Notes under the pieces: model-generated | Seen by the model: the letters and a program-made list of their open reading frames with translations, nothing else | What the model was told of the DNA's origin: nothing | Database searches by the model: none | Translations under genes and position numbers: made by a program | Source: Mycoplasmatota bacterium WC44 | Lineage (GTDB): Bacteria > Bacillota_I > Bacilli_A > MAG-NZ | Assembly: GCA_046529715.1 (NCBI GenBank) | Contig: CP134881.1 | Location: forward strand, 918,803 to 982,802 | Length of the DNA: 64,000 nucleotides | Direction of reading: 5' to 3' | Part shown: positions 1 through 64,000 of the stretch, piece after piece | Layout: every line of letters begins with the position of its first letter | Numbering within the stretch: the first letter of the stretch is position 1

Positions 1-243
1 CGAGTACCTATAGATTTTGCAACCTATCTAGATTTTTATATTCCTGACGTAGGAAGTTATACTTTTGATTTTGTAATCAAATCAAAAGACTCAATTTATC
101 TTATTTATATAGGTGGTTTTGAACAATATGATTATATTTCTTTAAATAGTAAGAAGAGTTGGAATTCTTATATGAATTATGTTTTTGATTTAATACAGTA
201 CCGATTAATAAGGTGTGATAAGAATGAAAAGCTTATGGACTAA
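1..243 (+). CDS. 3' end of an upstream ORF running in from the window edge (frame 1, ...YIGGFEQYDYISL...KLMD*, stop 241-243)
   Basis: Open reading frame from position 1 to the TAA at 241-243. It overlaps the start of the next gene. No recognisable motif. Confidence 0.3.
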   Translation, partial: RVPIDFATYLDFYIPDVGSYTFDFVIKSKDSIYLIYIGGFEQYDYISLNSKKSWNSYMNYVFDLIQYRLIRCDKNEKLMD

Positions 244-1615
244 ATGTCAAATTATTAATACAGTTGATGTAAATGAAATCTATGTAAGTAAAAAGATTAA
301 AACAAGTCTTGGAAAAAATGTCGAATTTCGTTTTGGACAAAAAAAACAATATGTTACGGTGAATTCTTTCAATAATAATCAAGAATCACGACGTTTAGGA
401 ATGAAATATCAAAATCCTATAAGTGTTTACTTATCTAAATCTCTTGTCGATAAACTTTCTATACAAACAGACAATGTATATAGGTTGAACATTAAACAGG
501 GTGTAGTTGAACTTGGCCCTGTGATTGGATTATTACTAGGTGAGCAACAGTATTATTATCATGATGAATTTATGTCAGAGTATAAAGATGCTATGAAGAG
601 ATATGAAGAAGTAGGTGGGCTAGTATTAGCCTTCAAGACTTGTTCAATTGATTGGGATAATAAATCAATTTATGGTTTGTACTATAACCATAAAGATAAT
701 CAATGGAGTTATGGTAAGTTTCCTTTTCCTTCTGTCATATATAGAAGAGCTTTTAAAGCAACTCAAAATATAACGGATAAACTTTATAAGATGACTAATG
801 GAAAAATATTCAATGCTAATCGCTATAGTAAATGGGATATGTATAATATTTTAAAAGAAAATCGTAAATTAAAGAAGTATTTACCTGAGACTGAAGCACT
901 AGTTTCTATGGAAAGTTTCAAAAAATTTATTAATGAACATAATGATGTAATTCTAAAACCTGTAGGTTTATCTAGGGGGAGAGGAATCTGCATAATTAAA
1001 AAATTAGGGGAAGAATTGATGGAAATTCATGATTATGGTGATGGAAGAAATAGTACACAAGCAACTTTTACTAAAGAGGACATTATTTCATATGTAAAAG
1101 AAAGTGGTTTTATTAATAAGGACTATATTATGCAACCTTTTTTAAATTTTGCAAGGATTAATGGTTTACCATGGGATATTAGGATAGTTATGCAAAAAGG
1201 TGCTGACTTTAGATGGAAATGTAACGGAATTGAATGTAGAATCGCAGGAGTAAGTAACTTAATAACAAATATCTCTCGTGGTGGCCGTGCTGTATCGATA
1301 TCTAAGGCCCTTAAACTATCGTTCGGACCAAAGATTAAATCGTCAAAAGTAAAGAAAGAGATTATCAAAATATGTAAGGGGATTGCTGAAAATATGGATT
1401 CTGAAAGAGAAATATTTGCAGAGTTAGGAATAGATATAGCAATTGATCAAGAACAGAACTTTTGGATTATAGAATCCAATGTGCGTCCAACGTTTAATGG
1501 ATTCAGAAAGCATATGGAGTATGAAAATTATGTTTATCTGTGTACAGCCCCGATAGATTTCGCAAGTAGTTTAGCGGGCTTTAAAAGGAGTGATAAAAGT
1601 GAGACAAAAATATAA
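224..1615 (+). CDS. YheC/YheD-family ATP-grasp ligase, paralogue 1, with a ~95-aa N-terminal extension
   Basis: RBS AAGGTG at 210-215, ATG at 224. Core blocks LGPVIGLL, YLPETE, DIRIVMQKG, SNISRGG and WIIESNVRP are shared with the other YheC/D-like ORFs in the window. Confidence 0.75.
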   Translation: MKSLWTKCQIINTVDVNEIYVSKKIKTSLGKNVEFRFGQKKQYVTVNSFNNNQESRRLGMKYQNPISVYLSKSLVDKLSIQTDNVYRLNIKQGVVELGPVIGLLLGEQQYYYHDEFMSEYKDAMKRYEEVGGLVLAFKTCSIDWDNKSIYGLYYNHKDNQWSYGKFPFPSVIYRRAFKATQNITDKLYKMTNGKIFNANRYSKWDMYNILKENRKLKKYLPETEALVSMESFKKFINEHNDVILKPVGLSRGRGICIIKKLGEELMEIHDYGDGRNSTQATFTKEDIISYVKESGFINKDYIMQPFLNFARINGLPWDIRIVMQKGADFRWKCNGIECRIAGVSNLITNISRGGRAVSISKALKLSFGPKIKSSKVKKEIIKICKGIAENMDSEREIFAELGIDIAIDQEQNFWIIESNVRPTFNGFRKHMEYENYVYLCTAPIDFASSLAGFKRSDKSETKI

Positions 1616-2912
1616 TATACTTCCAAATTTACAATTTCGAAACAGGTTAACTGTACCTGATTGTAAATTGATTAGTGACGGAAGAATTAAAGGTTACATT
1701 CGGTTTGGTCATTATGCGCGAGAAATAGATATAGTGAGGTCTAACGAAATATCAAATGATCAGATATTAGTGTCTCAAAACATTATAGAGGAGTTGAATA
1801 TTCCAACAGCATCTAACTACGAAATTCGATTTGATGGTATTGATATTACAATAGGACCTTACATTGGAATCCTGGTATGCAAAAGACAAGAAAATCTCGA
1901 CTTAGTTGTTCAAAATCTATCTAATTACTTATATGATTATGATGATATTGGAGGACTTGTTATTGCATTTTCACAAGAAGGAATAGATATAGAAAAAGAG
2001 ATGATTAAAGGATATGCTTATAATCCACAAAGTACACTTTGGGAAGAGGGGACATTTTATTATCCTTCTTCAATTTTTAGAAGAGCTGGTCTAAGTGATA
2101 AAAAACGTAATTTCTTACACTCTAGACTGGGTGACCGTATGTTTAATAACTACATTTTTGATAAATGGGAAATGCATAAATGGCTATCTAACTCAATGCA
2201 ACATCATTTACCAGAGACAATAAGATATGAAAATCCTAAAGACATTATCTGGTTTTTATCAAGATTCAATACTGCCTATATCAAACCTATATATGGTAGC
2301 CAGGGTATGGGTATTATGAAAGTAACTAGAGAAAATGATATATATAAATTAGAAGCACAAGTAGACAATAAAGATATTGTGAAATATTTTGAAACAGATA
2401 GTAAATTAATGACTCACTTGAAGGGATACCATAAAAACAAAAGGTATATTATTCAGGAGGGTATAGATGTAATTAAGAAAGATAATATGATGATAGACTT
2501 TAGGGTTCTTCTAGTTAAAAATTACTCAGGTAAATGGACTGAAATGGGAATTATAGGTAGGTATGGTGAAAAAGCAAGAATTACTAGTAATATTTCAAGT
2601 GGTGGTAATGCATCTATGGGTAATGAAGTCTTAAGAGATATCCTCAATTTGACAGAGGAACAAATTTTAAAACTACGTAGTAAGATGAAAAAGATGGTAA
2701 TAGAAGCAGCTGAGAAAATAGAAAGCTGTGGTATTCATTGTGGTAATTTTGGTTTTGATATCGCTATAGATAAGAATTATAAGCTATGGATAATCGAAAT
2801 TAACAATAAAGATCCTAACCATACAATTGCTATTGATGCTGGTAATAGAGAGTTGTTTTACAAAACAAAAAAAATGAATATGCTTTATGCAAAGAAACTA
2901 GCAGGGTTCTAA
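1599..2912 (+). CDS. YheC/YheD-family ATP-grasp ligase, paralogue 2
   Basis: RBS AAAAGGAG at 1583-1590, GTG at 1599 (the ORF track begins at an upstream in-frame GTG at 1590). Blocks IGPYIGIL, HLPETI, DFRVLLVK, SNISSGG and WIIEINNKDP. It overlaps the stop of paralogue 1. Confidence 0.75.
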   Translation: MRQKYNILPNLQFRNRLTVPDCKLISDGRIKGYIRFGHYAREIDIVRSNEISNDQILVSQNIIEELNIPTASNYEIRFDGIDITIGPYIGILVCKRQENLDLVVQNLSNYLYDYDDIGGLVIAFSQEGIDIEKEMIKGYAYNPQSTLWEEGTFYYPSSIFRRAGLSDKKRNFLHSRLGDRMFNNYIFDKWEMHKWLSNSMQHHLPETIRYENPKDIIWFLSRFNTAYIKPIYGSQGMGIMKVTRENDIYKLEAQVDNKDIVKYFETDSKLMTHLKGYHKNKRYIIQEGIDVIKKDNMMIDFRVLLVKNYSGKWTEMGIIGRYGEKARITSNISSGGNASMGNEVLRDILNLTEEQILKLRSKMKKMVIEAAEKIESCGIHCGNFGFDIAIDKNYKLWIIEINNKDPNHTIAIDAGNRELFYKTKKMNMLYAKKLAGF

Positions 2913-2925
2913 AGGGGGATAAAAA

Positions 2926-4233
2926 ATGAAAATACGATTAAAAATGAGTAATTCACACGAACGTGTTTTAAAAATCTCGAACTCATTAGCCGAGATTATA
3001 GATAAAAACCGTGTTATATTACATTTTGGTCTGTGGAAAAGAGAACTTGCAGTAAGAGTAGATTCTGCATTACCTAAAGACACGATATCAATACAAAAAA
3101 AATTATTAGATTCTTTCTCAATGCCAGATCACTTGCTTTATGAGTTGAAAGTAGAAGGTATCAATCTGAACATTGGACCTATTATTGGATTTGTTCCTGT
3201 AGTTCGTAAAGAACTTCTTCATGAAAGGAACTTAGAGCGTTATAAGGAATACATGAAAAACTACTCTGATATTAATGGGTTAGTATATATGTTTGCTGCA
3301 AACAGTGTAAACTTTGAAAATCAGACAATTGATGGTTTTTATTATGATCCAATTGACGATATGTGGAAAGAAGGAGTATTTCCATTTCCAAATGCCATCT
3401 ATAGAAAAACTGGATTTAGTCAATCAATACTTGATGGTTTAACTACTACATTAGGTGATCGAATTTTTAACTCATACTTCTTCGATAAGTGGGAATTGTG
3501 GAACTGTCTATCAACAACACCACACATTAGTAAATATCTACCATATACTGAGAAACTACAAACAATAGATCAAGTAGATAAAATGCTTGAAAAGTATGGA
3601 TCAGTATACTTAAAACAAAGAGCTGGTCAAAAAGCGAAGGGAATTGTCAAATTACATAAATCAGAAGAAGGATATCATTTTGTCTATCGTTTAAGAGGAG
3701 AAAAAATAATTAACAATAATAATGAAGCGGAGAAATTCATTAAAGAATTGAACATAAAGAAAAACTATGTTGTTCAGCAAGCAATAGCTGTAAAACAATA
3801 TGATGAGAGAAACTTTGATTTTCGAGTTATACTTCAAAAAGACAATACTAAAGAATGGAAATGTCCTGGGATTATTGGTAGGTTTGGAAAAAAAGGAAGT
3901 ATAGCTACAAACTTCTTACTCGATGGATTTTCATTAAATGGTATAGAGAGTTTAAAAAAAGCATTTAATCTTAATAAACGAAAGGCTTTTGTTAAAGAAC
4001 AGGAAATAATTAGAGTTTGTAAAGAAGCGTGTGATTTACTAAATGAAAAAATGGGACAATACGGAGACTTGGGTATTGATGTAATGATTGATGAAAACTT
4101 AAAAGTATGGATATTAGAAATAAACAAACTTCATGATCATAAATTCCCACTATATGGATTAGATGATACTCAGATGTACTATAAAGTAATTTCAAATCCA
4201 ATACTTTTTGCTAAACGACTCGGAGGATTTTAG
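2926..4233 (+). CDS. YheC/YheD-family ATP-grasp ligase, paralogue 3
   Basis: RBS AAGGGGGAT precedes the start. Blocks IGPIIGF, YLPYTE, DFRVILQKD, TNFLLDG and WILEINK. The gap to paralogue 2 is 13 bp. Confidence 0.75.
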   Translation: MKIRLKMSNSHERVLKISNSLAEIIDKNRVILHFGLWKRELAVRVDSALPKDTISIQKKLLDSFSMPDHLLYELKVEGINLNIGPIIGFVPVVRKELLHERNLERYKEYMKNYSDINGLVYMFAANSVNFENQTIDGFYYDPIDDMWKEGVFPFPNAIYRKTGFSQSILDGLTTTLGDRIFNSYFFDKWELWNCLSTTPHISKYLPYTEKLQTIDQVDKMLEKYGSVYLKQRAGQKAKGIVKLHKSEEGYHFVYRLRGEKIINNNNEAEKFIKELNIKKNYVVQQAIAVKQYDERNFDFRVILQKDNTKEWKCPGIIGRFGKKGSIATNFLLDGFSLNGIESLKKAFNLNKRKAFVKEQEIIRVCKEACDLLNEKMGQYGDLGIDVMIDENLKVWILEINKLHDHKFPLYGLDDTQMYYKVISNPILFAKRLGGF

Positions 4234-4248
4234 AAAGGAGAAATGGAT

Positions 4249-4551
4249 ATGTCTTTACCAAAAAATCCGAATAGTAACCGCGCGATCTTTCTGAGAGAAA
4301 AACATATAAAAAACCTACTCCTATCATCAATTGCTTTAGAACAAATTGCTATAGCGAAAATTTTAAAAGCTGAAGGTGATAAGATTACAATGGTTATTGA
4401 TAAAAACTCATCAATAACAGACATTCTAGACGTTAATGAATCTGTTGAGAAGATTGTTAACGCTTCAGTAAAAAAAGGAATACTTCTTGAGTATAAAATG
4501 GATGACGTTTTAATAGAGGTATATTTCGATGACTGCAATGAAGAGGAATAA
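4249..4551 (+). CDS. small hypothetical protein (100 aa) ending ...VYFDDCNEEE; last gene of the ATP-grasp operon
   Basis: RBS AAAGGAG at 4233-4239, ATG at 4249 (the track starts at ATG 4243). A terminator hairpin follows. It sits 9 bp after paralogue 3. Confidence 0.5.
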   Translation: MSLPKNPNSNRAIFLREKHIKNLLLSSIALEQIAIAKILKAEGDKITMVIDKNSSITDILDVNESVEKIVNASVKKGILLEYKMDDVLIEVYFDDCNEEE

Positions 4552-4611
4552 TAAATTTGTCAAAAATTACTGTTCATCATGAGCTAAAGTTAATATGCAA
4601 GTATAAGACTA

Positions 4612-4638
4612 AAAGTGATTATTAATGATCACTTTTTA
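4612..4638 (+). terminator. rho-independent terminator
   Basis: Hairpin agtgat/atcact followed by a T-run. Confidence 0.5.
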
Positions 4639-4933
4639 ATTTCTACTGTTAAGAGATACGTGTATTCTAGGTTATTGGTATTACATGTTTATATAAATAT
4701 AAATATATATTCAAAATAAAGTTAAACTATATTTAAAGCGTTTATTTCCCTTAAAATCAATAAATATGTCTATTTCTTGCAACTGTAGACTTAAAAAAAA
4801 TTAACTACTTATAGGTATATTTTTATATTTTCTTTATGATAGCGTTTTTAAGTTGTTATTTAACACAAAATAATATACCCTTAATAGGGTCTATGTAGAA
4901 AAATGTATAAATTTAAACAATTTAGAGGTGTTT

Positions 4934-6754
4934 ATGAGAAAAGATATAATTAATATAGCTGTGGTTGCGCACGTTGATGCCGGTAAATCCACATTGGTTG
5001 ATGCACTATTATCCCAAAGTGGAACAGAAAAGGTAGATGTAGAACAAATAATGGATAGTAATGACCTAGAACGTGAAAGAGGTATTACTATTTATTCAAA
5101 GAATTGTTCAATTGAGTATAATGGTATTAAAATAAATATCGTTGATACACCAGGACATGCTGACTTTTCATCAGAAGTTGAACGAATTATTAAAACTGTA
5201 GATACAGTTGTTTTATTAGTCGACTCAAGTGAGGGTCCGATGCCCCAAACTAGAGTAGTTTTAAAGAAAGCTCTAGCGAGAGGTTTAAGACCAATTCTTT
5301 TAGTAAACAAAATTGATAAAAAAGATCAAAGAGCTGAGGAAGTTGTTGATATGACATTTGATTTGTTTGCAGAACTAGGTGCAACAGAAGAGCAACTTGA
5401 TTTTCCAATTTTATATGGAATTGCAAAACAAGGTATTATTAAAGAAGAAATTGATGATGATAGTAACACATTAGAACCTTTGTTTAAATTATTGTTAAAT
5501 CATGTGGAAGTTTATCCTGACTACACAGATGAAGATTTACAAATGCAAGTATCTTCTCTAAGCTATAGTGAGTACTTAGGGAGACAAGGTGTTGGTAGAA
5601 TCAATAAAGGTATGCTTAAAAAGGCTTCAATTGTCTCAGTATGCAAACGTGATGGTACTGTAGTTAAGTCAAAGATAGGTAGAATTTATATTAACGAAGG
5701 ATTACAGAAAAAAGAAGTCGATGTTGTATATTGTGGTGATATTGTGACATTTACTGGTATAAGTGATATATTAATTGGTGATACAGTATGTAAAGTTGAT
5801 AATCCAATTCCTATGGATATTATCGAGATTGAAGAGCCAACTATGTCCATGAACTTCTTGGTAAATGATTCACCATTTGCTGGATTATCTGGAAAATATG
5901 TTACATCAAGAGAAATTTTGGAACGTCTTGATAAAGAACTAGAAACAAATGTTGGATTAAGAGTAGAACCACTAAGTGAAAAAGGTGGATTAAAGGTATC
6001 AGGTCGTGGAGAATTACATTTAAGTATTCTAATAGAAAACATGAGAAGAGAAGGTTATGAACTATGCGTATCAAAACCTGAAGTACTTCTACGCGAGATA
6101 GATGGAACTATTAATGAACCATTTGAAAAAGTAATTGTAAGCGTACCAAACGAATATTCTGGTAGTGTCATTAATCAATTGAATGTTAGAAAAGGTATCA
6201 TGAGTTATATGGATTCTGATGGTAGTTATACAAAACTTGAATATTTGGTTCCAACTCGTGGTTTAATAGGATACAGAAGTGAATTCATTAATAGCACTCA
6301 TGGTGAAGGTATTATTGAAAAGTCATTTGATTGCTACAAACCTTATGTAGGTAAGATACAGTCAAGACAAAATGGTGTATTTGTTGCTAAAGAAAATGGA
6401 ACAGCAATGACTTACTCTTTACTTTCCTTAAGTGAACGTGGGGTAATGTTTGTTGAACCAGCAACAAAAGTATATACTGGAATGATTGTTGGGATGAATA
6501 GTCGTGACAATGATTTAGTTGTTAACCCTTGTAAAAACAAGCAATTATCAGCAGTTAGAACAGCTGGGACTGATAATTATGTGAAGTTGAAAGAAACAAA
6601 AAAATTCACTTTAGAACAAGCATTAGAATTTATTGAGCAAGATGAGTTTGTTGAAATCACACCTGACGATATAAGATTAAGAAAAAAATTATTAGTTGAG
6701 AGTGATCGTAGAAGAGCTAGTAAAACTTTACGTCATGAATCGCTAAATACTTAG
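4934..6754 (+). CDS. typA: TypA/BipA translational GTPase
   Basis: G-domain AHVDAGKSTL, DSNDLERERGITI, DTPGHADF and NKID. The C-terminal region has EFIEQDEFVEITPDDIRLRK, which is typA-like. RBS AGAGG, ATG at 4934. Confidence 0.85.
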   Translation: MRKDIINIAVVAHVDAGKSTLVDALLSQSGTEKVDVEQIMDSNDLERERGITIYSKNCSIEYNGIKINIVDTPGHADFSSEVERIIKTVDTVVLLVDSSEGPMPQTRVVLKKALARGLRPILLVNKIDKKDQRAEEVVDMTFDLFAELGATEEQLDFPILYGIAKQGIIKEEIDDDSNTLEPLFKLLLNHVEVYPDYTDEDLQMQVSSLSYSEYLGRQGVGRINKGMLKKASIVSVCKRDGTVVKSKIGRIYINEGLQKKEVDVVYCGDIVTFTGISDILIGDTVCKVDNPIPMDIIEIEEPTMSMNFLVNDSPFAGLSGKYVTSREILERLDKELETNVGLRVEPLSEKGGLKVSGRGELHLSILIENMRREGYELCVSKPEVLLREIDGTINEPFEKVIVSVPNEYSGSVINQLNVRKGIMSYMDSDGSYTKLEYLVPTRGLIGYRSEFINSTHGEGIIEKSFDCYKPYVGKIQSRQNGVFVAKENGTAMTYSLLSLSERGVMFVEPATKVYTGMIVGMNSRDNDLVVNPCKNKQLSAVRTAGTDNYVKLKETKKFTLEQALEFIEQDEFVEITPDDIRLRKKLLVESDRRRASKTLRHESLNT

Positions 6755-6781
6755 ATAGTAATATTCGTGAATACTTTATTA

Positions 6782-6805
6782 AACCACCTTAGGTGGTTTT
6801 TTTTA
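6782..6805 (+). terminator. rho-independent terminator after typA
   Basis: ccacc-tta-ggtgg hairpin followed by T8. Confidence 0.8.
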
Positions 6806-7011
6806 CTTTAGGTGAGTATGAATAATTTAAACTCAACTGAATAGTTTTTGGTAGATAAATGTTACTGTCGTAATATTTTATAATCATACAGAAAAAGAAA
6901 CTATAATGAATTAACTGTTGGTTTATAAGTGTTTTGTTTATGGAAATATTGGGTATAATTATAGTGCGTTAAAAATATAGGATATATGTGGTTATAGATT
7001 CGGAGGAGTTT

Positions 7012-7827
7012 ATGGAAAAATATTTTTCAATTGGAGAGACAGCTAAGATTAATAATGTATCTATTCAAGCGTTGAGACTTTATGATAAGATGGGTCTTTT
7101 AAAACCAAGTTATGTGGATCCAATAAGTAATTATAGATATTATACAATTGATCAATTTGTATATTTAGATTTAATAAAGTATTCTAAGCAAATAGGAGCT
7201 CCTCTTAAGGAAGTTAGCGATATTTTACACACTAATGATATTAGTACATTACAAGTATTTCTGAAAAAACAACATAAGTTTGTTGAAGAAGAGATGATTA
7301 GATTAAAGAATATAAGTAAAGGTATAGAGCATATTGAGAAGGAAATAAAATATGCTTTAGAATTCGATAAAAGAAATGAAGTATATTTCAGGGATATTAA
7401 AAAGAGATTTATTGTGAATACTTTATTAAGTAATAAAGAAAAAGATAGCGATATAGAACTAAAATTAAGAAAGTTAGACAAAATCGTTGAAGAAAATAAA
7501 ATTATGTTAGGTGGAGAAACAGGATATTATATATATATGGATGCATTTCTTGATGATGGTAAGGTACTGTATAAAAGTCTATATTCAACGCTGTGTGTAG
7601 ATGGAAAAGATAATAATAATTTTGATATAAATGAAATACCAGAGGGAAGGTTTTTATGTGTTGCTTATAAGAAAAATGAAAGAAAGAATTCAGTAGCAAA
7701 ATTAAGAAAGTATATTAATGATAACAATATCACTACAATAGGCATTGGAGTTGAAATTCAATTGTTTAACACACTTGAACAATGGCAAAATAATAAATTA
7801 ATATATGAATTACAAATATTAATTTAA
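7012..7827 (+). CDS. MerR-family transcriptional regulator with a C-terminal effector-binding domain (BmrR/BltR-like)
   Basis: N-terminal YFSIGETAKINNVSIQALRLYDKMGLL, which is a MerR helix-turn-helix. RBS GGAGGAG, ATG at 7012 (the track starts at GTG 6988). Confidence 0.75.
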   Translation: MEKYFSIGETAKINNVSIQALRLYDKMGLLKPSYVDPISNYRYYTIDQFVYLDLIKYSKQIGAPLKEVSDILHTNDISTLQVFLKKQHKFVEEEMIRLKNISKGIEHIEKEIKYALEFDKRNEVYFRDIKKRFIVNTLLSNKEKDSDIELKLRKLDKIVEENKIMLGGETGYYIYMDAFLDDGKVLYKSLYSTLCVDGKDNNNFDINEIPEGRFLCVAYKKNERKNSVAKLRKYINDNNITTIGIGVEIQLFNTLEQWQNNKLIYELQILI

Positions 7828-7832
7828 AACTA

Positions 7833-7863
7833 TTGACTCTATACTTAGTATAGACTTTATAAT
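7833..7863 (+). promoter_or_regulatory. MerR-type promoter: TTGACT, 19-bp spacer containing the dyad CTATAC-tta-GTATAG, then TATAAT
   Basis: -35 at 7833-7838 and -10 at 7858-7863, so the spacer is exactly 19 nt with a perfect 6-3-6 palindrome. It lies immediately upstream of the MATE gene. Confidence 0.7.
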
Positions 7864-7868
7864 CTCCT

Positions 7869-9200
7869 ATGGGAGTGATAAAGTTGAAGTTATTATGGAA
7901 TGAATTTATGAAATATGCCATACCATCCGTAATCGGTATGATGGTTTCAGCACTATACATAGTTGTTGATGGAATATTTGTAGGCAGAGGATTAGGAGCA
8001 TGGGCTCTTGCAGCAATAAACGTAGCATTACCCGTTACAACTCTTATATTAGCTATAACAATGATGATAACAATGGGAGGGGCTGCAGTAACTTCTATAA
8101 AATTTGGACAGCATAGGTTTGAAGAAGGTAATAATATATTTTTAGAAAGTTTACTCTTAATAGTACTTGTAACAAGTTCAGTTTCTATTATAGGTGTGCT
8201 TTATCCTTATCAAATAGCAAGTATATTAGGTGCTAGTGATGAGTTATTAACGGGTACTGCTGAATACCTTCGTTATTACTTGATTTTTGGTCTTGGATTT
8301 TCACTTAGTTTAGCAATCAGTGTTTTTGTTAGAAATGATGGTAATCCAAAATTATCTATGGTTGCCTTAATTATAGGAGCAATAACCAACATAGCATTAG
8401 ATTATACGTTTATATTTATTTTTAATTTTGGAATTATCGGAGCAGCAATAGCCTCAGGAATAGGACAATTATCTAGCGTGTTTATACTTCTAACACATTT
8501 TACTAGAAATAAGGGAATGCTTAAAATCTATATACCTAAGATAAAAAAATATGAAGTTATAAGAATTCTAAAAGCGGGGACACCTGAGTTTATAGTTCAG
8601 ATATCACCAGCTATTAGTATATTTGCCTTTAATCAAGTTATACTAAGAAGAATTGGTGAAATTGGTATAGCGGGATTTAGTATTATTGGTTATATAAGTG
8701 TTGTTCTTACTGCATTATTTATAGGTGTTTCTCAAGGGATTCAACCTCTATTAAGTTATAATTATGGTAAGAAAGATTATGAAAAAGTGAATAAAATATT
8801 CAAGATGGGTTTAAAGACCAACTTCGTTGTCTCATTAATAATCTACATAATCATATTGATATTTGGTGAGGAAATAATTAGCCTCTTTAATAGTGATGAA
8901 GCACTCATAAAATTAACCTATGATGCTATGATAATTTACATGTTATCATTTATAATTGCATCACTTAATATTGTCAATGTAACTTATTATCAATCAATAG
9001 AAAAGTCAAGGATAGCAATTAATATCTCTATAAGCAGAGGAATGTTTTTTACTTTAGTTTTCTTGTTAGTCCTTCCTATAATGGTTGGAAATATAGGAAT
9101 TTGGTATTCTATTTTCTTGGGTGAGATTAGTACCTTGTTATATATTGTGTACTTGGTATATGTTAAAAAAATATTTATGATACCAAACATAAATAAATAA
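7869..9200 (+). CDS. MATE-family multidrug efflux transporter
   Basis: 12-TM protein with a MATE-like sequence. The start is uncertain (ATG 7869, TTG 7884 or ATG 7908). Confidence 0.7.
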   Translation: MGVIKLKLLWNEFMKYAIPSVIGMMVSALYIVVDGIFVGRGLGAWALAAINVALPVTTLILAITMMITMGGAAVTSIKFGQHRFEEGNNIFLESLLLIVLVTSSVSIIGVLYPYQIASILGASDELLTGTAEYLRYYLIFGLGFSLSLAISVFVRNDGNPKLSMVALIIGAITNIALDYTFIFIFNFGIIGAAIASGIGQLSSVFILLTHFTRNKGMLKIYIPKIKKYEVIRILKAGTPEFIVQISPAISIFAFNQVILRRIGEIGIAGFSIIGYISVVLTALFIGVSQGIQPLLSYNYGKKDYEKVNKIFKMGLKTNFVVSLIIYIIILIFGEEIISLFNSDEALIKLTYDAMIIYMLSFIIASLNIVNVTYYQSIEKSRIAINISISRGMFFTLVFLLVLPIMVGNIGIWYSIFLGEISTLLYIVYLVYVKKIFMIPNINK

Positions 9201-9243
9201 TTAAAATACAATATTATATATGATATAAATGTTCAATTTTATT

Positions 9244-9283
9244 AGATTCAGAAATAGGTTTATCTATAACTGAATCTTTTTTG
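9244..9283 (+). terminator. rho-independent terminator
   Basis: agattcag ... ctgaatct hairpin followed by T6. Confidence 0.7.
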
Positions 9284-9291
9284 TATTTTTG

Positions 9292-9320
9292 TTGAACTAA
9301 ATATTACTGTGTGGTAATAT
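9292..9320 (+). promoter_or_regulatory. arsR promoter (TTGAAC, 17-nt spacer, TAATAT) with an overlapping ArsR-type operator palindrome ATATTAC-N6-GTAATAT
   Basis: Read directly from the sequence. The dyad spans 9301-9320 and overlaps the -10. Confidence 0.6.
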
Positions 9321-9335
9321 GTTTGTGGTGATAAT

Positions 9336-9629
9336 ATGAACAGTATATTTAAATTGTTAGGTGATGAAAATAGATATAGAATATTTACATATCTTTTGAA
9401 AAATGGGCAAACATGTGTATGTGATTTACAAAAACTATTAGACATGAAACAAGCTAATTTGAGTAAACATTTGATGAGGATGCGCCAAGAGGGTGTTGTT
9501 GATTCAACTAAGATAAATCGTTTTGTTCATTATAAAATAAGTGAGGAGTTTACAAATAACAATAAGGAACTTATCTCATATATAGATAGAATAGAACCAG
9601 AATGTAAACTTGATAATTGTAACTGTTAG
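9336..9629 (+). CDS. arsR: ArsR/SmtB-family metalloregulator
   Basis: CVCDL metal-binding site inside a winged helix-turn-helix. It is the first gene of the ars operon. Confidence 0.8.
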   Translation: MNSIFKLLGDENRYRIFTYLLKNGQTCVCDLQKLLDMKQANLSKHLMRMRQEGVVDSTKINRFVHYKISEEFTNNNKELISYIDRIEPECKLDNCNC

Positions 9630-9646
9630 TATTTAGGAGGTAGAAA

Positions 9647-10054
9647 ATGATTAATATTAAAAAGAAAGTGGCTTTTGTTTGTATTCATAATTCGTGTAGA
9701 AGTCAAATGGCTGAAGGTTGGGCTAAAGAAATAGGTAAAGGTATCATAGATGCATATTCAGCTGGTACAGAAGATTATCCTAGTCCAAAACCTATGGCAG
9801 TAGAAGTAATGGAAGATGCTGGAATAGATATGAGTCTACACACTTCAAAATTAATTGAGGATATTCCTGAGATTGATATCTTAGTGACAATGGGATGTGG
9901 TGTTGAATGTCCATATGTACCATGCGAACATAGAGAAGATTGGGGTTTGACTGATCCAAGTGGTGGACCTAAATCTGAATTTGAAATAACAAGAGACATT
10001 ATTAAAGAGAAAGTAATTGATCTATTAGAAAGAATAGAAAGAGGAGAATTATAA
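9647..10054 (+). CDS. arsC: arsenate reductase, LMW-PTP/thioredoxin-coupled type
   Basis: CX5R P-loop in VCIHNSCRSQMAEGW. Confidence 0.85.
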   Translation: MINIKKKVAFVCIHNSCRSQMAEGWAKEIGKGIIDAYSAGTEDYPSPKPMAVEVMEDAGIDMSLHTSKLIEDIPEIDILVTMGCGVECPYVPCEHREDWGLTDPSGGPKSEFEITRDIIKEKVIDLLERIERGEL

Positions 10055-11070
10055 TGAATTTATTTTCAAAGTATTTAACACTATGGGTGGCTTTATGTAT
10101 TGGAATTGGTGTGACTTTAGGTAAATTAATGCCAGGGGCTGTTGATTATTTAGAAACATTTACATACGCTCAAATATCAATTCCAATTGTAATATTAATT
10201 TGGGTAATGATTTATCCGATGATGCTAAAAATTGACTTTACATCTATAAAAGATGCATCAAAAAATCCAAAGGGATTAGTGGTAACAACTGTTGTTAATT
10301 GGTTAGTTAAACCTTTTACAATGTACTTGATTGCTTACTTTTTCTTCTTTGTGGTATTTAAGTCATTAATCCCTGAAACTGCAGCACAAGAGTACTTAAT
10401 TGGTGCTGTATTATTAGGTGCTGCGCCTTGTACTGCTATGGTTTTTGTTTGGAGTCACTTAGTGAAAGGAAGTTCAGCATATACTGCTATTCAAGTCGCA
10501 TTAAATGATTTTATATTATTGTTTGCATTTACTCCGATTGTGGCGTTACTGTTAGGAATATCTGATATACAAATTCCATATGACACACTGTTCTTGTCAG
10601 TACTTTTATTTGTTGTAATACCGATTATAGTTGCATACATTACTAGAAGAGTTATCAGTAATAATAACAAGATCTCATTAGATGTTTTTATTGGTAAGTT
10701 CAATGGAATTCCTGAAGTAGGACTTTTACTTACTCTAGTCTTAATATTTATGTTCCAGGGTGATGTTATCTTAAATAATCCATTAGATATCCTATTGATT
10801 TCAGTACCTTTAATTATTCAAACAATATTTATTTTCTTTGTAGCTTACATCTGGAGTAAGGTTTGGAAAATGAAGCATGATGTTGCTGCTCCAGGAGCGT
10901 TAATTGGTGCTTCGAATTTCTTTGAACTTGCTGTAGCGGTTTCAATAGCTTTATTTGGATTGAATTCTGGAGCGACTTTAGCTACGGTAGTGGGTGTTTT
11001 AGTTGAGGTTCCTTTAATGTTATTCTTAGTTAGTATTGCTAAAAAGACTACGAACTGGTTTAAGTTTTAA
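10054..11070 (+). CDS. acr3: arsenite efflux transporter, ACR3 family
   Basis: 10-TM protein with ACR3-like sequence. The start overlaps the arsC stop (TAATG). Confidence 0.8.
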   Translation: MNLFSKYLTLWVALCIGIGVTLGKLMPGAVDYLETFTYAQISIPIVILIWVMIYPMMLKIDFTSIKDASKNPKGLVVTTVVNWLVKPFTMYLIAYFFFFVVFKSLIPETAAQEYLIGAVLLGAAPCTAMVFVWSHLVKGSSAYTAIQVALNDFILLFAFTPIVALLLGISDIQIPYDTLFLSVLLFVVIPIIVAYITRRVISNNNKISLDVFIGKFNGIPEVGLLLTLVLIFMFQGDVILNNPLDILLISVPLIIQTIFIFFVAYIWSKVWKMKHDVAAPGALIGASNFFELAVAVSIALFGLNSGATLATVVGVLVEVPLMLFLVSIAKKTTNWFKF

Positions 11071-11110
11071 ATTAAATTACTAATACTTGGATTTAATATA
11101 AACAGAATAA

Positions 11111-11158
11111 GAACACAATTATCCTTAAAAGGATTTATTGTGTTCTTTTATATTTTTT
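11111..11158 (+). terminator. rho-independent terminator after the ars operon
   Basis: gaacacaat ... attgtgttc hairpin followed by a T-rich run. Confidence 0.75.
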
Positions 11159-11267
11159 AATTCCTTTTTTTATAAATAAAGATAATTCATAATGATATTA
11201 ATATAAGATTATGATATCGTTAGAGTATATTAATCTAAATTAAAAGAGGGAAAGTGGAGGTATTGTA

Positions 11268-12047
11268 GTGAGGGGATTTTTTGATTATTTACCTAATGAT
11301 TATCAAGAATATAAAGCATTAGGTTACGAAAATGAATTAAATTTGTGGGGACATATAGCTCCATTTATTTTAACTGTAGTTTGTATTATTTTTGTTTATC
11401 ACAATCGAAAGAAGATTTTAAATTGGAAATATGAAAATATATTAAGATATGTTATTGCTGGATTACTTGTTTTCGGTGTATTATCATACCGTATATATGT
11501 GATTTATTATAAACAGTTTGATGTGTTTTATGATTTACCATTTCATATATCAAATGTTACTGCGTTCATGCTTGCTTACGCCCTTGTAACAAAGAAAAGA
11601 ATAGTAGCTGAAATGTTTTTCTCTTGGGCAATTATATCGGGACTTGCAGCTATGGTTTATCCTGATACACTCTATGTTCAATTTGATCATTTCTTATATT
11701 ATCAATTAATGGGGACGCATTCGATTATATTATTTGTACCTTTTTACTTTATGTATGTTTATAACTGGAAGGCTACGAAAAAAACGTTTGTTAGATCAAT
11801 TTTAGCTTTATATGCTTACGCTATTATATCTGGTATTCTAAATATTATATTTGATACTAATTATGCCCTATCGAATCCGAATTATCCTGCAGTTGGAACG
11901 CCTTTAGTTACAATCTCTGACTTTTCAAATGGTAGTTTACTAAGTTATTTGGTTTTATCATTCCTACTGCTTGCAGTGTTAGTATTAATTATAAATTTTA
12001 TACTTGTTTTATGCTCGATAAATATAGAAATAGCCCCTTATGAATAA
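11268..12047 (+). CDS. YwaF-like integral membrane protein (TIGR02206-type)
   Basis: Multi-TM protein with a sequence character resembling B. subtilis YwaF. RBS GGAGG, GTG start. Confidence 0.5.
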   Translation: MRGFFDYLPNDYQEYKALGYENELNLWGHIAPFILTVVCIIFVYHNRKKILNWKYENILRYVIAGLLVFGVLSYRIYVIYYKQFDVFYDLPFHISNVTAFMLAYALVTKKRIVAEMFFSWAIISGLAAMVYPDTLYVQFDHFLYYQLMGTHSIILFVPFYFMYVYNWKATKKTFVRSILALYAYAIISGILNIIFDTNYALSNPNYPAVGTPLVTISDFSNGSLLSYLVLSFLLLAVLVLIINFILVLCSINIEIAPYE

Positions 12048-12101
12048 AGGAGTTTTTCATTTATATTGTATTTAATAAGTAAAGTAAAATGCCTAATATA
12101 A

Positions 12102-12130
12102 GGTTCAATCCAGTGGATTGAACTTTTTTT
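12102..12130 (+). terminator. rho-independent terminator
   Basis: ggttcaatcc/ggattgaac hairpin followed by T7. Confidence 0.75.
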
Positions 12131-12207
12131 CAGTGAATCACTTGTTACAAATTACCAACTATAATGAATCATTATTTATTGTATAATCAAGTTAGGAGGA
12201 TTTATAC

Positions 12208-13215
12208 GTGAAAAGGATTGCGGGAGTTTATTTAATCTTAGCTATGGTACTATTAATTAGTGCTTGTAGTGATAAATTATTAACAATTAGTGTAATAGAG
12301 GAAAACGAAACTAGTGAAAATATTGATACTAATGAAAAAGAAGATGATAAGGGAGAGGATGAAGTTATAACTGAAGTACCATCGTATAATGAAATTGAAT
12401 TTATTGATATTACTGGTACATTTATTAATGGAGAAGTTGTATTGAAATTATCTATAAGTAATGAAGACAAGTTTCAAATTAACTCATTACAAATAAATGG
12501 AGAAACATACAATGAATTTGAATCTAACAATGATAATACTGAAATGATTCTTAATATTGATGAAGGTTTAAATGTAGGAAATAAGTTATACGAACTAAAT
12601 GCGATATATTATGGTAATGATATAGTGGATTTTGAAGAAATTGTGGTAGAAGATAACACAGTTGATATTACGATAACTTATAATATAAATGGTTATGAGT
12701 TTTTACAAATCCCTCAATTTCCTATGGATTATGTAAGAGTAACTGCAGTATATCATAGTAAATCATATTACAATTACTATGGAGTCACTCATAAAGGAAT
12801 TGATATGGGGGGGGCTGATGGAGGCTATGGAAATGATGAGATATTTTCAATTGCAGATGGTGAAGTAGTCCACATCAGTAACAGTAGTACTGCAGGAAAG
12901 TATATTGTTATAAAACATGATAATCTAATAAATGGACAAACTGTAATCAGTAGGTATTTACATTTGGATAAATATGAAGATTTTAGTATAGGAGACACGA
13001 TTCAAAAAGGTCAACTAATAGGTATAGAAGGTAAAACAGGTAAAGTTGATGGGGCACATTTACATTTTGAGATGTGGATAGCTCCTCCAGGTTATGACTA
13101 CTATTATTACGATATAACTTATTACGCGGTTGATCCGAATTTTTACCTATTCGTAGATGATTTTCAAACTTTAAGTACTACTTCATTAGAAGAAGAAATT
13201 ATTAAAATAAAGTAA
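12208..13215 (+). CDS. M23-family zinc metallopeptidase lipoprotein
   Basis: Lipobox LISAC. HxxxD motif in VTHKGIDMGG and HxH motif in GAHLHFEMW. RBS TAGGAGGA, GTG start. Confidence 0.75.
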   Translation: MKRIAGVYLILAMVLLISACSDKLLTISVIEENETSENIDTNEKEDDKGEDEVITEVPSYNEIEFIDITGTFINGEVVLKLSISNEDKFQINSLQINGETYNEFESNNDNTEMILNIDEGLNVGNKLYELNAIYYGNDIVDFEEIVVEDNTVDITITYNINGYEFLQIPQFPMDYVRVTAVYHSKSYYNYYGVTHKGIDMGGADGGYGNDEIFSIADGEVVHISNSSTAGKYIVIKHDNLINGQTVISRYLHLDKYEDFSIGDTIQKGQLIGIEGKTGKVDGAHLHFEMWIAPPGYDYYYYDITYYAVDPNFYLFVDDFQTLSTTSLEEEIIKIK

Positions 13216-13224
13216 AAGTAATTT

Positions 13225-13254
13225 AAAAGAGGTTATTTTAATACCTCTTTTTCT
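13225..13254. terminator. bidirectional terminator
   Basis: aaagaggt ... acctcttt hairpin flanked by an A-run upstream and a T-run downstream. Confidence 0.7.
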
Positions 13255-13416
13255 ATATATAAAGCGTTAAACAATTACTACTCCTCTATAGACGTATAAT
13301 TTTTATCAGAATAAAAATATCCCCCTTTCTACTAGAATAAAACTGTCATGATTAGCGTTTTCTAGTAGGGGAACATATTTTTTTTGATAGTTACCAGCAA
13401 TTTACTGTATACAAAG

Positions 13417-14439
13417 TTAAATCTCATTATCGTCTTTATTTGTATTAACTCTATAAATACTATACTTGATTAGATTTTTAATATGGTTAATATTATCCGA
13501 GAAAAGAACTGGTAATCCTGGTCTCCAATTTACTTCAATGAGATATAATTTATTTGATTTATCGATACACACATCTACACCTAATTGGTTAAGTTTATTA
13601 TTATAGTGCTCATCAAGATATTCAGATATTTGTAGACCGAAGACTTTTAAATTATTATATATGTTTAACCATTTATCTTTGAATTGATTTTTTAAATAAA
13701 GTTCAATATTAGCAGAGTATCCTCCTTGACTAATGTTGGACACTTTATTTTTTTTATCTCCAATCCTAGGATATATTGTTGTGATAACATACTTTCCTTT
13801 CTCGTTTTTTTGTGTATGAATTCTAAAATCTGCAGGTAATCCTTCATTTGTTTCAGAAACTATGAATTCTTGTGCTATATATTTAGTTAATTTAATTTCT
13901 GATAATTGTTTTGTTAAATTATCCATTACTTCCTCGTTCTCACCATAATTTATTATATAGGATTTATTATGTTTAGTGATAAAAAAAATTCGCTGTCCTT
14001 TGCACCCAACTGAAGGTTTTAATACTACTCTTTTATGTTTATCCATAAACTTTACTACACGTTTTTCGGATCTAGCTACAATACTCTCGGGCAAATAGTT
14101 TGTGAAAATAGGATGATCATGTAAGAGCTTTTGAATGTAATTTTTATTATGTATTTTAGATTCAGTAAAAGGAATTTCCTTTCTTAACCTAAGGCTAACG
14201 CTAAGCTGTTTTGGTGTTCTTGGACCAGTCATATTGATTATTATATCCGGATATGGAAATGTTTTTTGTTTCCATTCTCTTTCATAGTAATAACCTTCTA
14301 TTTTTCTGTTTTCAAAGTCTACTTTCCCTGGAGAAAAGTAACAAAAATCTACACCTTCCATTTTAGCAGCGGCAGCTAAAGTATAAAGCTTCGCTATTTT
14401 TGTAGGATCTTTGCGAATATGCATTACTCCGATTAACAT
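13417..14439 (-). CDS. YheC/YheD-family ATP-grasp ligase (short form, 340 aa, no N-terminal extension)
   Basis: LIGVM start of the core, YLPESI, DFRIHTQKN, SNISQGG and YLIEVNWRPG. The ATG overlaps the stop of the upstream gene (TAATG). Confidence 0.7.
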   Translation of the reverse strand: MLIGVMHIRKDPTKIAKLYTLAAAAKMEGVDFCYFSPGKVDFENRKIEGYYYEREWKQKTFPYPDIIINMTGPRTPKQLSVSLRLRKEIPFTESKIHNKNYIQKLLHDHPIFTNYLPESIVARSEKRVVKFMDKHKRVVLKPSVGCKGQRIFFITKHNKSYIINYGENEEVMDNLTKQLSEIKLTKYIAQEFIVSETNEGLPADFRIHTQKNEKGKYVITTIYPRIGDKKNKVSNISQGGYSANIELYLKNQFKDKWLNIYNNLKVFGLQISEYLDEHYNNKLNQLGVDVCIDKSNKLYLIEVNWRPGLPVLFSDNINHIKNLIKYSIYRVNTNKDDNEI

Positions 14440-15626
14440 TATGAATCCTCCTTTAATTGAAAGTTAATCTCATCAACTGCATTTAGTGAATTATCTTTTG
14501 CTTCTATATTATCTTTTCCTGTAGCCATAACATATCCAATTCTATCCCCCATGTGATATGGTTCTACTACATGATTTCCCTTTCTAGGTTTAACGTAAAC
14601 TTTTAAAACACCTTCACTATTTAAAGCTGAATTTTTTCCAGTTACTTTTTCTAATACACCAGAAATATTAGATGTTAAATATTTATTGAAAATATCTTTT
14701 TTGACGATTGGTACAGTAAAATCCATACCTAGATAGAATTTTACTACTTGTTCAATATAATTAGTATCAGTTGCGTACTTAATAATATGGCTAATACTTC
14801 CACCAGCAGCTCTAGGGTTGATCTCAATTAATTTGCATGACTCTTCATCTTCCCTTACTTCAATGTGAAAATCACCATTTTTAAAATTAAGTTCGTCTAT
14901 AATGATTTGAATCATACTCAGTTCACTTTCCGAAATAATTGTGTTTTTATCTAGGGTGTAACCAACAACTATAAAAGTGTTGTTTTTTGTTAACAATACA
15001 TCCTGCTTTATTTTAATAATAGAAATAGGTTTACTATTTCGAACGAATACCTCAATTAAATACTGATCCTTATCTATATAATCTTCTATGAAAACATCAT
15101 GTGATTTGTAAAATTTTGTTGAAATGTCCTCTATTGAATTAATAAGTTTTACATCTCTAGATGCTGTGGATATTCTTTTCTTAATGATTAGTGGAAACTT
15201 TAATACATGTACATTATCATCTTTTAAAGTTATTTCCTTAAAGTATGGTGTAAATGGATAGTTCCGTAATTTAATTCTTGTCAATAACTTATCCTCCATT
15301 ACTCCTATGGCATTTGATTTGGATGGATTTTTAGTATATTTATCCCTTAATCTAGATGCAAGTGTACTGTAACCATCTATAAAGCTTAATATTGTTCCTA
15401 TTTTAAAACAGTCATTCATCTCTGTATCTAGATATCTGCATATATTTTTATAGTTAAGTTCTTCGATATATATCATATCGTGAACATCTGTATATTCTTC
15501 CCTTTGTTTTAGTTGCTTTTTATTATTAGTTAACAAAATTGTGTACATATTTAATTCTTCGCTAGCCCTGATTGCTTCCCTACTTGTACCAGATTTAGCT
15601 GTTTGAATAAAAATTATCACCTTCAT
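14439..15626 (-). CDS. ATP-grasp domain protein (L-amino-acid-ligase/carboxylate-amine-ligase-like)
   Basis: EINPRAAGG ATP-grasp block with a pre-ATP-grasp N-terminal domain. RBS GAGGTGA, ATG at 15626 (the track starts at GTG 15635). Confidence 0.6.
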   Translation of the reverse strand: MKVIIFIQTAKSGTSREAIRASEELNMYTILLTNNKKQLKQREEYTDVHDMIYIEELNYKNICRYLDTEMNDCFKIGTILSFIDGYSTLASRLRDKYTKNPSKSNAIGVMEDKLLTRIKLRNYPFTPYFKEITLKDDNVHVLKFPLIIKKRISTASRDVKLINSIEDISTKFYKSHDVFIEDYIDKDQYLIEVFVRNSKPISIIKIKQDVLLTKNNTFIVVGYTLDKNTIISESELSMIQIIIDELNFKNGDFHIEVREDEESCKLIEINPRAAGGSISHIIKYATDTNYIEQVVKFYLGMDFTVPIVKKDIFNKYLTSNISGVLEKVTGKNSALNSEGVLKVYVKPRKGNHVVEPYHMGDRIGYVMATGKDNIEAKDNSLNAVDEINFQLKEDS

Positions 15627-15808
15627 AAATATCACCTCAATATATAATATGAAATAATAAAATTCAGGTGTAGTAATAATTAACTAGTATTTTCTAATTA
15701 ATAATGTAACTAAAAGCAGTGAAATAAAGGTTATAATAAACTTTATTTTTTCTAAGAATGTATATAAAAAAGTATATTTCGTAAAATAATTTTACAAGGA
15801 GGATTAAT

Positions 15809-16048
15809 ATGGAAATAAAAAACAGAAACAAACCAGATGATAGATCTGACAACGTTCAAAAAATTAAAGATAATATTGAAAATGCAAAACTAAATACAGA
15901 ATTAGCCGAAGAAATGCTTTCTAAAACAGATAATCCTAGAAACAGGGAACAATTAAAGGAAAAAAATAGACGTAGAGAGAAAGCGATTGAAGGATTGAAA
16001 GAAGAATTAAAAGACGAACAAGAATATCAAAATCAAAAAGGATTATAA
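15809..16048 (+). CDS. tlp: small acid-soluble spore protein, Tlp type
   Basis: PDDRSDNV, EKNRRREKAIEGLKEE and the ~80-aa length resemble Bacillus Tlp. Confidence 0.7.
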   Translation: MEIKNRNKPDDRSDNVQKIKDNIENAKLNTELAEEMLSKTDNPRNREQLKEKNRRREKAIEGLKEELKDEQEYQNQKGL

Positions 16049-16061
16049 AATCCTTTTTTTA
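16036..16061 (+). terminator. terminator after tlp (the stop codon lies in the loop)
   Basis: aaaggatt-ataa-aatccttt hairpin followed by T7. Confidence 0.75.
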
Positions 16062-16144
16062 TATAATCTAATCCAGCTTGATGAGTACATAATAATGTTT
16101 AACTTCATATATTAGTATGTAATATTATAAAGGAGGTACATTTA

Positions 16145-16687
16145 ATGTACGATAGCGAAGAGTATTATGAATATCATGTTCCGATGCAGGAAAATCAAGA
16201 TAGTGTAAATTTAGAAGATAAAGAGCGATTCTTTAGTTATAACCAAGAGCAACATTCACAAACTCTATATCCGGGTCAGTCGCCTATGTATCCACCATTT
16301 CAACAAGGTGGACCTAGCAGTGATGGACCATCATCTCAATCATACCACCAACACCCAACATTTCAACAAGGAGGACCAACATCCCCACCACCTTATCAGC
16401 AATATCCATCTCACCAACATGGTGGACCTAGTAGTGGGGGAGCACCAACATCCCCTCCACCATCAATAGTTCCTCAACAAGGCCCAGAATTAAAAGCTGT
16501 AGACCCTGGTTCAATTAGAGGTTGTCTATTCCGTTATACTTACGTATGGCCTAGATTTGGATTCCCATATTGGTTCTACCCAACATATGTAGGTAGAAAA
16601 TCAGTATCTGGGTACAGATGGAATGGATATAGATGGTTGTATTTTGGTACGGATTTAAGAGGTATAAATTCATTTAGTTGTTATTAA
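16145..16687 (+). CDS. Pro/Gln/Gly-rich repeat protein with an aromatic Cys-containing C-terminus, probably a spore coat protein
   Basis: QQGGPSS / QQGGPTSPPP / HQHGGPSSGGAPTSPPP repeats. C-terminal FRYTYVWPRFGFPYWFYPTYV...GYRWNGYRW. Confidence 0.45.
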   Translation: MYDSEEYYEYHVPMQENQDSVNLEDKERFFSYNQEQHSQTLYPGQSPMYPPFQQGGPSSDGPSSQSYHQHPTFQQGGPTSPPPYQQYPSHQHGGPSSGGAPTSPPPSIVPQQGPELKAVDPGSIRGCLFRYTYVWPRFGFPYWFYPTYVGRKSVSGYRWNGYRWLYFGTDLRGINSFSCY

Positions 16688-16712
16688 GATTACTATATAA
16701 GATCTATTAATA

Positions 16713-16748
16713 AAATTGATTCCTATTTATGTAGGAATCAATTTTATT
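16713..16748 (+). terminator. rho-independent terminator
   Basis: aattgattcct ... aggaatcaatt hairpin followed by TTATT. Confidence 0.65.
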
Positions 16749-16806
16749 AAATGTATAAAAAATTACTTATTTCTTAAAAAATATTAGCGTAGGATTGTAT
16801 ACACTA

Positions 16807-16823
16807 TTCGACATTGTCCGACA
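16807..16823 (-). promoter_or_regulatory. tandem Spo0A-box-like motifs (TGTCGGA-caa-TGTCGAA on the minus strand)
   Basis: TTCGACA at 16807-16813 is the reverse complement of the 0A box TGTCGAA. A second box with one mismatch lies 10 bp away. They are ~170 bp upstream of the hybrid kinase. Confidence 0.35.
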
Positions 16824-16984
16824 TAAATGATTATTTTGAATAGCCTCTAACATAAATTAAGTCAATTAAGTTCATAAAATAATAAATTATGACATATATT
16901 ATTGATTTTCACTTTAAAAGAAATCGGTTATTTGAGAAAATACTCAAGAGTCTATTTTACATTATAGTGAAGTGAGGGATATCG

Positions 16985-19024
16985 GTGAATTACGAGGAAT
17001 TAGTAAGAAAGTATGAAGAGAGAGTAATAAATATTTTTAAGAATGATTATAACAAAGCTGTAATAAATTCTGATTTAGGAATTATAGTTCAATTTACTGT
17101 AAGAGGAGAATTGTTTTCATATACTAATAGTTATAGTATAAATTCTTTTGGAAATAAGGAAAAGACAGTTCAAGTTGCTGATAACTGTTATAAGATAGAC
17201 TTTAAAAATAATGTCTTTAAACCAACACTTAAACACTATGGAGATGAGTTTATAAATGAGTGTTTTAAAGATTATTATTTATATATGAAATCGTATGATG
17301 TTAATAATTTTAAAATCACCTACCCCTATTTTAATATTTATGATAAAAGTACTACATGGTTTATTGTAAACGGATTTCTAATTGAAAGAGATGAAGGTGG
17401 TTTACCCTTAATGTCAGCTGCTATTTTTTATGAAGTGGACGAACATAAAGAGTTAAAAGATGAGTTAAAGAAACAAAATAAATTGTTGAAGTACCAGGTT
17501 CAAAACTTTAGAAATGCTGAAGAAGTTGGGAATCTTGGATCGTTTTTATGTGACTTAAAATCTAAACATAATAAATTTTGGGCATCAGATAATTATGCAA
17601 AAATGCTTGGATTTAAATTAAGTAAAGATAAGTATTATTCATTTAAAGATAAAGAGGAATGGATAAAAGAAAACATAATTGATGAAACAGAAGAGATGTA
17701 TACCACTGCTGATAAGTTCATAAATGGGGAAATACTTAATTATGAATACACATATAAAGCTTCTATTAAAGGTGAGACTAAGTGGTTTCAAACTAAAGCA
17801 AACTCATTGAAAAAAGATGATTCAGGTAAAGTTACTAAGTATATAGGTACAGTAAAAGACGTTACAGAAATAAAGGAAAATGAATTGAAACTATATAATG
17901 CTATGAGAGTAGCTGAAAAAGATAATGATGCAAAAACAAGTTTTATTGCACACATCTCTCATGAAATAAGAACCCCTTTAAATGCGATTATTGGATATAC
18001 AAATCTAATAAGTAATCAAAAGCAAATGAAAAAAATACGCGACTACTCTAAGAAAATAAATTACTCAGCTAAGATTCTTTTGAGTTTAATAAACGATGTT
18101 TTGGATTTATCAAAGATAACAAATAATAAGTTAGAAATGGAGCATATCGATTTTAATTTTACACAAGAAATATCTCAACTGATTGAATCTTTTAAGGTCT
18201 TTGTTGATGAAAAAGATTTAAAATTAGTATATTTTATTGATAAAAATATACCTCCATTACTCAATGGAGATCTTCTTAAAATAAAACAAGTAATAACTAA
18301 TCTTTTAAGTAACAGTATTAAATTCACTCATGAAGGATTTGTTGCAATAAAAGTGAACTTTGACAAACTAGAGGAAAAACAGGTGTTGAATTTTGAAATA
18401 ACCGACACTGGTATTGGAATTGAAGATGAAGAAGTAAAGAACTTATTTGAACCATTTACTCAAGGTGATAACTCAACTACTAGAAAATACGGTGGGACAG
18501 GTTTAGGCCTTACGATATGTAAACAGTTAGTAGAAATGATGGGTGGACATATATCTGTATCTTCAAAAATTAATTGCGGTACAACGTTTAAGTTTGATAT
18601 TCCTATAAATGAAGTTAATTCTAATGGATATTCAAATTTAGTTGAGTCAATTGATAAACCTATCTCTGACAAAAGAATTTTAGTTGTAGAGGATAATGAA
18701 GTAAATAGTTTATTGATAGAAGAATTATTAAAAGCTAACAACTTAAAAAATATAGAGGTGTCAGTTAATGGAGAAGAAGCAATAGAAGTAATTAGAAATA
18801 AGGATTTTGACATTATACTTATGGATATTCAAATGCCGATAATGGATGGTGTTGAAGCAACAAAGTATATAAGAAAAGAATTTCCAGAGAAGAATCTTAA
18901 AATATTTGCACTTACAGCTAATGTACTAAAAGAACAAATTGATGAGTATATGAAAGTAGGATTTGATGATTATATTTCAAAACCTATTGATGTTAGTATC
19001 TTACTAAATAAAATCTATAGTTAA
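16985..19024 (+). CDS. soluble hybrid sensor histidine kinase (PAS-like regions, HisKA, HATPase, C-terminal receiver)
   Basis: H-box FIAHISHEIRTPLNAIIGY. ATPase blocks with GGTGLGL. Receiver ILVVEDNEVN...ILMDIQMP...K. No transmembrane segments. Confidence 0.8.
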   Translation: MNYEELVRKYEERVINIFKNDYNKAVINSDLGIIVQFTVRGELFSYTNSYSINSFGNKEKTVQVADNCYKIDFKNNVFKPTLKHYGDEFINECFKDYYLYMKSYDVNNFKITYPYFNIYDKSTTWFIVNGFLIERDEGGLPLMSAAIFYEVDEHKELKDELKKQNKLLKYQVQNFRNAEEVGNLGSFLCDLKSKHNKFWASDNYAKMLGFKLSKDKYYSFKDKEEWIKENIIDETEEMYTTADKFINGEILNYEYTYKASIKGETKWFQTKANSLKKDDSGKVTKYIGTVKDVTEIKENELKLYNAMRVAEKDNDAKTSFIAHISHEIRTPLNAIIGYTNLISNQKQMKKIRDYSKKINYSAKILLSLINDVLDLSKITNNKLEMEHIDFNFTQEISQLIESFKVFVDEKDLKLVYFIDKNIPPLLNGDLLKIKQVITNLLSNSIKFTHEGFVAIKVNFDKLEEKQVLNFEITDTGIGIEDEEVKNLFEPFTQGDNSTTRKYGGTGLGLTICKQLVEMMGGHISVSSKINCGTTFKFDIPINEVNSNGYSNLVESIDKPISDKRILVVEDNEVNSLLIEELLKANNLKNIEVSVNGEEAIEVIRNKDFDIILMDIQMPIMDGVEATKYIRKEFPEKNLKIFALTANVLKEQIDEYMKVGFDDYISKPIDVSILLNKIYS

Positions 19025-19037
19025 AATTGATCTTAAT

Positions 19038-19076
19038 AAAAAAATAAACACTATAAATTCAATAGTGTTTTTTTAT
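19038..19076. terminator. bidirectional terminator between convergent genes
   Basis: aaacactat ... atagtgttt hairpin flanked by an A-run and a T-run. Confidence 0.75.
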
Positions 19077-19089
19077 TATTAATCTTAAG

Positions 19090-19968
19090 TTACTTTGGAA
19101 ACTGTTCAATATCATCTTCGTTTACATATATACTGCGTTGTACATTATAACCGTCTGAGTTTTCTGAAAATACAAATGACATTTCTAGTTTTATAGTATT
19201 ATCTTTGGTGATTTTATTAAATTCTTTATGTAATTCTCTATATGAATTTCCTATTAGTCTTCTTATTTCATCACTGTCATAATTGTTTAATCCTAACCTT
19301 TGATTAATAAAGGATACATAAAAATACATTTGATTTGTTGAAGGATAATATACCCAATTAATTCTTAATCCATCTGATTGTGTAGTGTTAATAAGTTGTT
19401 TCAAATCTTTATTCTCTTCAACAGCACCAGTGAACTTTTTTTTTCCATAGTATATATAAAATTCTGAATTGCTACTAAATATATGATCATACAAAGTTTC
19501 GTACGGAATATCTGGTGGTAATGATTTTAAACGATTAACCTCTTGTTTTAATTTTAGGTTTTCATCATTAAGAGTATTGTTAAAATTCTTTAAAGTTTGA
19601 TAATTATTAGATAATATATTGTTTTTTAACTTTAATGACTTAATTTCGGTTTCAAGATCATTCATTTTACTTACAAACGTTTCATTAGTTTTTTTGATGT
19701 CAAAATAATCAGAACTTATAGTTAATGAATTTAGTTTATTGTCCCAGTCTATGTCAGCACCAATTTTTGAGAAATAAGGTATAGGAACATATGTACACGG
19801 GTAATAACTATTATTTGGCTGGTAATTGAATGTTGGATAACATCCCTTATTGATGTTTTCTCCTTGCAAGTGAACTGGAAAATTTGTTGCATGTGGTTTT
19901 ACATCATTTGGAGGTAGGTTAACTCCACGTTGTACAGTGTAAGGTATTGTCCTGAATGGACATTGCAT
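19090..19968 (-). CDS. hypothetical protein: Cys/Pro/Tyr-rich N-terminus, central coiled coil, C-terminal globular part; coat-like
   Basis: RBS AGGAGG, ATG at 19966-19968. N-terminal CYPTFNYQPNNSYYPCTYVPIPYF. No catalytic motif. Confidence 0.4.
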   Translation of the reverse strand: MQCPFRTIPYTVQRGVNLPPNDVKPHATNFPVHLQGENINKGCYPTFNYQPNNSYYPCTYVPIPYFSKIGADIDWDNKLNSLTISSDYFDIKKTNETFVSKMNDLETEIKSLKLKNNILSNNYQTLKNFNNTLNDENLKLKQEVNRLKSLPPDIPYETLYDHIFSSNSEFYIYYGKKKFTGAVEENKDLKQLINTTQSDGLRINWVYYPSTNQMYFYVSFINQRLGLNNYDSDEIRRLIGNSYRELHKEFNKITKDNTIKLEMSFVFSENSDGYNVQRSIYVNEDDIEQFPK

Positions 19969-20082
19969 GCACTCTCCTCCTTTCTTTTTCTACTTTATTA
20001 TATTCAAGTAGAAAAAGAGGGCTACTTATTAAACTTGTAAGAGTTGAGTTGAAAACATTCTTAATACAATAATTTATAATAC

Positions 20083-21438
20083 TTACAATTTTCTTTTTGC
20101 TCTCGCAAATAGTTTATTCATTATAAGTGGAATTTCAAAATCACTTAATCCAGTATACTTAAATATCATTCTATTTTTATCACCGATTACTTTCTCTAAT
20201 TTATAATTTAAGTTATTAGCATTTTCCTTTACTATATTTAATAAATTTTCATTATTAAATTCTAGTAATATATGTGTTCCAGCTTTTGTATCAATAATGT
20301 CTAATCCCAATACATTTAATTTTAGTATTTCTTCAGTAATGATTTCATTTTTTTTACTGTAAAGTTTCTTGATTTTTCTAATGTGTCTTTCAAATTCACC
20401 ATTTTCAATAAAAGTTGCAAGTGCAAGCTGCTCTATTTTTGAGGCTGTTTGAGAGTACTTGTATTTTACTTGTTCAAACTTTTCTAATAGAAGAGGAGGT
20501 AGTACCATATAACTGATTTTCAGTGATGGAAACAGAATTGTTGAGAACGAACCAAAATATATTACATTATCTCCATTGCTTAGTCCTTGAAGTGATGGTA
20601 TTGGATTACCACTATACCTAAGTATACTGTTATAGTCATCCTCTATAATATAATTATTATTATCTTGAGCCCATTTAATTAGTTCAAGCCTTTTACTGAT
20701 AGTCATGATGTTTCCGGTCGGATATTGATGCGAAGGACTGACATAAACAACTTTAGCATTAGTCATATTTAAATTATTTATATCTAGTCCATTTTGTCCT
20801 ATTTCAATGGGAGTAGTTTTTATATTATAACTTTCTAAAATATATTTAACTCTGTCATAACCAGGATGTTCATAAGCAACTTTACTATCACTACCAATAA
20901 GGTTTATTAATATTCCTAACAATTGTTGAATACCAGCTCCTACTATAACCTGGTTTTTATGCGCATTAAGTCCTCTATATTTTCTTGTATAATTTATTAT
21001 TTCCTCCCTTAATTTATCCTCACCATTAGCAGATGAGCTAATTAACAGGTCATCACTATAATAAGAGATTATTCGGTTAATCTCTTTTTGCCATAGTTTA
21101 AAATTAAAGACAGAATCAGTAATTCCAAGATTTAAATATTTTGTACTTTTTATTGGATAAGGTTTAATCTGTTTTTTATCTAATATTAAGTCTTTATCAT
21201 CAATTTTAACCACGAAGAAGCCACTTCTTTCAACTCCTTCAATATAACCTTCCATAATAAGTTGATTATAAGCATTTTCTATAGTTGTCTTACTGACACC
21301 GAGATCAATAGCTAATTTTCTAATTGATGGTAGTTTTTTACCAGCATTTAGTGTGCCGTCTATTATACTGTATCTAATATGGTTATACACCTGAAGATAT
21401 AATTTATTATTACTTTTCTTATCTAAAGTTATTAACAT
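20083..21438 (-). CDS. MocR-subfamily GntR regulator (HTH plus PLP-dependent aminotransferase-like domain), PdxR-like
   Basis: N-terminal GntR HTH (LPSIRKLAIDLGVSKTTIENAY) and a ~350-aa aminotransferase fold I domain. Confidence 0.75.
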   Translation of the reverse strand: MLITLDKKSNNKLYLQVYNHIRYSIIDGTLNAGKKLPSIRKLAIDLGVSKTTIENAYNQLIMEGYIEGVERSGFFVVKIDDKDLILDKKQIKPYPIKSTKYLNLGITDSVFNFKLWQKEINRIISYYSDDLLISSSANGEDKLREEIINYTRKYRGLNAHKNQVIVGAGIQQLLGILINLIGSDSKVAYEHPGYDRVKYILESYNIKTTPIEIGQNGLDINNLNMTNAKVVYVSPSHQYPTGNIMTISKRLELIKWAQDNNNYIIEDDYNSILRYSGNPIPSLQGLSNGDNVIYFGSFSTILFPSLKISYMVLPPLLLEKFEQVKYKYSQTASKIEQLALATFIENGEFERHIRKIKKLYSKKNEIITEEILKLNVLGLDIIDTKAGTHILLEFNNENLLNIVKENANNLNYKLEKVIGDKNRMIFKYTGLSDFEIPLIMNKLFARAKRKL

Positions 21439-21467
21439 AATCTGTACCCTTCAACTTTTATAAATTT

Positions 21468-21519
21468 GTACATTTATATATATACACACCTATATTATAC
21501 TATACGCAAAGTACATTTA
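21468..21519 (+). promoter_or_regulatory. two perfect GTACATTTA direct repeats in the divergent promoter region (candidate MocR operator)
   Basis: Repeats at 21468-21476 and 21511-21519, plus a third TGTAC at 21443. Confidence 0.4.
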
Positions 21520-21533
21520 AAAGGAGAGGTTTT

Positions 21534-22040
21534 ATGTCAAGTAACATTACAACAAAAAATTTAATGATGGCAGCTTTATTTATTGCGATAGTAACATCAT
21601 TAACATTCATTCAATTATTTTCTACACCAAACGGAGGATTAGTTCATGCTGGATACATCGCATTATTTCCAATAGCAGTAGTTTTTGGTAAAAACTATGG
21701 TGCAATTGCAGGAGCTATTGGTATGGCATTATTCGATATTCTTTCAGGATGGGCATCTTGGGCACCAGCTACATTTGTAGTAGTTGGACTAGTTGGTTAT
21801 TTTACTGGGTTAATCGCTAATGGTGGTAAAAACCGAAACATTAACATATTAGCGTTAACTGTTGGATCATTAATTTCTATAACTGGTTATTTTATTTACA
21901 ATGCATTCTTTATGAAGTTCGGAGTTGAATCTGCATTAGTATCTGCTAGTGGTGATGCAATAAAAGTATTCGTAAGTTTAGTAGTTGCAGTTTTGGTGAT
22001 TCCTTCAGTAAGTAGAATGAAAGACCAGATTAATCTATAA
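21534..22040 (+). CDS. small 5-6 TM membrane protein, ECF-transporter S-component-like
   Basis: 168-aa hydrophobic protein. It is divergent from the MocR regulator and has its own terminator. Confidence 0.45.
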   Translation: MSSNITTKNLMMAALFIAIVTSLTFIQLFSTPNGGLVHAGYIALFPIAVVFGKNYGAIAGAIGMALFDILSGWASWAPATFVVVGLVGYFTGLIANGGKNRNINILALTVGSLISITGYFIYNAFFMKFGVESALVSASGDAIKVFVSLVVAVLVIPSVSRMKDQINL

Positions 22041-22043
22041 TTG

Positions 22044-22075
22044 AAAACGGCTTTTTACAGCCGTTTTTTATTTTG
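22044..22075 (+). terminator. rho-independent terminator
   Basis: aaacggct ... agccgttt hairpin followed by T6. Confidence 0.8.
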
Positions 22076-22100
22076 AAAATATAATGAATATTATTTTAAG

Positions 22101-22140
22101 TAAAAGAAAATACTCGTCTAAGTTACGAGTATTTTTCTTT
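22101..22140. terminator. bidirectional terminator
   Basis: aaatactcgt ... acgagtattt hairpin flanked by T/A runs. Confidence 0.65.
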
Positions 22141-22317
22141 TTAATCTTCTCTTTCTTTATTTAAATTTCTTGTAATCTTTTCAATTATTATTTCAACTTC
22201 TTGACGGAAAGGAGGATCTTGTTGATTCAATAATTCCTTTGCAATTTCTAAATCTCTAGTTGTGTAACCATTTTTTGATCTTAACTTTTCTAATTGATGT
22301 TTATGAGATCTATTCAT
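22141..22317 (-). CDS. small hypothetical protein (58 aa, basic, helical)
   Basis: RBS GGGGTGA, ATG at 22317. Own terminator. No family recognised. Confidence 0.4.
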   Translation of the reverse strand: MNRSHKHQLEKLRSKNGYTTRDLEIAKELLNQQDPPFRQEVEIIIEKITRNLNKERED

Positions 22318-22481
22318 ATTAATCACCCCAGATATTTTGTGAAGATTAATTACGAGATATACATTAATAAGTTAATTGATCTATCAGATTTTTCTAAAAT
22401 ACAGTTAATGTAGCAATTAGAAGAAGTATATAAATACATAAAATGTAAGATACTATTAACAAATATAATGAAGGTGATTAA

Positions 22482-22693
22482 ATGGAAAAGAAACGGTCAA
22501 TTAAAAAAAATAAGTCACAGAACTATAAGAAACAAATAATATCGAGTTTTCAAATGAACTAAGTAATAAAGAGTATCAGCCATATGAAGCATTAGGGAAA
22601 ACAACTAACAATATTATAAAAAGTTTAGATCAAGATACAGGTGTTGAAATTATGAATGTACCAACATCAAATGATAGTAGTTCAAACCAATAA
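22482..22693 (+). pseudogene. frameshifted, diverged alpha/beta-type SASP paralogue
   Basis: It shares the 15-nt aaggtgattaaatgg RBS/start segment with the intact SASP gene. Frame 1 stops after 26 codons. The downstream frame encodes ...ALGKTTNNIIKSLDQDTG..., which aligns to SALRGKITRNLVKIAEQQLAAETG. Confidence 0.5.
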
Positions 22694-22749
22694 TTTAGTA
22701 GGCTTAGTAAATTATATTTACTAACAAATATATTAGTAAAGGTGATTAA

Positions 22750-22932
22750 ATGGATAAGAATAAAGAAAAAAATAGTAATGTAGAGTTTTCGAATGAGATT
22801 GGATCGGATTTGTATAAATCTAGTGCATTAAGAGGTAAAATAACTAGAAATTTAGTTAAGATTGCTGAACAACAATTAGCAGCAGAAACTGGGAATGACC
22901 CAACTCCAGTTGAAGATATTAAGAATAAATAA
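22750..22932 (+). CDS. alpha/beta-type small acid-soluble spore protein
   Basis: SASP DNA-binding signature RGKITRNLVKIAEQQLAAETG in a 60-aa protein. Confidence 0.8.
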   Translation: MDKNKEKNSNVEFSNEIGSDLYKSSALRGKITRNLVKIAEQQLAAETGNDPTPVEDIKNK

Positions 22933-22935
22933 TAT

Positions 22936-22970
22936 AAAAACACTTAAATATGATATTTAAGTGTTTTTTA
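22936..22970 (+). terminator. rho-independent terminator
   Basis: aaacacttaaata-tga-tatttaagtgttt hairpin followed by T6. Confidence 0.8.
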
Positions 22971-23069
22971 ATGTTTAGTGCTTGAGTGAAGTAAACAACA
23001 ATATATATTATGTATCGAAAAATTGGTAAAACAGGCCTAATTTGATATAATTGTGTCAACTATAAGTAG

Positions 23070-23083
23070 TATGAATATTCATA
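23070..23083. promoter_or_regulatory. perfect 14-bp palindrome TATGAATATTCATA upstream of the ABC operon (candidate operator)
   Basis: Read directly from the sequence. Confidence 0.3.
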
Positions 23084-23208
23084 GTTAATATTTAAGATGA
23101 AAATTTATACTATAATTTAAAGTTATATTTAAGGGGTTTGTGAGATAATCGTAGCAATAATTATGTGGTTTTTAATACTTGTATGAAATTATTATAGGGG
23201 GGGGATTT

Positions 23209-25452
23209 ATGCTTAATTTACAAAAAATATCTAAGTACTATTATGCAGACAAATCTGTTTCTTTAGCCTTAAGAAAAGTAGACCTTGAATTTAATTTGGG
23301 TGAGTTTATCGCAATTACAGGTGAATCAGGTAGTGGAAAGTCTACATTACTAAATGTTGTAAGTGGTTTAGACACTTATGAAGAAGGTAAATTATTTGTT
23401 AATAATGAAGATATTTCACATTACACTATAAGCGAACTAGAGGATTATAGAAGACAATATGTTGGTTTCGTTTTTCAAAATTATAATATTATAGAAAGTT
23501 ATACTGTACTTCAAAATGTTGAAATGGCCTTAATTGTTCAAGGATTTGATAAATCATCTAGAAGAAAAAGATCATTAGAATTAATTGAACAAGTTGGTTT
23601 AACGAAAATCAAAAATAGAAAAGCTAGTAAACTTAGTGGTGGAGAGAAACAAAGAACTGTTATCGCTAGAGCTTTAGCTAAGGATTGCCCAATAATAGTT
23701 TGTGATGAACCAACTGGTAATCTTGATACTAATTCTAGTAAAGTTATATTTGATCTATTAAAAAAAATAAGTGAAACTAAATTAGTTGTGATTGTAACTC
23801 ATGATTCTGAAACTATAAGAAATTATGCGACTAGATTGATAAGGTTATATGATGGTGAAGTTGTTCAGGACGAAATATTAACTAAACCTAATAGTGCAAC
23901 TCTGGAACTAGTAAAACCATACAAGGTAAAGTTAATTGATTGTTTGAAAATCTCCTTAACAAGCATACTCTCAGTACCTAAGAAATCATTTTTTAGTGTA
24001 ATGATTATATTGCTTATGATATCGGCTTTTATATTTATGTATGGAAGTGGATTAAAACAAATATATACATCTAATATAAGTGAAACTTTATATTTCGATA
24101 ACGCAGATGACTCAAGGCTTATTGTAACTAAGTCTGATAGTAGTGCATTCAGCGAGGGAGAATTAATGGAATTATCAGAAATAGATTACGTTAAAGGAGT
24201 TTTAGATTATGATATTGTACTAGATACGCTTTTAGTCTCTAAGATTCATAACTATGAATATGACTTTGATGAATTTATTGATTTTTCAGTACACCCAACT
24301 TTATCTCTTCAAAAATTTGATTTAATTGAAGGAAGATTTCCTAAGTATACAGATGAAGTAATTATAGGACAAAACGAGTATTATCAAGTTGGAGATATAA
24401 TATCACTTTCTAATTCACTAAATATTAAGAAAATAGAAGGGATAGAAACTGATGAGTTTACTTTTACAGTTGTTGGGATTACTGATGAAGTTAACAATGA
24501 TAGATTACATAATGAAATTTATTTAGACCTTTCAATTCTAGGTGATATGTCCGCTACAGCCTTTAAAGGATATACTCAAGTACTTCTAGATATTAACAAT
24601 CAAAGAAGATACATGATGGTTAATGATATTAGAATTGATGATAACTTAAAAGATGATGAGGTCTTAGCTTATGATATGATGTTCTACGATATTATTCGCG
24701 ACTTTAATTATTACGTACCAAAACCAGGGGATATCGAGGTTTTAGTAATAGATCATGAATTCTTATTAGGGTTTCTAAATGGTGATTATGAATTCTCCTT
24801 AGTAAGGGTTTCACCTTTTGAAAATGATCCTAAACCTTACAGTATTCAATTGAAATCAGAACCATATAAGCCGCATCCATTTGGAGCAGCTATTTATATG
24901 AATTCAAATACATTTGAAAAAGTTCTTAAGGATGATATATATCAACCTTCCTTAATAGTAAATGATATGTATGAAGCTAAGAAAATTAAAAGTGAGTTAG
25001 AAAACATGGGCTATAATGTTCTTTACCCAAATGGGTCTATCGCTGACTACAGTTACGCTACATTCATCTCCTTAGCATTATTTTCAATGACTTTTATTGT
25101 TACAATTATAGTTAATTACTTTGTTGGATATTTTGTTTTAAAGAATGTACTGATTAGTAAAAAGAAGGATTATCTAGTTTATAGATCTATTGGAACAAAT
25201 AAAAAAACAATAAGTACTATTATTACATTTGAGTTAATTTATTTGTCTATATTCTCATTTATTATAGCTATCATTTCATTAATGATTAACGAACGATATA
25301 GATCATTAATCCCACATTTATTAAAATACTTTACAACTCGAGATTATCTATTCATATTAATAACTGTTTTTATCCTAATGTTATTAATAGCTAAAAGATT
25401 TAACAAAGTAATATTTGAAAAATCAGTGATTTCATCACTGAAGAGTGAGTAG
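23209..25452 (+). CDS. fused ABC transporter ATPase / FtsX-family permease (MacB-like) 1
   Basis: Walker A GESGSGKST, signature LSGGEKQR, Walker B IIVCDEPTGNLD. One TM, a ~350-aa extracytoplasmic domain, then three C-terminal TMs. Confidence 0.8.
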   Translation: MLNLQKISKYYYADKSVSLALRKVDLEFNLGEFIAITGESGSGKSTLLNVVSGLDTYEEGKLFVNNEDISHYTISELEDYRRQYVGFVFQNYNIIESYTVLQNVEMALIVQGFDKSSRRKRSLELIEQVGLTKIKNRKASKLSGGEKQRTVIARALAKDCPIIVCDEPTGNLDTNSSKVIFDLLKKISETKLVVIVTHDSETIRNYATRLIRLYDGEVVQDEILTKPNSATLELVKPYKVKLIDCLKISLTSILSVPKKSFFSVMIILLMISAFIFMYGSGLKQIYTSNISETLYFDNADDSRLIVTKSDSSAFSEGELMELSEIDYVKGVLDYDIVLDTLLVSKIHNYEYDFDEFIDFSVHPTLSLQKFDLIEGRFPKYTDEVIIGQNEYYQVGDIISLSNSLNIKKIEGIETDEFTFTVVGITDEVNNDRLHNEIYLDLSILGDMSATAFKGYTQVLLDINNQRRYMMVNDIRIDDNLKDDEVLAYDMMFYDIIRDFNYYVPKPGDIEVLVIDHEFLLGFLNGDYEFSLVRVSPFENDPKPYSIQLKSEPYKPHPFGAAIYMNSNTFEKVLKDDIYQPSLIVNDMYEAKKIKSELENMGYNVLYPNGSIADYSYATFISLALFSMTFIVTIIVNYFVGYFVLKNVLISKKKDYLVYRSIGTNKKTISTIITFELIYLSIFSFIIAIISLMINERYRSLIPHLLKYFTTRDYLFILITVFILMLLIAKRFNKVIFEKSVISSLKSE

Positions 25453-25461
25453 GTGAAAAAA

Positions 25462-27882
25462 ATGATAAAACTGAACAATGTAAATAAGTATTTTAATAAA
25501 GGAAAAAGAAATGAGAATCATGTAGTTAATAATATAAATCTTGAATTACCAGAAACGGGTTTAGTAATAATATTAGGTAAATCAGGAAGTGGGAAAACAA
25601 CATTATTAAATATAATTAGTGGAACTGATGATTTTAATAAAGGAACATTGACTATAGATAATAAAGTTATAGAGAAATATAAATCTAGAATTTGGGATAC
25701 AATCCGTAATAAAGATATAGGATATGTTTTTCAAAATTATAACCTATTTAATAATCTTACTGTATATGGAAATATTGAGTTTGTATTAAAACTTAGTGGA
25801 GTTAGAGAGAAAGATGAGATTAAAAAAAGGGTAGATTACTTACTTGAATCTGTAGGTCTTGAAAATTATCATAATCGTCTTGTAAGCTCATTATCTGGTG
25901 GACAAGCTCAAAGAGTTGCCTTAGTAAGAGCATTAGCTAAGAATCCAAAAATTATTGTAGCTGATGAACCAACAGGTAACTTAGATAGTAAAAATACGAT
26001 AGATATAATGAACATCTTAAAGGTTGTATCTAAGAAGAAACTAGTTCTTATGGTTTCCCATGATATCTCACTAGCTGAGTATTATGCTGATAGAATAATC
26101 AGTATTCAAGATGGTTTAATAGTCAATGATGATTTAAATGAGTATGATGGAGTTTTGGAAATTGAACAAGATCAACAAATCTTCTTGAAAGACTATCAAA
26201 AAGAAACTCTAAATAGTAATAATGTAGATTTAACCACTTACAATAATGAAAATAGTAGTGGTGCTATAGATATTGAATTAATAGATAAGAATGAAACTCT
26301 TTATTTAAAAGTAGATTCAAAGAAACATAGTAGAATTAAATATTTAAATGACGAGTCAGAAATTGAACTGATTAATGATTTTTCATGCAATAAGAACAAT
26401 TATTTAGAAACAGATTTTGATTTTGATAATATTATTGATAACAAATCTGGTATGGCCAAGATTTCTATTAAAGACTCCTTTGATTATGCTCTAAAGAAAA
26501 TTAGTGAATTATCAATTGGGAGTAAGATGCTTTATTCTATATTAGCCTTAGTTGGAGCATTAATGTCATTGTCTATTGGAATATATGGATCAGTAAATGA
26601 TTATGATGATACATTAATAGTTGATAAATCAAGGAACTACATTATCGTAGAGGGTGATTACACATATGATGAAGCTAAAGCTTTAGAAGAATACGATTAT
26701 ATAAAAAAAGTAAATTTCTTTACAGAAGCACAGGATTATAAGCTAAGTACAGAAACATATTATCAAATAAGTAATTCAATAACACTTAATGCTCATCCTA
26801 GTGATATATCTCTTTTATCTAATGACAACATTATATATGGAAGATATCCAGAAAAAAATGAGATAGTTATAGATAAATTTTTAGCTGATGGACTTATGTA
26901 TAAATATTCTGAGCGTGGAATAGACTCATATGAAGATGTTTTAAAATCAAGAATAAAATTACAGTCAGATGGAAACGAGTTTGATTATTCAATAGATACA
27001 TATTTTGAATTTGATATAGTAGGTATCTCTAATGATGATTCTCCAACAATATGGATGTCAGAAGAATTATTATATTCCTTATCATTGCCAACTATGGTGG
27101 ATTATACTATCTTGGGTGATGGAGTAGAATTTAGTAATGGGAGAATGCCAAGATCATTTAGAGAAGTATTATTAAGTGATGATTATTCAAATGTTGGAAC
27201 ACCATCACAAATAGGAACAAGCTTAGGCACTCTGAGTGTTGTTGGAACCTATTCATATAATGCTGGGCTAAGAAATTACAACACAAAGTACTTAATGTTA
27301 TCGGATGTAAAACTGATGGAAAAGATGCATTTCGCAAGAACTGCACAAACATTCTTTAAAACATCAGTTTTAGCATATACTGATAACCCGGCTGAAACGA
27401 TACAAAAACTTGATGAAGAAGGAATTTACGCTTATAGTGATTACCTTGATAATTATGATGAGTATATTGCCGATCAAACATTAGCAAACACGGGATTCTT
27501 AACTTATTCTTTAATTGGGATTATTTCAGCGGCATTAGGTATTTATTTCATAATGAGATCAAGTTTATTATCAAGAATATATGAAATAAGTATTTTAAGA
27601 GCAGTTGGAGCTAGTAAATCAGATATTAGAAGACTATTCTTAGTGGAAATATTATTTATAACAACAATCAGTTCTCTAGTAGGATATTTAGCTTTAATCT
27701 TGTTATTATCAAGTGGATTAAGTAACGCTAAAGGTTATATTGATTTTGTTCACTTTACGTTTATTAACGCAATTATTGGCGCGCTTATTTTATATTTAGT
27801 TAATATTATATTTGGATTAATTCCGATAGAATTACTTATCAGGAAAACACCTTCTAAGATATTATCTAGATATGACTTATAA
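25462..27882 (+). CDS. fused ABC transporter ATPase / FtsX-family permease (MacB-like) 2
   Basis: GKSGSGKTTL, LSGGQAQR and IIVADEPTGNLD. Same architecture as the first. RBS TAGGTGA, ATG at 25462. Confidence 0.8.
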   Translation: MIKLNNVNKYFNKGKRNENHVVNNINLELPETGLVIILGKSGSGKTTLLNIISGTDDFNKGTLTIDNKVIEKYKSRIWDTIRNKDIGYVFQNYNLFNNLTVYGNIEFVLKLSGVREKDEIKKRVDYLLESVGLENYHNRLVSSLSGGQAQRVALVRALAKNPKIIVADEPTGNLDSKNTIDIMNILKVVSKKKLVLMVSHDISLAEYYADRIISIQDGLIVNDDLNEYDGVLEIEQDQQIFLKDYQKETLNSNNVDLTTYNNENSSGAIDIELIDKNETLYLKVDSKKHSRIKYLNDESEIELINDFSCNKNNYLETDFDFDNIIDNKSGMAKISIKDSFDYALKKISELSIGSKMLYSILALVGALMSLSIGIYGSVNDYDDTLIVDKSRNYIIVEGDYTYDEAKALEEYDYIKKVNFFTEAQDYKLSTETYYQISNSITLNAHPSDISLLSNDNIIYGRYPEKNEIVIDKFLADGLMYKYSERGIDSYEDVLKSRIKLQSDGNEFDYSIDTYFEFDIVGISNDDSPTIWMSEELLYSLSLPTMVDYTILGDGVEFSNGRMPRSFREVLLSDDYSNVGTPSQIGTSLGTLSVVGTYSYNAGLRNYNTKYLMLSDVKLMEKMHFARTAQTFFKTSVLAYTDNPAETIQKLDEEGIYAYSDYLDNYDEYIADQTLANTGFLTYSLIGIISAALGIYFIMRSSLLSRIYEISILRAVGASKSDIRRLFLVEILFITTISSLVGYLALILLLSSGLSNAKGYIDFVHFTFINAIIGALILYLVNIIFGLIPIELLIRKTPSKILSRYDL

Positions 27883-27930
27883 TTACAAAAAAATAACTAT
27901 GAAATTTTGTAGTTATTTTTTTTGTAATTA
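27880..27930. terminator. long palindromic bidirectional terminator
   Basis: taattacaaaaaaataactat ... gtagttatttttttttgtaatta. Confidence 0.75.
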
Positions 27931-27944
27931 ATCATAATAGTTAC

Positions 27945-27996
27945 TGGCATTTGACAAAAACTAAGTAATGTATTAATATATAAATGGCAAATGCCA
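27945..27996 (+). promoter_or_regulatory. sigma-A-like promoter (TTGACA, 17-nt spacer, TAATAT) bracketed by the inverted repeat GGCATTTG ... CAAATGCC (candidate operator)
   Basis: -35 at 27951-27956 and -10 at 27974-27979. The dyad arms are at 27946-27953 and 27988-27995. RBS AAGGAGGA, ATG at 28012. Confidence 0.6.
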
Positions 27997-28011
27997 ATAA
28001 GGAGGATTTAT

Positions 28012-28407
28012 ATGAAAGTTGCAGTAGCAGTAAATAATAACAATGTTTCAAAACATTTTGGTAAAACTGAAGGTTTTATGTTGTTCGATATTCAAAATAA
28101 AGAAGTTATATCAAGAGAATATTACAACAATTCTATAAATAGTGGATGCGGAATAACAAGTGAATTAACAGATTTAGGAGTTAAATCACTTGTTGTAGGT
28201 GGTATGGGAGAAAATGCTAAACGTAAAGTAGAAGCTCAAAATATTGAAGTTTATTTAACTAATAGTGTGTCTATTGAAAAAGTAGTAGAAGATTTTATTA
28301 ATGGAAAGTTAAATAAAGAAGATAACTTATACTTAGTTCACCAACATAATCACTCACATGATGATCATGGTAGTAAAAATCATAAGTGTTGCGGTCGTCA
28401 TCATTAA
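28012..28407 (+). CDS. NifX/NafY/NifB-C-terminal-type (dinitrogenase FeMo-cofactor-binding family) small protein with a His/Cys-rich tail
   Basis: MKVAVAVNNNNVSKHFGKTEGFMLFD is the typical family start. C-terminal HQHNHSHDDHGSKNHKCCGRHH. Confidence 0.6.
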   Translation: MKVAVAVNNNNVSKHFGKTEGFMLFDIQNKEVISREYYNNSINSGCGITSELTDLGVKSLVVGGMGENAKRKVEAQNIEVYLTNSVSIEKVVEDFINGKLNKEDNLYLVHQHNHSHDDHGSKNHKCCGRHH

Positions 28408-28420
28408 TTTAAGTGATTTT

Positions 28421-28450
28421 TAGACAGAATTTATATTCTGTCTTTTAATT
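28421..28450 (+). terminator. rho-independent terminator
   Basis: agacagaat ... attctgtct hairpin followed by TTTAATT. Confidence 0.7.
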
Positions 28451-28509
28451 GTATTTTACTCAAAGTACCAACTATATAATATTATTGTAAATCTACTGGA
28501 GGAAAAATA

Positions 28510-28887
28510 ATGCCAAGACCAGTTAAACCGAGAAGTATAGCATTTAAACCTAATAATACTTATTTTGCGCCTAAAAATGAATATTGCCCTAAAAGTGATC
28601 TTGTTATTTTGAAATTTGAAGAACTTGAGGCAATGAGATTAAAAGATTTAAAGAATCTTAATCAGGAGGAATGCGCGAAGGAAATGAATGTATCACGTCA
28701 AACTTTTCAAATTATTATTGATAAAGCTAGAGAAAAAGTTACCAATGCACTAATCAATGGTAGTGCAATTAATATTCAAGGTGGAAATTATATACTTAAA
28801 TCATGTGATAAAAAGTGTAAAAAATATGATAATGATTCTAATAATTTAAGTGAAGAGAATAAATACTGTAGTATCTGTAATAAATAA
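28510..28887 (+). CDS. DUF134/UPF0251-family predicted DNA-binding protein with a C-terminal Cys cluster
   Basis: MPRPVKPRSIAFKP...YFAP start. EELEAMRLKDLKNLNQEECAKEMNVSRQTFQ is a sigma70-region-4-like HTH. CDKKC...CSIC zinc-ribbon-like end. Confidence 0.65.
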   Translation: MPRPVKPRSIAFKPNNTYFAPKNEYCPKSDLVILKFEELEAMRLKDLKNLNQEECAKEMNVSRQTFQIIIDKAREKVTNALINGSAINIQGGNYILKSCDKKCKKYDNDSNNLSEENKYCSICNK

Positions 28888-28914
28888 TAAATATACATAA
28901 CAAAAGGTGAGATA

Positions 28915-29487
28915 ATGATAAATTTAGATTTAAGAGATAAAGATTGTTCAAATGCGTTACTTGAACTTGAAAATGAGTTAAAAAATAATAGTACTGGTGA
29001 GAAGATAGTATGTGTCGTTAGTAGTGAGACTACTAAATCAACAATAGAAAATATGCTTATGACTGAAGGGTACACATTTAAAATAACATCTAATAAAAAT
29101 GATTTTTATATTGAGATTATTAAGAATATAAAATCTAGTGATGAATTTAATAAAAACTATGTGATTGTATTTGATAAAAATTATATGGGTGAAGGAGATA
29201 AAGAGTTAGGTGAAGCTTTAATGAAATCTTTTGTTTATACACTCTCTGAAATGAGTAATCTACCTAGCCATATATTGCTTTATAATGAAGGTGTAAAATT
29301 GGTTTCAGAAGGGTCTGAAATGTTAGATAGATTTGTTTTATTAAGCGACAAGGGAGTAAATATATTAAGTTGTGGGTCATGTGTTAAGTATTTTGAACTT
29401 GTTGAAAAAATCAAAGTGGGAAGAATCTCAAACATGTTTGAGATTATAACAACACAAACACTCGCTGATAAAATAATTAAACCCTAA
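28915..29487 (+). CDS. YedF-like two-domain protein (TusA-like N-terminus plus DsrE/DsrF-like C-terminus)
   Basis: LDLRDKDC... N-terminal fold motif with a degenerate CPxP. The C-terminal half is DsrE-like. It sits next to a DUF3343 gene. Confidence 0.45.
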   Translation: MINLDLRDKDCSNALLELENELKNNSTGEKIVCVVSSETTKSTIENMLMTEGYTFKITSNKNDFYIEIIKNIKSSDEFNKNYVIVFDKNYMGEGDKELGEALMKSFVYTLSEMSNLPSHILLYNEGVKLVSEGSEMLDRFVLLSDKGVNILSCGSCVKYFELVEKIKVGRISNMFEIITTQTLADKIIKP

Positions 29488-29729
29488 TGACTAGCTTGAT
29501 TACTTTTAATAAAGAACACCAAACCTTTAAAGCACAGAAATTACTAAAAGAAAGGTATGATGTTAAAATAATACCTATACCTATTTATATCGAAGTTAAT
29601 TATTTTAATGGTATAGCTCCATGTGGATTTGGATTAGTCGTAGACGAGTTAGATTTAGAGGGAGTAAGCATAGTATTATCTAAAGAAAACATTAAGATTG
29701 AACATACATTTGATATAGATGATTTCTAA
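29487..29729 (+). CDS. DUF3343-family small protein (putative Se/S carrier-like)
   Basis: LITFNKEHQTFKAQKLLKE...VKIIPIP...CGFGL matches the DUF3343 pattern. The start overlaps the yedF-like stop. Confidence 0.6.
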   Translation: MTSLITFNKEHQTFKAQKLLKERYDVKIIPIPIYIEVNYFNGIAPCGFGLVVDELDLEGVSIVLSKENIKIEHTFDIDDF

Positions 29730-29789
29730 TAGTCCTTATTTTTTTAATATAAAAAATAAATAAAGTGGTTACAAATAATAATTAAAAAT

Positions 29790-29817
29790 GACGATAAGAA
29801 ATATATCGTTTTTTTTA
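29790..29817 (+). terminator. rho-independent terminator
   Basis: acgata ... tatcgt hairpin followed by T8. Confidence 0.75.
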
Positions 29818-30051
29818 AGAAGTTATATATAAGGTGGAAAAGAAATACAATTTTTGACAAAATATTACATGTGTTATATTTTAATTGAAATATAAGGTGT
29901 AATCATTATTAATTTGGAATAGATGGGTGTTGTTCTTAAGTGTATTTCAACTATTGGTTGAAATAATCAAAGAAATTCAATTAAAGAGTTGTAGATTATA
30001 AGTATCTTATGATATAAAATAGTAGTAACTTATACAAATGGAGTGATAAAG

Positions 30052-30684
30052 ATGATAAGTGGAGTTGGAGAAAGAATTGCAACATTAAGAAAATTAAAGA
30101 GTTTAACACAAGCAGAACTAGCAAATTTATTGAACATTTCTCACCAGTCTGTTTCAAAATGGGAACGAAGTGAAAGCTATCCGGATATAAGCTTGTTAAT
30201 AGAATTACGTGAAATATTTGAAACATCTGTAGATTATATATTAACTGGAGAAGAGATTGATTATTCTTCATCGAAAATGTTTGAAAGTACATCAATAGAT
30301 AAAGAAATTTTATCTATCAACGAACATGATTTGAGAAAATTCTTAATCAGTGCTTTAGATAAAGGGGATACAAATCTAGATTTAGATAATTTGATTGATA
30401 GACTTCCTTCAATTGACTTAAGAGACGTACTAGTCTATGCACTAGATAGAGGGAAAACTGACTTCAGTTTGAGTAAAGCGATAGAAAACATTCCTTCTAT
30501 AGATCTAAGGGATGTTTTACTTGTAGCTATAGATCATGGTAAATATGATTTTCAATTAAATAAAGTTGTATCAAGGTTACAACCGTCTGAATTTGAAGAT
30601 TTAGCTACTGCTATTGAAAATGATGGTGTTGATACTAAATTAGATATTGAATTAGATGAGATGAGAAGTCTAAATAAAATATAG
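30052..30684 (+). CDS. XRE-family HTH regulator with three tandem ~37-aa C-terminal repeats
   Basis: N-terminal GERIATLRKLKSLTQAELANLLNISHQSVSKWE. Repeats of the form ALD+G.TDF.L...I..IPSIDLRDVL. RBS GGAG, ATG at 30052. Confidence 0.7.
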   Translation: MISGVGERIATLRKLKSLTQAELANLLNISHQSVSKWERSESYPDISLLIELREIFETSVDYILTGEEIDYSSSKMFESTSIDKEILSINEHDLRKFLISALDKGDTNLDLDNLIDRLPSIDLRDVLVYALDRGKTDFSLSKAIENIPSIDLRDVLLVAIDHGKYDFQLNKVVSRLQPSEFEDLATAIENDGVDTKLDIELDEMRSLNKI

Positions 30685-30713
30685 AATATATCTTAAATTA
30701 AGAGGGTGAGTTA

Positions 30714-31269
30714 TATGTTTAGCTTTATAGAAGCAGCAGAAGGTATAACAAGATTTTATGTATATATTGCAATTTTTGGAACAACAATTTTCGTAATACT
30801 AAACTTATTAATGTTTATAGGTTTATTAGATGAAATTGGAATTGATGTTGATCTTGACTTTGAAGCAATTGAAAGTACATTTACTCCTTTCAAGTTAGTA
30901 ACATTTAGAGGAATAATTGCTTTCTTTATGTTTTTTGGATGGGGTGGATACTTTTCAGGAAACTTGATTTATGCAATTTTATTAGGTATAACTGCGTTTA
31001 TATCTATTGGATTAGTTTATTATTTTTCAAGAAAGTTACAGCAAAAAGGAAATTATTCTTTAACAGATGCTGTAGGACGTGAAGGGAAGGTCTATCTAAG
31101 AATTAAGGGAGATATGTCTTCGCCTGGAAAAGTAATGATTAAATTATCTAGTGGTATTAAGGAAATTGATGCAATTAGTGAGGAATCACTTGAATATAAT
31201 GATAAGGTAGTTGTTGTAGATACCTTAGGTAACTTATTAATTGTAAAAAAAAATGAGGAGGAAGTGTAA
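30714..31269 (+). CDS. NfeD-like membrane protein (YuaF-like; flotillin-associated)
   Basis: N-terminal TM helices and a C-terminal OB-fold-like segment. It is immediately upstream of flotillin and translationally coupled to it. Confidence 0.6.
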
Positions 31270-32732
31270 TGGAACCAACAACTATTATTGCTGCATTGGC
31301 TGTATTATTGATTGTTACCTTTGCAGGTATAATGTCAAGATACAGAAAATGTCCAGCAGACAAGATTTTAGTAATTTACGGTAAAGTAGGAAAAAGTGCT
31401 GATGGTGACACAAGAAGTGCAAGATGTATTCATGGTGGAGCTAGTTTTATTTGGCCAATCATCCAAAGTTTTGAATATATGGATTTAACTCCTATGTCTA
31501 TAGAAGTTAATCTTACTAATGCTTTATCAAAGCAAAACATTCGTGTTGATGTACCTTCAAGATTTACAGTTGGTATTTCTATTGAGCCAGGCACAATGCA
31601 AAATGCTGCAGAACGCTTACTTGGTTTAAGTCATAACGATGTTAAAGAACTAGCAAAAGATATTTTATTCGGTCAATTACGTTTAGTAATTGCTACAATG
31701 GATATTGAAGAAATTAACTCTGACCGTGATAAATTTTTAGATAATGTTTCTAAAAATGTTGAGGCGGAATTAAGCAAAATAGGTTTAAAACTTATTAACG
31801 TTAACGTAACAGATATTAAAGATGAATCGGGATATATTGAAGCACTAGGAAAGGAAGCAGCGGCTAAAGCAATCAATGATGCTAAGAAATCTGTTGCCGA
31901 GAAAAACCGTGATGGATCTATTGGTCAAGCTAATGCTCATAGAGATGAAAGGGTATCAGTTGCAGAAGCTGACGCTACAGCAGTTTCTGGTGAAAATAAA
32001 TCTAAGATTGTTGTATCACAATCAGATGCAGAACGTCGTCAACGTGAAGCAGAAGCTCTACGTTTAGCTACAGCATCTGAAAAAGTACAACAAGCTAAAG
32101 CGTTAGAAGAAGCTTATAAAGCTGAACAAGAAGCTGAGCTTAGCCGTGCAGCTCTTGAAAGAGCAACAAAAGAAGCAGATATTATTGTACTAGCACAAAT
32201 TGAAAAAGAAACAGTAACAATTGCAGCTGAAGCAGAAGCTGAAAAAATAAGAAGACATGCACAAGGGGAAGCAGATGCTATTTTAGCTAAAATGCAAGCA
32301 GAAGCAAACGGTGTGTATGCATTACTAACTAAGCAAGCTGATGGTTTTGCTCAAATCGTGAAAGCAACTAATGGTGATGCAGATAAAGCAGTTCATTTAA
32401 TGATTGCTGATAAACTTGAAACTTTAGTTAAAACTCAAGTCGAAGCTATTAAAGGAATTAAGATTGATAAAGTTACTGTATGGGATGGTGGAAATGGTGA
32501 TAAACCAGCAACTGCTAATTTCTTATCAGGAATGTTAAAATCATTACCTCCATTAAATGATATATATAAGTCAGCTGGATTAAATCTACCAAATATGTTA
32601 AATGTTAATCCAGACAAGATAGATTTTGAAGAAAATAATGTTTCTATTGAAACAAAAATTGATTCAGTTCCTACTACAATAGAAGAACAAACAATTGTAG
32701 ATTCAGATGATTTACCATCATCAGAAGATTAG
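31269..32732 (+). CDS. floT: flotillin-like SPFH/band-7 protein FloT
   Basis: N-terminal membrane hairpin, SPFH domain, and a long Ala/Glu-rich coiled coil (EA repeats). ATG overlaps the upstream stop (TAATG). Confidence 0.75.
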   Translation: MEPTTIIAALAVLLIVTFAGIMSRYRKCPADKILVIYGKVGKSADGDTRSARCIHGGASFIWPIIQSFEYMDLTPMSIEVNLTNALSKQNIRVDVPSRFTVGISIEPGTMQNAAERLLGLSHNDVKELAKDILFGQLRLVIATMDIEEINSDRDKFLDNVSKNVEAELSKIGLKLINVNVTDIKDESGYIEALGKEAAAKAINDAKKSVAEKNRDGSIGQANAHRDERVSVAEADATAVSGENKSKIVVSQSDAERRQREAEALRLATASEKVQQAKALEEAYKAEQEAELSRAALERATKEADIIVLAQIEKETVTIAAEAEAEKIRRHAQGEADAILAKMQAEANGVYALLTKQADGFAQIVKATNGDADKAVHLMIADKLETLVKTQVEAIKGIKIDKVTVWDGGNGDKPATANFLSGMLKSLPPLNDIYKSAGLNLPNMLNVNPDKIDFEENNVSIETKIDSVPTTIEEQTIVDSDDLPSSED

Positions 32733-32740
32733 ATTGTAAA

Positions 32741-32769
32741 GGAAACAGAAAATTGTTTCCTTTTTTTTA
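32741..32769 (+). terminator. rho-independent terminator
   Basis: ggaaaca ... tgtttcc hairpin followed by T9. Confidence 0.8.
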
Positions 32770-32971
32770 TGAATGAGTTAGAATGACATTATTTTTACTT
32801 AAGACCGAAAGTGACATTTTTGTCCTCGACACCCTTTCTTATATATGTTATTTTAAATTATAGATAGCGATTATAAGTAGCATAATTTTCTTACAAACTA
32901 ATCTATATATAAGATAATACAAGTAAATTAGCTGTATAATCGAATTTAAAAAAGAAGAGGAGATTTATAAA

Positions 32972-33337
32972 ATGAAAAAATTATTACTATCTTTATTATT
33001 AGTAGCAATGATCTCAATAGTATTACCTATCACAAATGCATCTGCAGGTGAAGTAGATCAAACTGAAGATTATGTGGAAGCATTAATAATTGCAGAGAAA
33101 GCAAACGAAAAAATTTTAGATGAAATTCATAAAGCACAAGGAAAAGCTTTAGAAAGCGATAATGATGAAATTATCATTGCAAAATTAATTGAAAAAACTA
33201 ATGAAATTTCTCTTGAGGCAAGAAATAAAATTGGTGTATTAGGAATTGATTCAGAATGTACTTATGTAGCCTATGAAATTGATGGACAAACAGTTATGGT
33301 TGACCCAATAAGAGTATTAGGTTGGATGCAAGCTTAA
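32972..33337 (+). CDS. small secreted hypothetical protein (signal peptide, cleavage near NASA/GE)
   Basis: Sec-type signal. No known domain. Confidence 0.45.
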   Translation: MKKLLLSLLLVAMISIVLPITNASAGEVDQTEDYVEALIIAEKANEKILDEIHKAQGKALESDNDEIIIAKLIEKTNEISLEARNKIGVLGIDSECTYVAYEIDGQTVMVDPIRVLGWMQA

Positions 33338-33354
33338 TTTTTTAATAAGAATAC

Positions 33355-33382
33355 TAAAAAGCGAAATTTTTCGCTTTTTTTA
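33355..33382 (+). terminator. rho-independent terminator
   Basis: aaaagcgaaa ... tttcgctttt hairpin followed by a T-run. Confidence 0.8.
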
Positions 33383-33494
33383 TTTTAGTCATTTTATTAC
33401 TAATAACTCTTCAGGAGACTTTGTTAAGAAAGTTGGAAATCTAATAATAATTTGATATTATAAGTAAAGAAGAATATTATAGGGGACAAAAAAT

Positions 33495-34829
33495 ATGATG
33501 TTTTATAAAAATAAATATTTACTTAAAAAAATTATAGCACTTTTACTAGTGTTTTTTATGTTTTCTTTCCTAGGGACTTTATTTACTAACTTGAATTTAC
33601 TTAGGTACTCCTTAATAGTAAATTCAAATAGATTAATAGGGTTAAATCTAATTCTTTTTTCTTCCCTTTTAATAATAAAAGATATTACAAATGTTAAAGT
33701 CAAGAAAAGATTATTTCTTAAATATATAATTCATATATTGCTGGTTGTTGTAGCGATACTTGGCATTATTAGTGTATTATCTGCAGATAGTTCATACTTT
33801 GCATTTTATGGGGTGAATGATAATTATTTTGGGATAAATTATAATGATGGATACTTAACATTACTAGCTTACTTTGGTTTTTTTATGGGTGCATTTTCTT
33901 TAGAAAAGTCCACACAGAAAAAGATTGTAATCATCTGTTCTAGTTTTTCATATCTAGTTGTATTAATTGGTTTATGTAGTACATTACTTCATAAGATGAT
34001 TCCTATCTCTGATCTAATAAATATTAAAAGATCTTTATTCTTTAATTCAAACCATTATGGTTACTTCTTAACTATAGCTTTATTATTATCTATGTATAAT
34101 TTGATAAAAGACAATAAGTTAAGAATTTTCCATTTGATTGGATTTACACTCTTATCTGCTTCTTTAATATATTCAAACTCAAGGGGAGCTCTCTTATCGA
34201 TTAGTATAACGATGATTACATATATTGTTTTTATAAATATAAATAAGAAATTCAAGAATAGATTTAGTTATATTCCTATCCTGGTATTAGTCCTAACTAC
34301 AATATTAGTAAACGTAATAGACGAGAATATATCAACTACTGGAAGGTATCAATCAGTCATTGATGATGCTGAAAATATTATAAGTAATCCAGATGGAAGC
34401 GATACGTCAGGTAGTGGTAGATGGAAGTTATGGAAAGATGGATTCATTTTGTTTACTCAAGAACCATTGATTGGTCAAGGGATAAATGGTGTCTACTACA
34501 CAGTTGAAAGTGATGACTCATACTTTATTAGGGTTCATAATGAGTACTTAGAATATGCACTTACATACGGTTTATTTGTATTAGTTTTATACTTATTTGT
34601 TATTGGAATCATAGGTATGGAATTTCTGACTAATTTACACGATAAAAGTTTTTTTGATTTTATGTTAGCTCTTGCAATATTCGCATATTTGCTATCTGCT
34701 ATTTTTGGTAACACAAAACCGTACACAACACCTTACTTTTTCATGTGTTTAGGTTTTTTAAATAGCAGTTCTTCATTGAATAAAAATATAAATATATATG
34801 ATGAAGGAGAAAAAAATGAAGTACATTGA
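33495..34829 (+). CDS. O-antigen ligase/polymerase-like (Wzy_C) polytopic membrane protein
   Basis: ~12 TM. NSRGALLS loop motif typical of Wzy_C. Confidence 0.5.
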   Translation: MMFYKNKYLLKKIIALLLVFFMFSFLGTLFTNLNLLRYSLIVNSNRLIGLNLILFSSLLIIKDITNVKVKKRLFLKYIIHILLVVVAILGIISVLSADSSYFAFYGVNDNYFGINYNDGYLTLLAYFGFFMGAFSLEKSTQKKIVIICSSFSYLVVLIGLCSTLLHKMIPISDLINIKRSLFFNSNHYGYFLTIALLLSMYNLIKDNKLRIFHLIGFTLLSASLIYSNSRGALLSISITMITYIVFININKKFKNRFSYIPILVLVLTTILVNVIDENISTTGRYQSVIDDAENIISNPDGSDTSGSGRWKLWKDGFILFTQEPLIGQGINGVYYTVESDDSYFIRVHNEYLEYALTYGLFVLVLYLFVIGIIGMEFLTNLHDKSFFDFMLALAIFAYLLSAIFGNTKPYTTPYFFMCLGFLNSSSSLNKNINIYDEGEKNEVH

Positions 34830-35436
34830 TTTAAGTCACGAGTTTAGAGAAGATATGACGCTTTATCCAGGCTCATCTAAACCTATAATAGAACAAGTAA
34901 GTAATATTGAGACTGATGGTTTTAATCAGTTAGAATTATCTTTTACAAATCATATAGGTACCCATTTAGATGTTCAAGCACATGTGATTAAAGGTGGTAA
35001 AAAAATAACAGATTATGATATTTCTAGTTTTCAAGGTAAAGGAAAAATATTTGATTGTAGAAATGTAGAAGAAATAGGTAAAGATGTTTTTGAAGATAAA
35101 CTTACAGATGTGGATTTTGTACTTATTTGGACTGATTATGGTAAAAGATTTTATAATAAAGATTATATGGATAACTACCCGGTTCTAAATAAAGAAGGAA
35201 TTGATTATATTATTTCAAACAATGTTAAAGGAGTTGGAATAGACTATATTTCAGTTGACCCAATTAATACTTCTGATATGTTTGTTCATAAACAGCTTTT
35301 AAGGAATGATGTTATTATTTATGAGAACTTATGCAACTTACATCTTTTAGAAAATACTGAATTTAAGTTTATGGGATTCCCTATACAAATTTCAGGAGAC
35401 GGAATACCAGTAAGAGCAGTTGCTGAAATAAAATAA
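34816..35436 (+). CDS. cyclase-family protein (arylformamidase/kynurenine-formamidase-like)
   Basis: HIGTHLDVQAH is the HxGTHxDxPxH motif. RBS GAAGGAG, ATG at 34816, overlapping the upstream gene by 14 nt. Confidence 0.55.
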   Translation: MKYIDLSHEFREDMTLYPGSSKPIIEQVSNIETDGFNQLELSFTNHIGTHLDVQAHVIKGGKKITDYDISSFQGKGKIFDCRNVEEIGKDVFEDKLTDVDFVLIWTDYGKRFYNKDYMDNYPVLNKEGIDYIISNNVKGVGIDYISVDPINTSDMFVHKQLLRNDVIIYENLCNLHLLENTEFKFMGFPIQISGDGIPVRAVAEIK

Positions 35437-35605
35437 ATTGAAAATATTTGAAATATGGAATATTATTACAGCGAATAATCTTTGATACTTATAGACTTTT
35501 TTAGACAAAATATGCTATAATTAAAAGTATTATTTTCTTTTTATAAAATATAAAAAAATAAGTACTAATTAACGTAACTATAACGCTATTAAGGACGTGA
35601 ATATA

Positions 35606-36580
35606 TTGAACATATTAGTATCTGGTGGAGCTGGATTTATTGGGTCTTTTACAGTAGATAGATTAATTAAAGATAATCATAATGTAGTTGTGGTTGATAG
35701 TTTGATAAATAGTAATATTGACTCTGTAAATAAAAGGGCTACTTTCTATAAAATTGACATAAGGGATAAAGAAGGATTAACACAAGTTTTTAGAGAAAAT
35801 GAAATTGATGTAGTATTACATTTCGCTGCACTAATCTCTGCCCCTGAAAGTATGGATAAACCATATGAATTTTTTAGTGTTAATACTTATGGAACATTAA
35901 CTTTACTTGAAGTAATGAATAACCATGGTGTTAAAAAGATTGTATTCTCATCTACAGCAGCAGTTTACGGCTTATTAGATAAAGGTGATGATGTAATATT
36001 CGAGGATGATGAAGTCTTGCCAATCAATATTTACGGAGAGTCTAAACTACAAGCGGAAAAAATTATTGAATGGTCAAGTAAAAGCAAAGGAATAGATTAT
36101 ATTATATTTAGATATTTTAATGTTGCTGGACATTTAAAAAGAGGAATTAATCCAATTGAAAGAAAAGCTTTAATACCTTCAGTTATGAATGTAGCATGTG
36201 GTATAAAAGATAAATTATTAGTGTATGGTGATGACTATAACACAAAAGATGGCTCATGTATAAGGGATTATATACATGTTGACGATTTAGTAAATGCACA
36301 TGTTTTAGGATGTTCTATGTTGGTAGCAAAAACTACTGATAATGGAATTTATAATTTAGGTAATGGTCATGGTAACACTGTATTTGAAGTAATTAATACA
36401 GCAGAAAAGGTGATTGGAATACCCATACCATATGAATCTGCTCCAAGAAGAGTTGGTGATCCTGTGATATCTGTTGCTTCTTCAAATAAAGCAAAAGACA
36501 AACTAGGGTGGATACCTAGTAGAAATTTAGAAGAAATAATTAATGATGAATGGAAAGAAATAAAAAAATATAAATCTTAA
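35606..36580 (+). CDS. galE: UDP-hexose/UDP-HexNAc 4-epimerase (GalE/PelX-like SDR)
   Basis: GGAGFIGS Rossmann motif and YGESK catalytic dyad. RBS AAGGA, TTG start at 35606 (the track starts at GTG 35597). Confidence 0.75.
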   Translation: MNILVSGGAGFIGSFTVDRLIKDNHNVVVVDSLINSNIDSVNKRATFYKIDIRDKEGLTQVFRENEIDVVLHFAALISAPESMDKPYEFFSVNTYGTLTLLEVMNNHGVKKIVFSSTAAVYGLLDKGDDVIFEDDEVLPINIYGESKLQAEKIIEWSSKSKGIDYIIFRYFNVAGHLKRGINPIERKALIPSVMNVACGIKDKLLVYGDDYNTKDGSCIRDYIHVDDLVNAHVLGCSMLVAKTTDNGIYNLGNGHGNTVFEVINTAEKVIGIPIPYESAPRRVGDPVISVASSNKAKDKLGWIPSRNLEEIINDEWKEIKKYKS

Positions 36581-36603
36581 TTAATACATTAAGGGGGCGC
36601 GGT

Positions 36604-37791
36604 ATGAAAAGGAATAGTATAGTTTTCATGATTGAAATTATAACTGTATCATTGATAATATCTTTATTCTATTTCTTGTCGAATAGTTTTAAAGACTTTT
36701 CTTCAATTACCCCTCATCCAATGTATGTAATAGTAGCAGTTTTGGCTATGAGAAATGGAAATGTTGTCTCAGTTATGATTGCTACATTGGTTAGTTTTAT
36801 ATATATATCCTTTTATTTCCTTGAGTATCATACGTTTGTTGGATTTATAACTGATTATAATAATGCTATTAATATATCTTTTACTTACTTAGCTGCCATA
36901 ATATTTGGAATAGGTTATGAAAGGTATATGGATAAGATAAATTCACTATCAAGTGATTTAGAAATTAAAGATGATGATTTAAAAGATTTAAAAGAAGAAC
37001 ATTTGAATATAAAAAAATTATATAACGATTTGAAAATACAAATAGTAAACTCTGATAACTCAATACTAAATTTATACGAAATAGCGAAGAAATTTAGTTC
37101 TTTTGATAAAGAAGAACTTTTCACAGAATTATTAGGTGTTCTATCAAAGTTCTTAAAAACAGAAAAGGTATCAATATATACTTATCAAAATGATGGTTTC
37201 TTACGTCTAAAACTAAAAAACAGTGAACATAAAGTACCTTATTCAATAGACACTTTGAAGGACAGTATATTTCAACAACTTCTTAGTGAGAAAAAACCAT
37301 TAAGAAAGATTGATACTAGTAATAAAGACTTTCCTATAATGTCAGCACCCGTAATTTTGAATGATGAAATAATAGCTATAGTTAATGTTGATGATATGGA
37401 GTTCTCTGATGCCAATGAATATTCATTCCAAATCTTTAAAATGATTATAGATTGGTTACAAGATGGTCTTACAAAAGTTAATCATTTACTTGATGATGAT
37501 ACTGATGAATTCTATTATAAGACAATTATAATGAAGCCGGATTATTTTATGGAAAGAGTAAAATCGGAACAAAGTAGAAAAGAAAGATATGATTTAGATT
37601 ATGTATTATTAAGTTTTAAGATACCTAATTTCAACTCATATGAATTAAATGAGAAGTTGATAAATACATTCAGATCGGTAGATGTGTTTTCTTATGATAT
37701 TGAGACAAATATGTTACAAGTATTGTTTCCAGCAACATTAAGTAAATATAAAGAAAAAATGAAAGAAAGAGCTAAGACATTATTTGAATAG
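36604..37791 (+). CDS. pelD: PelD-like membrane protein (TM, coiled coil, GAF/degenerate GGDEF-like region)
   Basis: N-terminal TMs. It sits in the pelD position before pelE/pelF/pelG. It carries an RxxD-type motif (RKID). Confidence 0.5.
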   Translation: MKRNSIVFMIEIITVSLIISLFYFLSNSFKDFSSITPHPMYVIVAVLAMRNGNVVSVMIATLVSFIYISFYFLEYHTFVGFITDYNNAINISFTYLAAIIFGIGYERYMDKINSLSSDLEIKDDDLKDLKEEHLNIKKLYNDLKIQIVNSDNSILNLYEIAKKFSSFDKEELFTELLGVLSKFLKTEKVSIYTYQNDGFLRLKLKNSEHKVPYSIDTLKDSIFQQLLSEKKPLRKIDTSNKDFPIMSAPVILNDEIIAIVNVDDMEFSDANEYSFQIFKMIIDWLQDGLTKVNHLLDDDTDEFYYKTIIMKPDYFMERVKSEQSRKERYDLDYVLLSFKIPNFNSYELNEKLINTFRSVDVFSYDIETNMLQVLFPATLSKYKEKMKERAKTLFE

Positions 37792-37809
37792 GAATAAGGA
37801 GGGATTGGT

Positions 37810-38775
37810 ATGCTTTCTATAGCTTTAGTTATCATGTTTATTTCAAGTATTATAGAATTATACTTTTTTACAGTAGCACTAGTCTCAGGAGAATCTTTAT
37901 TCTTATACTCAACAATTCATATAGTATTAATTATTAATTACTACCTTATGAACTTATATTTTATAAAAAGTAAAAAAGAAGAAAAGCCTATATTCATAAC
38001 TTTTTTTCTTCCTGGATTAGGTTTTTTAATTGTATTTACTATTGAGTTTTTTACAGCTATAACTAAACGTAAAACAGAAGAAATAAATATGGTTACAATA
38101 TTTGAAATACTTGAAGATACAAATGAATATAACTTCTTAAGTGAAGATAAAGTGTTATCTTACAGTGATAATATGAAGTATTTAGATAACGATGATCAAC
38201 TATCATTATTATTTGATGTATTAGAAGACGGGACTTATGATAAATTAAAAATTCTTAAACAAGGCGCAGAAAATGAAAATCAAGTAATTAAATATTACTC
38301 ATCTGTATATCTAAGTTCTCTAGCGAATCAATTTGAGAATGAATTATTTAGATTATCCGATAAATTTACTAAAACAGATAACTTAATTGATTTAAAAAAT
38401 TTGATTACAACATATGATTCATATTTAATTAGTGGTTTATTAAAAGATGATATGTATGATTTTTTTAACAAAAAAAATATACATTTCTTAGAAATGGCAA
38501 TTGAAGCTGAAATCCAGGTGATTAAAAACTCAGTTAGATTAGTAAATGCCTACTTAAACGATGAACAATATGATAAAGCAATAAAAATGATAGAAAAAAA
38601 TAAGATTACTCACCCTGCGGATCTTGAGATGAGAATATTAGAAATAAATTATTATGCTAAATATAACAATAATGATAAAATTACAAAATGTGTTAAAGAT
38701 ATCTATGACAAATTCTCTTACATTCCACCAAAAGAGTTATCGATACTTAAATTTTGGAGTAAAGAAGTCGCATGA
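37810..38775 (+). CDS. pelE: PelE-like membrane/TPR protein
   Basis: Two N-terminal TMs plus a helical-repeat C-terminus. Size and position match PelE. Confidence 0.45.
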   Translation: MLSIALVIMFISSIIELYFFTVALVSGESLFLYSTIHIVLIINYYLMNLYFIKSKKEEKPIFITFFLPGLGFLIVFTIEFFTAITKRKTEEINMVTIFEILEDTNEYNFLSEDKVLSYSDNMKYLDNDDQLSLLFDVLEDGTYDKLKILKQGAENENQVIKYYSSVYLSSLANQFENELFRLSDKFTKTDNLIDLKNLITTYDSYLISGLLKDDMYDFFNKKNIHFLEMAIEAEIQVIKNSVRLVNAYLNDEQYDKAIKMIEKNKITHPADLEMRILEINYYAKYNNNDKITKCVKDIYDKFSYIPPKELSILKFWSKEVA

Positions 38776-40190
38776 TAGTATGTTTACTAATTGAGGGGTC
38801 TTACCCTTATGTTGTGGGTGGAGTGTCAGGATGGGTTAATAGTATTATAAAAGCTATGCCAAATGTAGAGTTTAAGATACTTTCAATAATGCCTTCGGAA
38901 ACTGGTAAGTTAGAAATCAAATACAAATTGCCAGATAACGTAATTGAACTAAAAACAATATACCTTGATGGTTATATTGATAACCAAAATGGTGATTATG
39001 TTAATCAAGTAAGATTATCTAAAAAAGAAGAAAAAGAATTAAGTAAATTACTACATTTTGATTTAGATATAGACTTATCTAAAGTTCTTGAAATAATGGA
39101 TAATAAGAAGTCTGTAAGAAAAGTAGAAAATTTCACTAGAACCAAATTCTTTTATAATATTTTAAAAGAAAAATATTTTAAGAATTATAGTGATTTGAAT
39201 TTTAATAAGTATGTATGGACATCAAAAGGTATGTATAATCCATTCTTATTTGTATTAGATTCTGATATACCAAAAGCAGATATATATCATTCAGTTTCTG
39301 CAGGTTATGCAGGATTGATTGGAGCAGTAGCTAAGGTTAGATTTGATAAGCCGTTTATCTTATCAGAACACGGTATATATACAAGAGAAAGACAAGAAGA
39401 GATTGTAAAAGCTAATTGGATTAAAAAAGTATTTAAGATGATATGGATAGACTTTTTCTTCTATGTGTCAAATATTGGGTACAAATACGCTGATAAAATA
39501 ACTTCTCTTTTCCATGACGCAAGGAAATTTCAAATTGTTTATGGTGCAGAAGAAGAAAAATGTATAGTTATATCTAATGGAGTTAACGTTGAATCTTTTG
39601 ATATTCAAAAAAAAGATCACAAAAGTTTCAATATAGGGTTCATTACTCGTGTTGTACCAATTAAAGATGTTTTAACGGCTATAAGAGCATTTTACCTAGT
39701 AAACAAAAAGATGGATAATGTAAATTTTTACATCATTGGTCCAACCGATGAAGATGAAAAATATTATGAACAATGTTTAAAACTTACGGAAACATTAGGC
39801 TTAAACAATGTTGTCCATTTTACAGGAACTGTAAATATAAAAGATTATTTACCTGAGACAGATGTTGTTATATTATCGTCTTTATCTGAAGGACAACCAC
39901 TGGTACTATTAGAAGCTATGTCAGCGGGGATACCATGTGTTACAACTGACGTAGGATCATGTAAAGAAGTACTTAATGCAGATGCTTCGGACTTAGATAA
40001 ATGTGGAATTATATATGAACCAACTAACTATGAGCAATTAGCATCGAAATTAATATATTTATATGAAAATATAGATTTAAGAGAAAAAATGGGTGCTAAT
40101 GGTAAGGAAAGAGCTAATTCTTTATATAATTATAAAGATATGGTTAATAAATATTTCAAACTTTATGAAGATGTAATAAAGAAATATTAG
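38772..40190 (+). CDS. pelF: PelF, a GT4-family glycosyltransferase
   Basis: N-terminal IVCLLIEGSYPYVVGGVSGWVN and LSEHGIYTRERQEE closely match PelF. E-x7-E GT4 motif in EGQPLVLLEAMSAG. Confidence 0.85.
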   Translation: MIVCLLIEGSYPYVVGGVSGWVNSIIKAMPNVEFKILSIMPSETGKLEIKYKLPDNVIELKTIYLDGYIDNQNGDYVNQVRLSKKEEKELSKLLHFDLDIDLSKVLEIMDNKKSVRKVENFTRTKFFYNILKEKYFKNYSDLNFNKYVWTSKGMYNPFLFVLDSDIPKADIYHSVSAGYAGLIGAVAKVRFDKPFILSEHGIYTRERQEEIVKANWIKKVFKMIWIDFFFYVSNIGYKYADKITSLFHDARKFQIVYGAEEEKCIVISNGVNVESFDIQKKDHKSFNIGFITRVVPIKDVLTAIRAFYLVNKKMDNVNFYIIGPTDEDEKYYEQCLKLTETLGLNNVVHFTGTVNIKDYLPETDVVILSSLSEGQPLVLLEAMSAGIPCVTTDVGSCKEVLNADASDLDKCGIIYEPTNYEQLASKLIYLYENIDLREKMGANGKERANSLYNYKDMVNKYFKLYEDVIKKY

Positions 40191-40198
40191 GAGTTATA

Positions 40199-41662
40199 AT
40201 GGCAGGAATAAGTATAAGACTAGAAAAATTAATAAAAGATGAAAGTTATATATCAAATTTTACTGGTTATTTAATCACGACATTTGCAGTGGCTGGTCCA
40301 TGGATCATAACTATTATTGTCTTGTCAATATTTTCATCGCTATTTTCTGCTGAGCTTAGAGTATCAGCAGATTTTCAGCTGTTTAATGCAACAGTAGTAT
40401 ACGGATTCATAGGTTCACAGCTTATAACTGTACCGTTTCAATTCATTGTTACGAGGTATATAGCAGATGAAATATATCGAAATAGAACTGACTTTTTAAG
40501 AGCTACTTTTACTGGAATGTTAAAGGTGATTTTTGTAATTGGAGCAATTTTATCAGGCTTCTTGTTTTTTAGATCAGATTTACCATTATATTATCAGGTG
40601 CTAGCATCATACTTCTTAATTATGGTCTCATTTGTATGGATATCTTCATTTTTTATCTCAGCACTTGGTGATTATACTTATCTTGGAAAAAGTTTTATCG
40701 TAGGAAGTATTGTTGGATTTGTTACATTCGCTCTTGTAAGCCAAATATCTTATCTTTTTTCTTATAGTGTTACTATAACAGGTCTATTAATGATGGTTAG
40801 TTCTATGACTACAATTTTTATAATGATTTGTTACAAATTTATGACAAGTATTGATAAATCTAATCAATGTCAATTTGATTTTATAAGGTCATTTTCCAAC
40901 TACTCATCACTGTTTTATATCGGTGTATTCTATATCTTAGGTTTATGGATTGATAAATTTCTAATGTGGGGTAGCAAAATATCTCTAAATGTTTTAGATG
41001 TCCTTTATGTAGCACCAGCATATGATCAAGCTTCTTTTTTAAGTAATTTACTCATCATCCCAAGTAATGTATTGTTCTTATCACTTGTAGAAGTTGAATT
41101 TATAAAATTTTATAAAGATTATTTCAAAAAAACAGCAGATGGAACATATATTGAGATTGAAAGAGCTAGAATACTTATGAAAAAAGAACTTCTTAGGAAG
41201 ATACTTCAGATTTTTATAATTCAATCAGTAATAGTTATGTTTATATACGTCTTTACATATGATATTTTTAGTATTTTAAAATATGATGTCCTGTCGAAAA
41301 TGATTTTTACTAATCTATTACCAGGATTAACATTCTATATTTTTGTACTACTATCAATAATAATGTTTCTTTACTTTGAAGAAAGAATGAAAGCATTGTT
41401 CACTTCACTAGGTTTTTTTATAGCAAACTTAAGTTTTACTTTATTTTATATAAACCAAGGACATGAATCTTATGGAAAAGGGTTTACTATAGCATCGATA
41501 GTTGTTTCTATATATGCTTTGTTTGCACTGATTTCTATGCTTAATAATGTTAACTATAGATTATTTGGAGTTAAAACTGTAACCACTAAGAAAAGAAAGA
41601 AATATTTTGAGACTATAGCTGATAATCTAAGGATTAAGAAAGGAGTTGAACTAGATGAATAA
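40199..41662 (+). CDS. pelG: PelG, a polytopic (MOP/MATE-like) Pel export membrane protein
   Basis: N-terminal MAGISIRLEKLIKDESY matches PelG MAGIGFELRKIL..DSY. ~12 TM. Confidence 0.8.
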   Translation: MAGISIRLEKLIKDESYISNFTGYLITTFAVAGPWIITIIVLSIFSSLFSAELRVSADFQLFNATVVYGFIGSQLITVPFQFIVTRYIADEIYRNRTDFLRATFTGMLKVIFVIGAILSGFLFFRSDLPLYYQVLASYFLIMVSFVWISSFFISALGDYTYLGKSFIVGSIVGFVTFALVSQISYLFSYSVTITGLLMMVSSMTTIFIMICYKFMTSIDKSNQCQFDFIRSFSNYSSLFYIGVFYILGLWIDKFLMWGSKISLNVLDVLYVAPAYDQASFLSNLLIIPSNVLFLSLVEVEFIKFYKDYFKKTADGTYIEIERARILMKKELLRKILQIFIIQSVIVMFIYVFTYDIFSILKYDVLSKMIFTNLLPGLTFYIFVLLSIIMFLYFEERMKALFTSLGFFIANLSFTLFYINQGHESYGKGFTIASIVVSIYALFALISMLNNVNYRLFGVKTVTTKKRKKYFETIADNLRIKKGVELDE

Positions 41663-43274
41663 GAAAATAACTGTATTAGTTTTTATACTTCTAAGTATTT
41701 TTATAGCCTTAACATACGAAAGTTCAACTATTAATCCTTTAATAGTGAATCATCCTGATTATAGCAATGACATGGTAGAAGAGTTATTGATTACTACATA
41801 TCACTCTGATAAAAATAAAGGTGTATATTCTTATGATGAACTAGTAGCGAATGAAGGGTACAATGTCGATGGTAAATCTATTAAAATTGATGTTCTTCTT
41901 CAAGAAATAAATGGTGATAAAGTATGTACAAGTTGTTACGGATATGGTCTAGTTACTAGTAATACTAAGCTATCATTAAGAGGGCAGTCGTCAAGAAAGG
42001 AAGAACAAAAGTCATATAAATTAGTAATTAACAGTGACATTGATTCCTTCAAGGGTGAACACATACTAAATTTAAAAAAACACGCTGAAGATAACACTCG
42101 AATTAGAAATAAATTGATCTTTGATTTAATTAAAGACATTCCAAATACACTTGTTCCAAACACTAAATTTGTACACTTAACATTAAGAGATTTAACTAAC
42201 GGAACAGGTAAGTTAGAAGATTTAGGTCTTTTTACTCATCATGAACAAGTTGATAACGATTTCTTTAAAAGGAGAGGTCTAGACCATAAAGGTAATTTAT
42301 ATAATATAAATTTCTTTGATTTTTATAGATATAAAGATGTAATTATGATGAAAGATGACCCTTTATATAGTAAAAAAGCATTCGAAGAACTATTAGAAAT
42401 TAAAGGTTCAAGTGATCACTCAAAATTAATTGCCTTATTGACTGCACTTGATTCACCTTTAATACCAATTAACCAAGTAATAAATAAATACTTTGATCGT
42501 GATAATTATCTTACTTACTTAGCTGTGAATATGATTGTGGATAATGTCGATGCATCGGCAAGGAATTTTAAATTATATAGACCATCAGATAGTGAGAAAT
42601 GGTATTTTATCTTTTGGGACTATGACAAAACTATAAATTTAGGATCTAATTCAAACGACGCATGGAGAAAAGGAATTCATCTTTATATGAATGATAATCT
42701 TCATAAACAGTTTCTAAGTGTAGAAAGCAATAGACAGGAACTTATGCAGAAAATGGAAGAACTAAAACCTTACTTTAGTGAAGAAAAAATAACCAATCTT
42801 CTGAACGAATATAAACCTGTACTAGAGTATTATTTAACAGAAAGCGTTGATGCTGAATATAGTGATTTAACTTATTCAGAAGTAGAATCTGAAATGAGTC
42901 AATTTTATGATAATATCTTACTTAATTATGATGTTTTCTATGAATCTATACTTGTTCCTAAAGCTGTATTTATAGGTCAGTTTGAGAAAAAAACAAGATA
43001 TCATATCTTAACATGGAGTAAATCATTAGATTTCAATAATGAAAAAATACTATATGATGTAAAAATAGCACGTGATCCTTTATTTGAAGATATTGTTTAT
43101 GAGGAAATAGGTCTAAGAGATAATCAAATTGTTTTATTTGATTTTGACCCAGGTAACTACTTTGTTTCAGTAGACTCCATCAACGAAAGTAATTATAGAC
43201 AACCAGCTTTTGACAATTATACTGATAGACAAAAAATAAAATATTTTGGTGTCAAGAATATCGTTGCTGAGTAG
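41655..43274 (+). CDS. cotH: CotH-family (atypical kinase-like) protein with an N-terminal signal/TM
   Basis: CotH-type blocks (NFKLYRPSDSEKWYFIFWDYDKT). The start overlaps the pelG stop by 8 nt. Confidence 0.65.
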   Translation: MNKKITVLVFILLSIFIALTYESSTINPLIVNHPDYSNDMVEELLITTYHSDKNKGVYSYDELVANEGYNVDGKSIKIDVLLQEINGDKVCTSCYGYGLVTSNTKLSLRGQSSRKEEQKSYKLVINSDIDSFKGEHILNLKKHAEDNTRIRNKLIFDLIKDIPNTLVPNTKFVHLTLRDLTNGTGKLEDLGLFTHHEQVDNDFFKRRGLDHKGNLYNINFFDFYRYKDVIMMKDDPLYSKKAFEELLEIKGSSDHSKLIALLTALDSPLIPINQVINKYFDRDNYLTYLAVNMIVDNVDASARNFKLYRPSDSEKWYFIFWDYDKTINLGSNSNDAWRKGIHLYMNDNLHKQFLSVESNRQELMQKMEELKPYFSEEKITNLLNEYKPVLEYYLTESVDAEYSDLTYSEVESEMSQFYDNILLNYDVFYESILVPKAVFIGQFEKKTRYHILTWSKSLDFNNEKILYDVKIARDPLFEDIVYEEIGLRDNQIVLFDFDPGNYFVSVDSINESNYRQPAFDNYTDRQKIKYFGVKNIVAE

Positions 43275-43284
43275 GGGTGGATTT

Positions 43285-43998
43285 ATGAAAAGTGAATACA
43301 GATATGAATATAAGTATATAGTTGATGAAAGAAAAAATATTTTATTAACTAATCACATAAATGAGTTAATGAAAGTTGATGATAATATAAAATCTGGCAA
43401 TAAGTATCACACTAGAAGTTTATATTTTGATGATATTGAAAATTCAGCATACTTTAGCGTATTGAGTGGTGAGTATAAAAGGACTAAGTATAGAATTAGA
43501 ATTTATAATTGGAATGATAATGAAATATATTTAGAAGAGAAAAATAAAGAAGGAGAATTCGTCTATAAAAATAGGTCATTGATATCTTTGGAAGAATATA
43601 ATAAAATTATAAAAGGCGATATTTCTTTTTTGTTGAAAAAGTGCGAAATGTGTAGAAGATTCTACATAAAACTTAGAAATGAATTGCTTAAACCTAGAAT
43701 AATAATTGATTATTATAGAAAGCCGTTTTATTTAACTCATTCGGACTTAAGAATAACCTTTGATTTTGACATAACAGTGATTATGTTTAAAAATAATTTC
43801 TTTAACAAAGACTCTAGAGGTTTTAGAATATCAGAACCTAATACATCAATTCTGGAAGTTAAATATAAGAAGTTTCTTCCGACTGTTTTTAGAAAACTTT
43901 TTTCAGGATTTGATATAAGTAGAACAAACTATTCAAAATATTATTTATCTTTTGAATATTTACGTAATTATAAATTAATGAATTGGGATGTGAAATAA
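43285..43998 (+). CDS. VTC-domain (CYTH-like polyphosphate-polymerase-domain) protein
   Basis: YEYKYIV (ExK-like) N-terminal strand. RBS AGGGGTGGA, ATG at 43285. Confidence 0.55.
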   Translation: MKSEYRYEYKYIVDERKNILLTNHINELMKVDDNIKSGNKYHTRSLYFDDIENSAYFSVLSGEYKRTKYRIRIYNWNDNEIYLEEKNKEGEFVYKNRSLISLEEYNKIIKGDISFLLKKCEMCRRFYIKLRNELLKPRIIIDYYRKPFYLTHSDLRITFDFDITVIMFKNNFFNKDSRGFRISEPNTSILEVKYKKFLPTVFRKLFSGFDISRTNYSKYYLSFEYLRNYKLMNWDVK

Positions 43999-44672
43999 TG
44001 GATTCTATTAAACTATTTTTTGAGCAATTTACAAGTGCATCATCTTCACAAACAATAGGAATTTTGGACATGCTTTTTATACTAGCTCTTACTTTCTTAC
44101 TAGGGCTATTTGTAACATTTATTTATAGGCTTATTTACTCTGGTGTATCAATGAGTTATAAATTTTTAACATCATTATTAGTAGTGTCTTTAGTAACCAC
44201 AATGGTTGTATTGACAATAAGATCTAACATTGTTGTTTCATTAGGTATGGTAGGGGCACTTTCGATAATAAGATTTAGAACACCATTAAAGGAACCATTG
44301 GATTTAGCTTTCATGTTTTGGGCAGTAGCTATTGGTATAACAATGGGAGCTTTATTATTTGATATTGCTCTATTATTTTCATTATTTATTGGTGTTGCAT
44401 TAACTATATTTACAAAAATAAAGAATACATCACAGGTTTATTTATTAATCATCGAATACAATAATAAAAGTATGACTTCAAGAGCAGTTGATGATGAATT
44501 AGCTAAAATTAAATATGTTCTTAGATCAAAAAGAGTTACTGACAATATGGTTGAATTAAATTTAGAAATCACTCAACTTAAAATGAAAACTGATATCATC
44601 AATAATATTGGGAAAATAGATGGAGTTGAGAGTGTTTCTCTAATTGGATACAATGGAGATTATTTAGGATAA
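43998..44672 (+). CDS. DUF4956-like small membrane protein
   Basis: 3-4 TMs plus a soluble C-terminal domain. ATG overlaps the VTC stop (TAATG). Position matches the known cotH/VTC/DUF4956 neighbourhood. Confidence 0.5.
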   Translation: MDSIKLFFEQFTSASSSQTIGILDMLFILALTFLLGLFVTFIYRLIYSGVSMSYKFLTSLLVVSLVTTMVVLTIRSNIVVSLGMVGALSIIRFRTPLKEPLDLAFMFWAVAIGITMGALLFDIALLFSLFIGVALTIFTKIKNTSQVYLLIIEYNNKSMTSRAVDDELAKIKYVLRSKRVTDNMVELNLEITQLKMKTDIINNIGKIDGVESVSLIGYNGDYLG

Positions 44673-44769
44673 AAATAACAACATTAGATTATAATACCTT
44701 TAAATTACACACTAAATAAAAAACAATGTTAACATTTATTTAGATAGTAATTTGGAGGTATTTTTTATT

Positions 44770-45033
44770 ATGGGAAAACATGTAAGAAGGGATTATATTT
44801 TTAAAAAGAGAATTGTAGAGGAAGTTTTGGGTGGTAAGTACACTTATTCTGAAGCAGCTGCTAGGTATGGAATTAGCAATAGAGGTACAATTTCTATTTG
44901 GAAAAAGAAATATCTTGAAGGTACTCTAGGAATAGATAATCGAGGGAAAAGAAATCAAGAGGTAACCAATGAAGAAATCTTAAAAAAGTGCTATGCTCTA
45001 CTGATGAAAATCCGTTCCAAGCAACAAGGATAG
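44770..45033 (+). CDS. IS3-family transposase OrfA (HTH)
   Basis: RBS GGAGG, ATG at 44770. Helix-turn-helix. Confidence 0.8.
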   Translation: MGKHVRRDYIFKKRIVEEVLGGKYTYSEAAARYGISNRGTISIWKKKYLEGTLGIDNRGKRNQEVTNEEILKKCYALLMKIRSKQQG

Positions 45034-45881
45034 AGAAGTATCAAATAATAGATGGTTTGAAACACATATATCCAGTTCAAAGATTATGTAGAGTTCTATT
45101 AATCACTAGACGAAGTTATTATTGGTGGCTTAATAGAGGTAAACCATTAGCTAATAACATTAATCAAAAAGACTTAGAACTATTCACAGTAGAGCACTTT
45201 AATACAAAAGAAGTTTATGGCGTTTTAAGACTAAAGTACCATATTCAAAGAAAATACGGATTTATATATAACCACAAGAAAATAAGACGTTATAAGCGAC
45301 TGTTCAATCTAGATACAATAACACGAAAAAGACGCCCTTTGTATCTTAGGACAACAAAAAAAGAGAGCCACTTAAATATGGCTCCCAACGTGCTTGATTG
45401 TAACTTTACCTCAGATAGCCCCTACCAAAAGTTATCGACAGATGTAAGTTATATCAAATGCACAGACGGTACATTGTACCTATCAGCTGTTAAAGATCTC
45501 TTTAACAATGAAATTGTATCATATTCAATATCAAATAGAAATGATGGAGAGCTAGTTAAAAAGACATTAGAGCAAATTCCTAAAGGGAATGGGATTATAC
45601 ACTCAGATCAAGGTGGATTATATTTTAGTTTACTCTATAGAATAAAACTAAAAGAGTTGGGATACACGCGTAGCATGTCAAGACGTGGTGCTTGTTGGGA
45701 AAACTCACCGATTGAAAACTGGTTCTCACAGTTAAAGGAAGAACACTTAAGACCAATAGGTAAAAAGACAATGAAAGTAACGAAACAGGAGATAAAAAAA
45801 TACATCCAATGGCATAACCATGAACGTATTCAAAAATCTTTAAACTACTTGACTCCTGTTCAGTATTTACAAAATGTATAA
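44988..45881 (+). CDS. IS3-family transposase OrfB (DDE/rve integrase), expressed by -1 frameshift from orfA
   Basis: HSDQGGLYFS and CWENSPIENWF blocks. Confidence 0.8.
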   Translation: MLCSTDENPFQATRIEKYQIIDGLKHIYPVQRLCRVLLITRRSYYWWLNRGKPLANNINQKDLELFTVEHFNTKEVYGVLRLKYHIQRKYGFIYNHKKIRRYKRLFNLDTITRKRRPLYLRTTKKESHLNMAPNVLDCNFTSDSPYQKLSTDVSYIKCTDGTLYLSAVKDLFNNEIVSYSISNRNDGELVKKTLEQIPKGNGIIHSDQGGLYFSLLYRIKLKELGYTRSMSRRGACWENSPIENWFSQLKEEHLRPIGKKTMKVTKQEIKKYIQWHNHERIQKSLNYLTPVQYLQNV

Positions 45882-46019
45882 GTTTTTTATTTAGTGTGTA
45901 CTTGACAGGTAGTAGTATCTTAATAGTTGTTTTTTTTACGTTCTTAAAAAGGTAAAACTATGTAATAGTTGTTTTCTATAGTATAATTATATGGAACAAT
46001 TATCCAAGGAGGAAAAGAT

Positions 46020-48173
46020 ATGAAGCCATATGTTACATTTATTAATAAGTTTAAGAAACCTTTATTTTTATTGTTTTTCCTCTTAAACATTATTTCTATA
46101 TTTGGTATTACTAAATTAAACATATCTACAGATTTCACTATCTTTATGCCAAATGAATCTGTACACAAAGAATATCTCGATGAGATGAATTCATATTTCA
46201 AGAGCGATGAACAAATGATTTTTATGATTGATTATAATGAAATTAATATAGAGAATTTGGAAAGTATTTTTATATTAGATGATTACTTATCAAGTTTTAC
46301 TTCAATTGAGTTTTTAAACTCACCTGCTTTAGAAGTTCTATATATAGATGGAGAGATTGATGAAACTGATGTTGTTAATTTTGAGAACTACCTTAAATCA
46401 TTAAACGAATTGTCACCTGTCATAGAAAAGGATGGAAAGTATCATGCTATGTTTGTTGCCTTTATAAATGAGGAATTTAATAATGATGATTTAACGAGTA
46501 TTAGAGAATATTTATCTGATAATGACTACAGATACTCTATTAGCGGAAATAAGTACTCAGAAATGGAAATCCTTAATTTTATTATAAAAATAGTTATTAT
46601 ATTTCCACCACTAGCCTTGCTACTAATTTTATTTGTATTTAGATTACAGATGAGATCCATGAATGCAACCTTACTTTCTGTATTACCAGCAGGTATCGGT
46701 TCATTGTGGACTATGGGACTATTGGGGCTGTTAGGTAATGAATTATCATTAGTTACAGTGTTGGCTCCAATATTTACTATTGTTATTGGTAGTGCTGATG
46801 GATTGCATTTTATGTCTCATATGCAAGAATCTGAAGAAGAAGGAAATTCTAGATTTGATTCGACTGTTAAAACTTTAAAAATGGTTGGTATACCGATGAT
46901 TATTACTACCATTACTTCAGTGTTTGGTTTCTTGTCACTAATAGCAATGAAATCTGACTCAATTATGGCTTTAGCTACATCTGCATCTATTGGTATAACT
47001 TTTGCGGGTATTGCTACATGGTATATACTGCCTTTACTGTTAAGCAATAATATTGATATTTCAATAAAGTCAATATCAAGAAGAAATAGAGATTTAAGCT
47101 CATATCTAAAGAAGTTATGGGGTAAAAGAATAGTAATATTAACTGTCGCTCTCTTAGCAGGAAGTTTGTTTATATCTCAGTATATTAAAAGTGAGTTTAA
47201 CATGTTAATGATATATAAGGATAATACAGAAATTCAACAAAACTTTAAGCAAATTACAGCTATTAATGACGGATCACTTCCTTTGTATGTTTATTTTAAA
47301 ACCGATGATGATATTTTAGGACGTAATTCATATTTATTTGCTGAGGAACTAAGTAACAAGTTGCTTAAGTCCAATGCTGTATTTAGAGTAAACAATGGAT
47401 ATTCCATGATTCAATTAGTGAATGAGAAGATGAGTGGTAATCATGAATATCCAGAAAATGAAATGATTGCAAAAAATATATTCAATGTGTTAACAAAACC
47501 TGGTGCAGGTGTACCAATTACAGAATTTATTAGTACTAACGATAAAGTATTTAAAATTATGATATTCCCAAAAAATCAGAGTAATGAAACTTTAACAGAG
47601 ATTGAGAAAATAGTTGTTGATTCTAGTAACACTGATTATACTGCAAAAGTAACGGGTGTTCAGTACGTTATGAAAGATCTTAATGATGTTATTATTAAAT
47701 CTCAAATTATTACAGTTTTACTAGCTATTGCATTTGTATTTATATTGTTGTTAATCAGTATGAAAAGTTTTATCTTAGCATTGATTTCTTTGGTGCCTAT
47801 AGCGAGTACTACTGTTATGTTATTCGGATTCTTAGCTGTAACAGGAATATCATTAAATGTTGTAACAGCTACTATGTTTAGTATAAGTATAGGAGTTGGT
47901 ATTGATTATGCAGTACATTTCTCTTCTATATTTAAAGAATTAAAGAAAGATAGTGAAGTTGATGATGCTATAGAAAGCACTTTTAAATATTGTTCAAGAC
48001 CTATTATAGCGAATGCAACTGGGATAGCTATTGGATTAAGTGTTTTAATTTTATCGCCGCTTACAATCCATACTTATTTATCATCTTTAATGTGGTTTTC
48101 AATGATAATTTGTTTAGTACTAAGTTTATCTTTACTTCCAACTATTCTGAAATGGTATTATAAAAATATATAA
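46020..48173 (+). CDS. MMPL/RND-superfamily (SSD) membrane transporter
   Basis: 717 aa. Two 6-TM bundles, each preceded by a large extracytoplasmic domain. Confidence 0.7.
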   Translation: MKPYVTFINKFKKPLFLLFFLLNIISIFGITKLNISTDFTIFMPNESVHKEYLDEMNSYFKSDEQMIFMIDYNEINIENLESIFILDDYLSSFTSIEFLNSPALEVLYIDGEIDETDVVNFENYLKSLNELSPVIEKDGKYHAMFVAFINEEFNNDDLTSIREYLSDNDYRYSISGNKYSEMEILNFIIKIVIIFPPLALLLILFVFRLQMRSMNATLLSVLPAGIGSLWTMGLLGLLGNELSLVTVLAPIFTIVIGSADGLHFMSHMQESEEEGNSRFDSTVKTLKMVGIPMIITTITSVFGFLSLIAMKSDSIMALATSASIGITFAGIATWYILPLLLSNNIDISIKSISRRNRDLSSYLKKLWGKRIVILTVALLAGSLFISQYIKSEFNMLMIYKDNTEIQQNFKQITAINDGSLPLYVYFKTDDDILGRNSYLFAEELSNKLLKSNAVFRVNNGYSMIQLVNEKMSGNHEYPENEMIAKNIFNVLTKPGAGVPITEFISTNDKVFKIMIFPKNQSNETLTEIEKIVVDSSNTDYTAKVTGVQYVMKDLNDVIIKSQIITVLLAIAFVFILLLISMKSFILALISLVPIASTTVMLFGFLAVTGISLNVVTATMFSISIGVGIDYAVHFSSIFKELKKDSEVDDAIESTFKYCSRPIIANATGIAIGLSVLILSPLTIHTYLSSLMWFSMIICLVLSLSLLPTILKWYYKNI

Positions 48174-48223
48174 ATAACTATTCTAGTTTTAAAAAATAAT
48201 TAATTTACTTATTAAAAGAGCAA

Positions 48224-48252
48224 AAAAAACAACTGAATTAAGTTGTTTTTCT
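48224..48252 (+). terminator. rho-independent terminator
   Basis: aaaacaact ... agttgtttt hairpin followed by a T-run. Confidence 0.75.
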
Positions 48253-48313
48253 ATGTTATAGTTATTATATATAAATATAAAAAAGGAGTGCAGATATTAA
48301 TTCTGTAAAAAAT

Positions 48314-49000
48314 ATGAGATTAGATAAATTTTTAACTAAATGTGGACTTGGTACTAGAAGTGAAGTTAAAGTACTCTTGAAGCAACGTAGGATAAAAGTA
48401 AATAATATAATTACTTCAATAGGTAAAACTGAAATAATAGATCAAGTTGTTTATTTTGATGATTTATTACTAGAATATAAGGAATTTGTTTATATAATGT
48501 TAAATAAACCACAAGATGTAGTATCAGCGACTAAAGATAATCTTCACAAAACGGTTGTAGATTTAATTGAAGGGTATTCACACTACGATTTGCATCCAGT
48601 AGGTAGGCTAGATATAGACACTGAAGGATTAGTGATTTTAACTAATGATGGAAAGTTAACTCATAATATTATTTCACCAAAGAAGCATGTTCCAAAGAAA
48701 TACTATGTAAAACTAAGAGATGAAATTCATGAAAATTCAGTCATTCAATTTAAAGAAGGAATTACAATTGATGATTATAAATGTATGAGTTCGGAACTTG
48801 AAATCATAAATGAAAGAGAAGTCGAATTAACTATCTTTGAAGGAAAGTTTCATCAAGTAAAAAGGATGTTCTTAACTCTAGGAAATAAAGTAGTTTATCT
48901 AAAAAGGTTATCTATAAATAATGTTGTTTTAGATGATGATTTAAATATTGGGGAGTATAGAGAATTAACTAACGAAGAACTGAAAACCTTAAGTAAATAG
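48314..49000 (+). CDS. rsuA: 16S rRNA pseudouridine synthase RsuA-family (S4 domain plus PSUS)
   Basis: N-terminal S4 domain (MRLDKFL...GTRSE) and catalytic GRLDIDTEGL. Confidence 0.8.
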   Translation: MRLDKFLTKCGLGTRSEVKVLLKQRRIKVNNIITSIGKTEIIDQVVYFDDLLLEYKEFVYIMLNKPQDVVSATKDNLHKTVVDLIEGYSHYDLHPVGRLDIDTEGLVILTNDGKLTHNIISPKKHVPKKYYVKLRDEIHENSVIQFKEGITIDDYKCMSSELEIINEREVELTIFEGKFHQVKRMFLTLGNKVVYLKRLSINNVVLDDDLNIGEYRELTNEELKTLSK

Positions 49001-49043
49001 AGTTATCTTTCAAGTTATATATACCTATTTATGAACTTTTACA

Positions 49044-49080
49044 CAAAAAAAGAAGTGTAAAGGGGGGACACTTCTTTCTA
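49044..49080 (+). terminator. probable terminator (weak T-run)
   Basis: aagaagtgt ... acacttctt hairpin. Confidence 0.45.
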
Positions 49081-49240
49081 CACTACAATTCTAATCTATT
49101 AGAGGGGAGGAGAATTGTATTTCATATAGTTGTTATAATACTCTGTTACAATTATATAATATATTTACCATATTGTTTTTTCAAGAAATATGCTCATATC
49201 ATTTTGAAAAATAAAAAAAAATGGTAAAATTAAATAAAGT

Positions 49241-49615
49241 ATGGAGGGAATTATGAGAAAATTATCTGAGTCAATAGAAGATTATATAGAACACATATAT
49301 TGCCTAAACAGTGAAAAGGGAGTAAGGATTACTGACTTGGCTGTGAGAATGAACGTTACGAAAGCAAGTGCTACCGATGCAGTAAAGAAATTAGTAGATT
49401 TTAAATATGTGAAGCATCAAAAATATGGGAATGTATTTATTACTAAACTGGGTGAAGGAATAGCAAAGAAAATCCTTGAAAAACACAATATTATTACTAA
49501 ATATTTGATAGAAGTACTTGGAGTTGATCCAGTTACTGCAGAGACCGATGCTTGTAAGATCGAACATATAATAAGTGAAACAACATTTTCAAAGTTGAAG
49601 GAAAAAGTAGAATAA
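49241..49615 (+). CDS. DtxR/MntR-family metal-dependent transcriptional regulator
   Basis: N-terminal winged HTH and a dimerisation domain, no SH3. The start could be ATG 49253. Confidence 0.65.
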   Translation: MEGIMRKLSESIEDYIEHIYCLNSEKGVRITDLAVRMNVTKASATDAVKKLVDFKYVKHQKYGNVFITKLGEGIAKKILEKHNIITKYLIEVLGVDPVTAETDACKIEHIISETTFSKLKEKVE

Positions 49616-49646
49616 AAAAAAGCCTTTTTAAAAAAGGCTTTTTAAT
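49613..49646. terminator. bidirectional terminator between convergent genes
   Basis: aaaagcctttt-taa-aaaaggctttt. Confidence 0.8.
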
Positions 49647-49652
49647 TGGATT

Positions 49653-50981
49653 TTATTCGTTAAATGATTCTCTGTCCCATTCTCCGATACTGTTACCAAC
49701 TGTAACTGCAGCAACCATATCACCAGTAACGTTTACACTTGTTCTGAACATATCAACGATAAAGTCAATACCAGCAACGATAGCGATAACGTCTAATGGT
49801 AAACCTAAGGCAGATAATGTTATAGTAGTAAAGATTGTAGCACCCATTGGTACACCTGCTGTACCTAATGACGCTAAGATAGATACTACTAATAAGATTA
49901 CATATTGCATTGGAGTTAATTCAACACCATAAGCATTTGCAGCAAAGATAGCAACTAATGCTGGATATAATCCACCACAAGCATCCATATTCATTACTGC
50001 ACCTAATGGAGCAACGAAGTTAGATACACCTTCAGAAACCTTTAATCTGTTTTTACATGTATCAACAGTTAAAGTTAATGTACCAGCACTACTTCTAGAA
50101 GTGAATGCTAACAACATAGCAGGATAAGCTTTTTTAAAGAATTTAATAGGGTTTACTTTGTTAATGAAGACCATAATAAGTACACCATAAGTAAATACTA
50201 AGTGTATTAAACAAGCAATGATAACTGCTACTAAGAATAGCCCTAATGCACTTATAGATTCTAATCCTTTTTCGTAACTAAACCAATATGCAGTTAAACC
50301 TAATACACCGTAAGGAGTTAAGTTGATAACATATTTAGTGACTTTATTTACTATTGATAAGAATGATTCAAGTAATGCTCTAAATGGAGCGACTTTTTCT
50401 TTATCTTCACCTTGTACAGCTGAAGCAGCGATAGCTATAAATAAAGCAAATACGATTACAGCTACTAAATTTAAATCTGCCATAGCTTTAATTGGACTCT
50501 TAGGGATAAATCCTCTAAGTTGTCCAAATACATCAGTTACTGTAGATGAACTACCAGTGTATTCAATACCTGAAGTAACAACACCATTACCTAATCCCAT
50601 TACAGTAGCAACTGCGATACCTATTAAAGAAGCAATAGTAGCAGTAGCTAAGAACATACCTACTGTTCTAAAACCTAATTTTTTAAGTTTTTCGCCATCC
50701 TCTAAACTTAGGAAACTTACGATAATGCTTGTTGGAACTAATGGAATAACGATCATTCTTAATAAGTCGATATAACCATACCCAAACGTAGAAAATAACT
50801 TTCTAGTTAAATTAATTGCATCTACATCTGTTACATACTTGTACACTAATAGACCGTAGATAATACCTTCGATCATCGCAATAAATACAACAGTTGATTG
50901 TGACAATTTCTTTTTCAAGTAGTATACTTGAACTAGTAATAAAATAAATCCAATAAATGGTAATAAAATATTCATTTTCAA
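49653..50981 (-). CDS. dicarboxylate/amino-acid:cation symporter (DAACS/SDF) family transporter
   Basis: SDF-family hairpin motifs (GVPMGATIF...VTGDMV). Confidence 0.75.
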   Translation of the reverse strand: MKMNILLPFIGFILLLVQVYYLKKKLSQSTVVFIAMIEGIIYGLLVYKYVTDVDAINLTRKLFSTFGYGYIDLLRMIVIPLVPTSIIVSFLSLEDGEKLKKLGFRTVGMFLATATIASLIGIAVATVMGLGNGVVTSGIEYTGSSSTVTDVFGQLRGFIPKSPIKAMADLNLVAVIVFALFIAIAASAVQGEDKEKVAPFRALLESFLSIVNKVTKYVINLTPYGVLGLTAYWFSYEKGLESISALGLFLVAVIIACLIHLVFTYGVLIMVFINKVNPIKFFKKAYPAMLLAFTSRSSAGTLTLTVDTCKNRLKVSEGVSNFVAPLGAVMNMDACGGLYPALVAIFAANAYGVELTPMQYVILLVVSILASLGTAGVPMGATIFTTITLSALGLPLDVIAIVAGIDFIVDMFRTSVNVTGDMVAAVTVGNSIGEWDRESFNE

Positions 50982-51190
50982 TTCCCCCTTTGGAAAATAT
51001 TATATATTATCGACTTTTTATTAACAACAAAAATACAGTAACATAAGTTACCAATTTTTGTCAGCAAATAAAATAAGTATTTCTGATGTTTCGACAGAGT
51101 TCGTTAATATTCCTTTAAGTTGGAAATATTTAGATAAAAATTGTCATTAAGATTTAAAAGTGGTATAATTAGGAAGGATTGAGGTGCATT

Positions 51191-51790
51191 ATGAAAGACA
51201 AATCTAGACAAATTGCTGAACTTTTTGAGTCGAAAAGAACATATAGAAAATTTAATACTGAATTGATCGCTGAAGAAGTAATACTGAACTGTTTAAAAGT
51301 TGCGTTGAGATCACCAAGTGGAGCTAACCTTCAACCTTGGACATTCTGTGTTGTAAGGGATGTTGAGTTGAAGAAAAAGTTACGTGAAGGTAGCGAAAAA
51401 GAAGAATTAAGTTTCTATAATAATGAAAAGTTAGGTTTTTGGCATAATGATTTGGATATTCTTAATGTAGATGTAGAAAAGCCTTTTTTAACTGATGCGC
51501 CATATCTAATTTGTGTATTTTACCATAAAACAAACAAAGATGGATCAAATACATATTATGCCTCTAAAAGTACAGGTTTAGCTACAGGCATGTTGATAAG
51601 TACTTTACATCAGGTAGGTTTAGTATCACTAACATATACTCCTCAAAATATGGACTTCATGAAAAAGATTCTAAAAAGACCAGAATATGAGATGCCTTAT
51701 ATGATACTAGCAGTTGGTAAAAAAGATGATTCTTATGAGTTACCAAAAATAGATAAAAAAGATATTAATGAAACTGTTATAATTTACTAA
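51191..51790 (+). CDS. nitroreductase-family protein
   Basis: SPSGANLQPWTF block. Preceded by a TGgTATAAT extended -10 near 51157-51165 and RBS GAGGTG. Confidence 0.7.
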   Translation: MKDKSRQIAELFESKRTYRKFNTELIAEEVILNCLKVALRSPSGANLQPWTFCVVRDVELKKKLREGSEKEELSFYNNEKLGFWHNDLDILNVDVEKPFLTDAPYLICVFYHKTNKDGSNTYYASKSTGLATGMLISTLHQVGLVSLTYTPQNMDFMKKILKRPEYEMPYMILAVGKKDDSYELPKIDKKDINETVIIY

Positions 51791-51808
51791 AGAAGAGTGG
51801 TGAAGATT

Positions 51809-52693
51809 ATGAACATTAGGATGCATTTTTTCTCTGATAGAAGAAGTACTATATCGCTTAAGAGAATTTACGAATTTTTCGATGAAGAAACTTTTGTTTA
51901 TTCACAACATGATAATTATATCTCTTTCAGATATGAAAATAAGGTTTTAAATAATAGAGCTTTTTTCGTGTTTGCAAAAAGAAATGTTGTGCAAAATATA
52001 TATAAACTAAATTCTGGTTTTAAAAATTTAAACTTATTTGTGGAATTTCCATTAATAATATCTGATTATTATCTTAATGAAATTATGGCTATTATAGATC
52101 AATTCGCTAAATTATTTGATTTATATTATTATATAGATTTAAATCAAGATATAATGCCATTTGAAAAAGATGTAATTATTAAAAAAATACTTGATCACCG
52201 TGATAGAACAATTTCTTTTGAAGATGTTACTAAAACAAGAGGTAAATTTTTAGTAGATTCTAAAAAGTTAAATGAAATATGTTCTTATCAAGTTGATAGT
52301 GATATGTTAAGTCAGTATTTTAACGGTGAAGTTGACGTTAATAAATATATTGTAATGAGAAATATAGTTACGGAAGAATTATCGCTTTCAGTAATTTGGG
52401 ATGCTTCTAGACCTACTGTGTTTCCAAAATATATAGATTATATCCATATAATTTTTGACGAAACGGAATTACCAAGCATAGTAGCTGTAAAAGATATTTT
52501 GCCAAGAATAAATAGATTCTTAGCTTTATTACCTAACTTTGTAGATGGAACAAAAATTTTAAAACCAGGTTCTTTTATAAAAAAAGCAACTAAGGTACAA
52601 AATAAAATAAGAAATAGTGTTTTAAACGAAGATGAATTTCAAATTATTCAACTCAGTGAAATATTAGATGAAAGGAATATAGTAAATGAATAA
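51809..52693 (+). CDS. hypothetical protein (295 aa), no recognisable domain
   Basis: RBS GAGTGG, ATG at 51809. Its last 8 nt overlap deoC. Confidence 0.45.
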
Positions 52694-53342
52694 ATTAATC
52701 GATCATACTGTTTTAAAAGCAGTAACACAAAAAGAAGATGTAAAAAAAATATGTGAAGAGGCAATAGAGCAAAACTTTAAATCTGTTTGTATTAACCCTT
52801 GTTTTGTAAGTTATGCAAATGGGTTATTAAAAGATAGTGAGGTTTTAGTTTGTACTGTAATTGGTTTTCCTTTAGGAGCGAATACGACAGAAACTAAAGC
52901 ATTTGAGACTGAAAATGCAGTAAATAATGGTGCTGATGAGATTGATATGGTTATAAACGTAGGCGCATTAAAAGATAAAGAATATGATTATGTAGAAAAC
53001 GATATTAGAAGTGTTGTTGAAAGTGCTAAAGGAAAATTAGTAAAAGTTATTATTGAAACTTGCTATTTAACTGACGATGAAAAGAAAATCGTTTGTGAAT
53101 TAGCTGTTAAAGCTGGAGCTAATTTTGTTAAGACATCAACTGGCTTCGGTACTGGTGGAGCTACTAAAGAAGATGTTATGCTAATGAGAAAAACTGTTGG
53201 TCCTGATATTGGTGTAAAAGCTTCAGGTGGAGTAAGAAGTACTGAAGATTTACAGCAAATGATTGAAGCAGGGGCTACAAGAATTGGTACTAGTAGTGGT
53301 GTGCTTTTAATGCAAGGAAAAAAATCAAATACTGATTATTAA
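52686..53342 (+). CDS. deoC: deoxyribose-phosphate aldolase
   Basis: VCINP...KTSTGFG...KASGGVRS class-I aldolase blocks. Confidence 0.85.
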
Positions 53343-53347
53343 AAAAA

Positions 53348-53377
53348 TGGACTTTCGTGTTAGAAAGTCCTTTATTA
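53348..53377 (+). terminator. rho-independent terminator
   Basis: ggactttc ... gaaagtcc hairpin followed by TTTATT. Confidence 0.65.
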
Positions 53378-53422
53378 AGTATTAATATAGTAACTATAAA
53401 GATAATATAAAAGAGGTGAAAC

Positions 53423-54682
53423 ATGGAATATAAAGTAAATAAAGATTATGGATACGATTTACACATCGTAACCACAGAGAAATTTAAGACTAATACAATC
53501 TCTTTGAAATTTAGTACAGAACTTAAAAGAGATAATATTACCGCAAGAGCCCTTTTACCTTCGATATTATTTGCTGGATGTAAAAAATACAAAACGAAAA
53601 GAGAGTTGACAACTTATTTAGAAGAATTGTATGATGCTTCAATTGGTTTAAGCATGTCAAAAGTAGGTAATCTAAGTATAATCAATGTTGGTGTTTCTTT
53701 TATTAATGATAAATATGTTGATGAAGCAATTTTACCTAAAATGATAGAAGTAATTAATGAAGTTATTTTTAATCCATTAATTGAAGATGGTAAGTTCGAT
53801 GAAAGTAAGCTTGATGAAGAAAAAAGATTATTAACTGAATCGATTGAATCAATAACTGATGATAAAACTGGATATGCTTTAGAGAAACTCAAAGAAAATA
53901 TGTATGCTGATGAGAAATTTAAAATTAGAAGTATAGGTTATTTAGAGGACTTTGATTCTATTACAACTGAGTCACTTTATGATGAGTACTTAGAAATGAT
54001 AAATAACGATAAGGTTGAAGTTATAATTACTGGTAAATATAACGATTTATCACCATTTAAAAATTTAAGTTTTCAAGATAACAAGACAATTGTAAATAAA
54101 GATTTAGAAACTAAAGAAATTACTAAAACAAGTTTCTTTACTGAAGTTCAAAATATCAATCAAGCAAAATTAAACATAGGTTATCGTACTGAGATAAGAT
54201 ATGATGATGAATTATATATGCCGATGGTTGTAGGTAACTCTATTTTGGGTAGTGCCCCAAATAGTATGCTTTTTCAGACATTAAGAGAAAAGCATTCACT
54301 TTGTTACTACATTAGAAGTAGTTATAGCCCATATAAGGGAAGTATTCATATATTCTCAGGTATAAACCCTGATCAGTATGAAAAGTCCTTAAAACTAATA
54401 AGAGAAGAGATTTCTAAGTTGCAAGCAGGAGATTTCTCTGATGAATTATTTTCTAATACACTAAAATCATTAGTGAACGATTTGTTAGAGATGATGGATA
54501 GACAAGGTCCATTATCTAATAAAACTTATCAAGATATTTTAATGGGTAGAGATTTTGATATTAATAGCATTATTGAACGTATTAAAAACGTTAAAAAAGA
54601 AGATGTAATGAAAGCTACATCATTATTAAAAGAGGATACTATATTCCTTCTAACAAATGAGGAGGTAGTATGGAAAGAATAG
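53423..54682 (+). CDS. M16-family peptidase-like protein, inactive subunit (no HxxEH), YmfF-like
   Basis: M16 fold-like sequence without the zinc motif. Paired with the next gene. Confidence 0.6.
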   Translation: MEYKVNKDYGYDLHIVTTEKFKTNTISLKFSTELKRDNITARALLPSILFAGCKKYKTKRELTTYLEELYDASIGLSMSKVGNLSIINVGVSFINDKYVDEAILPKMIEVINEVIFNPLIEDGKFDESKLDEEKRLLTESIESITDDKTGYALEKLKENMYADEKFKIRSIGYLEDFDSITTESLYDEYLEMINNDKVEVIITGKYNDLSPFKNLSFQDNKTIVNKDLETKEITKTSFFTEVQNINQAKLNIGYRTEIRYDDELYMPMVVGNSILGSAPNSMLFQTLREKHSLCYYIRSSYSPYKGSIHIFSGINPDQYEKSLKLIREEISKLQAGDFSDELFSNTLKSLVNDLLEMMDRQGPLSNKTYQDILMGRDFDINSIIERIKNVKKEDVMKATSLLKEDTIFLLTNEEVVWKE

Positions 54683-55926
54683 AATATAAACGATTTAACG
54701 AAGAACTATATTATAAAGAATTAGATAATGGTTTACATGTTTATTTAATGCCTAAAAGAGGTTTTAATAAACATTATGCAACCTTTACTACAAAGTTTGG
54801 TTCTATTGATAATAAATTAATTTTGAATGATGAATTAACAACTTTACCTGATGGTATCGCTCATTTTCTTGAACATAAGTTATTTGAGAGTGAAAAAGGA
54901 GATGTTACAGAAGAATTTTCAAAGTATGGAGCAAATTCTAACGCTTTTACTACTTATGATAGAACAAGTTACTTATTCTCATGTACATCAAATTTAGAAG
55001 AGAATCTAACATTGTTAATTGATTTTGTTCAAGAACCTTATTTCACAGATGAAACTGTAGAAAAAGAAAAAGGAATAATTGCTGAAGAAATTCAGATGTA
55101 TAATGATATTCCTGATGCAAGATTAATGTTTGAGACAATGAAGTCACTATACAAAACGCACCCTATTCGAAATGATATAGCTGGTTCTGTAGAATCAATA
55201 ACTAAGATAACTCCTGAAAATCTTTATAAATGTTACGAAACATATTATCATCCAAGTAATATGTTACTGTTTGTTGTAGGAGATTTTGATGTTGAAGCTA
55301 TTATGAAATTGATTGAAGATAATCAAAGTAGTAAAGATTATCAAAAACGTGAGATTGAAAGACAAGTGGATACTGAGTCTGAAGGAATAAACGAAAAAGA
55401 AAAACTTATTAATATGCCTGACGTATTTCCTAAACTAATGATAGGAATTAAAGGTAACCCTAACGATATAAAAGATTTAGCTAAATATAGAATGAGTATG
55501 ATGATATATTTAGATATATTAATTGGTAGAAGTTCAGACAATTATGAAAGATTATTTGAACAACAATTAATTAATTATACATTTGGTTCGGTGACATACA
55601 TGGATGATACATATAGTTCTATTCTGTTTGCATCTGATACAAAGAATCCAGAAAAACTTAGAGAAGAACTATTTAAAATACTTCAAAGTGATGTATCTAA
55701 AGATTCTTTCAAGAATGTTAAGAAAAAGTTTTATGGTAGTATGTTGAAACTACTTAACTCACCTGAAGGTATAGCTAATGAATTTACTTCATATAAACTT
55801 AGTGGCATGGATTTATTTGAAGCCATAGATATTGTTGAAGAAATTACATTTGAAGATATGATTGAATGTAAGAAGTACTTTAAAGAAGACAATTTTGTTT
55901 CTGTAATTATAAAACCTACGGAATAA
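54670..55926 (+). CDS. M16-family zinc peptidase (HxxEH present), YmfH-like
   Basis: GIAHFLEHKLFE zinc-binding motif. Overlaps the upstream gene by 13 nt. Confidence 0.75.
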   Translation: MERIEYKRFNEELYYKELDNGLHVYLMPKRGFNKHYATFTTKFGSIDNKLILNDELTTLPDGIAHFLEHKLFESEKGDVTEEFSKYGANSNAFTTYDRTSYLFSCTSNLEENLTLLIDFVQEPYFTDETVEKEKGIIAEEIQMYNDIPDARLMFETMKSLYKTHPIRNDIAGSVESITKITPENLYKCYETYYHPSNMLLFVVGDFDVEAIMKLIEDNQSSKDYQKREIERQVDTESEGINEKEKLINMPDVFPKLMIGIKGNPNDIKDLAKYRMSMMIYLDILIGRSSDNYERLFEQQLINYTFGSVTYMDDTYSSILFASDTKNPEKLREELFKILQSDVSKDSFKNVKKKFYGSMLKLLNSPEGIANEFTSYKLSGMDLFEAIDIVEEITFEDMIECKKYFKEDNFVSVIIKPTE

Positions 55927-55981
55927 TGGTAATGCTACCCGTATAGTAGACAGGAAATTAAAACCTTCCTGTTTTTTTGTT

Positions 55982-56782
55982 TTAAGTTAATCTCAATCTA
56001 TCTGTATTATAAAATTTTATCCAATCAATAACAAGTTGTATATATTTTTGTAATGATTTGATATCATAACTATAGAGAGTTTCACGTTTGAGAGACGCAT
56101 GGAAACTTTCTATAGGTGCGTTATCTTGTGGGCAGCCTTTACGGCTCATGGAAATACTAATTCCGTGTGTCTCACAGATAACTTTGTAAATAGTGGACGT
56201 ATATTGGACTCCTTGATCGGAATGAATGATCAATCCAGATACGTCTTTTTGTTTATCTAGCGCTTCTTTAAGTGTATCCATAACTAATTCATTATCATTT
56301 CTATAACTAATTCTTGAAGCAATTATGTTTCTTGTATGTAAATCCATTATAGTTGACAGATAGGCTCTGTTTCCATTTTGTACTAAATATGTAACATCAG
56401 TAACCCACTTTTGATTATGTTTTGTTGTATTAAAGTTTCTGTTAAGTAAGTTTGGATAAGTGTTATTCTCGATATACTCTTTGTTGAAATGTTTCTTATA
56501 TATCTTTTGATATCTAACTCTTATTTCAAATTTTCGCATTATTCTAAGCAATTTCTTATGGTTTATTACCCAACCATGCTTTTCCTTTATAGCCTTCTTC
56601 AATCGTCTATAACCATATAATTGATTGGTATCTTCAAATACTCCAATGATTATATTGTAATCATCTACATCTGGATCTTTTCTGTTCTTGTACTTATGAA
56701 ACGTTTTTGTACTAATATCTAAAACGTCACAGAGAGTATTTAGTTTATATCCAAATTCTTTTCTTGCATATTTGATGAACAC
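55982..56782 (-). CDS. IS3-family transposase OrfB (DDE/rve)
   Basis: IIHSDQGVQYTS and CPQDNAPIESFH blocks. Confidence 0.8.
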   Translation of the reverse strand: MFIKYARKEFGYKLNTLCDVLDISTKTFHKYKNRKDPDVDDYNIIIGVFEDTNQLYGYRRLKKAIKEKHGWVINHKKLLRIMRKFEIRVRYQKIYKKHFNKEYIENNTYPNLLNRNFNTTKHNQKWVTDVTYLVQNGNRAYLSTIMDLHTRNIIASRISYRNDNELVMDTLKEALDKQKDVSGLIIHSDQGVQYTSTIYKVICETHGISISMSRKGCPQDNAPIESFHASLKRETLYSYDIKSLQKYIQLVIDWIKFYNTDRLRLT

Positions 56783-57060
56783 AATCTTTTCATACGTTGA
56801 TCCTTGAGGAAGGCTTGGTACTTTTTTAGGATTTCATACTTCTCCTCATAATTAATGTTTACGTTTTTAGGTCTACCCTTCTTAGTGTCAAATCTATTTC
56901 CATGTCTATATTGATAAACCCAATTCTTAATAGTATTAACTGATATTTCATACTTCCTAGATAAATACCCAGATGATTTACCATCTTCAATTTTTTCTTT
57001 AATAACTTTAAATTTAAGCTCAAGACTATACTTTCTAAATTTTTGTCCTTTACTAGCCAT
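56740..57060 (-). CDS. IS3-family transposase OrfA (HTH)
   Basis: Probable ATG at 57058-57060 (the track starts at an upstream GTG). Confidence 0.7.
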   Translation of the reverse strand: MASKGQKFRKYSLELKFKVIKEKIEDGKSSGYLSRKYEISVNTIKNWVYQYRHGNRFDTKKGRPKNVNINYEEKYEILKKYQAFLKDQRMKRLCSSNMQEKNLDIN

Positions 57061-57359
57061 ATAAAAATGCACCTCTTTTTAGTAGGATAACAGTTTTTTA
57101 TTTCCTGTCTACTAAATGGGGTGCATATTCTAATTCCCGTAGGTTTTTTTATATTAATTTCTTCAAAAAGTCTAAAATCAATATATATTTCTAAAATCAT
57201 CTACACTTAATTAAGTTTATTAAGTATTTTTATCTTCATTTACTATTTTTTTATATAATTTAAAATATATTTCAATTAATTGACCATAATCGTAATTAGT
57301 GAAAAGTAGCTTATTTATCTATAATTGTCTTACACCGGTGATGTTTGAAAGGAGATAGT

Positions 57360-57683
57360 ATGCTAAATCAAGTTATTTTAGTAGGACGCTTGGTTAAAGA
57401 TCCTGAGTTAAGGGAGACTAAGGATGGAAAAAGTGTTTCTAATATTGTACTTGCAGTTACAAGAAGTTATAAGAATCTTGAAACAGGTGAGTATGATACA
57501 GATTTTTTAACATGTACGTTATGGGAAGGAATAGCTCAAAGTACTTTCGAGTTTTGCAAAAAGGGCTCTACTGTTGGGGTTAAAGCTAGACTCGCTATGA
57601 AGAAATTTGAGTACGGAGAAGATAAATATTTTACTTATCCAGAAATTATTGCTGAAAAAATTACATTCATTAATACTAAATAA
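57360..57683 (+). CDS. ssb: short single-stranded-DNA-binding protein (OB fold, no acidic C-terminal tail; SsbB-like)
   Basis: MLNQVILVGRLVKDPELRETKDGKSV...FLTCTLWEG. RBS AAAGGAG, ATG at 57360. Confidence 0.65.
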   Translation: MLNQVILVGRLVKDPELRETKDGKSVSNIVLAVTRSYKNLETGEYDTDFLTCTLWEGIAQSTFEFCKKGSTVGVKARLAMKKFEYGEDKYFTYPEIIAEKITFINTK

Positions 57684-57706
57684 AAAATGTTGTCAACCAC
57701 CCTTTA

Positions 57707-57737
57707 AAAGTTACCATTCTGTGGTAACTTTTTTTCT
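57707..57737 (+). terminator. rho-independent terminator
   Basis: gttacca ... tggtaac hairpin followed by T8. Confidence 0.8.
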
Positions 57738-57793
57738 ATTTATGATATAATTAAGATTAGAAAGGGCTGTTTTTTTTCAGTAATGGTAGTAAT

Positions 57794-58669
57794 ATGAGAC
57801 AATATTTAGACTTTTTAAAACATATAAAAGATAACGGAAAAATGAGAGAAAACCGTACAGATGTAAGAACTATCTCAACATTTGGATACCAAATGAGATT
57901 TGATTTAAGTGAAGGGTTTCCGCTTGTAACTACAAAGAAAACTCATTTAAAATCAATCATTCACGAGTTATTATGGTTTATATCTGGTTCTACGAATATA
58001 AAGTATTTAGTGGATAATAACGTAAACATTTGGAATGAGTGGCCATATGCAAAATATAAAACTTCAAAAGAATATCAAGGAGAATCTCTAAGAGAATACG
58101 TAGAGAAATTAAAAACTAATGATGAGTTCGCTGAAAAATGGGGGGAACTAGGTCCTGTTTATGGTAGACAGTGGCGTCATTTTGAGGATTCTGAAGGATT
58201 TGTTGATCAATTAGCTAATGTAATTGAACAAATCAAGACCAACCCAAACTCGAGAAGATTAATTGTAAATGCTTGGCATGCGGCTAAAGTAGATAAGATG
58301 GCTTTACCACCATGTCATACAATGTATCAGTTTTATGTTGAAGACGGTAAGTTAAGTTGTCAGTTATATCAAAGAAGTGCCGATGCTTTTTTAGGAGTAC
58401 CATTTAATATAGCTTCATATGCATTACTTACTATGATGATAGCTAAAGTTACAAATTTAGAAGTAGGAGAATTTATTCATACATTTGGAGATTGTCATAT
58501 ATATGAGAATCACCTAGAACAAGTTGATATACAACTTTCTAGAGAACCTAAGGAATTACCTATTATGAAGATAAACGAAAAAGATTCAATATTTGATTTT
58601 GTATTTGAAGATTTTGAATTACTAAACTATGTAAGTCATCCAAGAATTAAAGGAGAAATAGCAGTATGA
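57794..58669 (+). CDS. thyA: thymidylate synthase (ThyA type, with a Firmicute-style insertion)
   Basis: PPCH active-site block, TMYQFYV, and conserved R/D/N residues. Confidence 0.85.
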
Positions 58670-59139
58670 TATCAATTATAGTAGCTCATGATAAGAACAG
58701 ATTAATTGGAAAAAATAATTCTCTACCATGGCATTATTCGGAGGATCTTAAGTATTTTAAGAATACTACATTGAATCAAACTATTTTAATGGGTTCATCA
58801 ACATTACAATCAATTATAGACTTCTTAGGAAAACCTCTTCCTAAGAGACATACATTATTATTAACTAGAAAAAACGAGTCTCCTTATGATGTAGAAGTAG
58901 TTAATTCTATTGAAGATGTAGTCGAGGAATATAAAGATTCTTCTAAGGAGTTATTTATTTGTGGTGGAAAAAGTGTCTATGAACAGTTCATGCAGTACAC
59001 TGATAGACTATATATAACTCATATAGATGCAGAACATGAAGGGGATACTTACTTCCCAGAATATGAACTTAATGATTGGAATTTGATAAAAGAAACAAAA
59101 ATAGATAATCTATATTTTTGTGTTTATGAGAGGAAGTAA
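58666..59139 (+). CDS. folA: dihydrofolate reductase
   Basis: [11 protein letters not shown] block. ATGA overlap with thyA. Confidence 0.85.
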
Positions 59140-59142
59140 ACC

Positions 59143-59868
59143 GTGTTAGATATTTTATATTATATTTTGATAGGATTAGGTATTTTTGTTTTCTTAGTTC
59201 TTTTAACGATATTAGCATTTTATATGTATTTAAAATTATTGAAGAATAAGTACAAAAATTTACCTTATAATGATCCTAAATTAAGAAGAATTGTAAAGTT
59301 CGTTTCAAGGTTATTTGTTAGGGCTACAAGACTTAAATATAAATTAGTTGGTGGAGAAAAAGTACCAAAAGACAATTTCTTGTTTTATGGTAATCATCAA
59401 AGTGGAGTTGACCCTTTTATTTTATTATCAGAATTTGGAGATAGAGATTTAGGTGGACTAGCAAAAGAAGAATTAAAGAAAGTTCCTATAGTAAAGGATT
59501 GGCTTGGAATAAGAGGAATTTTACCATTAAATAGACATAATGCACGTAAAGGTGCAGAAACTATGGTTGAAGTAATAAAAAGAGCTAAAGATGGGCAACC
59601 TATGTTTGTTTTCCCAGAAGGTACAAGAAGTAAAACTGGAGACCTTCTAGATTTCAAACCTGGAGCTTTTAAATTAGCTTTAAAAAGTAAAAAGGATATT
59701 TATCCATTCGTAATGAATGGGTTAAATAAACATCGTTTTTATCATATAAAAAGAAGTAAATGCGAAGTTGAAATTCTAGATCCAATTACTTATGATGAGT
59801 ATTCAGATATGAGTACTAAAGAGTTAAGTAATTTAGTTAGAAGTCGTATTAAAGAAAATTTGGGGTGA
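59143..59868 (+). CDS. plsC: 1-acyl-sn-glycerol-3-phosphate acyltransferase-like (PlsC family)
   Basis: HX4D in NHQSGVD, plus VFPEGTRS. N-terminal TM. Confidence 0.7.
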   Translation: MLDILYYILIGLGIFVFLVLLTILAFYMYLKLLKNKYKNLPYNDPKLRRIVKFVSRLFVRATRLKYKLVGGEKVPKDNFLFYGNHQSGVDPFILLSEFGDRDLGGLAKEELKKVPIVKDWLGIRGILPLNRHNARKGAETMVEVIKRAKDGQPMFVFPEGTRSKTGDLLDFKPGAFKLALKSKKDIYPFVMNGLNKHRFYHIKRSKCEVEILDPITYDEYSDMSTKELSNLVRSRIKENLG

Positions 59869-59872
59869 AACA

Positions 59873-61168
59873 ATGCGTGTTGTAGATTTAATTGAGAAAA
59901 AAAGAGATAATATTGAGTTAAGTAATGAAGAAATTTCATTTATAATCCAAAATTATTCACAAGGAGAAGTACCAGAGTATCAAATGAGTGCTTTTCTAAT
60001 GGCTATATACTTTAATGGTATGACTAGCAAAGAGACATTTGCTTTAGTAAAAGAAATGTTAGAAAGCGGAGATCAAATTGATCTAAGTAGGATTGATGGA
60101 ATTAAACTTGATAAACATTCAACAGGTGGAGTTGGAGATAAAACTTCATTAGTTGTAGGTCCAATAGTAGCTAGTTGTGGTGCTAAATTAGCAAAAATGA
60201 GTGGTAGAGGGCTTGGTCATACAGGTGGTACTATTGATAAGTTAGAATCTATTAATGGATTTGATATATCATTAGAAGAAGATGAGTTCTTTAAACAAGT
60301 TAATGATATTGGAGTAGCAATAATAGGACAAACAAAGAACTTAGCACCTGCTGATAAAAAGCTTTATGCTTTAAGAGATGTTACAGGTACTGTTCCATCT
60401 ATTCCTTTGATAGCAGCTAGTATTATGAGTAAAAAGTTAGCTAGTGGTGCTGATAAAATTGTACTAGATGTAAAAGTAGGAAGTGGAGCCTTTATGAATA
60501 CTGTAGAAGAGGCTGAGGAATTAGCTAAAACTATGGTTGAGATTGGTACAAACTTTGGTAGAGAAGTTGTTGCTTTGATAACTGATATGGACCAACCATT
60601 AGGAAATGCCGTAGGTAATGCATTAGAAGTTAAAGAAGCAATTGATACTTTACTTGGAAATGGACCTAGTGATTTTACTGAGTTATGCTATGCAATTTGT
60701 GAAGAAATTCTTAAATTAGCTAAGATTGATAATCCTAGAGAAAAAATTAAAACTGTTATAGAAGATAAATCTGCTTATAACAAGTTCCTTGAGTTAATAG
60801 AAGCCCAAGGAGGAGATATTAATCAAGTTAAAAATGATTTACTACCTAAAGCTGACGAAATAGTCGAATATAAAGCAGCAGAAGCTGGATATATTTCTAA
60901 AATAAATACAAAAGAGATCGGTAGAGCTGCAATGTTACTTGGAGCTGGTCGTGAGAGTAAAGACGACATTATCGATATGAGTGTTGGTTTAGTTATTAAT
61001 GTTAAAATTGGAGATTACATAGAAAAAGGAGATTCTATTGCTAGCATCCATACTAACGGAAATATAGAAGAAGTTGTCAAAGTATTGAATGATTCTATTC
61101 ATATTTCAGAAGAAAAACCAAAAATAAACTCAATAATTCATAAAAAAATAGAAAAGAGTTCAAACTAG
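59873..61168 (+). CDS. pdp: pyrimidine-nucleoside phosphorylase
   Basis: DKHSTGGVGDK and further family II phosphorylase blocks. Confidence 0.85.
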   Translation: MRVVDLIEKKRDNIELSNEEISFIIQNYSQGEVPEYQMSAFLMAIYFNGMTSKETFALVKEMLESGDQIDLSRIDGIKLDKHSTGGVGDKTSLVVGPIVASCGAKLAKMSGRGLGHTGGTIDKLESINGFDISLEEDEFFKQVNDIGVAIIGQTKNLAPADKKLYALRDVTGTVPSIPLIAASIMSKKLASGADKIVLDVKVGSGAFMNTVEEAEELAKTMVEIGTNFGREVVALITDMDQPLGNAVGNALEVKEAIDTLLGNGPSDFTELCYAICEEILKLAKIDNPREKIKTVIEDKSAYNKFLELIEAQGGDINQVKNDLLPKADEIVEYKAAEAGYISKINTKEIGRAAMLLGAGRESKDDIIDMSVGLVINVKIGDYIEKGDSIASIHTNGNIEEVVKVLNDSIHISEEKPKINSIIHKKIEKSSN

Positions 61169-61181
61169 AACTCTTTTTTTC
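61153..61181 (+). terminator. terminator (the stop codon lies in the loop)
   Basis: aagagttc-aaacta-gaactctt hairpin followed by T7. Confidence 0.7.
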
Positions 61182-61208
61182 ATATATTTATTTGAAAGAG
61201 GTGAGTGA

Positions 61209-62339
61209 ATGAAGAAAATATTAATCACTTTTCTATTCACTGTAATATATGTATATTCGTCATTAAGTGTGAATGCAAATACAGAAATTATTGAAGATGG
61301 GCAAAGTAGTATCTTAATTGAAATGACTACAGGGAAGATTTTATATCAGAAAAATGCTCAAGAAATGAGAGCACCAGCAAGTATGACTAAAGTAATGACA
61401 ATGATACTTATATTAGAAGCGATAGAGAATGGACAATTTTCTTTTGATGATTTGCAAACAATAAGTGAAAATGCTGCAAGTCTTGGGGGATCGCAGATAT
61501 ATTTAGAAGCAGGAGAAGTGATGACAGTAAGAGATTTATTCAAATCAGTGGCGATATCAAGTGCCAATGATGCGGCAACTGCTCTAGCAGAAAAAGTAGC
61601 AGGTAGTGAGAAGGTATTTGTTGATTTAATGAATCAAAAAGTAAAAGAATTGGGATTATCATCAACACAGTTTAAAGATCCTACAGGTTTATCAGATGAA
61701 GGTCACTATACTAGTGCATATGATATGGCAATTATGGCACAATACTTACTTACAACTTATCCATACGTAACTGAGTATACTAACACTTACGAAGATTATG
61801 TTAGAGATGGTGACTTTTGGTTAGTTAATACTAATAAATTAGTTAGAAATGATGATATCGACGGGGTTAAAACTGGTTGGACCGAAGCTGCAGGATATTG
61901 TCTAACTGCAACAAAATTCAGTGATTCAATGAGAGTAATTGGAGTGATAATGGGTAGTACAAATACCAAGATTAGAAATGCAGAAATGCAGACTTTATTG
62001 AATTATGGTATGAGTAATTTTAACCTAACGCAAAAAATGGAAGAAGGATCTATTGTTAAGAGTGAAACTAATATAAACTTAGAACCTACAGAACTTAACT
62101 ATAGAATAAAATACCCAGTTAACATTGTATTAAGAAATGGAACTGAAATGGAAGAAGTCAAATATAAAATAGACATTAATTATGATAATCTAACATCAAA
62201 TAAAGATATTGGGAATCTATCAGTTTTCTATAACAATGAGATATATCAGGTTATTCCATTATATTTAGAAGAAGAAGTTGAAAAAACAAGTTACTTTGGT
62301 TTACTTAAGAAAGTACTCAAGTTAATGTTAGCTGTATAA
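61209..62339 (+). CDS. D-alanyl-D-alanine carboxypeptidase (DacF/DacB-like serine-type)
   Basis: Signal peptide. SxxK in PASMTK, SxN in SSAND, KTG in KTGWT. Confidence 0.8.
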   Translation: MKKILITFLFTVIYVYSSLSVNANTEIIEDGQSSILIEMTTGKILYQKNAQEMRAPASMTKVMTMILILEAIENGQFSFDDLQTISENAASLGGSQIYLEAGEVMTVRDLFKSVAISSANDAATALAEKVAGSEKVFVDLMNQKVKELGLSSTQFKDPTGLSDEGHYTSAYDMAIMAQYLLTTYPYVTEYTNTYEDYVRDGDFWLVNTNKLVRNDDIDGVKTGWTEAAGYCLTATKFSDSMRVIGVIMGSTNTKIRNAEMQTLLNYGMSNFNLTQKMEEGSIVKSETNINLEPTELNYRIKYPVNIVLRNGTEMEEVKYKIDINYDNLTSNKDIGNLSVFYNNEIYQVIPLYLEEEVEKTSYFGLLKKVLKLMLAV

Positions 62340-62352
62340 TAATAAACAAAGT

Positions 62353-62383
62353 AAAACTGCAATATATTATTGCAGTTTTTTTT
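62353..62383 (+). terminator. rho-independent terminator
   Basis: ctgcaatat-a-ttattgcag hairpin followed by T8. Confidence 0.85.
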
Positions 62384-62384
62384 A

Positions 62385-62421
62385 TATAGTAGGTGGGAGT
62401 TCAAATCTCTCCTGCTCCGCC
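62385..62421 (+). other. truncated tRNA 3' end (T-arm GGGAG-TTCAAAT-CTCTC, acceptor 3' strand CTGCTCC, discriminator G, CCA); no 5' half
   Basis: The T-loop and acceptor/CCA can be read directly. The ~40 nt upstream are occupied by the dac terminator and contain no matching GGAGCAG 5' strand. Confidence 0.45.
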
Positions 62422-62599
62422 ATAAAAATAATTCCGGATAACCAGGGTCAGTAAGAAGTCGTTTATTTTTTTTATTTCGTGCAAGAATAGAGATTTTCAT
62501 TTTATCTGGGTATAATCCCAGAATTAACATATTAACCCAATTATCGACAGATGATGACATTTTATTTTGATATTATATATTTGTTGAGTTGTAATCTCT

Positions 62600-62830
62600 A
62601 TGGAGGAAAAAGTCGAATCTGATAATTTGGTATATCATAATATAATTAGCGAGGATAAGTGGGGAGATAGATTACATAAATATTGCACGTTATCAAGAGG
62701 GAAGTACATCGACCATAAAGAATTTCTTTCTAGACTTCCCTTGAATAAAATAGAATCTTGCTCAAAAGGTAATGATTCAAATTTTCAAATTCAACATTTT
62801 ATTCTTGTGCTTGATACGAGATCAACTTGA
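62600..62830 (+). CDS. small hypothetical protein (76 aa)
   Basis: ORF with a weak RBS (GGAGG at 62602?). No motif. Low confidence. Confidence 0.3.
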   Translation: MEEKVESDNLVYHNIISEDKWGDRLHKYCTLSRGKYIDHKEFLSRLPLNKIESCSKGNDSNFQIQHFILVLDTRST

Positions 62831-62865
62831 ATATAATAATAATTTGATAGTAAGGAGGAAATTTA

Positions 62866-64000
62866 TGTTGGAAAAAAATAATGAAAAAGGTAATGTTTTG
62901 GTAAATTCTTTAATGGCATTAGTGCTTGCAGGTATTTTGTTAACTAGCATTTCCACTACTACAATCTCTTCTTATATAATTCATGATGAATTGTTTGATT
63001 GGTCAACTCAACTTAAAGAAGCTAGACTAGCTACACAAATTGTTATAGTCGACTCTGAGCATTACTTAATGAGTACAGAATATAGTTGGAATGGATTTAG
63101 AAATCACTTAATCAAGAACACCGGTAGCGAATGTGAATTGCTTGGACCAACTTCTTTACATCATGATGGACTTTTCCCTATAGAATGTACTGTAGGAGAA
63201 GTTACAATTAATACTGATATAATAATCAATTTTGAACCACCAAGCTTATATGACTATGTAATTGGAACTAATGGTGATTTATATTTGAATGGTACATCAT
63301 TAATTGGTGGTAATCTATTTGCAGAGAATATCTATTTATCTAACCACACATTAAATGGATCATCTGCATTATCACTTGATGAACCAATATCTATTAAACC
63401 TCTATTAGACAAAACAACTGATCCAGTAACTCAATATAATTATCCCTACTTCAACCTTGGTAGTACTATTGGAACAAATATTTACACTAATGATATATTT
63501 GGATGCCATGCTGATGAAGCTACCTCTTGTTATTCAATTAATTCCAACAATATAATGAAAAATACTTTTAATAGTGTTCTAAATTCAATAACCTTATATA
63601 CACATGAAAATAATCACGGTTATGATATTCCAACAATCAATACATCTTATGCTATTGGTTTACCTATTTTAGATTTAAGTGCAAAAGTAGATGAATTATT
63701 TGATTCTTTTACAGATGCCCATCATATAAATAATTATGGCGACACAATTGATCCATACTCGGTAACTACTTATAACTTAAGTGATGATATATTGTGTTAC
63801 ACTAACTTTTACAACGAACAAAATGATAGAGATGGGTATAATTGTAAAAACAAGAATTATCTATATACAACTTCATCAAATACACTCTCAAATACTATAC
63901 CATTAAAATTGACAATTGGTACTTCAAATTTCAGTTCAAGTACATTACCAGATACAGTATTTGCAGATCCTGGAAACACTAATTATTCTGTTACTGTAGA
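62866..64000 (+). CDS. partial (5' part) large protein with a class-III/pseudopilin-like N-terminus (MLEKNNEKG/NVLVNSLMALVLAGILL); runs past the window end
   Basis: RBS AAGGAGG at 62853-62859, ATG at 62866. Open to position 64000. The leader resembles ComGD-type NEEKG/FTLLESLLVLSLASILL but with F1N and E5N substitutions. Confidence 0.5.

Follow-up and report, generated by a model that had tools for sequence, protein, structure and literature searches.

What do the YheC/D-type ATP-grasp ligases act on? The function of this family is still stated as unknown (PMC7911427), as the preliminary description of this locus had said, and spore-coat enzymes of this sort have been described as "not necessarily active." In the window (the whole stretch of 64,000 nucleotides that we analyzed, from Mycoplasmatota bacterium WC44), three paralogous YheC/D ligase genes are followed by a gene for a 100-amino-acid protein with an acidic tail. 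The question raised by this locus is whether the small protein is a substrate of the ligases.

A five-gene module

The three ligase genes (g1, g2, and g3) span positions 224–4233, all on the + strand. The features of the module are:

1..243, + strand: 3' end of a probable pseudo-ligase gene, about 80 codons (frame-1 translation, cut by the window edge)
224..1615 (ORF 215/224–1615), + strand: ligase g1, 463 amino acids, PF14398 E = 3.3e-64
1599..2912 (ORF 1590/1599–2912), + strand: ligase g2, about 437 amino acids from GTG 1599 or 440 from GTG 1590, PF14398 E = 7.6e-69
2926..4233, + strand: ligase g3, 435 amino acids, double-psi beta-barrel followed by ATP-grasp N-domain and core
4249..4551 (ORF 4243/4249–4551), + strand: A-ENA family protein (PF26595), 100 amino acids
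4611..4643, + strand: AT-rich hairpin resembling an intrinsic terminator, 11-bp stem (4611–4636) and then UAAUUU

The genes are tightly packed, as first described. The stop codon of the upstream paralog (at 243) overlaps the ATG of g1 (224), and the stop of g1 (1615) overlaps the start of ORF2 (g2). GTG 1599 is the likelier start of g2 because AGGAG lies 8 nt before it. The gap between g2 and g3 is 13 nt, and the gap between g3 and the A-ENA gene is 15 nt from ATG 4249 or 9 nt from ATG 4243. We favor ATG 4249 because it fits the family's N-terminus (MSLP) and a database entry of 100 amino acids. Judging from this packing, the ligase and A-ENA genes are an operon-like module whose genes are predicted to be co-transcribed. 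The preliminary description had proposed a unit of four genes; an operon-like unit does exist and is conserved, but it has five genes because positions 1–243 are the 3' end of another paralog.

The frame-1 translation of positions 1–243, which contains FDFVIKSKDSIYLIYIGG, aligns with the gene that heads the module in five other loci (L001, L002, L005, L016, and L018). In this first gene, the E-x-N ligands for Mg are replaced (R/Y/H/N-x-G) and the glycine-rich loop is lost; this fourth, divergent YheC/D-like paralog is probably a non-catalytic pseudo-ligase. It had been overlooked at first.

A terminator does follow the small gene: the AT-rich hairpin at 4611–4636 has a folding energy of -12.6 kcal/mol (z about -3.3 relative to shuffled sequences, from RNA folding). 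A strict terminator scan that required at least three G-C pairs missed this hairpin because it has few of them. Scanning positions 1–4600 of the window, we found no internal sigma-K-like or sigma-E-like sites, and the module's own promoter lies outside the window. In L002 and L018, a sigma-K-like promoter is found directly upstream of the orthologous module. A scan for sigma-70 promoters gave 39 sites versus 30 expected, and a survey of the window for sporulation genes turned up genes for housekeeping, transport, IS elements, and the cell wall but no others. In B. subtilis, yheCD belongs to the sigma-E/SpoIIID regulon (PMC517825).

Three ligases with intact catalytic residues

The three consecutive ORFs are indeed paralogous ligases. 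They match PF14398 (ATPgrasp_YheCD) across profile positions 2–255 with scores of 217, 232, and 226 bits for g1, g2, and g3, respectively (the cutoff is 26.8), and with E-values of 1e-64 to 1e-69, and they are 27–29% identical to each other. In g1, the motifs are LKP...GRGI, DIR..QK, TNISRGG, and GIDIAID...WIIESN; the catalytic motifs of g2 are complete. Across 66 homologs (including g1–g3), five residues never vary (K230, D298, R300, D385, and E398), and N400 is kept in at least 90%. From this alignment, all of the predicted ATP and Mg ligands, whose loss would have spoken against active ligases, are present in g1–g3: the lysine of the YLKP strand, the DxR motif, and the D-x13-E-x-N triad.

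More than 256 homologs of g1 were found at E ≤ 1e-40, and those that are named all come from genera that we take to be spore-formers. NCBI names YheC/D homologs "endospore coat-associated." Iyer and colleagues reportedly predicted in 2009 that the family modifies spore-wall or capsular proteins.

The N-terminal extension had been thought peculiar to each ligase. Instead, all three are mutually homologous, and hundreds of family members of about 440 amino acids have homologous extensions; by this comparison, long YheC/D proteins ordinarily carry the extension. The 340-amino-acid YheC-like gene at 13417–14439 (minus strand) lacks it, as reported, and begins at the Rossmann-like N-domain. Residues 1–85 of g3 (2926–3180) are a double-psi beta-barrel, and in g1 this N-terminal barrel carries an insertion. 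The fold resembles the substrate- or adaptor-binding N-domains of AAA+ unfoldases, at 7–19% sequence identity. Compared with the N-domains of Cdc48/p97, VAT, NSF, and PEX1/PEX6, the ligases have only the barrel, without the beta-clam half, and its fusion partner is an ATP-grasp enzyme rather than an AAA+ ATPase. To our knowledge, the barrel is not found in RimK, TTL, or LysX.

Kinship to TTL/RimK-type enzymes was also borne out, in that the nearest solved folds include TTL and LysX/ArgX. The best Foldseek matches were TTL (1.6e-10) and the ArgX–LysW complex (2.0e-10), although the separation is slight, with Ddl, GshB, and synapsin within about tenfold of the E-values for TTL/LysX. An ATP-grasp ligase for RiPPs (7mgv) is among the top fold matches as well, and the ligases have weak Pfam/NCBIfam matches to TTL, RimK, and MptN.

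The small protein is a homolog of A-ENA

As first noted, the 100-amino-acid protein ends in EVYFDDCNEEE (encoded at 4516–4548). The preliminary description treated it as an uncharacterized carrier or tail acceptor and called for a profile search; that search instead places it in the A-ENA family, which also accords with its precomputed PF26595 (A_ENA) annotation. A word-indexed search matched only the protein itself, and an exhaustive HMMER search was needed to find relatives: with phmmer, there were 406 representative family clusters at E ≤ 1e-3, with matches spanning residues 1–88 to 1–99. The family profile matches PDB entry 9ihh_A ("Ex vivo spore-silk A-ENA fibers") with E = 2.7e-27 over positions 1–93, and tblastn finds the A-ENA gene of the Bti plasmid with E = 3e-5. 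A-ENA, or "sporesilk," is a cross-alpha, isopeptide-crosslinked endospore appendage that was published in 2026 (Sleutel, Sogues & Remaut; PMC13111695). By these matches, the small protein is a full-length homolog of the A-ENA spore-fiber subunit that retains the N-terminal latch, the two helices, and the majority of the crosslink residues. Matches to Tfx and SPT8 in Pfam/NCBIfam were weak (E of 0.01–0.06), and we dropped them.

The protein and Bti A-ENA (Q8KNV8, PDB 9ihh) share PF26595, a length of about 100 amino acids, the latch MxxPxxP, and two helices, at about 26–32% identity. We took the list of isopeptide residues from the Bti A-ENA paper (PMC13111695). Seven of these are kept in the window's protein (E28, E39, K42, N64, K76, K77, and K84), four are conservatively replaced (E29Q, E41D, Q82E, and E86D), and two acceptors are lost (Q44T and E78G). 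For three of the five isopeptide pairs, the residues are kept or conservatively replaced: the set K42-N64/E39 is intact, and K84-E29/E28 and K76-Q82/E86 are retained with E29Q, Q82E, and E86D. For G2-Q44 and K77-E78, the acceptor is missing (T and G). Other A-ENAs that are linked to the module have other losses (Q82H and K84Q in L002; K76M and Q82L in L115), and the A-ENA of L001 has every position. The positions that are lost in module-linked copies are at least 90% conserved across the A-ENA family.

The two proteins also differ in their tails (acidic, with Cys and Glu, in the window versus SSSPPSIS in Bti) and in their genomic partners, which are ATP-grasp ligases in the window and an amidase and Cry/Cyt toxins for Bti A-ENA. 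The main text of the Bti A-ENA paper does not mention ATP-grasp proteins or ligases (PMC13111695).

The five module-linked A-ENAs end in DDCNEEE (the window), DEHDEEE, EKTCDEE, LDHCDEE, and IDELEE. Thus, a terminal -EE is constant among them (5/5, including L016), versus about 17% of other short-tailed A-ENAs, and the remainder of the tail varies. We dropped the idea that an acidic tail is specific to ligase-linked A-ENAs: -EE ends and acidic or Cys-containing tails are common on A-ENAs without a ligase nearby.

Conservation of the module and linkage to A-ENA

Positional orthogroups for g1, g2, and g3 are common to the window, L001, L002, L005, L016, and L018; g1 groups with what is the second gene in the other modules. 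Judged by these orthologs, the four-ligase operon is ancient, with a gene order that is fixed across Bacilli and Clostridia. The five-gene order is found in L001, L002, and L115 with gaps of 15–18 nt (9–10 nt from alternative starts), and this order is kept even though orthologs of the module's genes are just 39–65% identical.

The expectation that the small ORF is kept beside the ligases held in part. A-ENA is directly downstream of the last ligase in four loci (the window, L001, L002, and L115) and just upstream of the ligases in L016, in each case with the -EE end, but 5 of the 10 four-gene modules have no adjacent A-ENA (L005, L018, L114, L116, and L117). Conversely, a YheC/D gene lies nearby in only 1 of 80 A-ENA loci (and in 0 of the 35 whose sequence extends to 8 kb or more). 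Across these modules and loci, ligase and putative substrate genes do not consistently co-occur. Among 30 genome loci that were selected for the ligase, 8 have A-ENA within 10 kb; we estimate that about 2% would be expected by chance. The A-ENAs of the four downstream loci form their own clade, which was seen in no other genomic position. Other, independent architectures also combine YheC/D with A-ENA: Salipaludibacillus (L015, L019, L020, and L022), Texcoconibacillus (L031), L119, and L081. We found no publication that links the two families.

Proposed role of the ligases

We propose that this is an operon for spore-surface morphogenesis, in which the active ligases form amide bonds and the A-ENA tail is the likeliest substrate that the operon encodes. 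We hold this tentatively, at somewhat less than an even chance: a ligase–substrate relationship is plausible yet unproven because half of the modules and nearly all A-ENA loci are unlinked. The three active ligases would convert carboxylates of proteins to acyl-phosphates and thereby make amide bonds on the spore surface as it develops; the Cdc48-N-like beta-barrels would recruit the protein substrate, and the pseudo-ligase would probably scaffold the ligase complex. The ...C-x-EEE tail of A-ENA, which is acidic and would be exposed, might be extended with amino acids, as RimK, TTL, and LysX do on C-terminal glutamates, or ATP-driven isopeptide bonds might link it to amines of neighboring fiber or coat proteins. 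Given that half of the modules are without A-ENA, the ligases would probably have several substrates, of which A-ENA is one. A more specific version is rather doubtful: that YheC/D proteins modify or anchor A-ENA fibers via their ...EE tails, with each active paralog adding a different residue or bond and the pseudo-ligase as scaffold.

Nearly as likely as the ligase–substrate relationship is co-regulation without enzymatic coupling. The genes would share a late mother-cell operon, the ligases would act on coat proteins, the cortex, or a polymer of small molecules or peptides, and A-ENA would assemble by itself, with its acidic Cys/Glu tail serving to charge the surface, bind metal, or form disulfides. 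The frequent unlinked modules, A-ENA loci, and -EE tails described above fit this explanation. We know of no report of A-ENA in B. subtilis, which has yheCD. Spore-coat genes often cluster by regulon, and in E. coli, Bti A-ENA assembled and formed its crosslinks autocatalytically, with no accessory enzyme (PMC13111695). On the other hand, co-regulation does not account readily for the short gaps and the gene order that persist between divergent orthologs, for a dedicated A-ENA clade in this one position, for the repeated, independent recruitment of A-ENA genes into different types of YheC/D clusters, or for a terminal -EE that persists in an otherwise variable tail.

It is improbable that the ligases make the isopeptide crosslinks of the fiber itself, as graspetide-like omega-amide bonds from Lys to the side chains of Glu or Asp. 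Such ligases would compensate for lost autocatalytic sites or would join acidic-tailed to Lys/Cys-rich-tailed A-ENA subunits. Three of four module-linked A-ENAs (the window, L002, and L115) have each lost different isopeptide positions, the clusters of Salipaludibacillus and L119 pair an acidic-tailed A-ENA with a Lys/Cys/Pro-rich-tailed one, and a RiPP ligase is among the top fold matches. But the A-ENA of L001 has lost nothing, the window's A-ENA still has most donor, acceptor, and catalyst residues, and the sites are buried in the stacked cross-alpha fiber, where an enzyme would have difficulty reaching them.

Least probable by far is a dedicated LysW-like carrier or scaffold, or a RiPP-like precursor, that would serve solely to accept an amino-acid chain built stepwise by the three ligases: the acidic C-terminus does end in Glu, the ligases belong to three distinct orthogroups that could work in sequence, and ArgX/LysX are among the top structural matches, but the protein is a full-length structural subunit of 100 amino acids with a single Cys, from a helical-hairpin family, without the zinc ribbon, length (about 54 amino acids), or EDWGE-like end of LysW or a leader/core organization, and members of its family mostly bear structural passenger domains (collagen-like, S/T-rich, or DUF11/CLIPPER).

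Comparison with known systems

The pairs RimK–S6, TTL/TTLL–tubulin, and LysX/ArgX–LysW share the ATP-grasp fold with the window's ligases, whose partner protein ends in ...EEE. Unlike in those systems, the candidate substrate is a polymerizing fiber subunit and the pairing is facultative (half of the modules). Microviridin-type graspetides likewise have one or more ATP-grasp ligases beside a small protein with a conserved N-terminal and a variable C-terminal part. However, the window's small protein is a structural fiber domain rather than a leader, it has no repeated T/S/K...D/E core motif, and neither a protease nor an exporter adjoins the module. [quoted passage not shown] The window's module differs in having four paralogs, of which one is degenerate and three are long forms with the double-psi beta-barrel, in the predicted co-transcription of the ligases with a fiber subunit, and in its host, which is labeled Mycoplasmatota.

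The conserved operon pairing with A-ENA provides the first testable candidate substrate for YheC/D. If YheC/D proteins do modify or anchor A-ENA fibers, a family of spore-coat enzymes left unexplained since 2004 would gain its first biochemical function and its first substrate; this would also add an enzymatic layer, by which the fiber's tails are tuned or anchored, to an A-ENA fiber that has so far been thought purely autocatalytic. If the genes are only co-regulated, then the small ORF is now annotated correctly and an ancient four-paralog YheC/D operon of fixed order has been defined. Finally, Mur-ligase and LPG_synthase_C genes occur in related clusters, and these neighbors suggest peptide building.

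The ligase operon

The preliminary description reported three tandem YheC/D-family ATP-grasp ligases and a 100-aa ORF with an acidic tail at the start of the window, and these hold up. The ligases (g1, g2, and g3) score 217–232 bits against PF14398 (cut-off 26.8), have weaker matches to the TTL, GSH-S_ATP, ATPgrasp_ST, RimK-family, and MptN models, and are 27–29% identical in pairs. (The G+C content of the window is ~29%.) The features are as follows.

1–243, frame 1: C-terminus of a further ATP-grasp-like protein
224–1615, + strand: ligase g1, PF14398 ATPgrasp_YheCD
1590/1599–2912, same strand as g1 (+): ligase g2, PF14398 ATPgrasp_YheCD
2926–4233, same strand as g1 (+): ligase g3, PF14398 ATPgrasp_YheCD
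from ATG 4249 (102 aa if ATG 4243): small ORF, 100 aa, C-terminus EVYFDDCNEEE
4611–4643: AT-rich hairpin of 11 bp with a U-rich tail, -12.6 kcal/mol, z -3.3

The upstream ORF overlaps g1, g1 overlaps g2, and gaps of 13 nt and 15 nt (or 9 nt) precede g3 and the small ORF, respectively. We found no sigma-K- or sigma-E-like site within 1–4600. The gene spacing fits one transcript, as had been proposed, and the terminator noted after the small gene corresponds to the hairpin.

The proposal of a ligase module requires intact ATP- and Mg-binding residues, and g1, g2, and g3 all retain K230, D298, R300, D385, E398, and N400 (g3 numbering), which are invariant or nearly so among 66 homologs. The paralog at 1–243 had been overlooked. 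Its orthologs are the module's first gene in related loci, and they are degenerate: the Gly-rich loop is absent, the Mg ligands E-x-N are replaced by R/Y/H/N-x-G, and the DxR/QK region is only partly retained. Judging from these replacements, this fourth paralog is best read as non-catalytic.

The N-terminal extension, described earlier as each gene's own addition, is no special feature of g1–g3: it is found in ~440-aa homologs, hundreds of which align over 94–100% of the query, and the extensions of g1–g3 align with theirs. It is a Cdc48-N-like double-psi beta-barrel. Such N-domains bind substrates and adaptors in AAA+ proteins, and by analogy we infer that the barrel may recruit a protein or peptide in these ligases. 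No sequence match was found between the YheC/D family and any solved structure. A full-length ligase model (pLDDT 95.2) has tubulin tyrosine ligase and ArgX/LysX as its nearest solved structures; the matches to Ddl, a RiPP ATP-grasp ligase, synapsin, and GshB are weaker by no more than about tenfold in E-value.

The small protein resembles a spore-fibre subunit

A word-indexed search with the small protein found only itself. Exhaustive searching with HMMER brought up 406 representative clusters (E ≤ 1e-3) with a common N-terminal domain of ~90 residues (MSLPNIPDI...LLLASIALEE..LAHI.NAEGEKIQ...N.SVE...VIKKEMLLQFKLED). Some of the proteins end after this domain; others continue into a short tail (acidic, Cys-rich, or Lys-rich) or into a region that is S/T-rich, collagen-like, or of the DUF11/DUF7507 type. 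Precomputed annotation assigns the domain in the small protein to PF26595 (A_ENA), and the family profile matches PDB 9ihh_A, "Ex vivo spore-silk A-ENA fibers" (E = 2.7e-27). In the description by Sleutel, Sogues and Remaut (Nat Commun 2026, PMC13111695), A-ENA is a cross-alpha endospore appendage whose stacked helical hairpins are joined by intermolecular isopeptide bonds, ten per subunit, that form autocatalytically; the recombinant protein assembles in E. coli, and passenger domains such as collagen/C1q are found on its homologs.

We aligned the window protein to A-ENA of B. thuringiensis sv. israelensis (plasmid NZ_CP013279.1). It retains E28, E39, K42, N64, K76, K77, and K84, has conservative substitutions E29Q, E41D, Q82E, and E86D, and lacks two acceptor positions (Q44T and E78G). 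By annotation, profile match, and alignment, therefore, the small ORF encodes a fibre-subunit homolog, not the unknown acceptor that had been supposed. That it is a carrier protein or RiPP precursor is accordingly hard to credit, even with ArgX/LysX among the structural matches.

Conservation of the module

A genome scan (one genome per species, with the g3 alignment as the query) yielded 30 loci, whose six-frame ORFs we searched with purpose-built HMMs for YheC/D and A-ENA. The window's five-gene order (degenerate paralog, three long ligases, A-ENA) recurs in loci L001 and L002, and identically in L115, which was found by look-up. The expectation that the small ORF is conserved beside the ligases is thus borne out downstream of them in these three loci and upstream of all four ligases in L016, always with an -EE end; it fails in L005, L018, L114, L116, and L117, which have four ligases and no adjacent A-ENA. 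Half of the four-ligase modules therefore lack the fibre gene, and L118 has just three module genes and no A-ENA. A neighbor-joining tree places g1, g2, and g3 in distinct position-specific orthogroups common to Bacilli and Clostridium sp. N3C; the four-gene operon is therefore old.

Other arrangements also occur. Four Salipaludibacillus loci (L015, L019, L020, and L022) have 4–7 YheC/D genes and two A-ENA genes; a Texcoconibacillus locus (L031) has five A-ENA genes, a CLIPPER-domain protein, and three YheC/D genes; and ligase and A-ENA genes are interleaved in L119. Overall, A-ENA lies within 10 kb in 8 of the 30 ligase-seeded loci, which by our estimate is far above chance.

The reverse test, a metagenome scan with the A-ENA alignment, came out negative. 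Among the best 80 loci, a YheC/D gene was found in the available flanks of one (L081, with two A-ENA genes, an amidase, and a 572-aa YheC/D protein), and in none of the 35 that span 8 kb or more. Unlinked A-ENAs often end in acidic -EE, frequently with Cys (FEDCEE, KDDEECDEE, EECEE, SDVCAEECEE), in roughly 15 of ~90 short-tailed copies. All five linked A-ENAs (window, L001, L002, L115, and L016) end in -EE, with DDCNEEE in the window and DEHDEEE, EKTCDEE, LDHCDEE, and IDELEE among the others; the four downstream of the ligases form a separate clade, and the A-ENA genes of L115 away from ligases encode His- or Lys-rich tails.

A second A-ENA subtype (MPxVPKQPYRPDL...ESIALEE...MKEFLLLRKLE, with a Lys/Cys/Pro-rich tail) is associated with clusters in L015 (16082–16501), L019 (17538–18044), L020 (17530–18036), L022 (15640–16029), and L119 (10871–11281). 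In these YheC/D clusters an acidic-tailed A-ENA gene lies close by, so acidic and basic tails are paired.

Possible roles of the ligases

Genomic context argues, at somewhat less than even confidence, for an enzyme–substrate relationship between the ligases and the A-ENA tail. At the spore surface, the ligases would act on carboxylates of proteins. The exposed tail of the fibre subunit would be a substrate that is either extended by amino acids or attached to amines in an ATP-driven step, with the pseudo-ligase perhaps as a scaffold and the barrels perhaps recruiting the substrate. Pure co-regulation of ligases and A-ENA is nearly as probable: modules that lack the fibre gene and -EE tails on unlinked A-ENAs speak for it, conserved synteny and a dedicated -EE clade against it. 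That the ligases replace lost crosslinks enzymatically seems improbable. In its favor, isopeptide positions at least 90% conserved across the rest of the family are lost in three of the four A-ENAs downstream of the ligases, different ones in each.

Some related YheC/D clusters include Mur-ligase-family genes (L115, 1956–3392; L117, 5273–6670), and L119 has Mur-ligase-family and LPG_synthase_C (aminoacyl-tRNA transferase-like) genes (1238–2632 and 5609–6598). Because of these genes, there is a hint that such clusters assemble or attach peptide chains.

Both families were already known. The Pfam entry has YheC/D predicted to modify spore-wall proteins, and Iyer et al. reportedly made this prediction in 2009. 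Our literature searches found no paper linking YheC/D with A-ENA, and "grasp," "ligase," and "YheC" do not occur in the A-ENA paper (PMC13111695). New here are the conserved association of the two families in one operon, the arrangement of four paralogs that includes a pseudo-ligase, and the assignment of a fold to the N-domain; they open a long-standing question to a simple experimental test.

Expression and host

The window begins within the operon, whose promoter falls beyond its edge. A sigma-K-like AC-N17-CATAnnnTA site immediately precedes the first ligase gene in L002 (site at 1117–1144) and L018 (6107–6134), and L005 has a -10-like element, CATACATAT, at the matching place; the sigma-K-like pattern occurs five times in the 64-kb window. 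All named ligase homologs are from genera that we take to be spore-formers. YheD forms a SpoIVA-dependent shell with strong self-interaction, and its function is given as unknown (PMC7725329; PMC7911427).

The other genes recognized in the window are for housekeeping, transport, IS3 elements, or the cell wall. Despite the Mycoplasmatota label, the window has genes for a D-Ala-D-Ala carboxypeptidase and an M23 peptidase, together with members of two families that are otherwise associated with endospores, and the closest ligase relatives are in Bacillaceae MAGs (57–65% identity). Either WC44 belongs to a lineage with a cell wall and, possibly, spores, or the label has been applied loosely.

Other genes in the window

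The 340-aa YheC-like gene noted earlier (13417–14439, minus strand) is real and lacks the barrel domain. It overlaps by 1 nt a gene for a 398-aa L-amino-acid-ligase-type ATP-grasp protein (PF18603 LAL_C2, PF13535). This second, distinct ATP-grasp pair (13417–15635, minus strand) adjoins the M23 peptidase gene (12208–13215) and could be a small peptide-synthesis unit. IS3-family transposase genes at 44988–45881 (+) and 55982–56782 (-), 35% identical in alignment, share the region 44988–62339 with YfmF/YfmH genes (EF-P modification-associated). Genes for a low-molecular-weight phosphatase (ArsC-like) and an SBF/ACR3-type transporter overlap by one base at 9647–11070; this pair is probably for arsenic resistance and unrelated to the ligases and A-ENA.

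Follow-up and report, generated by a model that had tools for sequence, protein, structure and literature searches.

Organization of the locus

The DNA analyzed here is a 64 kb stretch ('the window') of the 2.45-Mb genome of Mycoplasmatota bacterium WC44, a strain for which no literature was found. Within the window, four small genes follow one another on the forward strand, encoding in turn a NifX-like protein, a DUF134/UPF0251 protein, a two-domain YedF protein and a DUF3343 protein (Table 1). All four are present at the positions given in an earlier note on this DNA, and all four of the domain assignments proposed there score above curated cut-offs. The two genes upstream, which had been described as MacB-like ABC transporters, are both long and both encode an N-terminal ABC_tran domain, but an FtsX permease domain was detected only in the second. 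A strong terminator lies between these transporters and the cluster, leaving the cluster promoter isolated, and a further terminator-like hairpin is found at the cluster end. Rfam and tRNA scans of the window returned no matches. The possibility of a recently acquired island was rejected, as G+C content is even across the window (approximately 26-31%).

Table 1. Coordinates of genes and predicted features in the four-gene region of the window
Feature	Position	Strand	Particulars
Terminator-like hairpin	27880..27935	+	closes upstream ABC/FtsX gene; fold -17.9 kcal/mol, z = -7.9 vs shuffles; inverted repeats I1 and I2
Operator O1 (predicted)	27939..27962	.	core TGGCATTTGACA at 27945-27956; overlaps -35 hexamer; 22.0 bits
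Sigma-A type promoter	27951..27979	+	TTGACA 27951-27956, 17 nt, TAATAT 27974-27979
Operator O2 (predicted)	27979..28002	.	core TGGCAAATGCCA at 27985-27996; 25.5 bits
NifX-like gene	28012..28407	+	131 aa; Nitro_FeMo-Co domain; RBS AGGAGG 28000-28005
Intergenic hairpin (terminator scan)	28422..28443	+	9-bp stem, then UUUUAAUUGUAUUUU
TATAAT (candidate -10)	28475..28480	+	perfect; 29 nt ahead of DUF134 start codon; weak -35 only
DUF134/UPF0251 gene	28510..28887	+	125 aa; sigma-70 region-4-like helix-turn-helix; C-terminal Cys4 motif C-x3-C-x16-C-x2-C
YedF gene	28915..29487	+	190 aa; TusA-like and DsrE-like domains; 27 nt past DUF134 stop codon
DUF3343 / Se_S_carrier gene	29487..29729	+	80 aa; start overlaps YedF stop (TAATG) by 1 nt
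Terminator-like hairpin	29782..29818	+	U8 tract; cluster end; fold -9.7 kcal/mol, z = -3.0; inverted repeat I3

The NifX-like and DUF134 proteins

The product of the first gene matches the family PF02579 with 68.6 bits (cut-off 26.3) across residues 9-96, and thereby has a domain in common with NifX, NafY and the C-terminal domain of NifB; it fails the model for NifX proper (TIGR02663; 16.6 bits against a cut-off of 112), and the annotated genes of the window include no nif genes. What is particular to the window protein is its tail, for which a metal-binding-like character had been proposed: its last 24 residues (LVHQHNHSHDDHGSKNHKCCGRHH) do contain eight histidines and two cysteines. Homologues encoded in orp operons carry a comparable C-x2-H-x-H-x2-H-C tail. 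Its solved relatives are the structural-genomics proteins TM1290, TM1816 and MTH1175 (E = 6e-8 to 6e-5), while a word-indexed search of 5.8 billion proteins at E <= 1e-10 recovered only the query itself. The gene most likely starts at the ATG at 28012 and not at 27991, because homologues begin with MKIAV or MKVAI and because position 27991 falls within the predicted operator O2. Domains of the NifX family have been found to bind Fe-S or Mo clusters in vitro (PMC6345978).

The second protein matches PF02001 with 76.2 bits (cut-off 27) and contains the conserved EELEAMRLKD and VSRQTFQ segments, but does not reach the archaeal equivalog PRK04217 (57 bits against 115). Across the DUF134 alignment the four cysteines and the SRQTFQ segment are invariant; the latter, a putative recognition helix, is invariant in orthologues and different in paralogues. 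The window protein is truncated relative to its clostridial homologues, having four cysteines where these have approximately eight, and is without the second cysteine of the CxxC knuckle. In an AlphaFold2 model (pLDDT 78.8, with a low-confidence C-terminal part at 43-52), the helix-turn-helix matches SigE region 4 and DeoR to approximately 0.7-1.0 A, so that the modelled fold, resembling the DNA-binding domains of sigma region 4 and DeoR, fits a role in DNA binding. No clear match was found among solved structures, the best having E = 0.02 in the sequence comparison and 0.07 in the fold comparison. The closest relative (P0002, 74% identity) lies on a 1 kb contig. The PF02001-type family comprises approximately 4,800 clusters at 50% identity (E <= 1e-3), and a search for functional literature under the names DUF134, UPF0251, PF02001 and COG1342 found none.

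A promoter flanked by twin predicted operators

The sequence ahead of the NifX-like gene confirmed the textbook promoter (TTGACA-17-TAATAT) that had been proposed there; it matches the consensus at 10 of 12 positions, has the joint best score in the region, and displays the geometry of clostridial orp promoters. The perfect 8-bp inverted repeat said to bracket this promoter is likewise real, but its length had been understated, the repeat being perfect over 9 bp (TGGCATTTG / CAAATGCCA) and extending with 14 of 16 matches over 27941-27956 and 27985-28000. A better description is that of a 20-bp palindrome, TTATTGGCAWWTGCCAATAA, present twice; the two copies form the predicted operators O1 and O2, at a distance of 40 bp from one another. 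The core of O2 begins 5 nt past the -10 hexamer and covers the expected start of transcription; if transcription starts approximately 7 nt past the -10 hexamer, one site is centered at about -36 and the other at about +4. This placement over the -35 and the start, at a promoter with a perfect -35 and a good -10, fits repression.

The 9-mer by itself is no rarity in the window (17 occurrences when up to one mismatch is allowed, versus 12.4 expected); the significance of the repeat comes from its conservation across genomes. To obtain a weight matrix, 151 sites were taken from 80 DUF134-anchored loci of 80 other genomes; the matrix contains approximately 28 bits, and its motif is palindromic in the form 9-2-9, with GGCA/TGCC as the core. 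This matrix, from whose training the window was excluded, matched the 64 kb only at 27939 and 27979, with no further sites of at least 6 bits, and a chance repeat was rejected on the strength of it. The TGGCA motif might have indicated a sigma-54 promoter, but this reading was also rejected: at both sites TTGC is missing from the -12 spacing that such a promoter requires, and the region contains a sigma-A -35/-10 pair. Nor was the repeat accepted as an RNA hairpin or attenuator, for its left arm lies upstream of the -10 and is therefore untranscribed.

Conservation of the predicted operator in other genomes

The 151 sites of at least 14 bits were found in 1.12 Mb of DUF134 loci, and YedF-anchored loci totalling 548 kb contained none of that strength. 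In 57 operons DUF134 is preceded by one or more orp-type genes (Mrp, NifX-like or Fur-family). One or more sites stand at the start of 55 of these operons, and 45 have a pair; the modal spacing of 39-41 bp is seen in 40 of these 45 pairs. O1 recurs with identical sequence at the identical position in dozens of loci. The claim of an operator-flanked promoter is thus strongly supported, its twin-site geometry recurring in dozens of genomes, and the window contains the arrangement by which a bacillotal orp-type unit was defined in this analysis (two TTATTGGCAWWTGCCAATAA sites approximately 40 bp apart, one over the -35 and one after the -10). This type of operator is widely conserved and apparently undescribed; literature searches with the operator strings found nothing relevant.

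The genes behind these operators are consistent from genome to genome. The full orp-type order in Clostridia is Mrp, NifX-like, two Fe-S ATPases, NifX-like and DUF134, and a NifX-like gene is present in 67 of the 80 DUF134 loci, as expected from the conserved pairing of the two that had been proposed. A Fur-family gene (PF01475) is the only other regulator seen in site-bearing orp-type operons (33 of 55, the other 22 being without it), and DUF134 is the sole regulator of the unit both in the window and in a locus from Haloplasmataceae (L025). In Desulfosporosinus (L079), a monocistronic DUF134 gene is preceded, approximately 50 nt upstream, by a 26-bit site that bears the signature of autoregulation, and in a second Mycoplasmatota genome (L081) the gene for a divergent DUF134 protein (VSRATIQ) follows a palindrome that is likewise divergent, GAGCATATGCAC, and that occupies the same position after the -10.

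From these patterns of occurrence, DUF134 is most likely the protein that binds both operators, and it is very probably the repressor of the promoter on which they lie, given that the sites head orp-type operons and also precede a DUF134 gene that stands alone.

The spacer between the NifX-like gene and DUF134

In the window the operators precede the NifX-like gene, and DUF134 sits behind an intergenic hairpin that is a possible partial terminator. The region 28408-28470 folds with -14.8 kcal/mol (z = -4.4), and analogous hairpins occupy the corresponding spacer of other loci. Were the hairpin to terminate transcription fully, DUF134 would not be autoregulated in the window. The TATAAT that follows the hairpin, which a consensus scan missed for want of a good -35, is a candidate -10 of an internal, operator-less promoter; a similar TATAAT is found in the corresponding spacer of loci L025, L027, L032 and L041. 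Beyond this spacer, DUF134, YedF and DUF3343 are probably co-transcribed, as indicated by the hairpin-free gap of 27 nt, the 1-nt overlap of YedF with DUF3343 and the terminator after DUF3343.

The YedF-DUF3343 pair

The third gene product matches TIGR03527 over its full length (162.8 bits, cut-off 110); against Pfam, its TusA domain scores slightly below the cut-off (27.2 versus 28.6 bits) and its DsrE domain above it (26.2 versus 22.7). The CGSC motif is retained and invariant, while CPxP is absent, in the alignment, from the window protein and its two closest relatives. The nearest relatives, with 58-60% identity, come from another Mycoplasmatota genome and from one short contig. No exact record of the window's YedF sequence was found, and a metagenome scan, run with a clade-specific YedF alignment as well as with a broader one, confirmed no relative with the former. 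The fourth product matches PF11823 with 35.6 bits (cut-off 25) and has the conserved cysteine (APCGFG).

YedF and DUF3343 were put forward as candidate selenium-metabolism proteins by Lin et al. (2015, PMC5322559), and the window pair resembles those described by these authors in its two-domain architecture, its CGxC motif, and a directly downstream DUF3343 with a conserved cysteine. Among the 80 YedF loci collected here, 37 contain a DUF3343 gene, mostly directly downstream or one gene apart, and canonical loci contain SelD, a NifS-like lyase, DUF3343 and YqeC, in line with that study (PMC5322559). Unlike those canonical loci, the window pair has no adjacent SelD, Sec-lyase or YqeC and lacks CPxP in its TusA-like domain; neither selD nor any other selenium gene occurs among the annotated genes of the 64 kb window. 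A few organisms with YedF are without SelD (Lin et al., PMC5322559). The closest short contig (L085) carries a related YedF-DUF3343 pair with the same codon overlap, its own promoter and no DUF134.

Two conserved modules side by side

Reciprocal neighborhood counts do not bear out the suggestion of a single, dedicated unit in which all four genes are conserved together. Neither YedF nor DUF3343 was found within approximately 8 kb of DUF134 in any of 80 DUF134-anchored loci (0/80), and neither DUF134 nor a NifX-like gene was found within approximately 6 kb of YedF in any of 80 YedF-anchored loci (0/80). The NifX-like/DUF134 genes and the YedF/DUF3343 genes are not co-conserved, and a YedF pair behind a DUF134 gene is seen in the window and in none of the 80 other YedF loci. 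We therefore regard it as probable that the locus is a composite, in which two independent conserved modules stand side by side and DUF134 represses through O1 and O2.

According to the proposed mechanism, the first module would be a stripped-down version of an orp-type cluster, a type found in anaerobic Bacillota. Its strong sigma-A promoter would drive the gene for a NifX-like metal-cluster carrier, and DUF134, supplied by the adjoining gene, would bind O1 and O2, probably as dimers and through its sigma-region-4-like helix-turn-helix, so as to block RNA polymerase and repress transcription. Release would presumably occur through the C-terminal cysteine motif of DUF134, a possible binding site for Zn or for an Fe-S cluster. 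The second module would be the known YedF-DUF3343 pair, candidate relay or carrier proteins for sulfur or selenium, appended behind DUF134, and its transcripts would either read through the intergenic hairpin or start at the weak, operator-less promoter near 28475.

An alternative is that all four genes serve a single pathway, with YedF and DUF3343 supplying sulfur or selenium to a cluster held by the NifX-like protein and DUF134 sensing this cluster and autoregulating the unit. Such a pathway would account for the tight packing of the genes on a single strand between flanking terminators, and would be in keeping with the cluster binding of NifX-family domains in vitro (PMC6345978) and with a NifS-like cysteine desulfurase encoded just past DUF134, on the opposite strand, in L025. 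It might also be read from the one other case of proximity, in L081, where a YedF-DUF3343 pair lies approximately 3 kb from a different DUF134-led orp cluster (in the order DUF134, NifX-like, NifX-like, ATPase, ATPase). That cluster, however, is led by a different, Cys-less subtype of DUF134 that is 36% identical to the window protein over 66 residues, and L081 and the window have a neighboring GntR-type gene in common (76% identity), so that the proximity may represent inherited synteny and not functional selection. Together with the reciprocal counts, with the solitary and separately promoted pair in L085, and with the lack of an operator before YedF in the window or in any YedF locus, this makes a single pathway appear unlikely. 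L081 hints, all the same, that the two modules are perhaps not wholly unrelated in the Mycoplasmatota lineage. A narrower version of the idea is that in this lineage YedF-DUF3343 was recruited to hand sulfur or selenium to a metal-chalcogen cluster on the His/Cys-tailed NifX-like carrier, with the cysteines of DUF134 sensing cluster or redox state and gating carrier synthesis. We consider this recruitment a decidedly unlikely proposal; if it were true, the locus would constitute a metallocluster supply line that is minimal, self-contained and separate from Isc, Suf and Nif, and would provide three families of unknown function with their first physiological role together.

Two further explanations concern the operators themselves. 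They might be bound by some other regulator, be it the Fur-family protein of the orp operons or a global regulator, responsive to redox state or metals, whose gene lies elsewhere, with DUF134 having a different role. A Fur-family protein is indeed encoded in 33 of the 55 site-bearing operons, and the outer TTAT...ATAA flanks may have a faint likeness to Fur/PerR boxes; yet the other 22 operons, including that of the window, have no Fur-family gene, the motif shows 9-2-9 symmetry about its GGCA/TGCC core in place of the 7-1-7 form of a Fur-type box, and a lone DUF134 gene has a site of its own. No Fur-family gene is present in the window, in which the only such candidate is a DtxR-type regulator approximately 20 kb away, and binding by another regulator thus seems very improbable. 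It has also to be asked if DUF134 could be an activator or sigma-like factor, with the TTGGCA half-sites serving as -35-like elements. The protein does match sigma-70 region 4 and ECF sigma models weakly (E of approximately 1e-3 to 1e-4), its structural matches include the -35-binding domains of ECF sigma factors, and TTGGCA is a single base removed from TTGACA. Against this, DUF134 has no sigma region 2, the promoter needs no activator, having a perfect -35, a good -10 and a typical 17-nt spacing, the second site lies over the predicted transcription start, and palindromic sites point to binding by a dimer; we regard the sigma-like reading as extremely improbable. Repression by DUF134 through O1 and O2, at the head of a module independent of YedF-DUF3343, remains the preferred reading.

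Comparison with known systems

The closest known counterparts of the first module are the orp clusters of Desulfovibrio vulgaris Hildenborough (orp3-orp4-orp5 and orp7-orp8-orp9), which are switched on by sigma-54, IHF and OrpR, an enhancer-binding protein that senses Fe-S (PMC8359166, PMC3897727, PMC6345978). The same protein types are found in Desulfovibrio and in the clostridial relatives of the window locus, namely NifX-like proteins, an Mrp/NBP35 ATPase and MinD-type ATPases with inserted 4Fe-4S domains, and the clusters are in both cases anaerobe-specific and under dedicated transcriptional control. Their control differs: where Desulfovibrio relies on sigma-54 activation, the window and Clostridia appear, from their promoter regions, to combine a sigma-A promoter with two palindromic operators, at which DUF134 is likely to act as repressor. 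A further difference from Desulfovibrio is that the window retains a single NifX-like gene only. No Mrp or orp ATPase genes occur among the annotated window genes (215 to 54,682), and the combination of a NifX-like protein, Mrp/NBP35 and two MinD-type 4Fe-4S ATPases that characterizes a full orp-type cluster is thus absent from the window; because its relatives carry the full set, the locus can be regarded as a reduced derivative of that type. DVU2107, the product of orp7 in Desulfovibrio, may be a DUF134 protein, and the small ORP-operon protein Dde_3197 probably binds a [2Fe-2S] cluster.

The window locus represents a known cluster type in reduced form, with YedF-DUF3343 attached, and is in itself a modest case. 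Its wider interest lies in the widespread and uncharacterized DUF134/UPF0251 family, which gains a testable target in the form of a 20-bp operator of approximately 28 bits within a fixed promoter architecture. The candidate regulon would include the orp-type Mrp, NifX-like and Fe-S ATPase genes and, elsewhere, genes for FmdE, DUF5320, C_GCAxxG_C_C and flavin-reductase proteins. The orange-protein system of Bacillota and Mycoplasmatota would then probably be governed by a sigma-A promoter and a repressor, as opposed to the sigma-54/OrpR activation of Desulfovibrio.

In its proposed working mode DUF134 also invites comparison with IscR, SufR, RirA and the Fur family, which are repressors that sense metals or carry Cys clusters and that occlude core promoters. 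As with IscR-type repressors, it would be a small, dimeric, Cys-rich DNA-binding protein encoded beside metal-cluster genes and acting at palindromes over the -35 and +1. The likeness is one of working mode and not of membership: the DNA-binding fold of DUF134 resembles sigma region 4 and DeoR, is unrelated to those of Rrf2, ArsR or Fur, and would be joined to a cofactor that is, for now, putative.

Probable paired operators at the NifX-like promoter

The promoter of the NifX-like gene consists of TTGACA (27951), a 17-nt spacer and TAATAT (ending at 27979), and has the joint-best promoter-like score in the region. The earlier note had described it as bracketed by an inverted repeat, which was recovered here as 9 perfect base pairs (14 of 16 once extended) and found to be conserved in other genomes. 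It is that comparison, not the rarity of the 9-mer in the window (its frequency there is statistically unremarkable), that makes the repeat meaningful. When TGGCA-N2-TGCCA was sought in 80 DUF134-anchored loci from genomes of different species (mostly Clostridia, plus one Haloplasmataceae and one Mollicutes MAG), the window arrangement was found repeated nearly letter for letter; a typical promoter reads ...TTATTGGCATTTGACAATAA - 11 nt - TATAAT - 5 nt - TAGCAAATGCCAATAA.... An iterated weight matrix, built from those loci only and with the window not included, has the consensus palindrome TTATTGGCAWWTGCCAATAA (151 sites, approximately 28 bits). Within the 64-kb window it detected the two operators O1 and O2 (see table) and no further site of at least 6 bits, and a control scan of 548 kb of YedF-anchored loci returned no site of at least 14 bits.

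Features of the gene unit, the surrounding window and the comparison loci
Feature	Coordinates	Strand	Remarks
Terminator-like hairpin, 5' border	27880-27935		z = -7.9
Operator O1	27939-27962		22.0 bits (matrix)
Operator O2	27979-28002		25.5 bits (matrix)
NifX-like gene	28012-28407	+	131 aa; start codon corrected; PF02579, 68.6 bits
Hairpin between NifX-like and DUF134 genes	28422-28443		whole intergenic fold z = -4.4
Perfect TATAAT, 3' of that hairpin	28475-28480
DUF134 gene	28510-28887	+	125 aa; PF02001, 76.2 bits
YedF gene	28915-29487	+	190 aa; TIGR03527, 162.8 bits
DUF3343 gene	29487-29729	+	80 aa; PF11823, 35.6 bits; ATG overlaps YedF stop codon
Terminator-like hairpin, 3' border	29782-29818		z = -3.0
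Operator regions of non-orp genes	L013 9264-10013; L039 9541-10216; L059 12257-12615; L074 2023-2390; L063 916-1479, 2448-3727, 14017-14529; L045 3942-4465; L064 8585-9132; L051 1099-1665
Last NifX-like to DUF134 spacers	L025 7925-8003; L027 7890-8003; L032 7872-8003; L036 7950-8003; L041 7918-8003		stable, often terminator-like hairpin; most also with TATAAT
YheC/D-type ATP-grasp genes	215-4233		three in tandem
Arsenic resistance pair	9647-11070		low-molecular-weight phosphatase-type ArsC, then Acr3-type (SBF family) transporter
Fourth YheC/D-type ATP-grasp gene	13417-15635		adjoins L-amino-acid-ligase-like ATP-grasp gene on opposite strand
Stretch with no ORF >65 aa and no Rfam match	22040-23179		about 1.1 kb, 5' of two ABC-type transporter genes; includes 60-aa ORF (22750-22932)
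XRE-type helix-turn-helix gene and 3' neighbours	30043-32732		internal repeats of about 30 aa (…PSIDLRDVL…); then 187-aa membrane protein and SPFH/flotillin-like protein
PelF-like glycosyltransferase and PelG genes	38772-44672		followed by CotH kinase / VTC domain / DUF4956 trio
IS3-type transposase	44988-45881

The four genes and their surroundings

All four genes lie on the plus strand within 27880-29820, in a window of uniform G+C content (approximately 28%). The window is from Mycoplasmatota bacterium WC44, and its DUF134, YedF and NifX-like proteins agree with entries for that genome at 100% identity. The places and domain assignments proposed for them from sequence held when tested with Pfam and NCBIfam profiles, each protein scoring above the curated cut-off. 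An identity of the first protein as NifX proper was rejected, its TIGR02663 score being 16.6 bits where 112 is required. Its start is most likely the ATG at 28012 and not the first ATG at 27991, because AGGAGG lies 6 nt upstream of the former, homologues begin with MKIAV or MKVAI, and the latter falls within an operator. The protein ends in the tail LVHQHNHSHDDHGSKNHKCCGRHH (8 His and 2 Cys), longer and richer in histidine than the strongly conserved STGSVC-x-EH-x-H-EGHC-x-E tail that stands in its place in the DUF134-adjoining NifX-like proteins of the orp operons among the 80 comparison loci; the HFGHCEGF cysteine and NPGHRPGFLP loop conserved in orp homologues are missing from both the window protein and its Haloplasmataceae homologue. 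Elsewhere in the window, the ATP-grasp genes of the two regions listed represent an unusual density of peptide-ligase-like enzymes.

Orp-type operons carrying the sites

Annotation of neighbouring genes by iterated profile searches, with families checked in Pfam, established a canonical operon order: O1 and O2, (Mrp/NBP35), a NifX-like gene, two successive genes for MinD-type ATPases with a 4Fe-4S insert, a second NifX-like gene (protein tail C-x2-H-x-H-x2-H-C), (a Fur-family gene) and DUF134. In Bacillota this operon corresponds to the orp (orange protein complex) genes of Desulfovibrio (PMC8359166, PMC6345978). Among 57 operons with upstream sequence available and one or more orp-type genes ahead of DUF134, at least one site stands at the operon start in 55 and two in 45, the start-to-start spacing being 39-41 bp in 40 of the 45 pairs and 40 bp in the window. 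The conserved pairing of NifX-like and DUF134 genes that had been proposed was evident in 67 of the 80 DUF134-anchored loci. The two-site layout and the operon comparison therefore identify the window module as a reduced orp-type version, with one NifX-like gene and DUF134; the Haloplasmataceae MAG locus (L025) is also reduced to one of each, behind a single perfect site.

In other genomes the same type of operator, often paired, also precedes non-orp genes, namely those for FmdE (PF02663), DUF5320 (PF17253), C_GCAxxG_C_C (PF09719) and flavin reductase, and a radical-SAM gene, which suggests a wider putative regulon that takes in small proteins related to redox and metals.

DUF134 as the candidate binding protein

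Several observations make DUF134 the best candidate for the protein that binds O1 and O2. The Fur-family gene, which encodes the sole other regulator seen in these operons, is absent from 22 operons that carry the sites, and the units of the window and of L025 contain no regulator other than DUF134. In Desulfosporosinus (L079), a DUF134 gene that is monocistronic has its own 26-bit site approximately 50 nt upstream of its start codon, a position typical of autoregulation. DUF134 orthologues all share the putative recognition helix, SRQTFQ, which differs in paralogues. Finally, in a second Mycoplasmatota genome (L081) an ORF uncalled in the public record (13690-13995, 102 aa, 69.6 bits to PF02001), placed between a ParA-like gene and the first NifX-like gene, encodes a divergent, Cys-less DUF134 protein, and its promoter carries a divergent palindrome, GAGCATATGCAC, right after the -10 element, the same position as elsewhere.

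In an AlphaFold2 model of the window DUF134 protein (pLDDT 78.8, helical core above 90), residues 36-83 fit the DNA-binding domain of DeoR and region 4 of sigma-70 with deviations of 0.7-1.0 A; comparison with PDB folds gave no full-length match, and a sequence search of solved structures no clear relative (best E = 0.02). Clostridial DUF134 proteins have approximately 8 cysteines, including CxxCG and CPxCG knuckles resembling a zinc ribbon and additional cysteines outside them; the window protein has only the four invariant ones (C-x3-C-x16-C-x2-C), where the model is of low confidence.

Proposed regulation and transcripts

The NifX-like promoter is predicted to be intrinsically strong. If transcription starts approximately 7 nt downstream of the -10 element, the operator midpoints fall near -36 for O1, which includes the -35 hexamer, and near +4 for O2, an arrangement that reads as a repressor layout. 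DUF134 dimers on both palindromes would keep RNA polymerase from the promoter; once they no longer bound, the NifX-like gene, with its strong ribosome-binding site, would be highly expressed. In Desulfovibrio, OrpR uses an Fe-S cluster to switch the orp operons in response to redox potential (PMC8359166); by analogy, DUF134 could plausibly respond to a redox, Fe-S or metal signal.

The hairpin and TATAAT between the NifX-like and DUF134 genes also occur in several loci that have no Fur-family gene, and since most of the spacers listed carry both elements, DUF134 may often be expressed apart from the operon under its control. In the window its expression may depend on a weak promoter that lacks an operator, whether or not read-through contributes, and autoregulation here is putative. 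DUF134, YedF and DUF3343 probably form a single transcript, given the 27-nt gap between the first two, the 1-nt overlap between the last two, the lack of an intervening hairpin and the terminator after DUF3343.

The YedF-DUF3343 pair

The pairing of YedF with DUF3343 is already known, and both are candidates for selenium or sulfur handling (PMC5322559). In a canonical locus, such as L082, the order is Mo-hydroxylase, SelD, YedF, an unknown gene, NifS-like, DUF3343 and YqeC; the annotated genes of the 64-kb window include neither selD nor any other selenium gene. Among 80 YedF-anchored loci from metagenomes, DUF3343 is present in 37, mostly immediately downstream or one gene off, and DUF134 or NifX-like genes in none; reciprocally, none of the 80 DUF134-anchored loci has YedF or DUF3343. 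The view of the four genes as one functional, co-conserved unit is not sustained by these counts, so that of the earlier interpretation the operator and the NifX-like/DUF134 pairing stand and the four-gene unit does not.

The window YedF falls in a small and divergent clade (58-60% identity to two relatives, at most 36% to all others) that has lost CPxP from the TusA-like domain and kept CGSC. Its interdomain linker contains a 24-nt unit repeated 2.5 times (29128-29184, Tandem Repeats Finder), a region poorly conserved among YedF proteins. One relative, on a short contig (L085), carries the YedF-DUF3343 pair behind a promoter of its own and without DUF134. In the other, L081, a cluster of different subtype (DUF134 - NifX-like - NifX-like - ATPase - ATPase) lies approximately 3 kb downstream of the pair, and nothing but this closeness hints at a functional link between pair and module. 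It could also reflect inherited synteny, since neighbouring genes are common to the window and L081 (a GntR-type gene, for instance, at 76% identity).

Relation to known systems

The window locus itself is modest: its four genes all fall into known families, the NifX-like and DUF134 pair represents a reduced form of the known orp-type clusters, and the placement of a DUF134 module beside YedF-DUF3343 is specific to the window's lineage. Through the comparison it set off, a large and uncharacterised family of regulators, DUF134, becomes open to direct tests of its function. What appears to be new is the predicted operator motif, its fixed two-site geometry, and the proposed role of DUF134 as the repressor that controls orp-type genes locally in Bacillota and Mycoplasmatota; a literature search found no earlier description of any of the three. 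While the orp genes of Desulfovibrio are controlled by sigma-54 and OrpR activation, those of Bacillota and Mycoplasmatota would instead be controlled by DUF134 repression.

Follow-up and report, generated by a model that had tools for sequence, protein, structure and literature searches.

Eight closely packed open reading frames of Mycoplasmatota bacterium WC44, all on the plus strand at positions 35606-44672 of the window (the whole 64-kb stretch of DNA analyzed), have the order galE-pelD-pelE-pelF-pelG-cotH-VTC-DUF4956. Judging from sequence, we put at about even the chance that they form an intact operon whose product, a synthase-dependent exopolysaccharide of the Pel type, is made with no PelA deacetylase. 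Loss of the deacetylase is a conserved, recurrent architecture: about 20 related loci have no gene for this enzyme, though every Pel system studied needs one.

Gene identities and junctions

The genes from galE to DUF4956 lie where the first-pass annotation had placed them, and on the same strand. None of the eight is shortened, the conserved motifs are kept, and a ribosome-binding site is present at every junction. The galE gene (35606..36580) begins with TTG, with an alternative GTG start at 35597. In the 160-nt gap 5' of it, a consensus scan found a candidate sigma-70-like promoter with TG (TAGACT-18-TATAAT, 35492..35521, plus strand), which is weak evidence because such sites are no commoner in this region than in shuffled sequences. 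The galE product, first described as an SDR epimerase adjoining pelD, is a UDP-glucose/UDP-GlcNAc 4-epimerase at the level of the TIGR01179 equivalog (339.3 bits, cutoff 262.3). Its NAD-binding GxxGxxG motif (GGAGFIG, residue 7) and catalytic YxxxK motif (YGESK, residue 143) are intact, and GalE is here a separate enzyme that is apparently active. An SDR gene takes the same position in the related loci L001, L002 and L004 and is absent in L086.

The pelD (36604..37791) and pelE (37810..38775) products have no Pfam or NCBIfam match, although fold and profile evidence confirms the initial guess at their identity. PelD (395 aa) contains a TM region, a coiled coil, a GAF domain and a short degenerate GGDEF-like domain, and does not have a degenerate N-terminal epimerase domain; many of the 1698 PelD relatives found are fused to an N-terminal epimerase. 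In a Foldseek search of the PDB with an AF2 model, its best match was P. aeruginosa PelD (4etz_B, E 1.2e-7), and an hhalign comparison with the PelDs from loci of the Gram-negative type gave 99.7% (E 9e-27); the profile was not significant against PDB sequences alone (E 0.7). The RxxD motif of the c-di-GMP inhibitory site is kept as R357-S-V-D360 (RSVD), aligned with RxVD of proteobacterial-type PelD and conserved in 31 of 31 PelDs. PelD is a predicted c-di-GMP receptor. No GGDEF/EAL protein or diguanylate cyclase was found among the scanned window ORFs. PelE has at least two N-terminal TM helices and a helical (TPR-like) cytoplasmic domain, and is encoded between pelD and pelF. The PelE-position protein of Tepidibacter matched it over its full length in tblastn (E 5e-17), and hhalign aligned it with proteins encoded at the PelE position in loci of the Gram-negative type (99.3%, E 3e-20, 307 columns).

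PelF (38772..40190) is a GT4 glycosyltransferase, the polymerase, with DUF3492 (PF11997) and Glycos_transf_1 (PF00534) domains and a score of 379 bits against the NF038011 cutoff of 100. The E-x7-E motif reported for it was located at residues 373-381 (EGQPLVLLE). PelG (40199..41662) is a polytopic exporter, named 'exopolysaccharide Pel transporter PelG' by NCBI, which covers PF16933 completely (329 bits, profile positions 1-452 of 452); a TM scan detected 11 hydrophobic segments. The N-terminal strings originally quoted for PelF and PelG occur in the translated ORFs.

Translational coupling of cotH, VTC and DUF4956 to pelG was borne out, with one exception in the proposed overlaps. Translation of cotH begins within the 3' end of pelG (8-nt overlap) and that of pelF within the 3' end of pelE (4 nt), and the VTC stop and DUF4956 start share TAATG, as had been proposed. 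The overlap also claimed between cotH and VTC exists only if VTC starts at TTG 43246; a start at ATG 43285, which has the ribosome-binding site GGGGTGG in front of it, leaves a 10-nt gap after cotH. This overlap is present in L001, L002 and L086. Downstream, an IS3-family insertion sequence (44686..45920, plus strand; orfA 44752-45033, orfB 44988-45881; rve/HTH_21 domains) with 39-nt terminal inverted repeats, 85% complementary, begins 13 nt 3' of the last operon stop codon. It is the 3' boundary of the operon, lies outside the Pel system and is absent from the position 3' of DUF4956 in L001, L002 and L086. The Wzy_C and cyclase genes upstream (33495-35436), mentioned earlier in connection with the locus, are outside the conserved unit, being absent from all three related lineages.

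The CotH, VTC and DUF4956 trio and the missing deacetylase

The putative CotH-like kinase (41655..43274; PF08757, 175 bits) has a single N-terminal TM/signal-anchor helix, a CotH kinase domain and a C-terminal FN3-like domain. It matched B. cereus CotH (5jd9) both in sequence (E 4e-11) and in fold (E 4.7e-17, TM-score 0.80). All 17 pel-linked homologues share residues K119, N297, D299, N304, D322 and D324 without exception. Of these, D299 and D322 align with the NFD and WDYD motifs of B. cereus CotH and are equivalent to D228 and D251 of B. subtilis CotH, which have the catalytic and metal-binding roles (PMC7821199). The kinase domain keeps all catalytic residues and is predicted to face outward.

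The cytoplasmic VTC-domain protein (43285..43998; PF09359, 110 bits) belongs, by its residues, to the triphosphate-tunnel enzymes; its tunnel is intact, and it is a putative polyphosphate polymerase. A profile of 17 homologues matched yeast Vtc4 (3g3q, E 2.9e-7), and the invariant residues are alternating charged ones (R6, E8, K10, R66, K68, R70, R72, E84, K86, K88, R145, R156, E191 and K193). These R, K and E positions lie opposite the Vtc4 strands RQTTKY, HRLRWY and ERK, which we take to carry Vtc4 K200, R264, R266 and K281. In yeast, the VTC complex combines the Vtc4 polyphosphate polymerase with a membrane channel; the WC44 protein corresponds to the Vtc4 catalytic domain with conserved tunnel residues, and the bacterial VTC-domain gene always adjoins a gene for a small polytopic membrane protein. 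However, the bacterial VTC protein lacks both the SPX domain and a TM domain of its own, and DUF4956 has no relation to the TM domain of the Vtc1 type. The DUF4956 protein (43998..44672; PF16316, 47 bits) consists of an MgtC-like TM region with three clear hydrophobic segments and a C-terminal soluble domain; it has a weak MgtC/SapB NCBIfam match (E 1.5e-6) and an invariant GMVGALSI-RFRT block. The trio also recurs away from pel, as the first-pass annotation held: L089 is a stand-alone trio, and in C. perfringens NELoc-2 it lies beside a GT2 'chitin synthase' (PMC2879425).

The reported absence of PelA was confirmed within the 64-kb window. There is no room for pelA between the genes, since only 18 nt separate pelD from pelE and pelE and pelF overlap, and the operon contains no PelA_DA (a CE26 de-N-acetylase, DUF2194/DUF2334-like). 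Searching the window by tblastn gave a best E of 0.33 with four PelA_DA queries and 0.049 with one GH114 query, and Pfam scans of approximately 50 of its ORFs revealed no deacetylase or GH114 family. A DUF4832 glycoside hydrolase was not found after DUF4956, where the IS3 element lies, nor at this place in L001, L002 and L086; the DUF4832 query from L088 gave no match at E<=1 in the window.

Related loci and known Pel systems

The order pelD-pelE-pelF-pelG-cotH-VTC-DUF4956 without a deacetylase is present in three further lineages (L001, L002/L003 and L086/L087). Their PelD and PelG are 39-47% and 50-58% identical to those of WC44, and the chromosomal context differs. Catalytic and motif residues are nevertheless invariant, and this argues for purifying selection. 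Degenerate relatives also occur, L009 with a split cotH and L011 as fragments.

A different deacetylase-less order, [GH114]-cotH-VTC-DUF4956-pelDEFG (class C), was found in 12 complete loci of the genome collection and in L091, that is, in at least 13 loci from Clostridia, Halanaerobiales and Sphaerochaetaceae; examples include Clostridium homopropionicum, Fusibacter, Phosphitispora and Acidaminobacter. These loci resemble WC44 in the trio, the short PelD and the lack of PelA_DA, and apart from members of its own clade they have the CotH (38%) and PelG (up to 38-39%) most similar to those of WC44. In contrast to WC44, their trio lies 5' of pelD, GH114 is often present and GalE is usually missing from the cluster. 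Their flanks hold no recurrent deacetylase family, and no deacetylase, recurrent or otherwise, was found within about 10 kb of the approximately 20 trio-only loci. In the PelG clades nearest that of the window, complete loci have either the trio or PelA_DA and never both, among loci chosen by PelG N-terminal peptide patterns and judged where flanking DNA sufficed (L012, L022, L026, L073 and L085 reach contig ends).

The first-pass annotation was wrong in taking the link between Pel and the trio as undescribed, since Whitfield et al. 2020 (PMC7112168) and an S. intermedius study (PMC12345266) precede it. In streptococci, clostridia and bifidobacteria, the former described genes for CotH, a polyphosphate polymerase, DUF4956 and DUF4832 directly adjoining pelDEA(DA)FG (S4 Fig, PMC7112168), and the latter, published in mBio in 2025, deleted each of these accessory genes (SIR_1591-1594; PMC12345266). 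The S. intermedius polymer is predominantly GalNAc, PelA_DA is essential, and loss of the trio alters Pel level and aggregation with only partial phenotypes (PMC12345266). We re-found this published architecture (class A) in L088, L090 and L092, where the trio and PelA_DA coexist. Because class A has both, and because PelA_DA is essential in S. intermedius and trio mutants have partial phenotypes, the trio does not in general replace the deacetylase functionally. What does look new here is the deacetylase-less order in further lineages, the class C arrangement, the either-or pattern of trio and PelA_DA in the PelG clades nearest that of WC44, and the association of the trio in WC44 with a short PelD and a separate, apparently active GalE.

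Class A shares with WC44 the order pelG-cotH-VTC-DUF4956 (L088, L092), a CotH with N-terminal TM helix, kinase domain and FN3-like domain, and an MgtC-like DUF4956; the pelG/cotH overlap is 8 nt in L088, as in WC44, and 4 nt in L092. WC44 differs in having neither PelA_DA nor the DUF4832 hydrolase, and in combining a short PelD with a separate GalE, whereas class A has a PelD of about 700 aa with a degenerate N-terminal epimerase domain. It also keeps the GGDEF-like RxxD part, which is absent from streptococcal PelD according to Whitfield et al. (PMC7112168), and its PelG is 23-24% identical to class A with a different tree position. The B. cereus ATCC 10987 type, pelDEA(DA)FG with flanking pelA_H and galE, has its nearest example in Tepidibacter hydrothermalis (L004). 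Loci of this kind share with WC44 the short PelD (GAF and degenerate GGDEF, RxxD), PelE, PelF, PelG and an SDR epimerase directly 5' of pelD; PelD and PelG of L004 are 36% and 32% identical to those of WC44. They lack the trio and encode the CE26 PelA_DA together with a GH114 hydrolase, whereas WC44 has the trio and neither enzyme.

Proposed function and alternatives

In the Pel-type system that we favor, the eight genes would be expressed as one transcript. GalE would supply a UDP-hexose or UDP-HexNAc 4-epimer, PelF would polymerize, the membrane GAF/degenerate-GGDEF protein PelD would act as receptor and PelE as TM/TPR scaffold, and PelG would export the product, presumably an α-1,4-GalNAc-rich chain leaving the cell essentially un-deacetylated. 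The trio may be an integral module for extracytoplasmic handling or modification at the PelG outlet, occupying the site held by PelA_DA in B. cereus-type systems. Like PelA_DA, which is a single-pass membrane protein and has been modelled as docking on PelG (PMC13254593), CotH has one N-terminal TM helix. The phosphate chemistry would then come from VTC and DUF4956, acting on the cytoplasmic face of the membrane, and CotH could pass phosphate to the growing polymer or to a protein of the surface or of the machinery.

Possible, though rather unlikely, is an ordinary Pel system with a CE4- or CE26-type deacetylase acting in trans, in which the trio, as in streptococci, would have only an accessory or regulatory role. 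Several CE4 genes are usual in Firmicutes-like genomes, class A loci carry the trio and PelA_DA together, and none of the three studied systems can do without deacetylase activity; in two of them, P. aeruginosa and B. cereus, Pel production needs that of PelA (PMC13254593). In addition, S. intermedius trio mutants shift the Pel level and do not abolish Pel (PMC12345266), and Whitfield et al. suggested that protein phosphorylation tunes Pel output (PMC7112168). However, neither the 64 kb of WC44 nor the roughly 10 kb around the trio-only loci contain a deacetylase gene, and repeated loss of this linkage in several lineages would be unexpected were the enzyme still needed. The characterized systems all encode the deacetylase in the operon, and its presumed place is on the export machinery (PMC13254593).

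We consider it improbable that a PelDEFG-like machine makes a non-Pel polymer of another sugar or linkage, for which deacetylation is irrelevant. PelF and PelG share only about 23-38% identity with their counterparts in loci similar to the characterized types, and Whitfield et al. raised the same caveat on divergent loci (PMC7112168), but PelF scores far above its equivalog cutoff and an intact GalE adjoins, as in B. cereus-type loci (PMC7112168). Moreover, class C retains a PelA_H-like GH114 hydrolase, which points to an α-1,4-GalNAc-type substrate. Decay of the locus to a remnant that has lost pelA and makes no polymer is very improbable: the IS3 element close to the last stop codon, the chromosomal context unlike that of relatives, and the degenerate L009 and L011 would fit it, whereas the full-length ORFs with their motifs and ribosome-binding sites, and the persistence of the same pelA-less gene set in three IS-free lineages, speak against it.

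A bolder version of the Pel-type reading, to which we assign a low probability, makes VTC and DUF4956 a bacterial counterpart of the yeast VTC polyphosphate synthase/translocase. Polyphosphate or another phosphoryl donor would be made at the inner membrane face and moved out, and an exposed CotH, docked on PelG by its TM helix, would use this donor to phosphorylate the poly-GalNAc chain as it emerges. If this is true, trio-only loci would produce an anionic phospho-polysaccharide instead of cationic deacetylated Pel, a switch in the charge chemistry of the matrix repeated in Clostridia, spirochaetes and the Mycoplasmatota clade of WC44.

The pel-like operon of WC44

The window (GC ~28%, AT-rich) carries eight ORFs packed head-to-tail on one strand at 35597-44672. 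The gene set proposed by the first-pass annotation was recovered, six of the eight genes with family matches, and the motifs that it quoted were found in the window proteins. The galE product (35597/35606-36580, +; TIGR01179, 339 bits, cutoff 262) contains the GGAGFIG and YGESK motifs. The product of pelF (38772-40190, +; NF038011, 379 bits) has DUF3492 and GT4 domains and an E-x7-E motif (EGQPLVLLE, residue 373), and pelG (40199-41662, +) matches PF16933 with 329 bits. These genes are followed by cotH (41655-43274, +; PF08757), a VTC-domain gene (43285-43998, +; PF09359) and a DUF4956 gene (43998-44672, +; PF16316), referred to below as the trio. The junctions are tight, with a 23-nt gap containing AAGGGGG between galE and pelD, an 18-nt gap containing AAGGAGGG between pelD and pelE, a 4-nt pelE/pelF overlap, an 8-nt gap between pelF and pelG, an 8-nt pelG/cotH overlap with AAGGAG ahead of it, a 10-nt gap between cotH and VTC with GGGGTGG before the ATG at 43285, and TAATG at the VTC/DUF4956 junction. 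The cotH/VTC overlap described earlier would require translation to begin at a TTG further upstream and probably does not exist in the window, but the relatives do overlap at this point.

PelD (36604-37791, 100% identical to NCBI protein RJG79_05150) and PelE showed no match in Pfam or NCBIfam. A five-sequence PelD profile searched against PDB sequences ranked PelD first with a non-significant E of 0.7, and therefore structure prediction with Foldseek and hhalign was needed. The best match of the PelD AF2 model (pLDDT ~80 in the cytoplasmic part) among 350,000 PDB chains was P. aeruginosa PelD (4etz_B, E 1.2e-7, 253 columns over GAF and GGDEF). Using hhalign, window-type proteins matched their syntenic counterparts from Gram-negative-type pel loci at 99.7% for PelD (E 9e-27) and at 99.3% for PelE (E 3e-20). 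The R357-S-V-D360 sequence of PelD aligns with the RxVD motif of proteobacterial-type PelD, and RxxD is kept in 31 of the 31 monoderm-type PelDs examined. A profile search of 1.84 billion representatives returned 1698 PelD relatives. Many of them are 700-740 aa long, align via their C-terminal 390 residues and match the 'extended PelD' described by Whitfield et al.; both long relatives scanned have an N-terminal epimerase domain.

The gene cluster leaves no space for an additional gene. Searches of the 64-kb window by tblastn with four PelA_DA (CE26 deacetylase) proteins, one GH114 and one DUF4832 protein found nothing, and Pfam scans of ~50 ORFs across the window revealed no CE4, DUF2194, DUF2334 or GH114 domain. 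Since the window covers 35 kb on the upstream and 19 kb on the downstream side of the locus, and both flanks are empty in this respect, the scenario of an operon that continues into a pelA beyond the window edge does not apply.

Among the other genes of the window are a D-Ala-D-Ala carboxypeptidase (Peptidase_S11, 61209-62339) and an M23 peptidase (12208-13215), suggesting that the Mycoplasmatota-labelled WC44, unlike classical mollicutes, has a peptidoglycan wall. The window also contains three tandem YheC/D-like ATP-grasp paralogues (215-4233, +; 466, 440 and 435 aa) and, elsewhere, a fourth YheC/D-like gene beside an L-amino-acid-ligase-like ATP-grasp gene (13417-14439 and 14439-15635, both -), an unusual concentration of peptide-ligase-type enzymes.

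Comparative architecture and genomic setting

A previous survey described 161 pel loci of Gram-positive bacteria with a pelDEA(DA)FG core, including loci of streptococci and clostridia in which accessory genes for CotH, a polyphosphate polymerase, DUF4956 and DUF4832 are contiguous with the pel operon; bifidobacteria have a DGC/PDE gene in place of DUF4832, and the accessory group correlates with the epimerase-extended PelD (PMC7112168). The interpretation made in the first-pass annotation therefore stands only in part: the pel locus without pelA was confirmed, but the link between Pel and the trio, which it took to be undescribed, is known from that survey, and the genes have since been deleted in S. 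intermedius (PMC12345266). Trio-bearing pel loci lacking PelA_DA are described neither in these two papers and PMC13254593 nor in anything else that our literature searches returned. Mycoplasmatota are not listed in the papers, and the same holds for the class C taxa (see below) checked by name (Tepidibacter, Alkaliphilus). What appears to be new is a conserved architecture without pelA_DA and DUF4832, with a short PelD and a separate GalE that is apparently active as judged from its sequence, and the presence of this architecture in a Mycoplasmatota-labelled lineage apparently possessing a cell wall. The wider class C family and the either/or pattern of trio and PelA_DA also appear to be new.

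The PelG clade of the window is small: a collection of 5.8 billion proteins contained four clusters with at least 50% identity besides WC44, and one short fragment. The order pelD-pelE-pelF-pelG-cotH-VTC-DUF4956, with neither deacetylase nor DUF4832, is found in three further lineages (L001 from a JGI metagenome, L002/L003 from GCA_002919055.1, and L086/L087), so that the synteny from pelG to DUF4956 is kept in the relatives. An SDR gene lies upstream of the pel operon in two of these three lineages. A wider PelG-anchored scan, seeded with PelG N-terminal peptides and limited to one genome per species, produced 80 loci, which were labelled using HMMs built on sequences of the window, its relatives and Tepidibacter; the contigs of L012, L022, L026, L073 and L085 are truncated.

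Five classes of gene arrangement were distinguished. The published class A (extended pelD-E-A_DA-F-G-cotH-VTC-DUF4956-DUF4832) has both deacetylase and trio and is represented by L088, L090, whose contig ends after VTC, and L092. Class B, (galE)-pelD-E-F-G-cotH-VTC-DUF4956, comprises the window and its three related lineages and has the trio without a deacetylase. The same is true of class C, [GH114]-cotH-VTC-DUF4956-pelD-E-F-G, with 12 complete loci (L005-L010, L013, L015-L017, L064, L068) and L091, as well as partial or variant loci (L012, L014, L022, L023). Its hosts include Thermoanaerobacteraceae, Halanaerobiales, Acidaminobacter, Fusibacter, Clostridium homopropionicum, Peptostreptococcaceae, Phosphitispora and Sphaerochaetaceae. 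Class D (pelD-A_DA-E-F-G-GH114 and variants) has a deacetylase without the trio (L004 from Tepidibacter hydrothermalis, L018-L021, L024, L025, L027, L028, L030), and class E is the trio alone, without a deacetylase (L089). Strict mutual exclusion of trio and PelA_DA was rejected as a general rule because L088, L090, L092 and published loci carry both; the Dethiobacter pair L022/L026, where the contigs stop within the locus, says nothing on this point. The flanking ORFs of 11 class C loci revealed no recurrent deacetylase family.

Several class C loci of Acidaminobacter, Fusibacter and Peptostreptococcaceae share a conserved ORF of ~500-540 aa directly after pelG (L007 11457-12953, L009 11493-12998, L015 11457-12956, L064 11373-13001), which may encode a further pel accessory protein; the two scanned (L007 and L064) had no Pfam match. 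Many Gram-negative-type pel loci have an ORF of ~630-670 aa between pelE and pelF (6644-8530 in L038, and likewise placed in L042, L050, L052, L055-L057, L066 and L082), and the one scanned, from L038, encodes a HEAT-repeat protein. L090 is an example of module duplication, with tandem copies of both PelA_DA and CotH (1455-5183 and 8179-11767), whereas L009, with cotH split into two ORFs (3217-4907), and L011, which retains only fragments of cotH and pelF, are examples of decay.

A PelG tree built by neighbour joining (200 bootstraps) recovers the window clade as monophyletic (200/200); its sister group, which is moderately supported (121-133/200), consists of interspersed class C and class D loci. 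Class A PelG proteins group with L030 (189/200) and share only 23-24% identity with the window PelG. In contrast, CotH of the window has much the same identity to its class C (36-38%) and class A (~36%) counterparts, suggesting from these sequence relationships that the trio is mobile, an accessory module that has joined different pel cores. Within the wider clade of the window, as sampled here, the trio occurs instead of PelA_DA and not with it.

In L001, L002 and L086 the operon lies in one common neighbourhood (PMSR, dCMP deaminase, Lon_C, LspA, RluD-like, a long HU-domain protein ... ferritin, RNase HII, MutS2), whereas in WC44 it is located elsewhere, beside an IS, which suggests relocation or horizontal acquisition. 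This IS3-family element (44686-45920), with 39-nt imperfect inverted repeats and frameshifted orfA/orfB, abuts the operon, starting 13 nt past the DUF4956 stop, shows no obvious target duplication and is followed by an MMPL transporter gene. At 57093-57111, a second IS3-family element (55982-57200, -) carries a related end with 3 mismatches. Deletion of DUF4832 or pelA by the IS was ruled out because the operons of the IS-free relatives L001, L002 and L086 end at the same gene. On the other side, the Wzy_C and cyclase-family genes (33495-35436) are separated from galE by 160 nt and are absent from these three relatives; they were therefore rejected as parts of the system. The Wzy_C (O-antigen-ligase-like) gene overlaps the 'putative cyclase'/arylformamidase-like gene by 32 nt, and a hairpin terminator (33356-33379) precedes the pair. 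Promoter and terminator scans are uninformative in such AT-rich DNA (94 promoter-like sites against 92 expected).

CotH, VTC and DUF4956 proteins

In the AF2 model of CotH (pLDDT 88, pTM 0.86), a TM helix at the N-terminus (residues 3-21) is followed by a kinase domain with the fold of B. cereus CotH (superposition TM-score 0.80, E 4.7e-17) and by an FN3-like sandwich (residues 440-539); S. intermedius SIR_1594 has been described as having the same build. Two aspartates of the window CotH, D299 and D322, line up with those of NFD and WDYD in B. cereus CotH and are equivalent to D228 and D251 of B. subtilis CotH, whose mutation inactivates the kinase (PMC7821199). Both residues, together with K119, N297, N304 and D324, are invariant in 17 pel-linked CotH proteins. 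The VTC protein has no hydrophobic segments. Single-sequence PDB searches with VTC and with DUF4956 gave no match, but a 17-sequence VTC profile matches the catalytic domain of yeast Vtc4 (3g3q, E 2.9e-7), and the alternating charged residues typical of the triphosphate tunnel are invariant. DUF4956 has three clear hydrophobic segments, a possible fourth and a C-terminal soluble domain; a DUF4956 profile found nothing meaningful in the PDB. Its weak MgtC/SapB match is consistent with the MgtC-plus-ACT description of S. intermedius SIR_1592.

The trio was stated not to be found outside pel loci (PMC12345266). This is contradicted by L089, where cotH-VTC-DUF4956 (10001-13095) has no pel genes within 10 kb, and by C. 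perfringens NELoc-2, where two VTC genes, each with a gene for a membrane protein of 222-226 aa behind it, precede CotH, and where genes for a GT2 'chitin synthase' and a HEAT-repeat protein adjoin (PMC2879425). Judged by size and predicted location, the NELoc-2 membrane proteins are probably DUF4956 proteins. Two literature statements are corrected here: that the trio is confined to pel loci, and that it is tied to extended, epimerase-fused PelD.

Proposed function and significance

By analogy with the established Pel model (PMC7112168, PMC13254593), GalE would supply UDP-GalNAc, PelF would polymerise it under PelD/c-di-GMP control with PelE as a scaffold, and PelG would export the chain. The trio may then act where the chain leaves PelG, handling or modifying the polymer or else a protein of the surface or of the machinery, with the chain released without de-N-acetylation. 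We place the trio there because cotH is translationally coupled to pelG, and because CotH, which like PelA_DA has one TM helix, is predicted to face outward and replaces PelA_DA in ~20 loci. The TM helix of B. cereus PelA_DA has itself been modelled against PelG (PMC13254593). VTC and DUF4956, which are always adjacent and often overlapping, may perform phosphate chemistry at the membrane.

We consider it about an even chance that the Pel-like system of WC44 is PelA-independent. The main alternative, a possible but less probable one, is that an unlinked deacetylase acts in trans and the trio is only a modulator, as in S. intermedius. There the polymer is mainly GalNAc, and Pel production and aggregation require every one of pelD, pelE, pelA_DA, pelF and pelG, whereas without SIR_1594 (CotH) or SIR_1592 (DUF4956) the Pel level changes and aggregation in sputum medium falls by half; SIR_1591 (DUF4832) has hydrolase activity (PMC12345266). 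The activity of PelA_DA (CE26) is likewise essential in B. cereus (PMC13254593). On the other side stand the deacetylase-free window and class C flanks. A product other than Pel is improbable. Decay of the locus to a remnant, of the kind seen in L009 and L011, is very unlikely here, where the ORFs are complete and the order is shared with relatives.

These results do not define a new kind of system, but they are of use to exopolysaccharide specialists. They are directly testable because cultured hosts exist (Clostridium homopropionicum DSM 5847, Fusibacter sp. JL216-2, Phosphitispora sp. TUW77 and possibly WC44), and the deacetylase-less trio loci provide a natural genetic contrast for the role of the trio. 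Deacetylation by PelA is regarded as obligatory in Pel biogenesis and is even a drug target in P. aeruginosa. Conserved, phylogenetically scattered pel loci carrying the trio instead of a deacetylase suggest that the PelDEFG machine can be kept without one.
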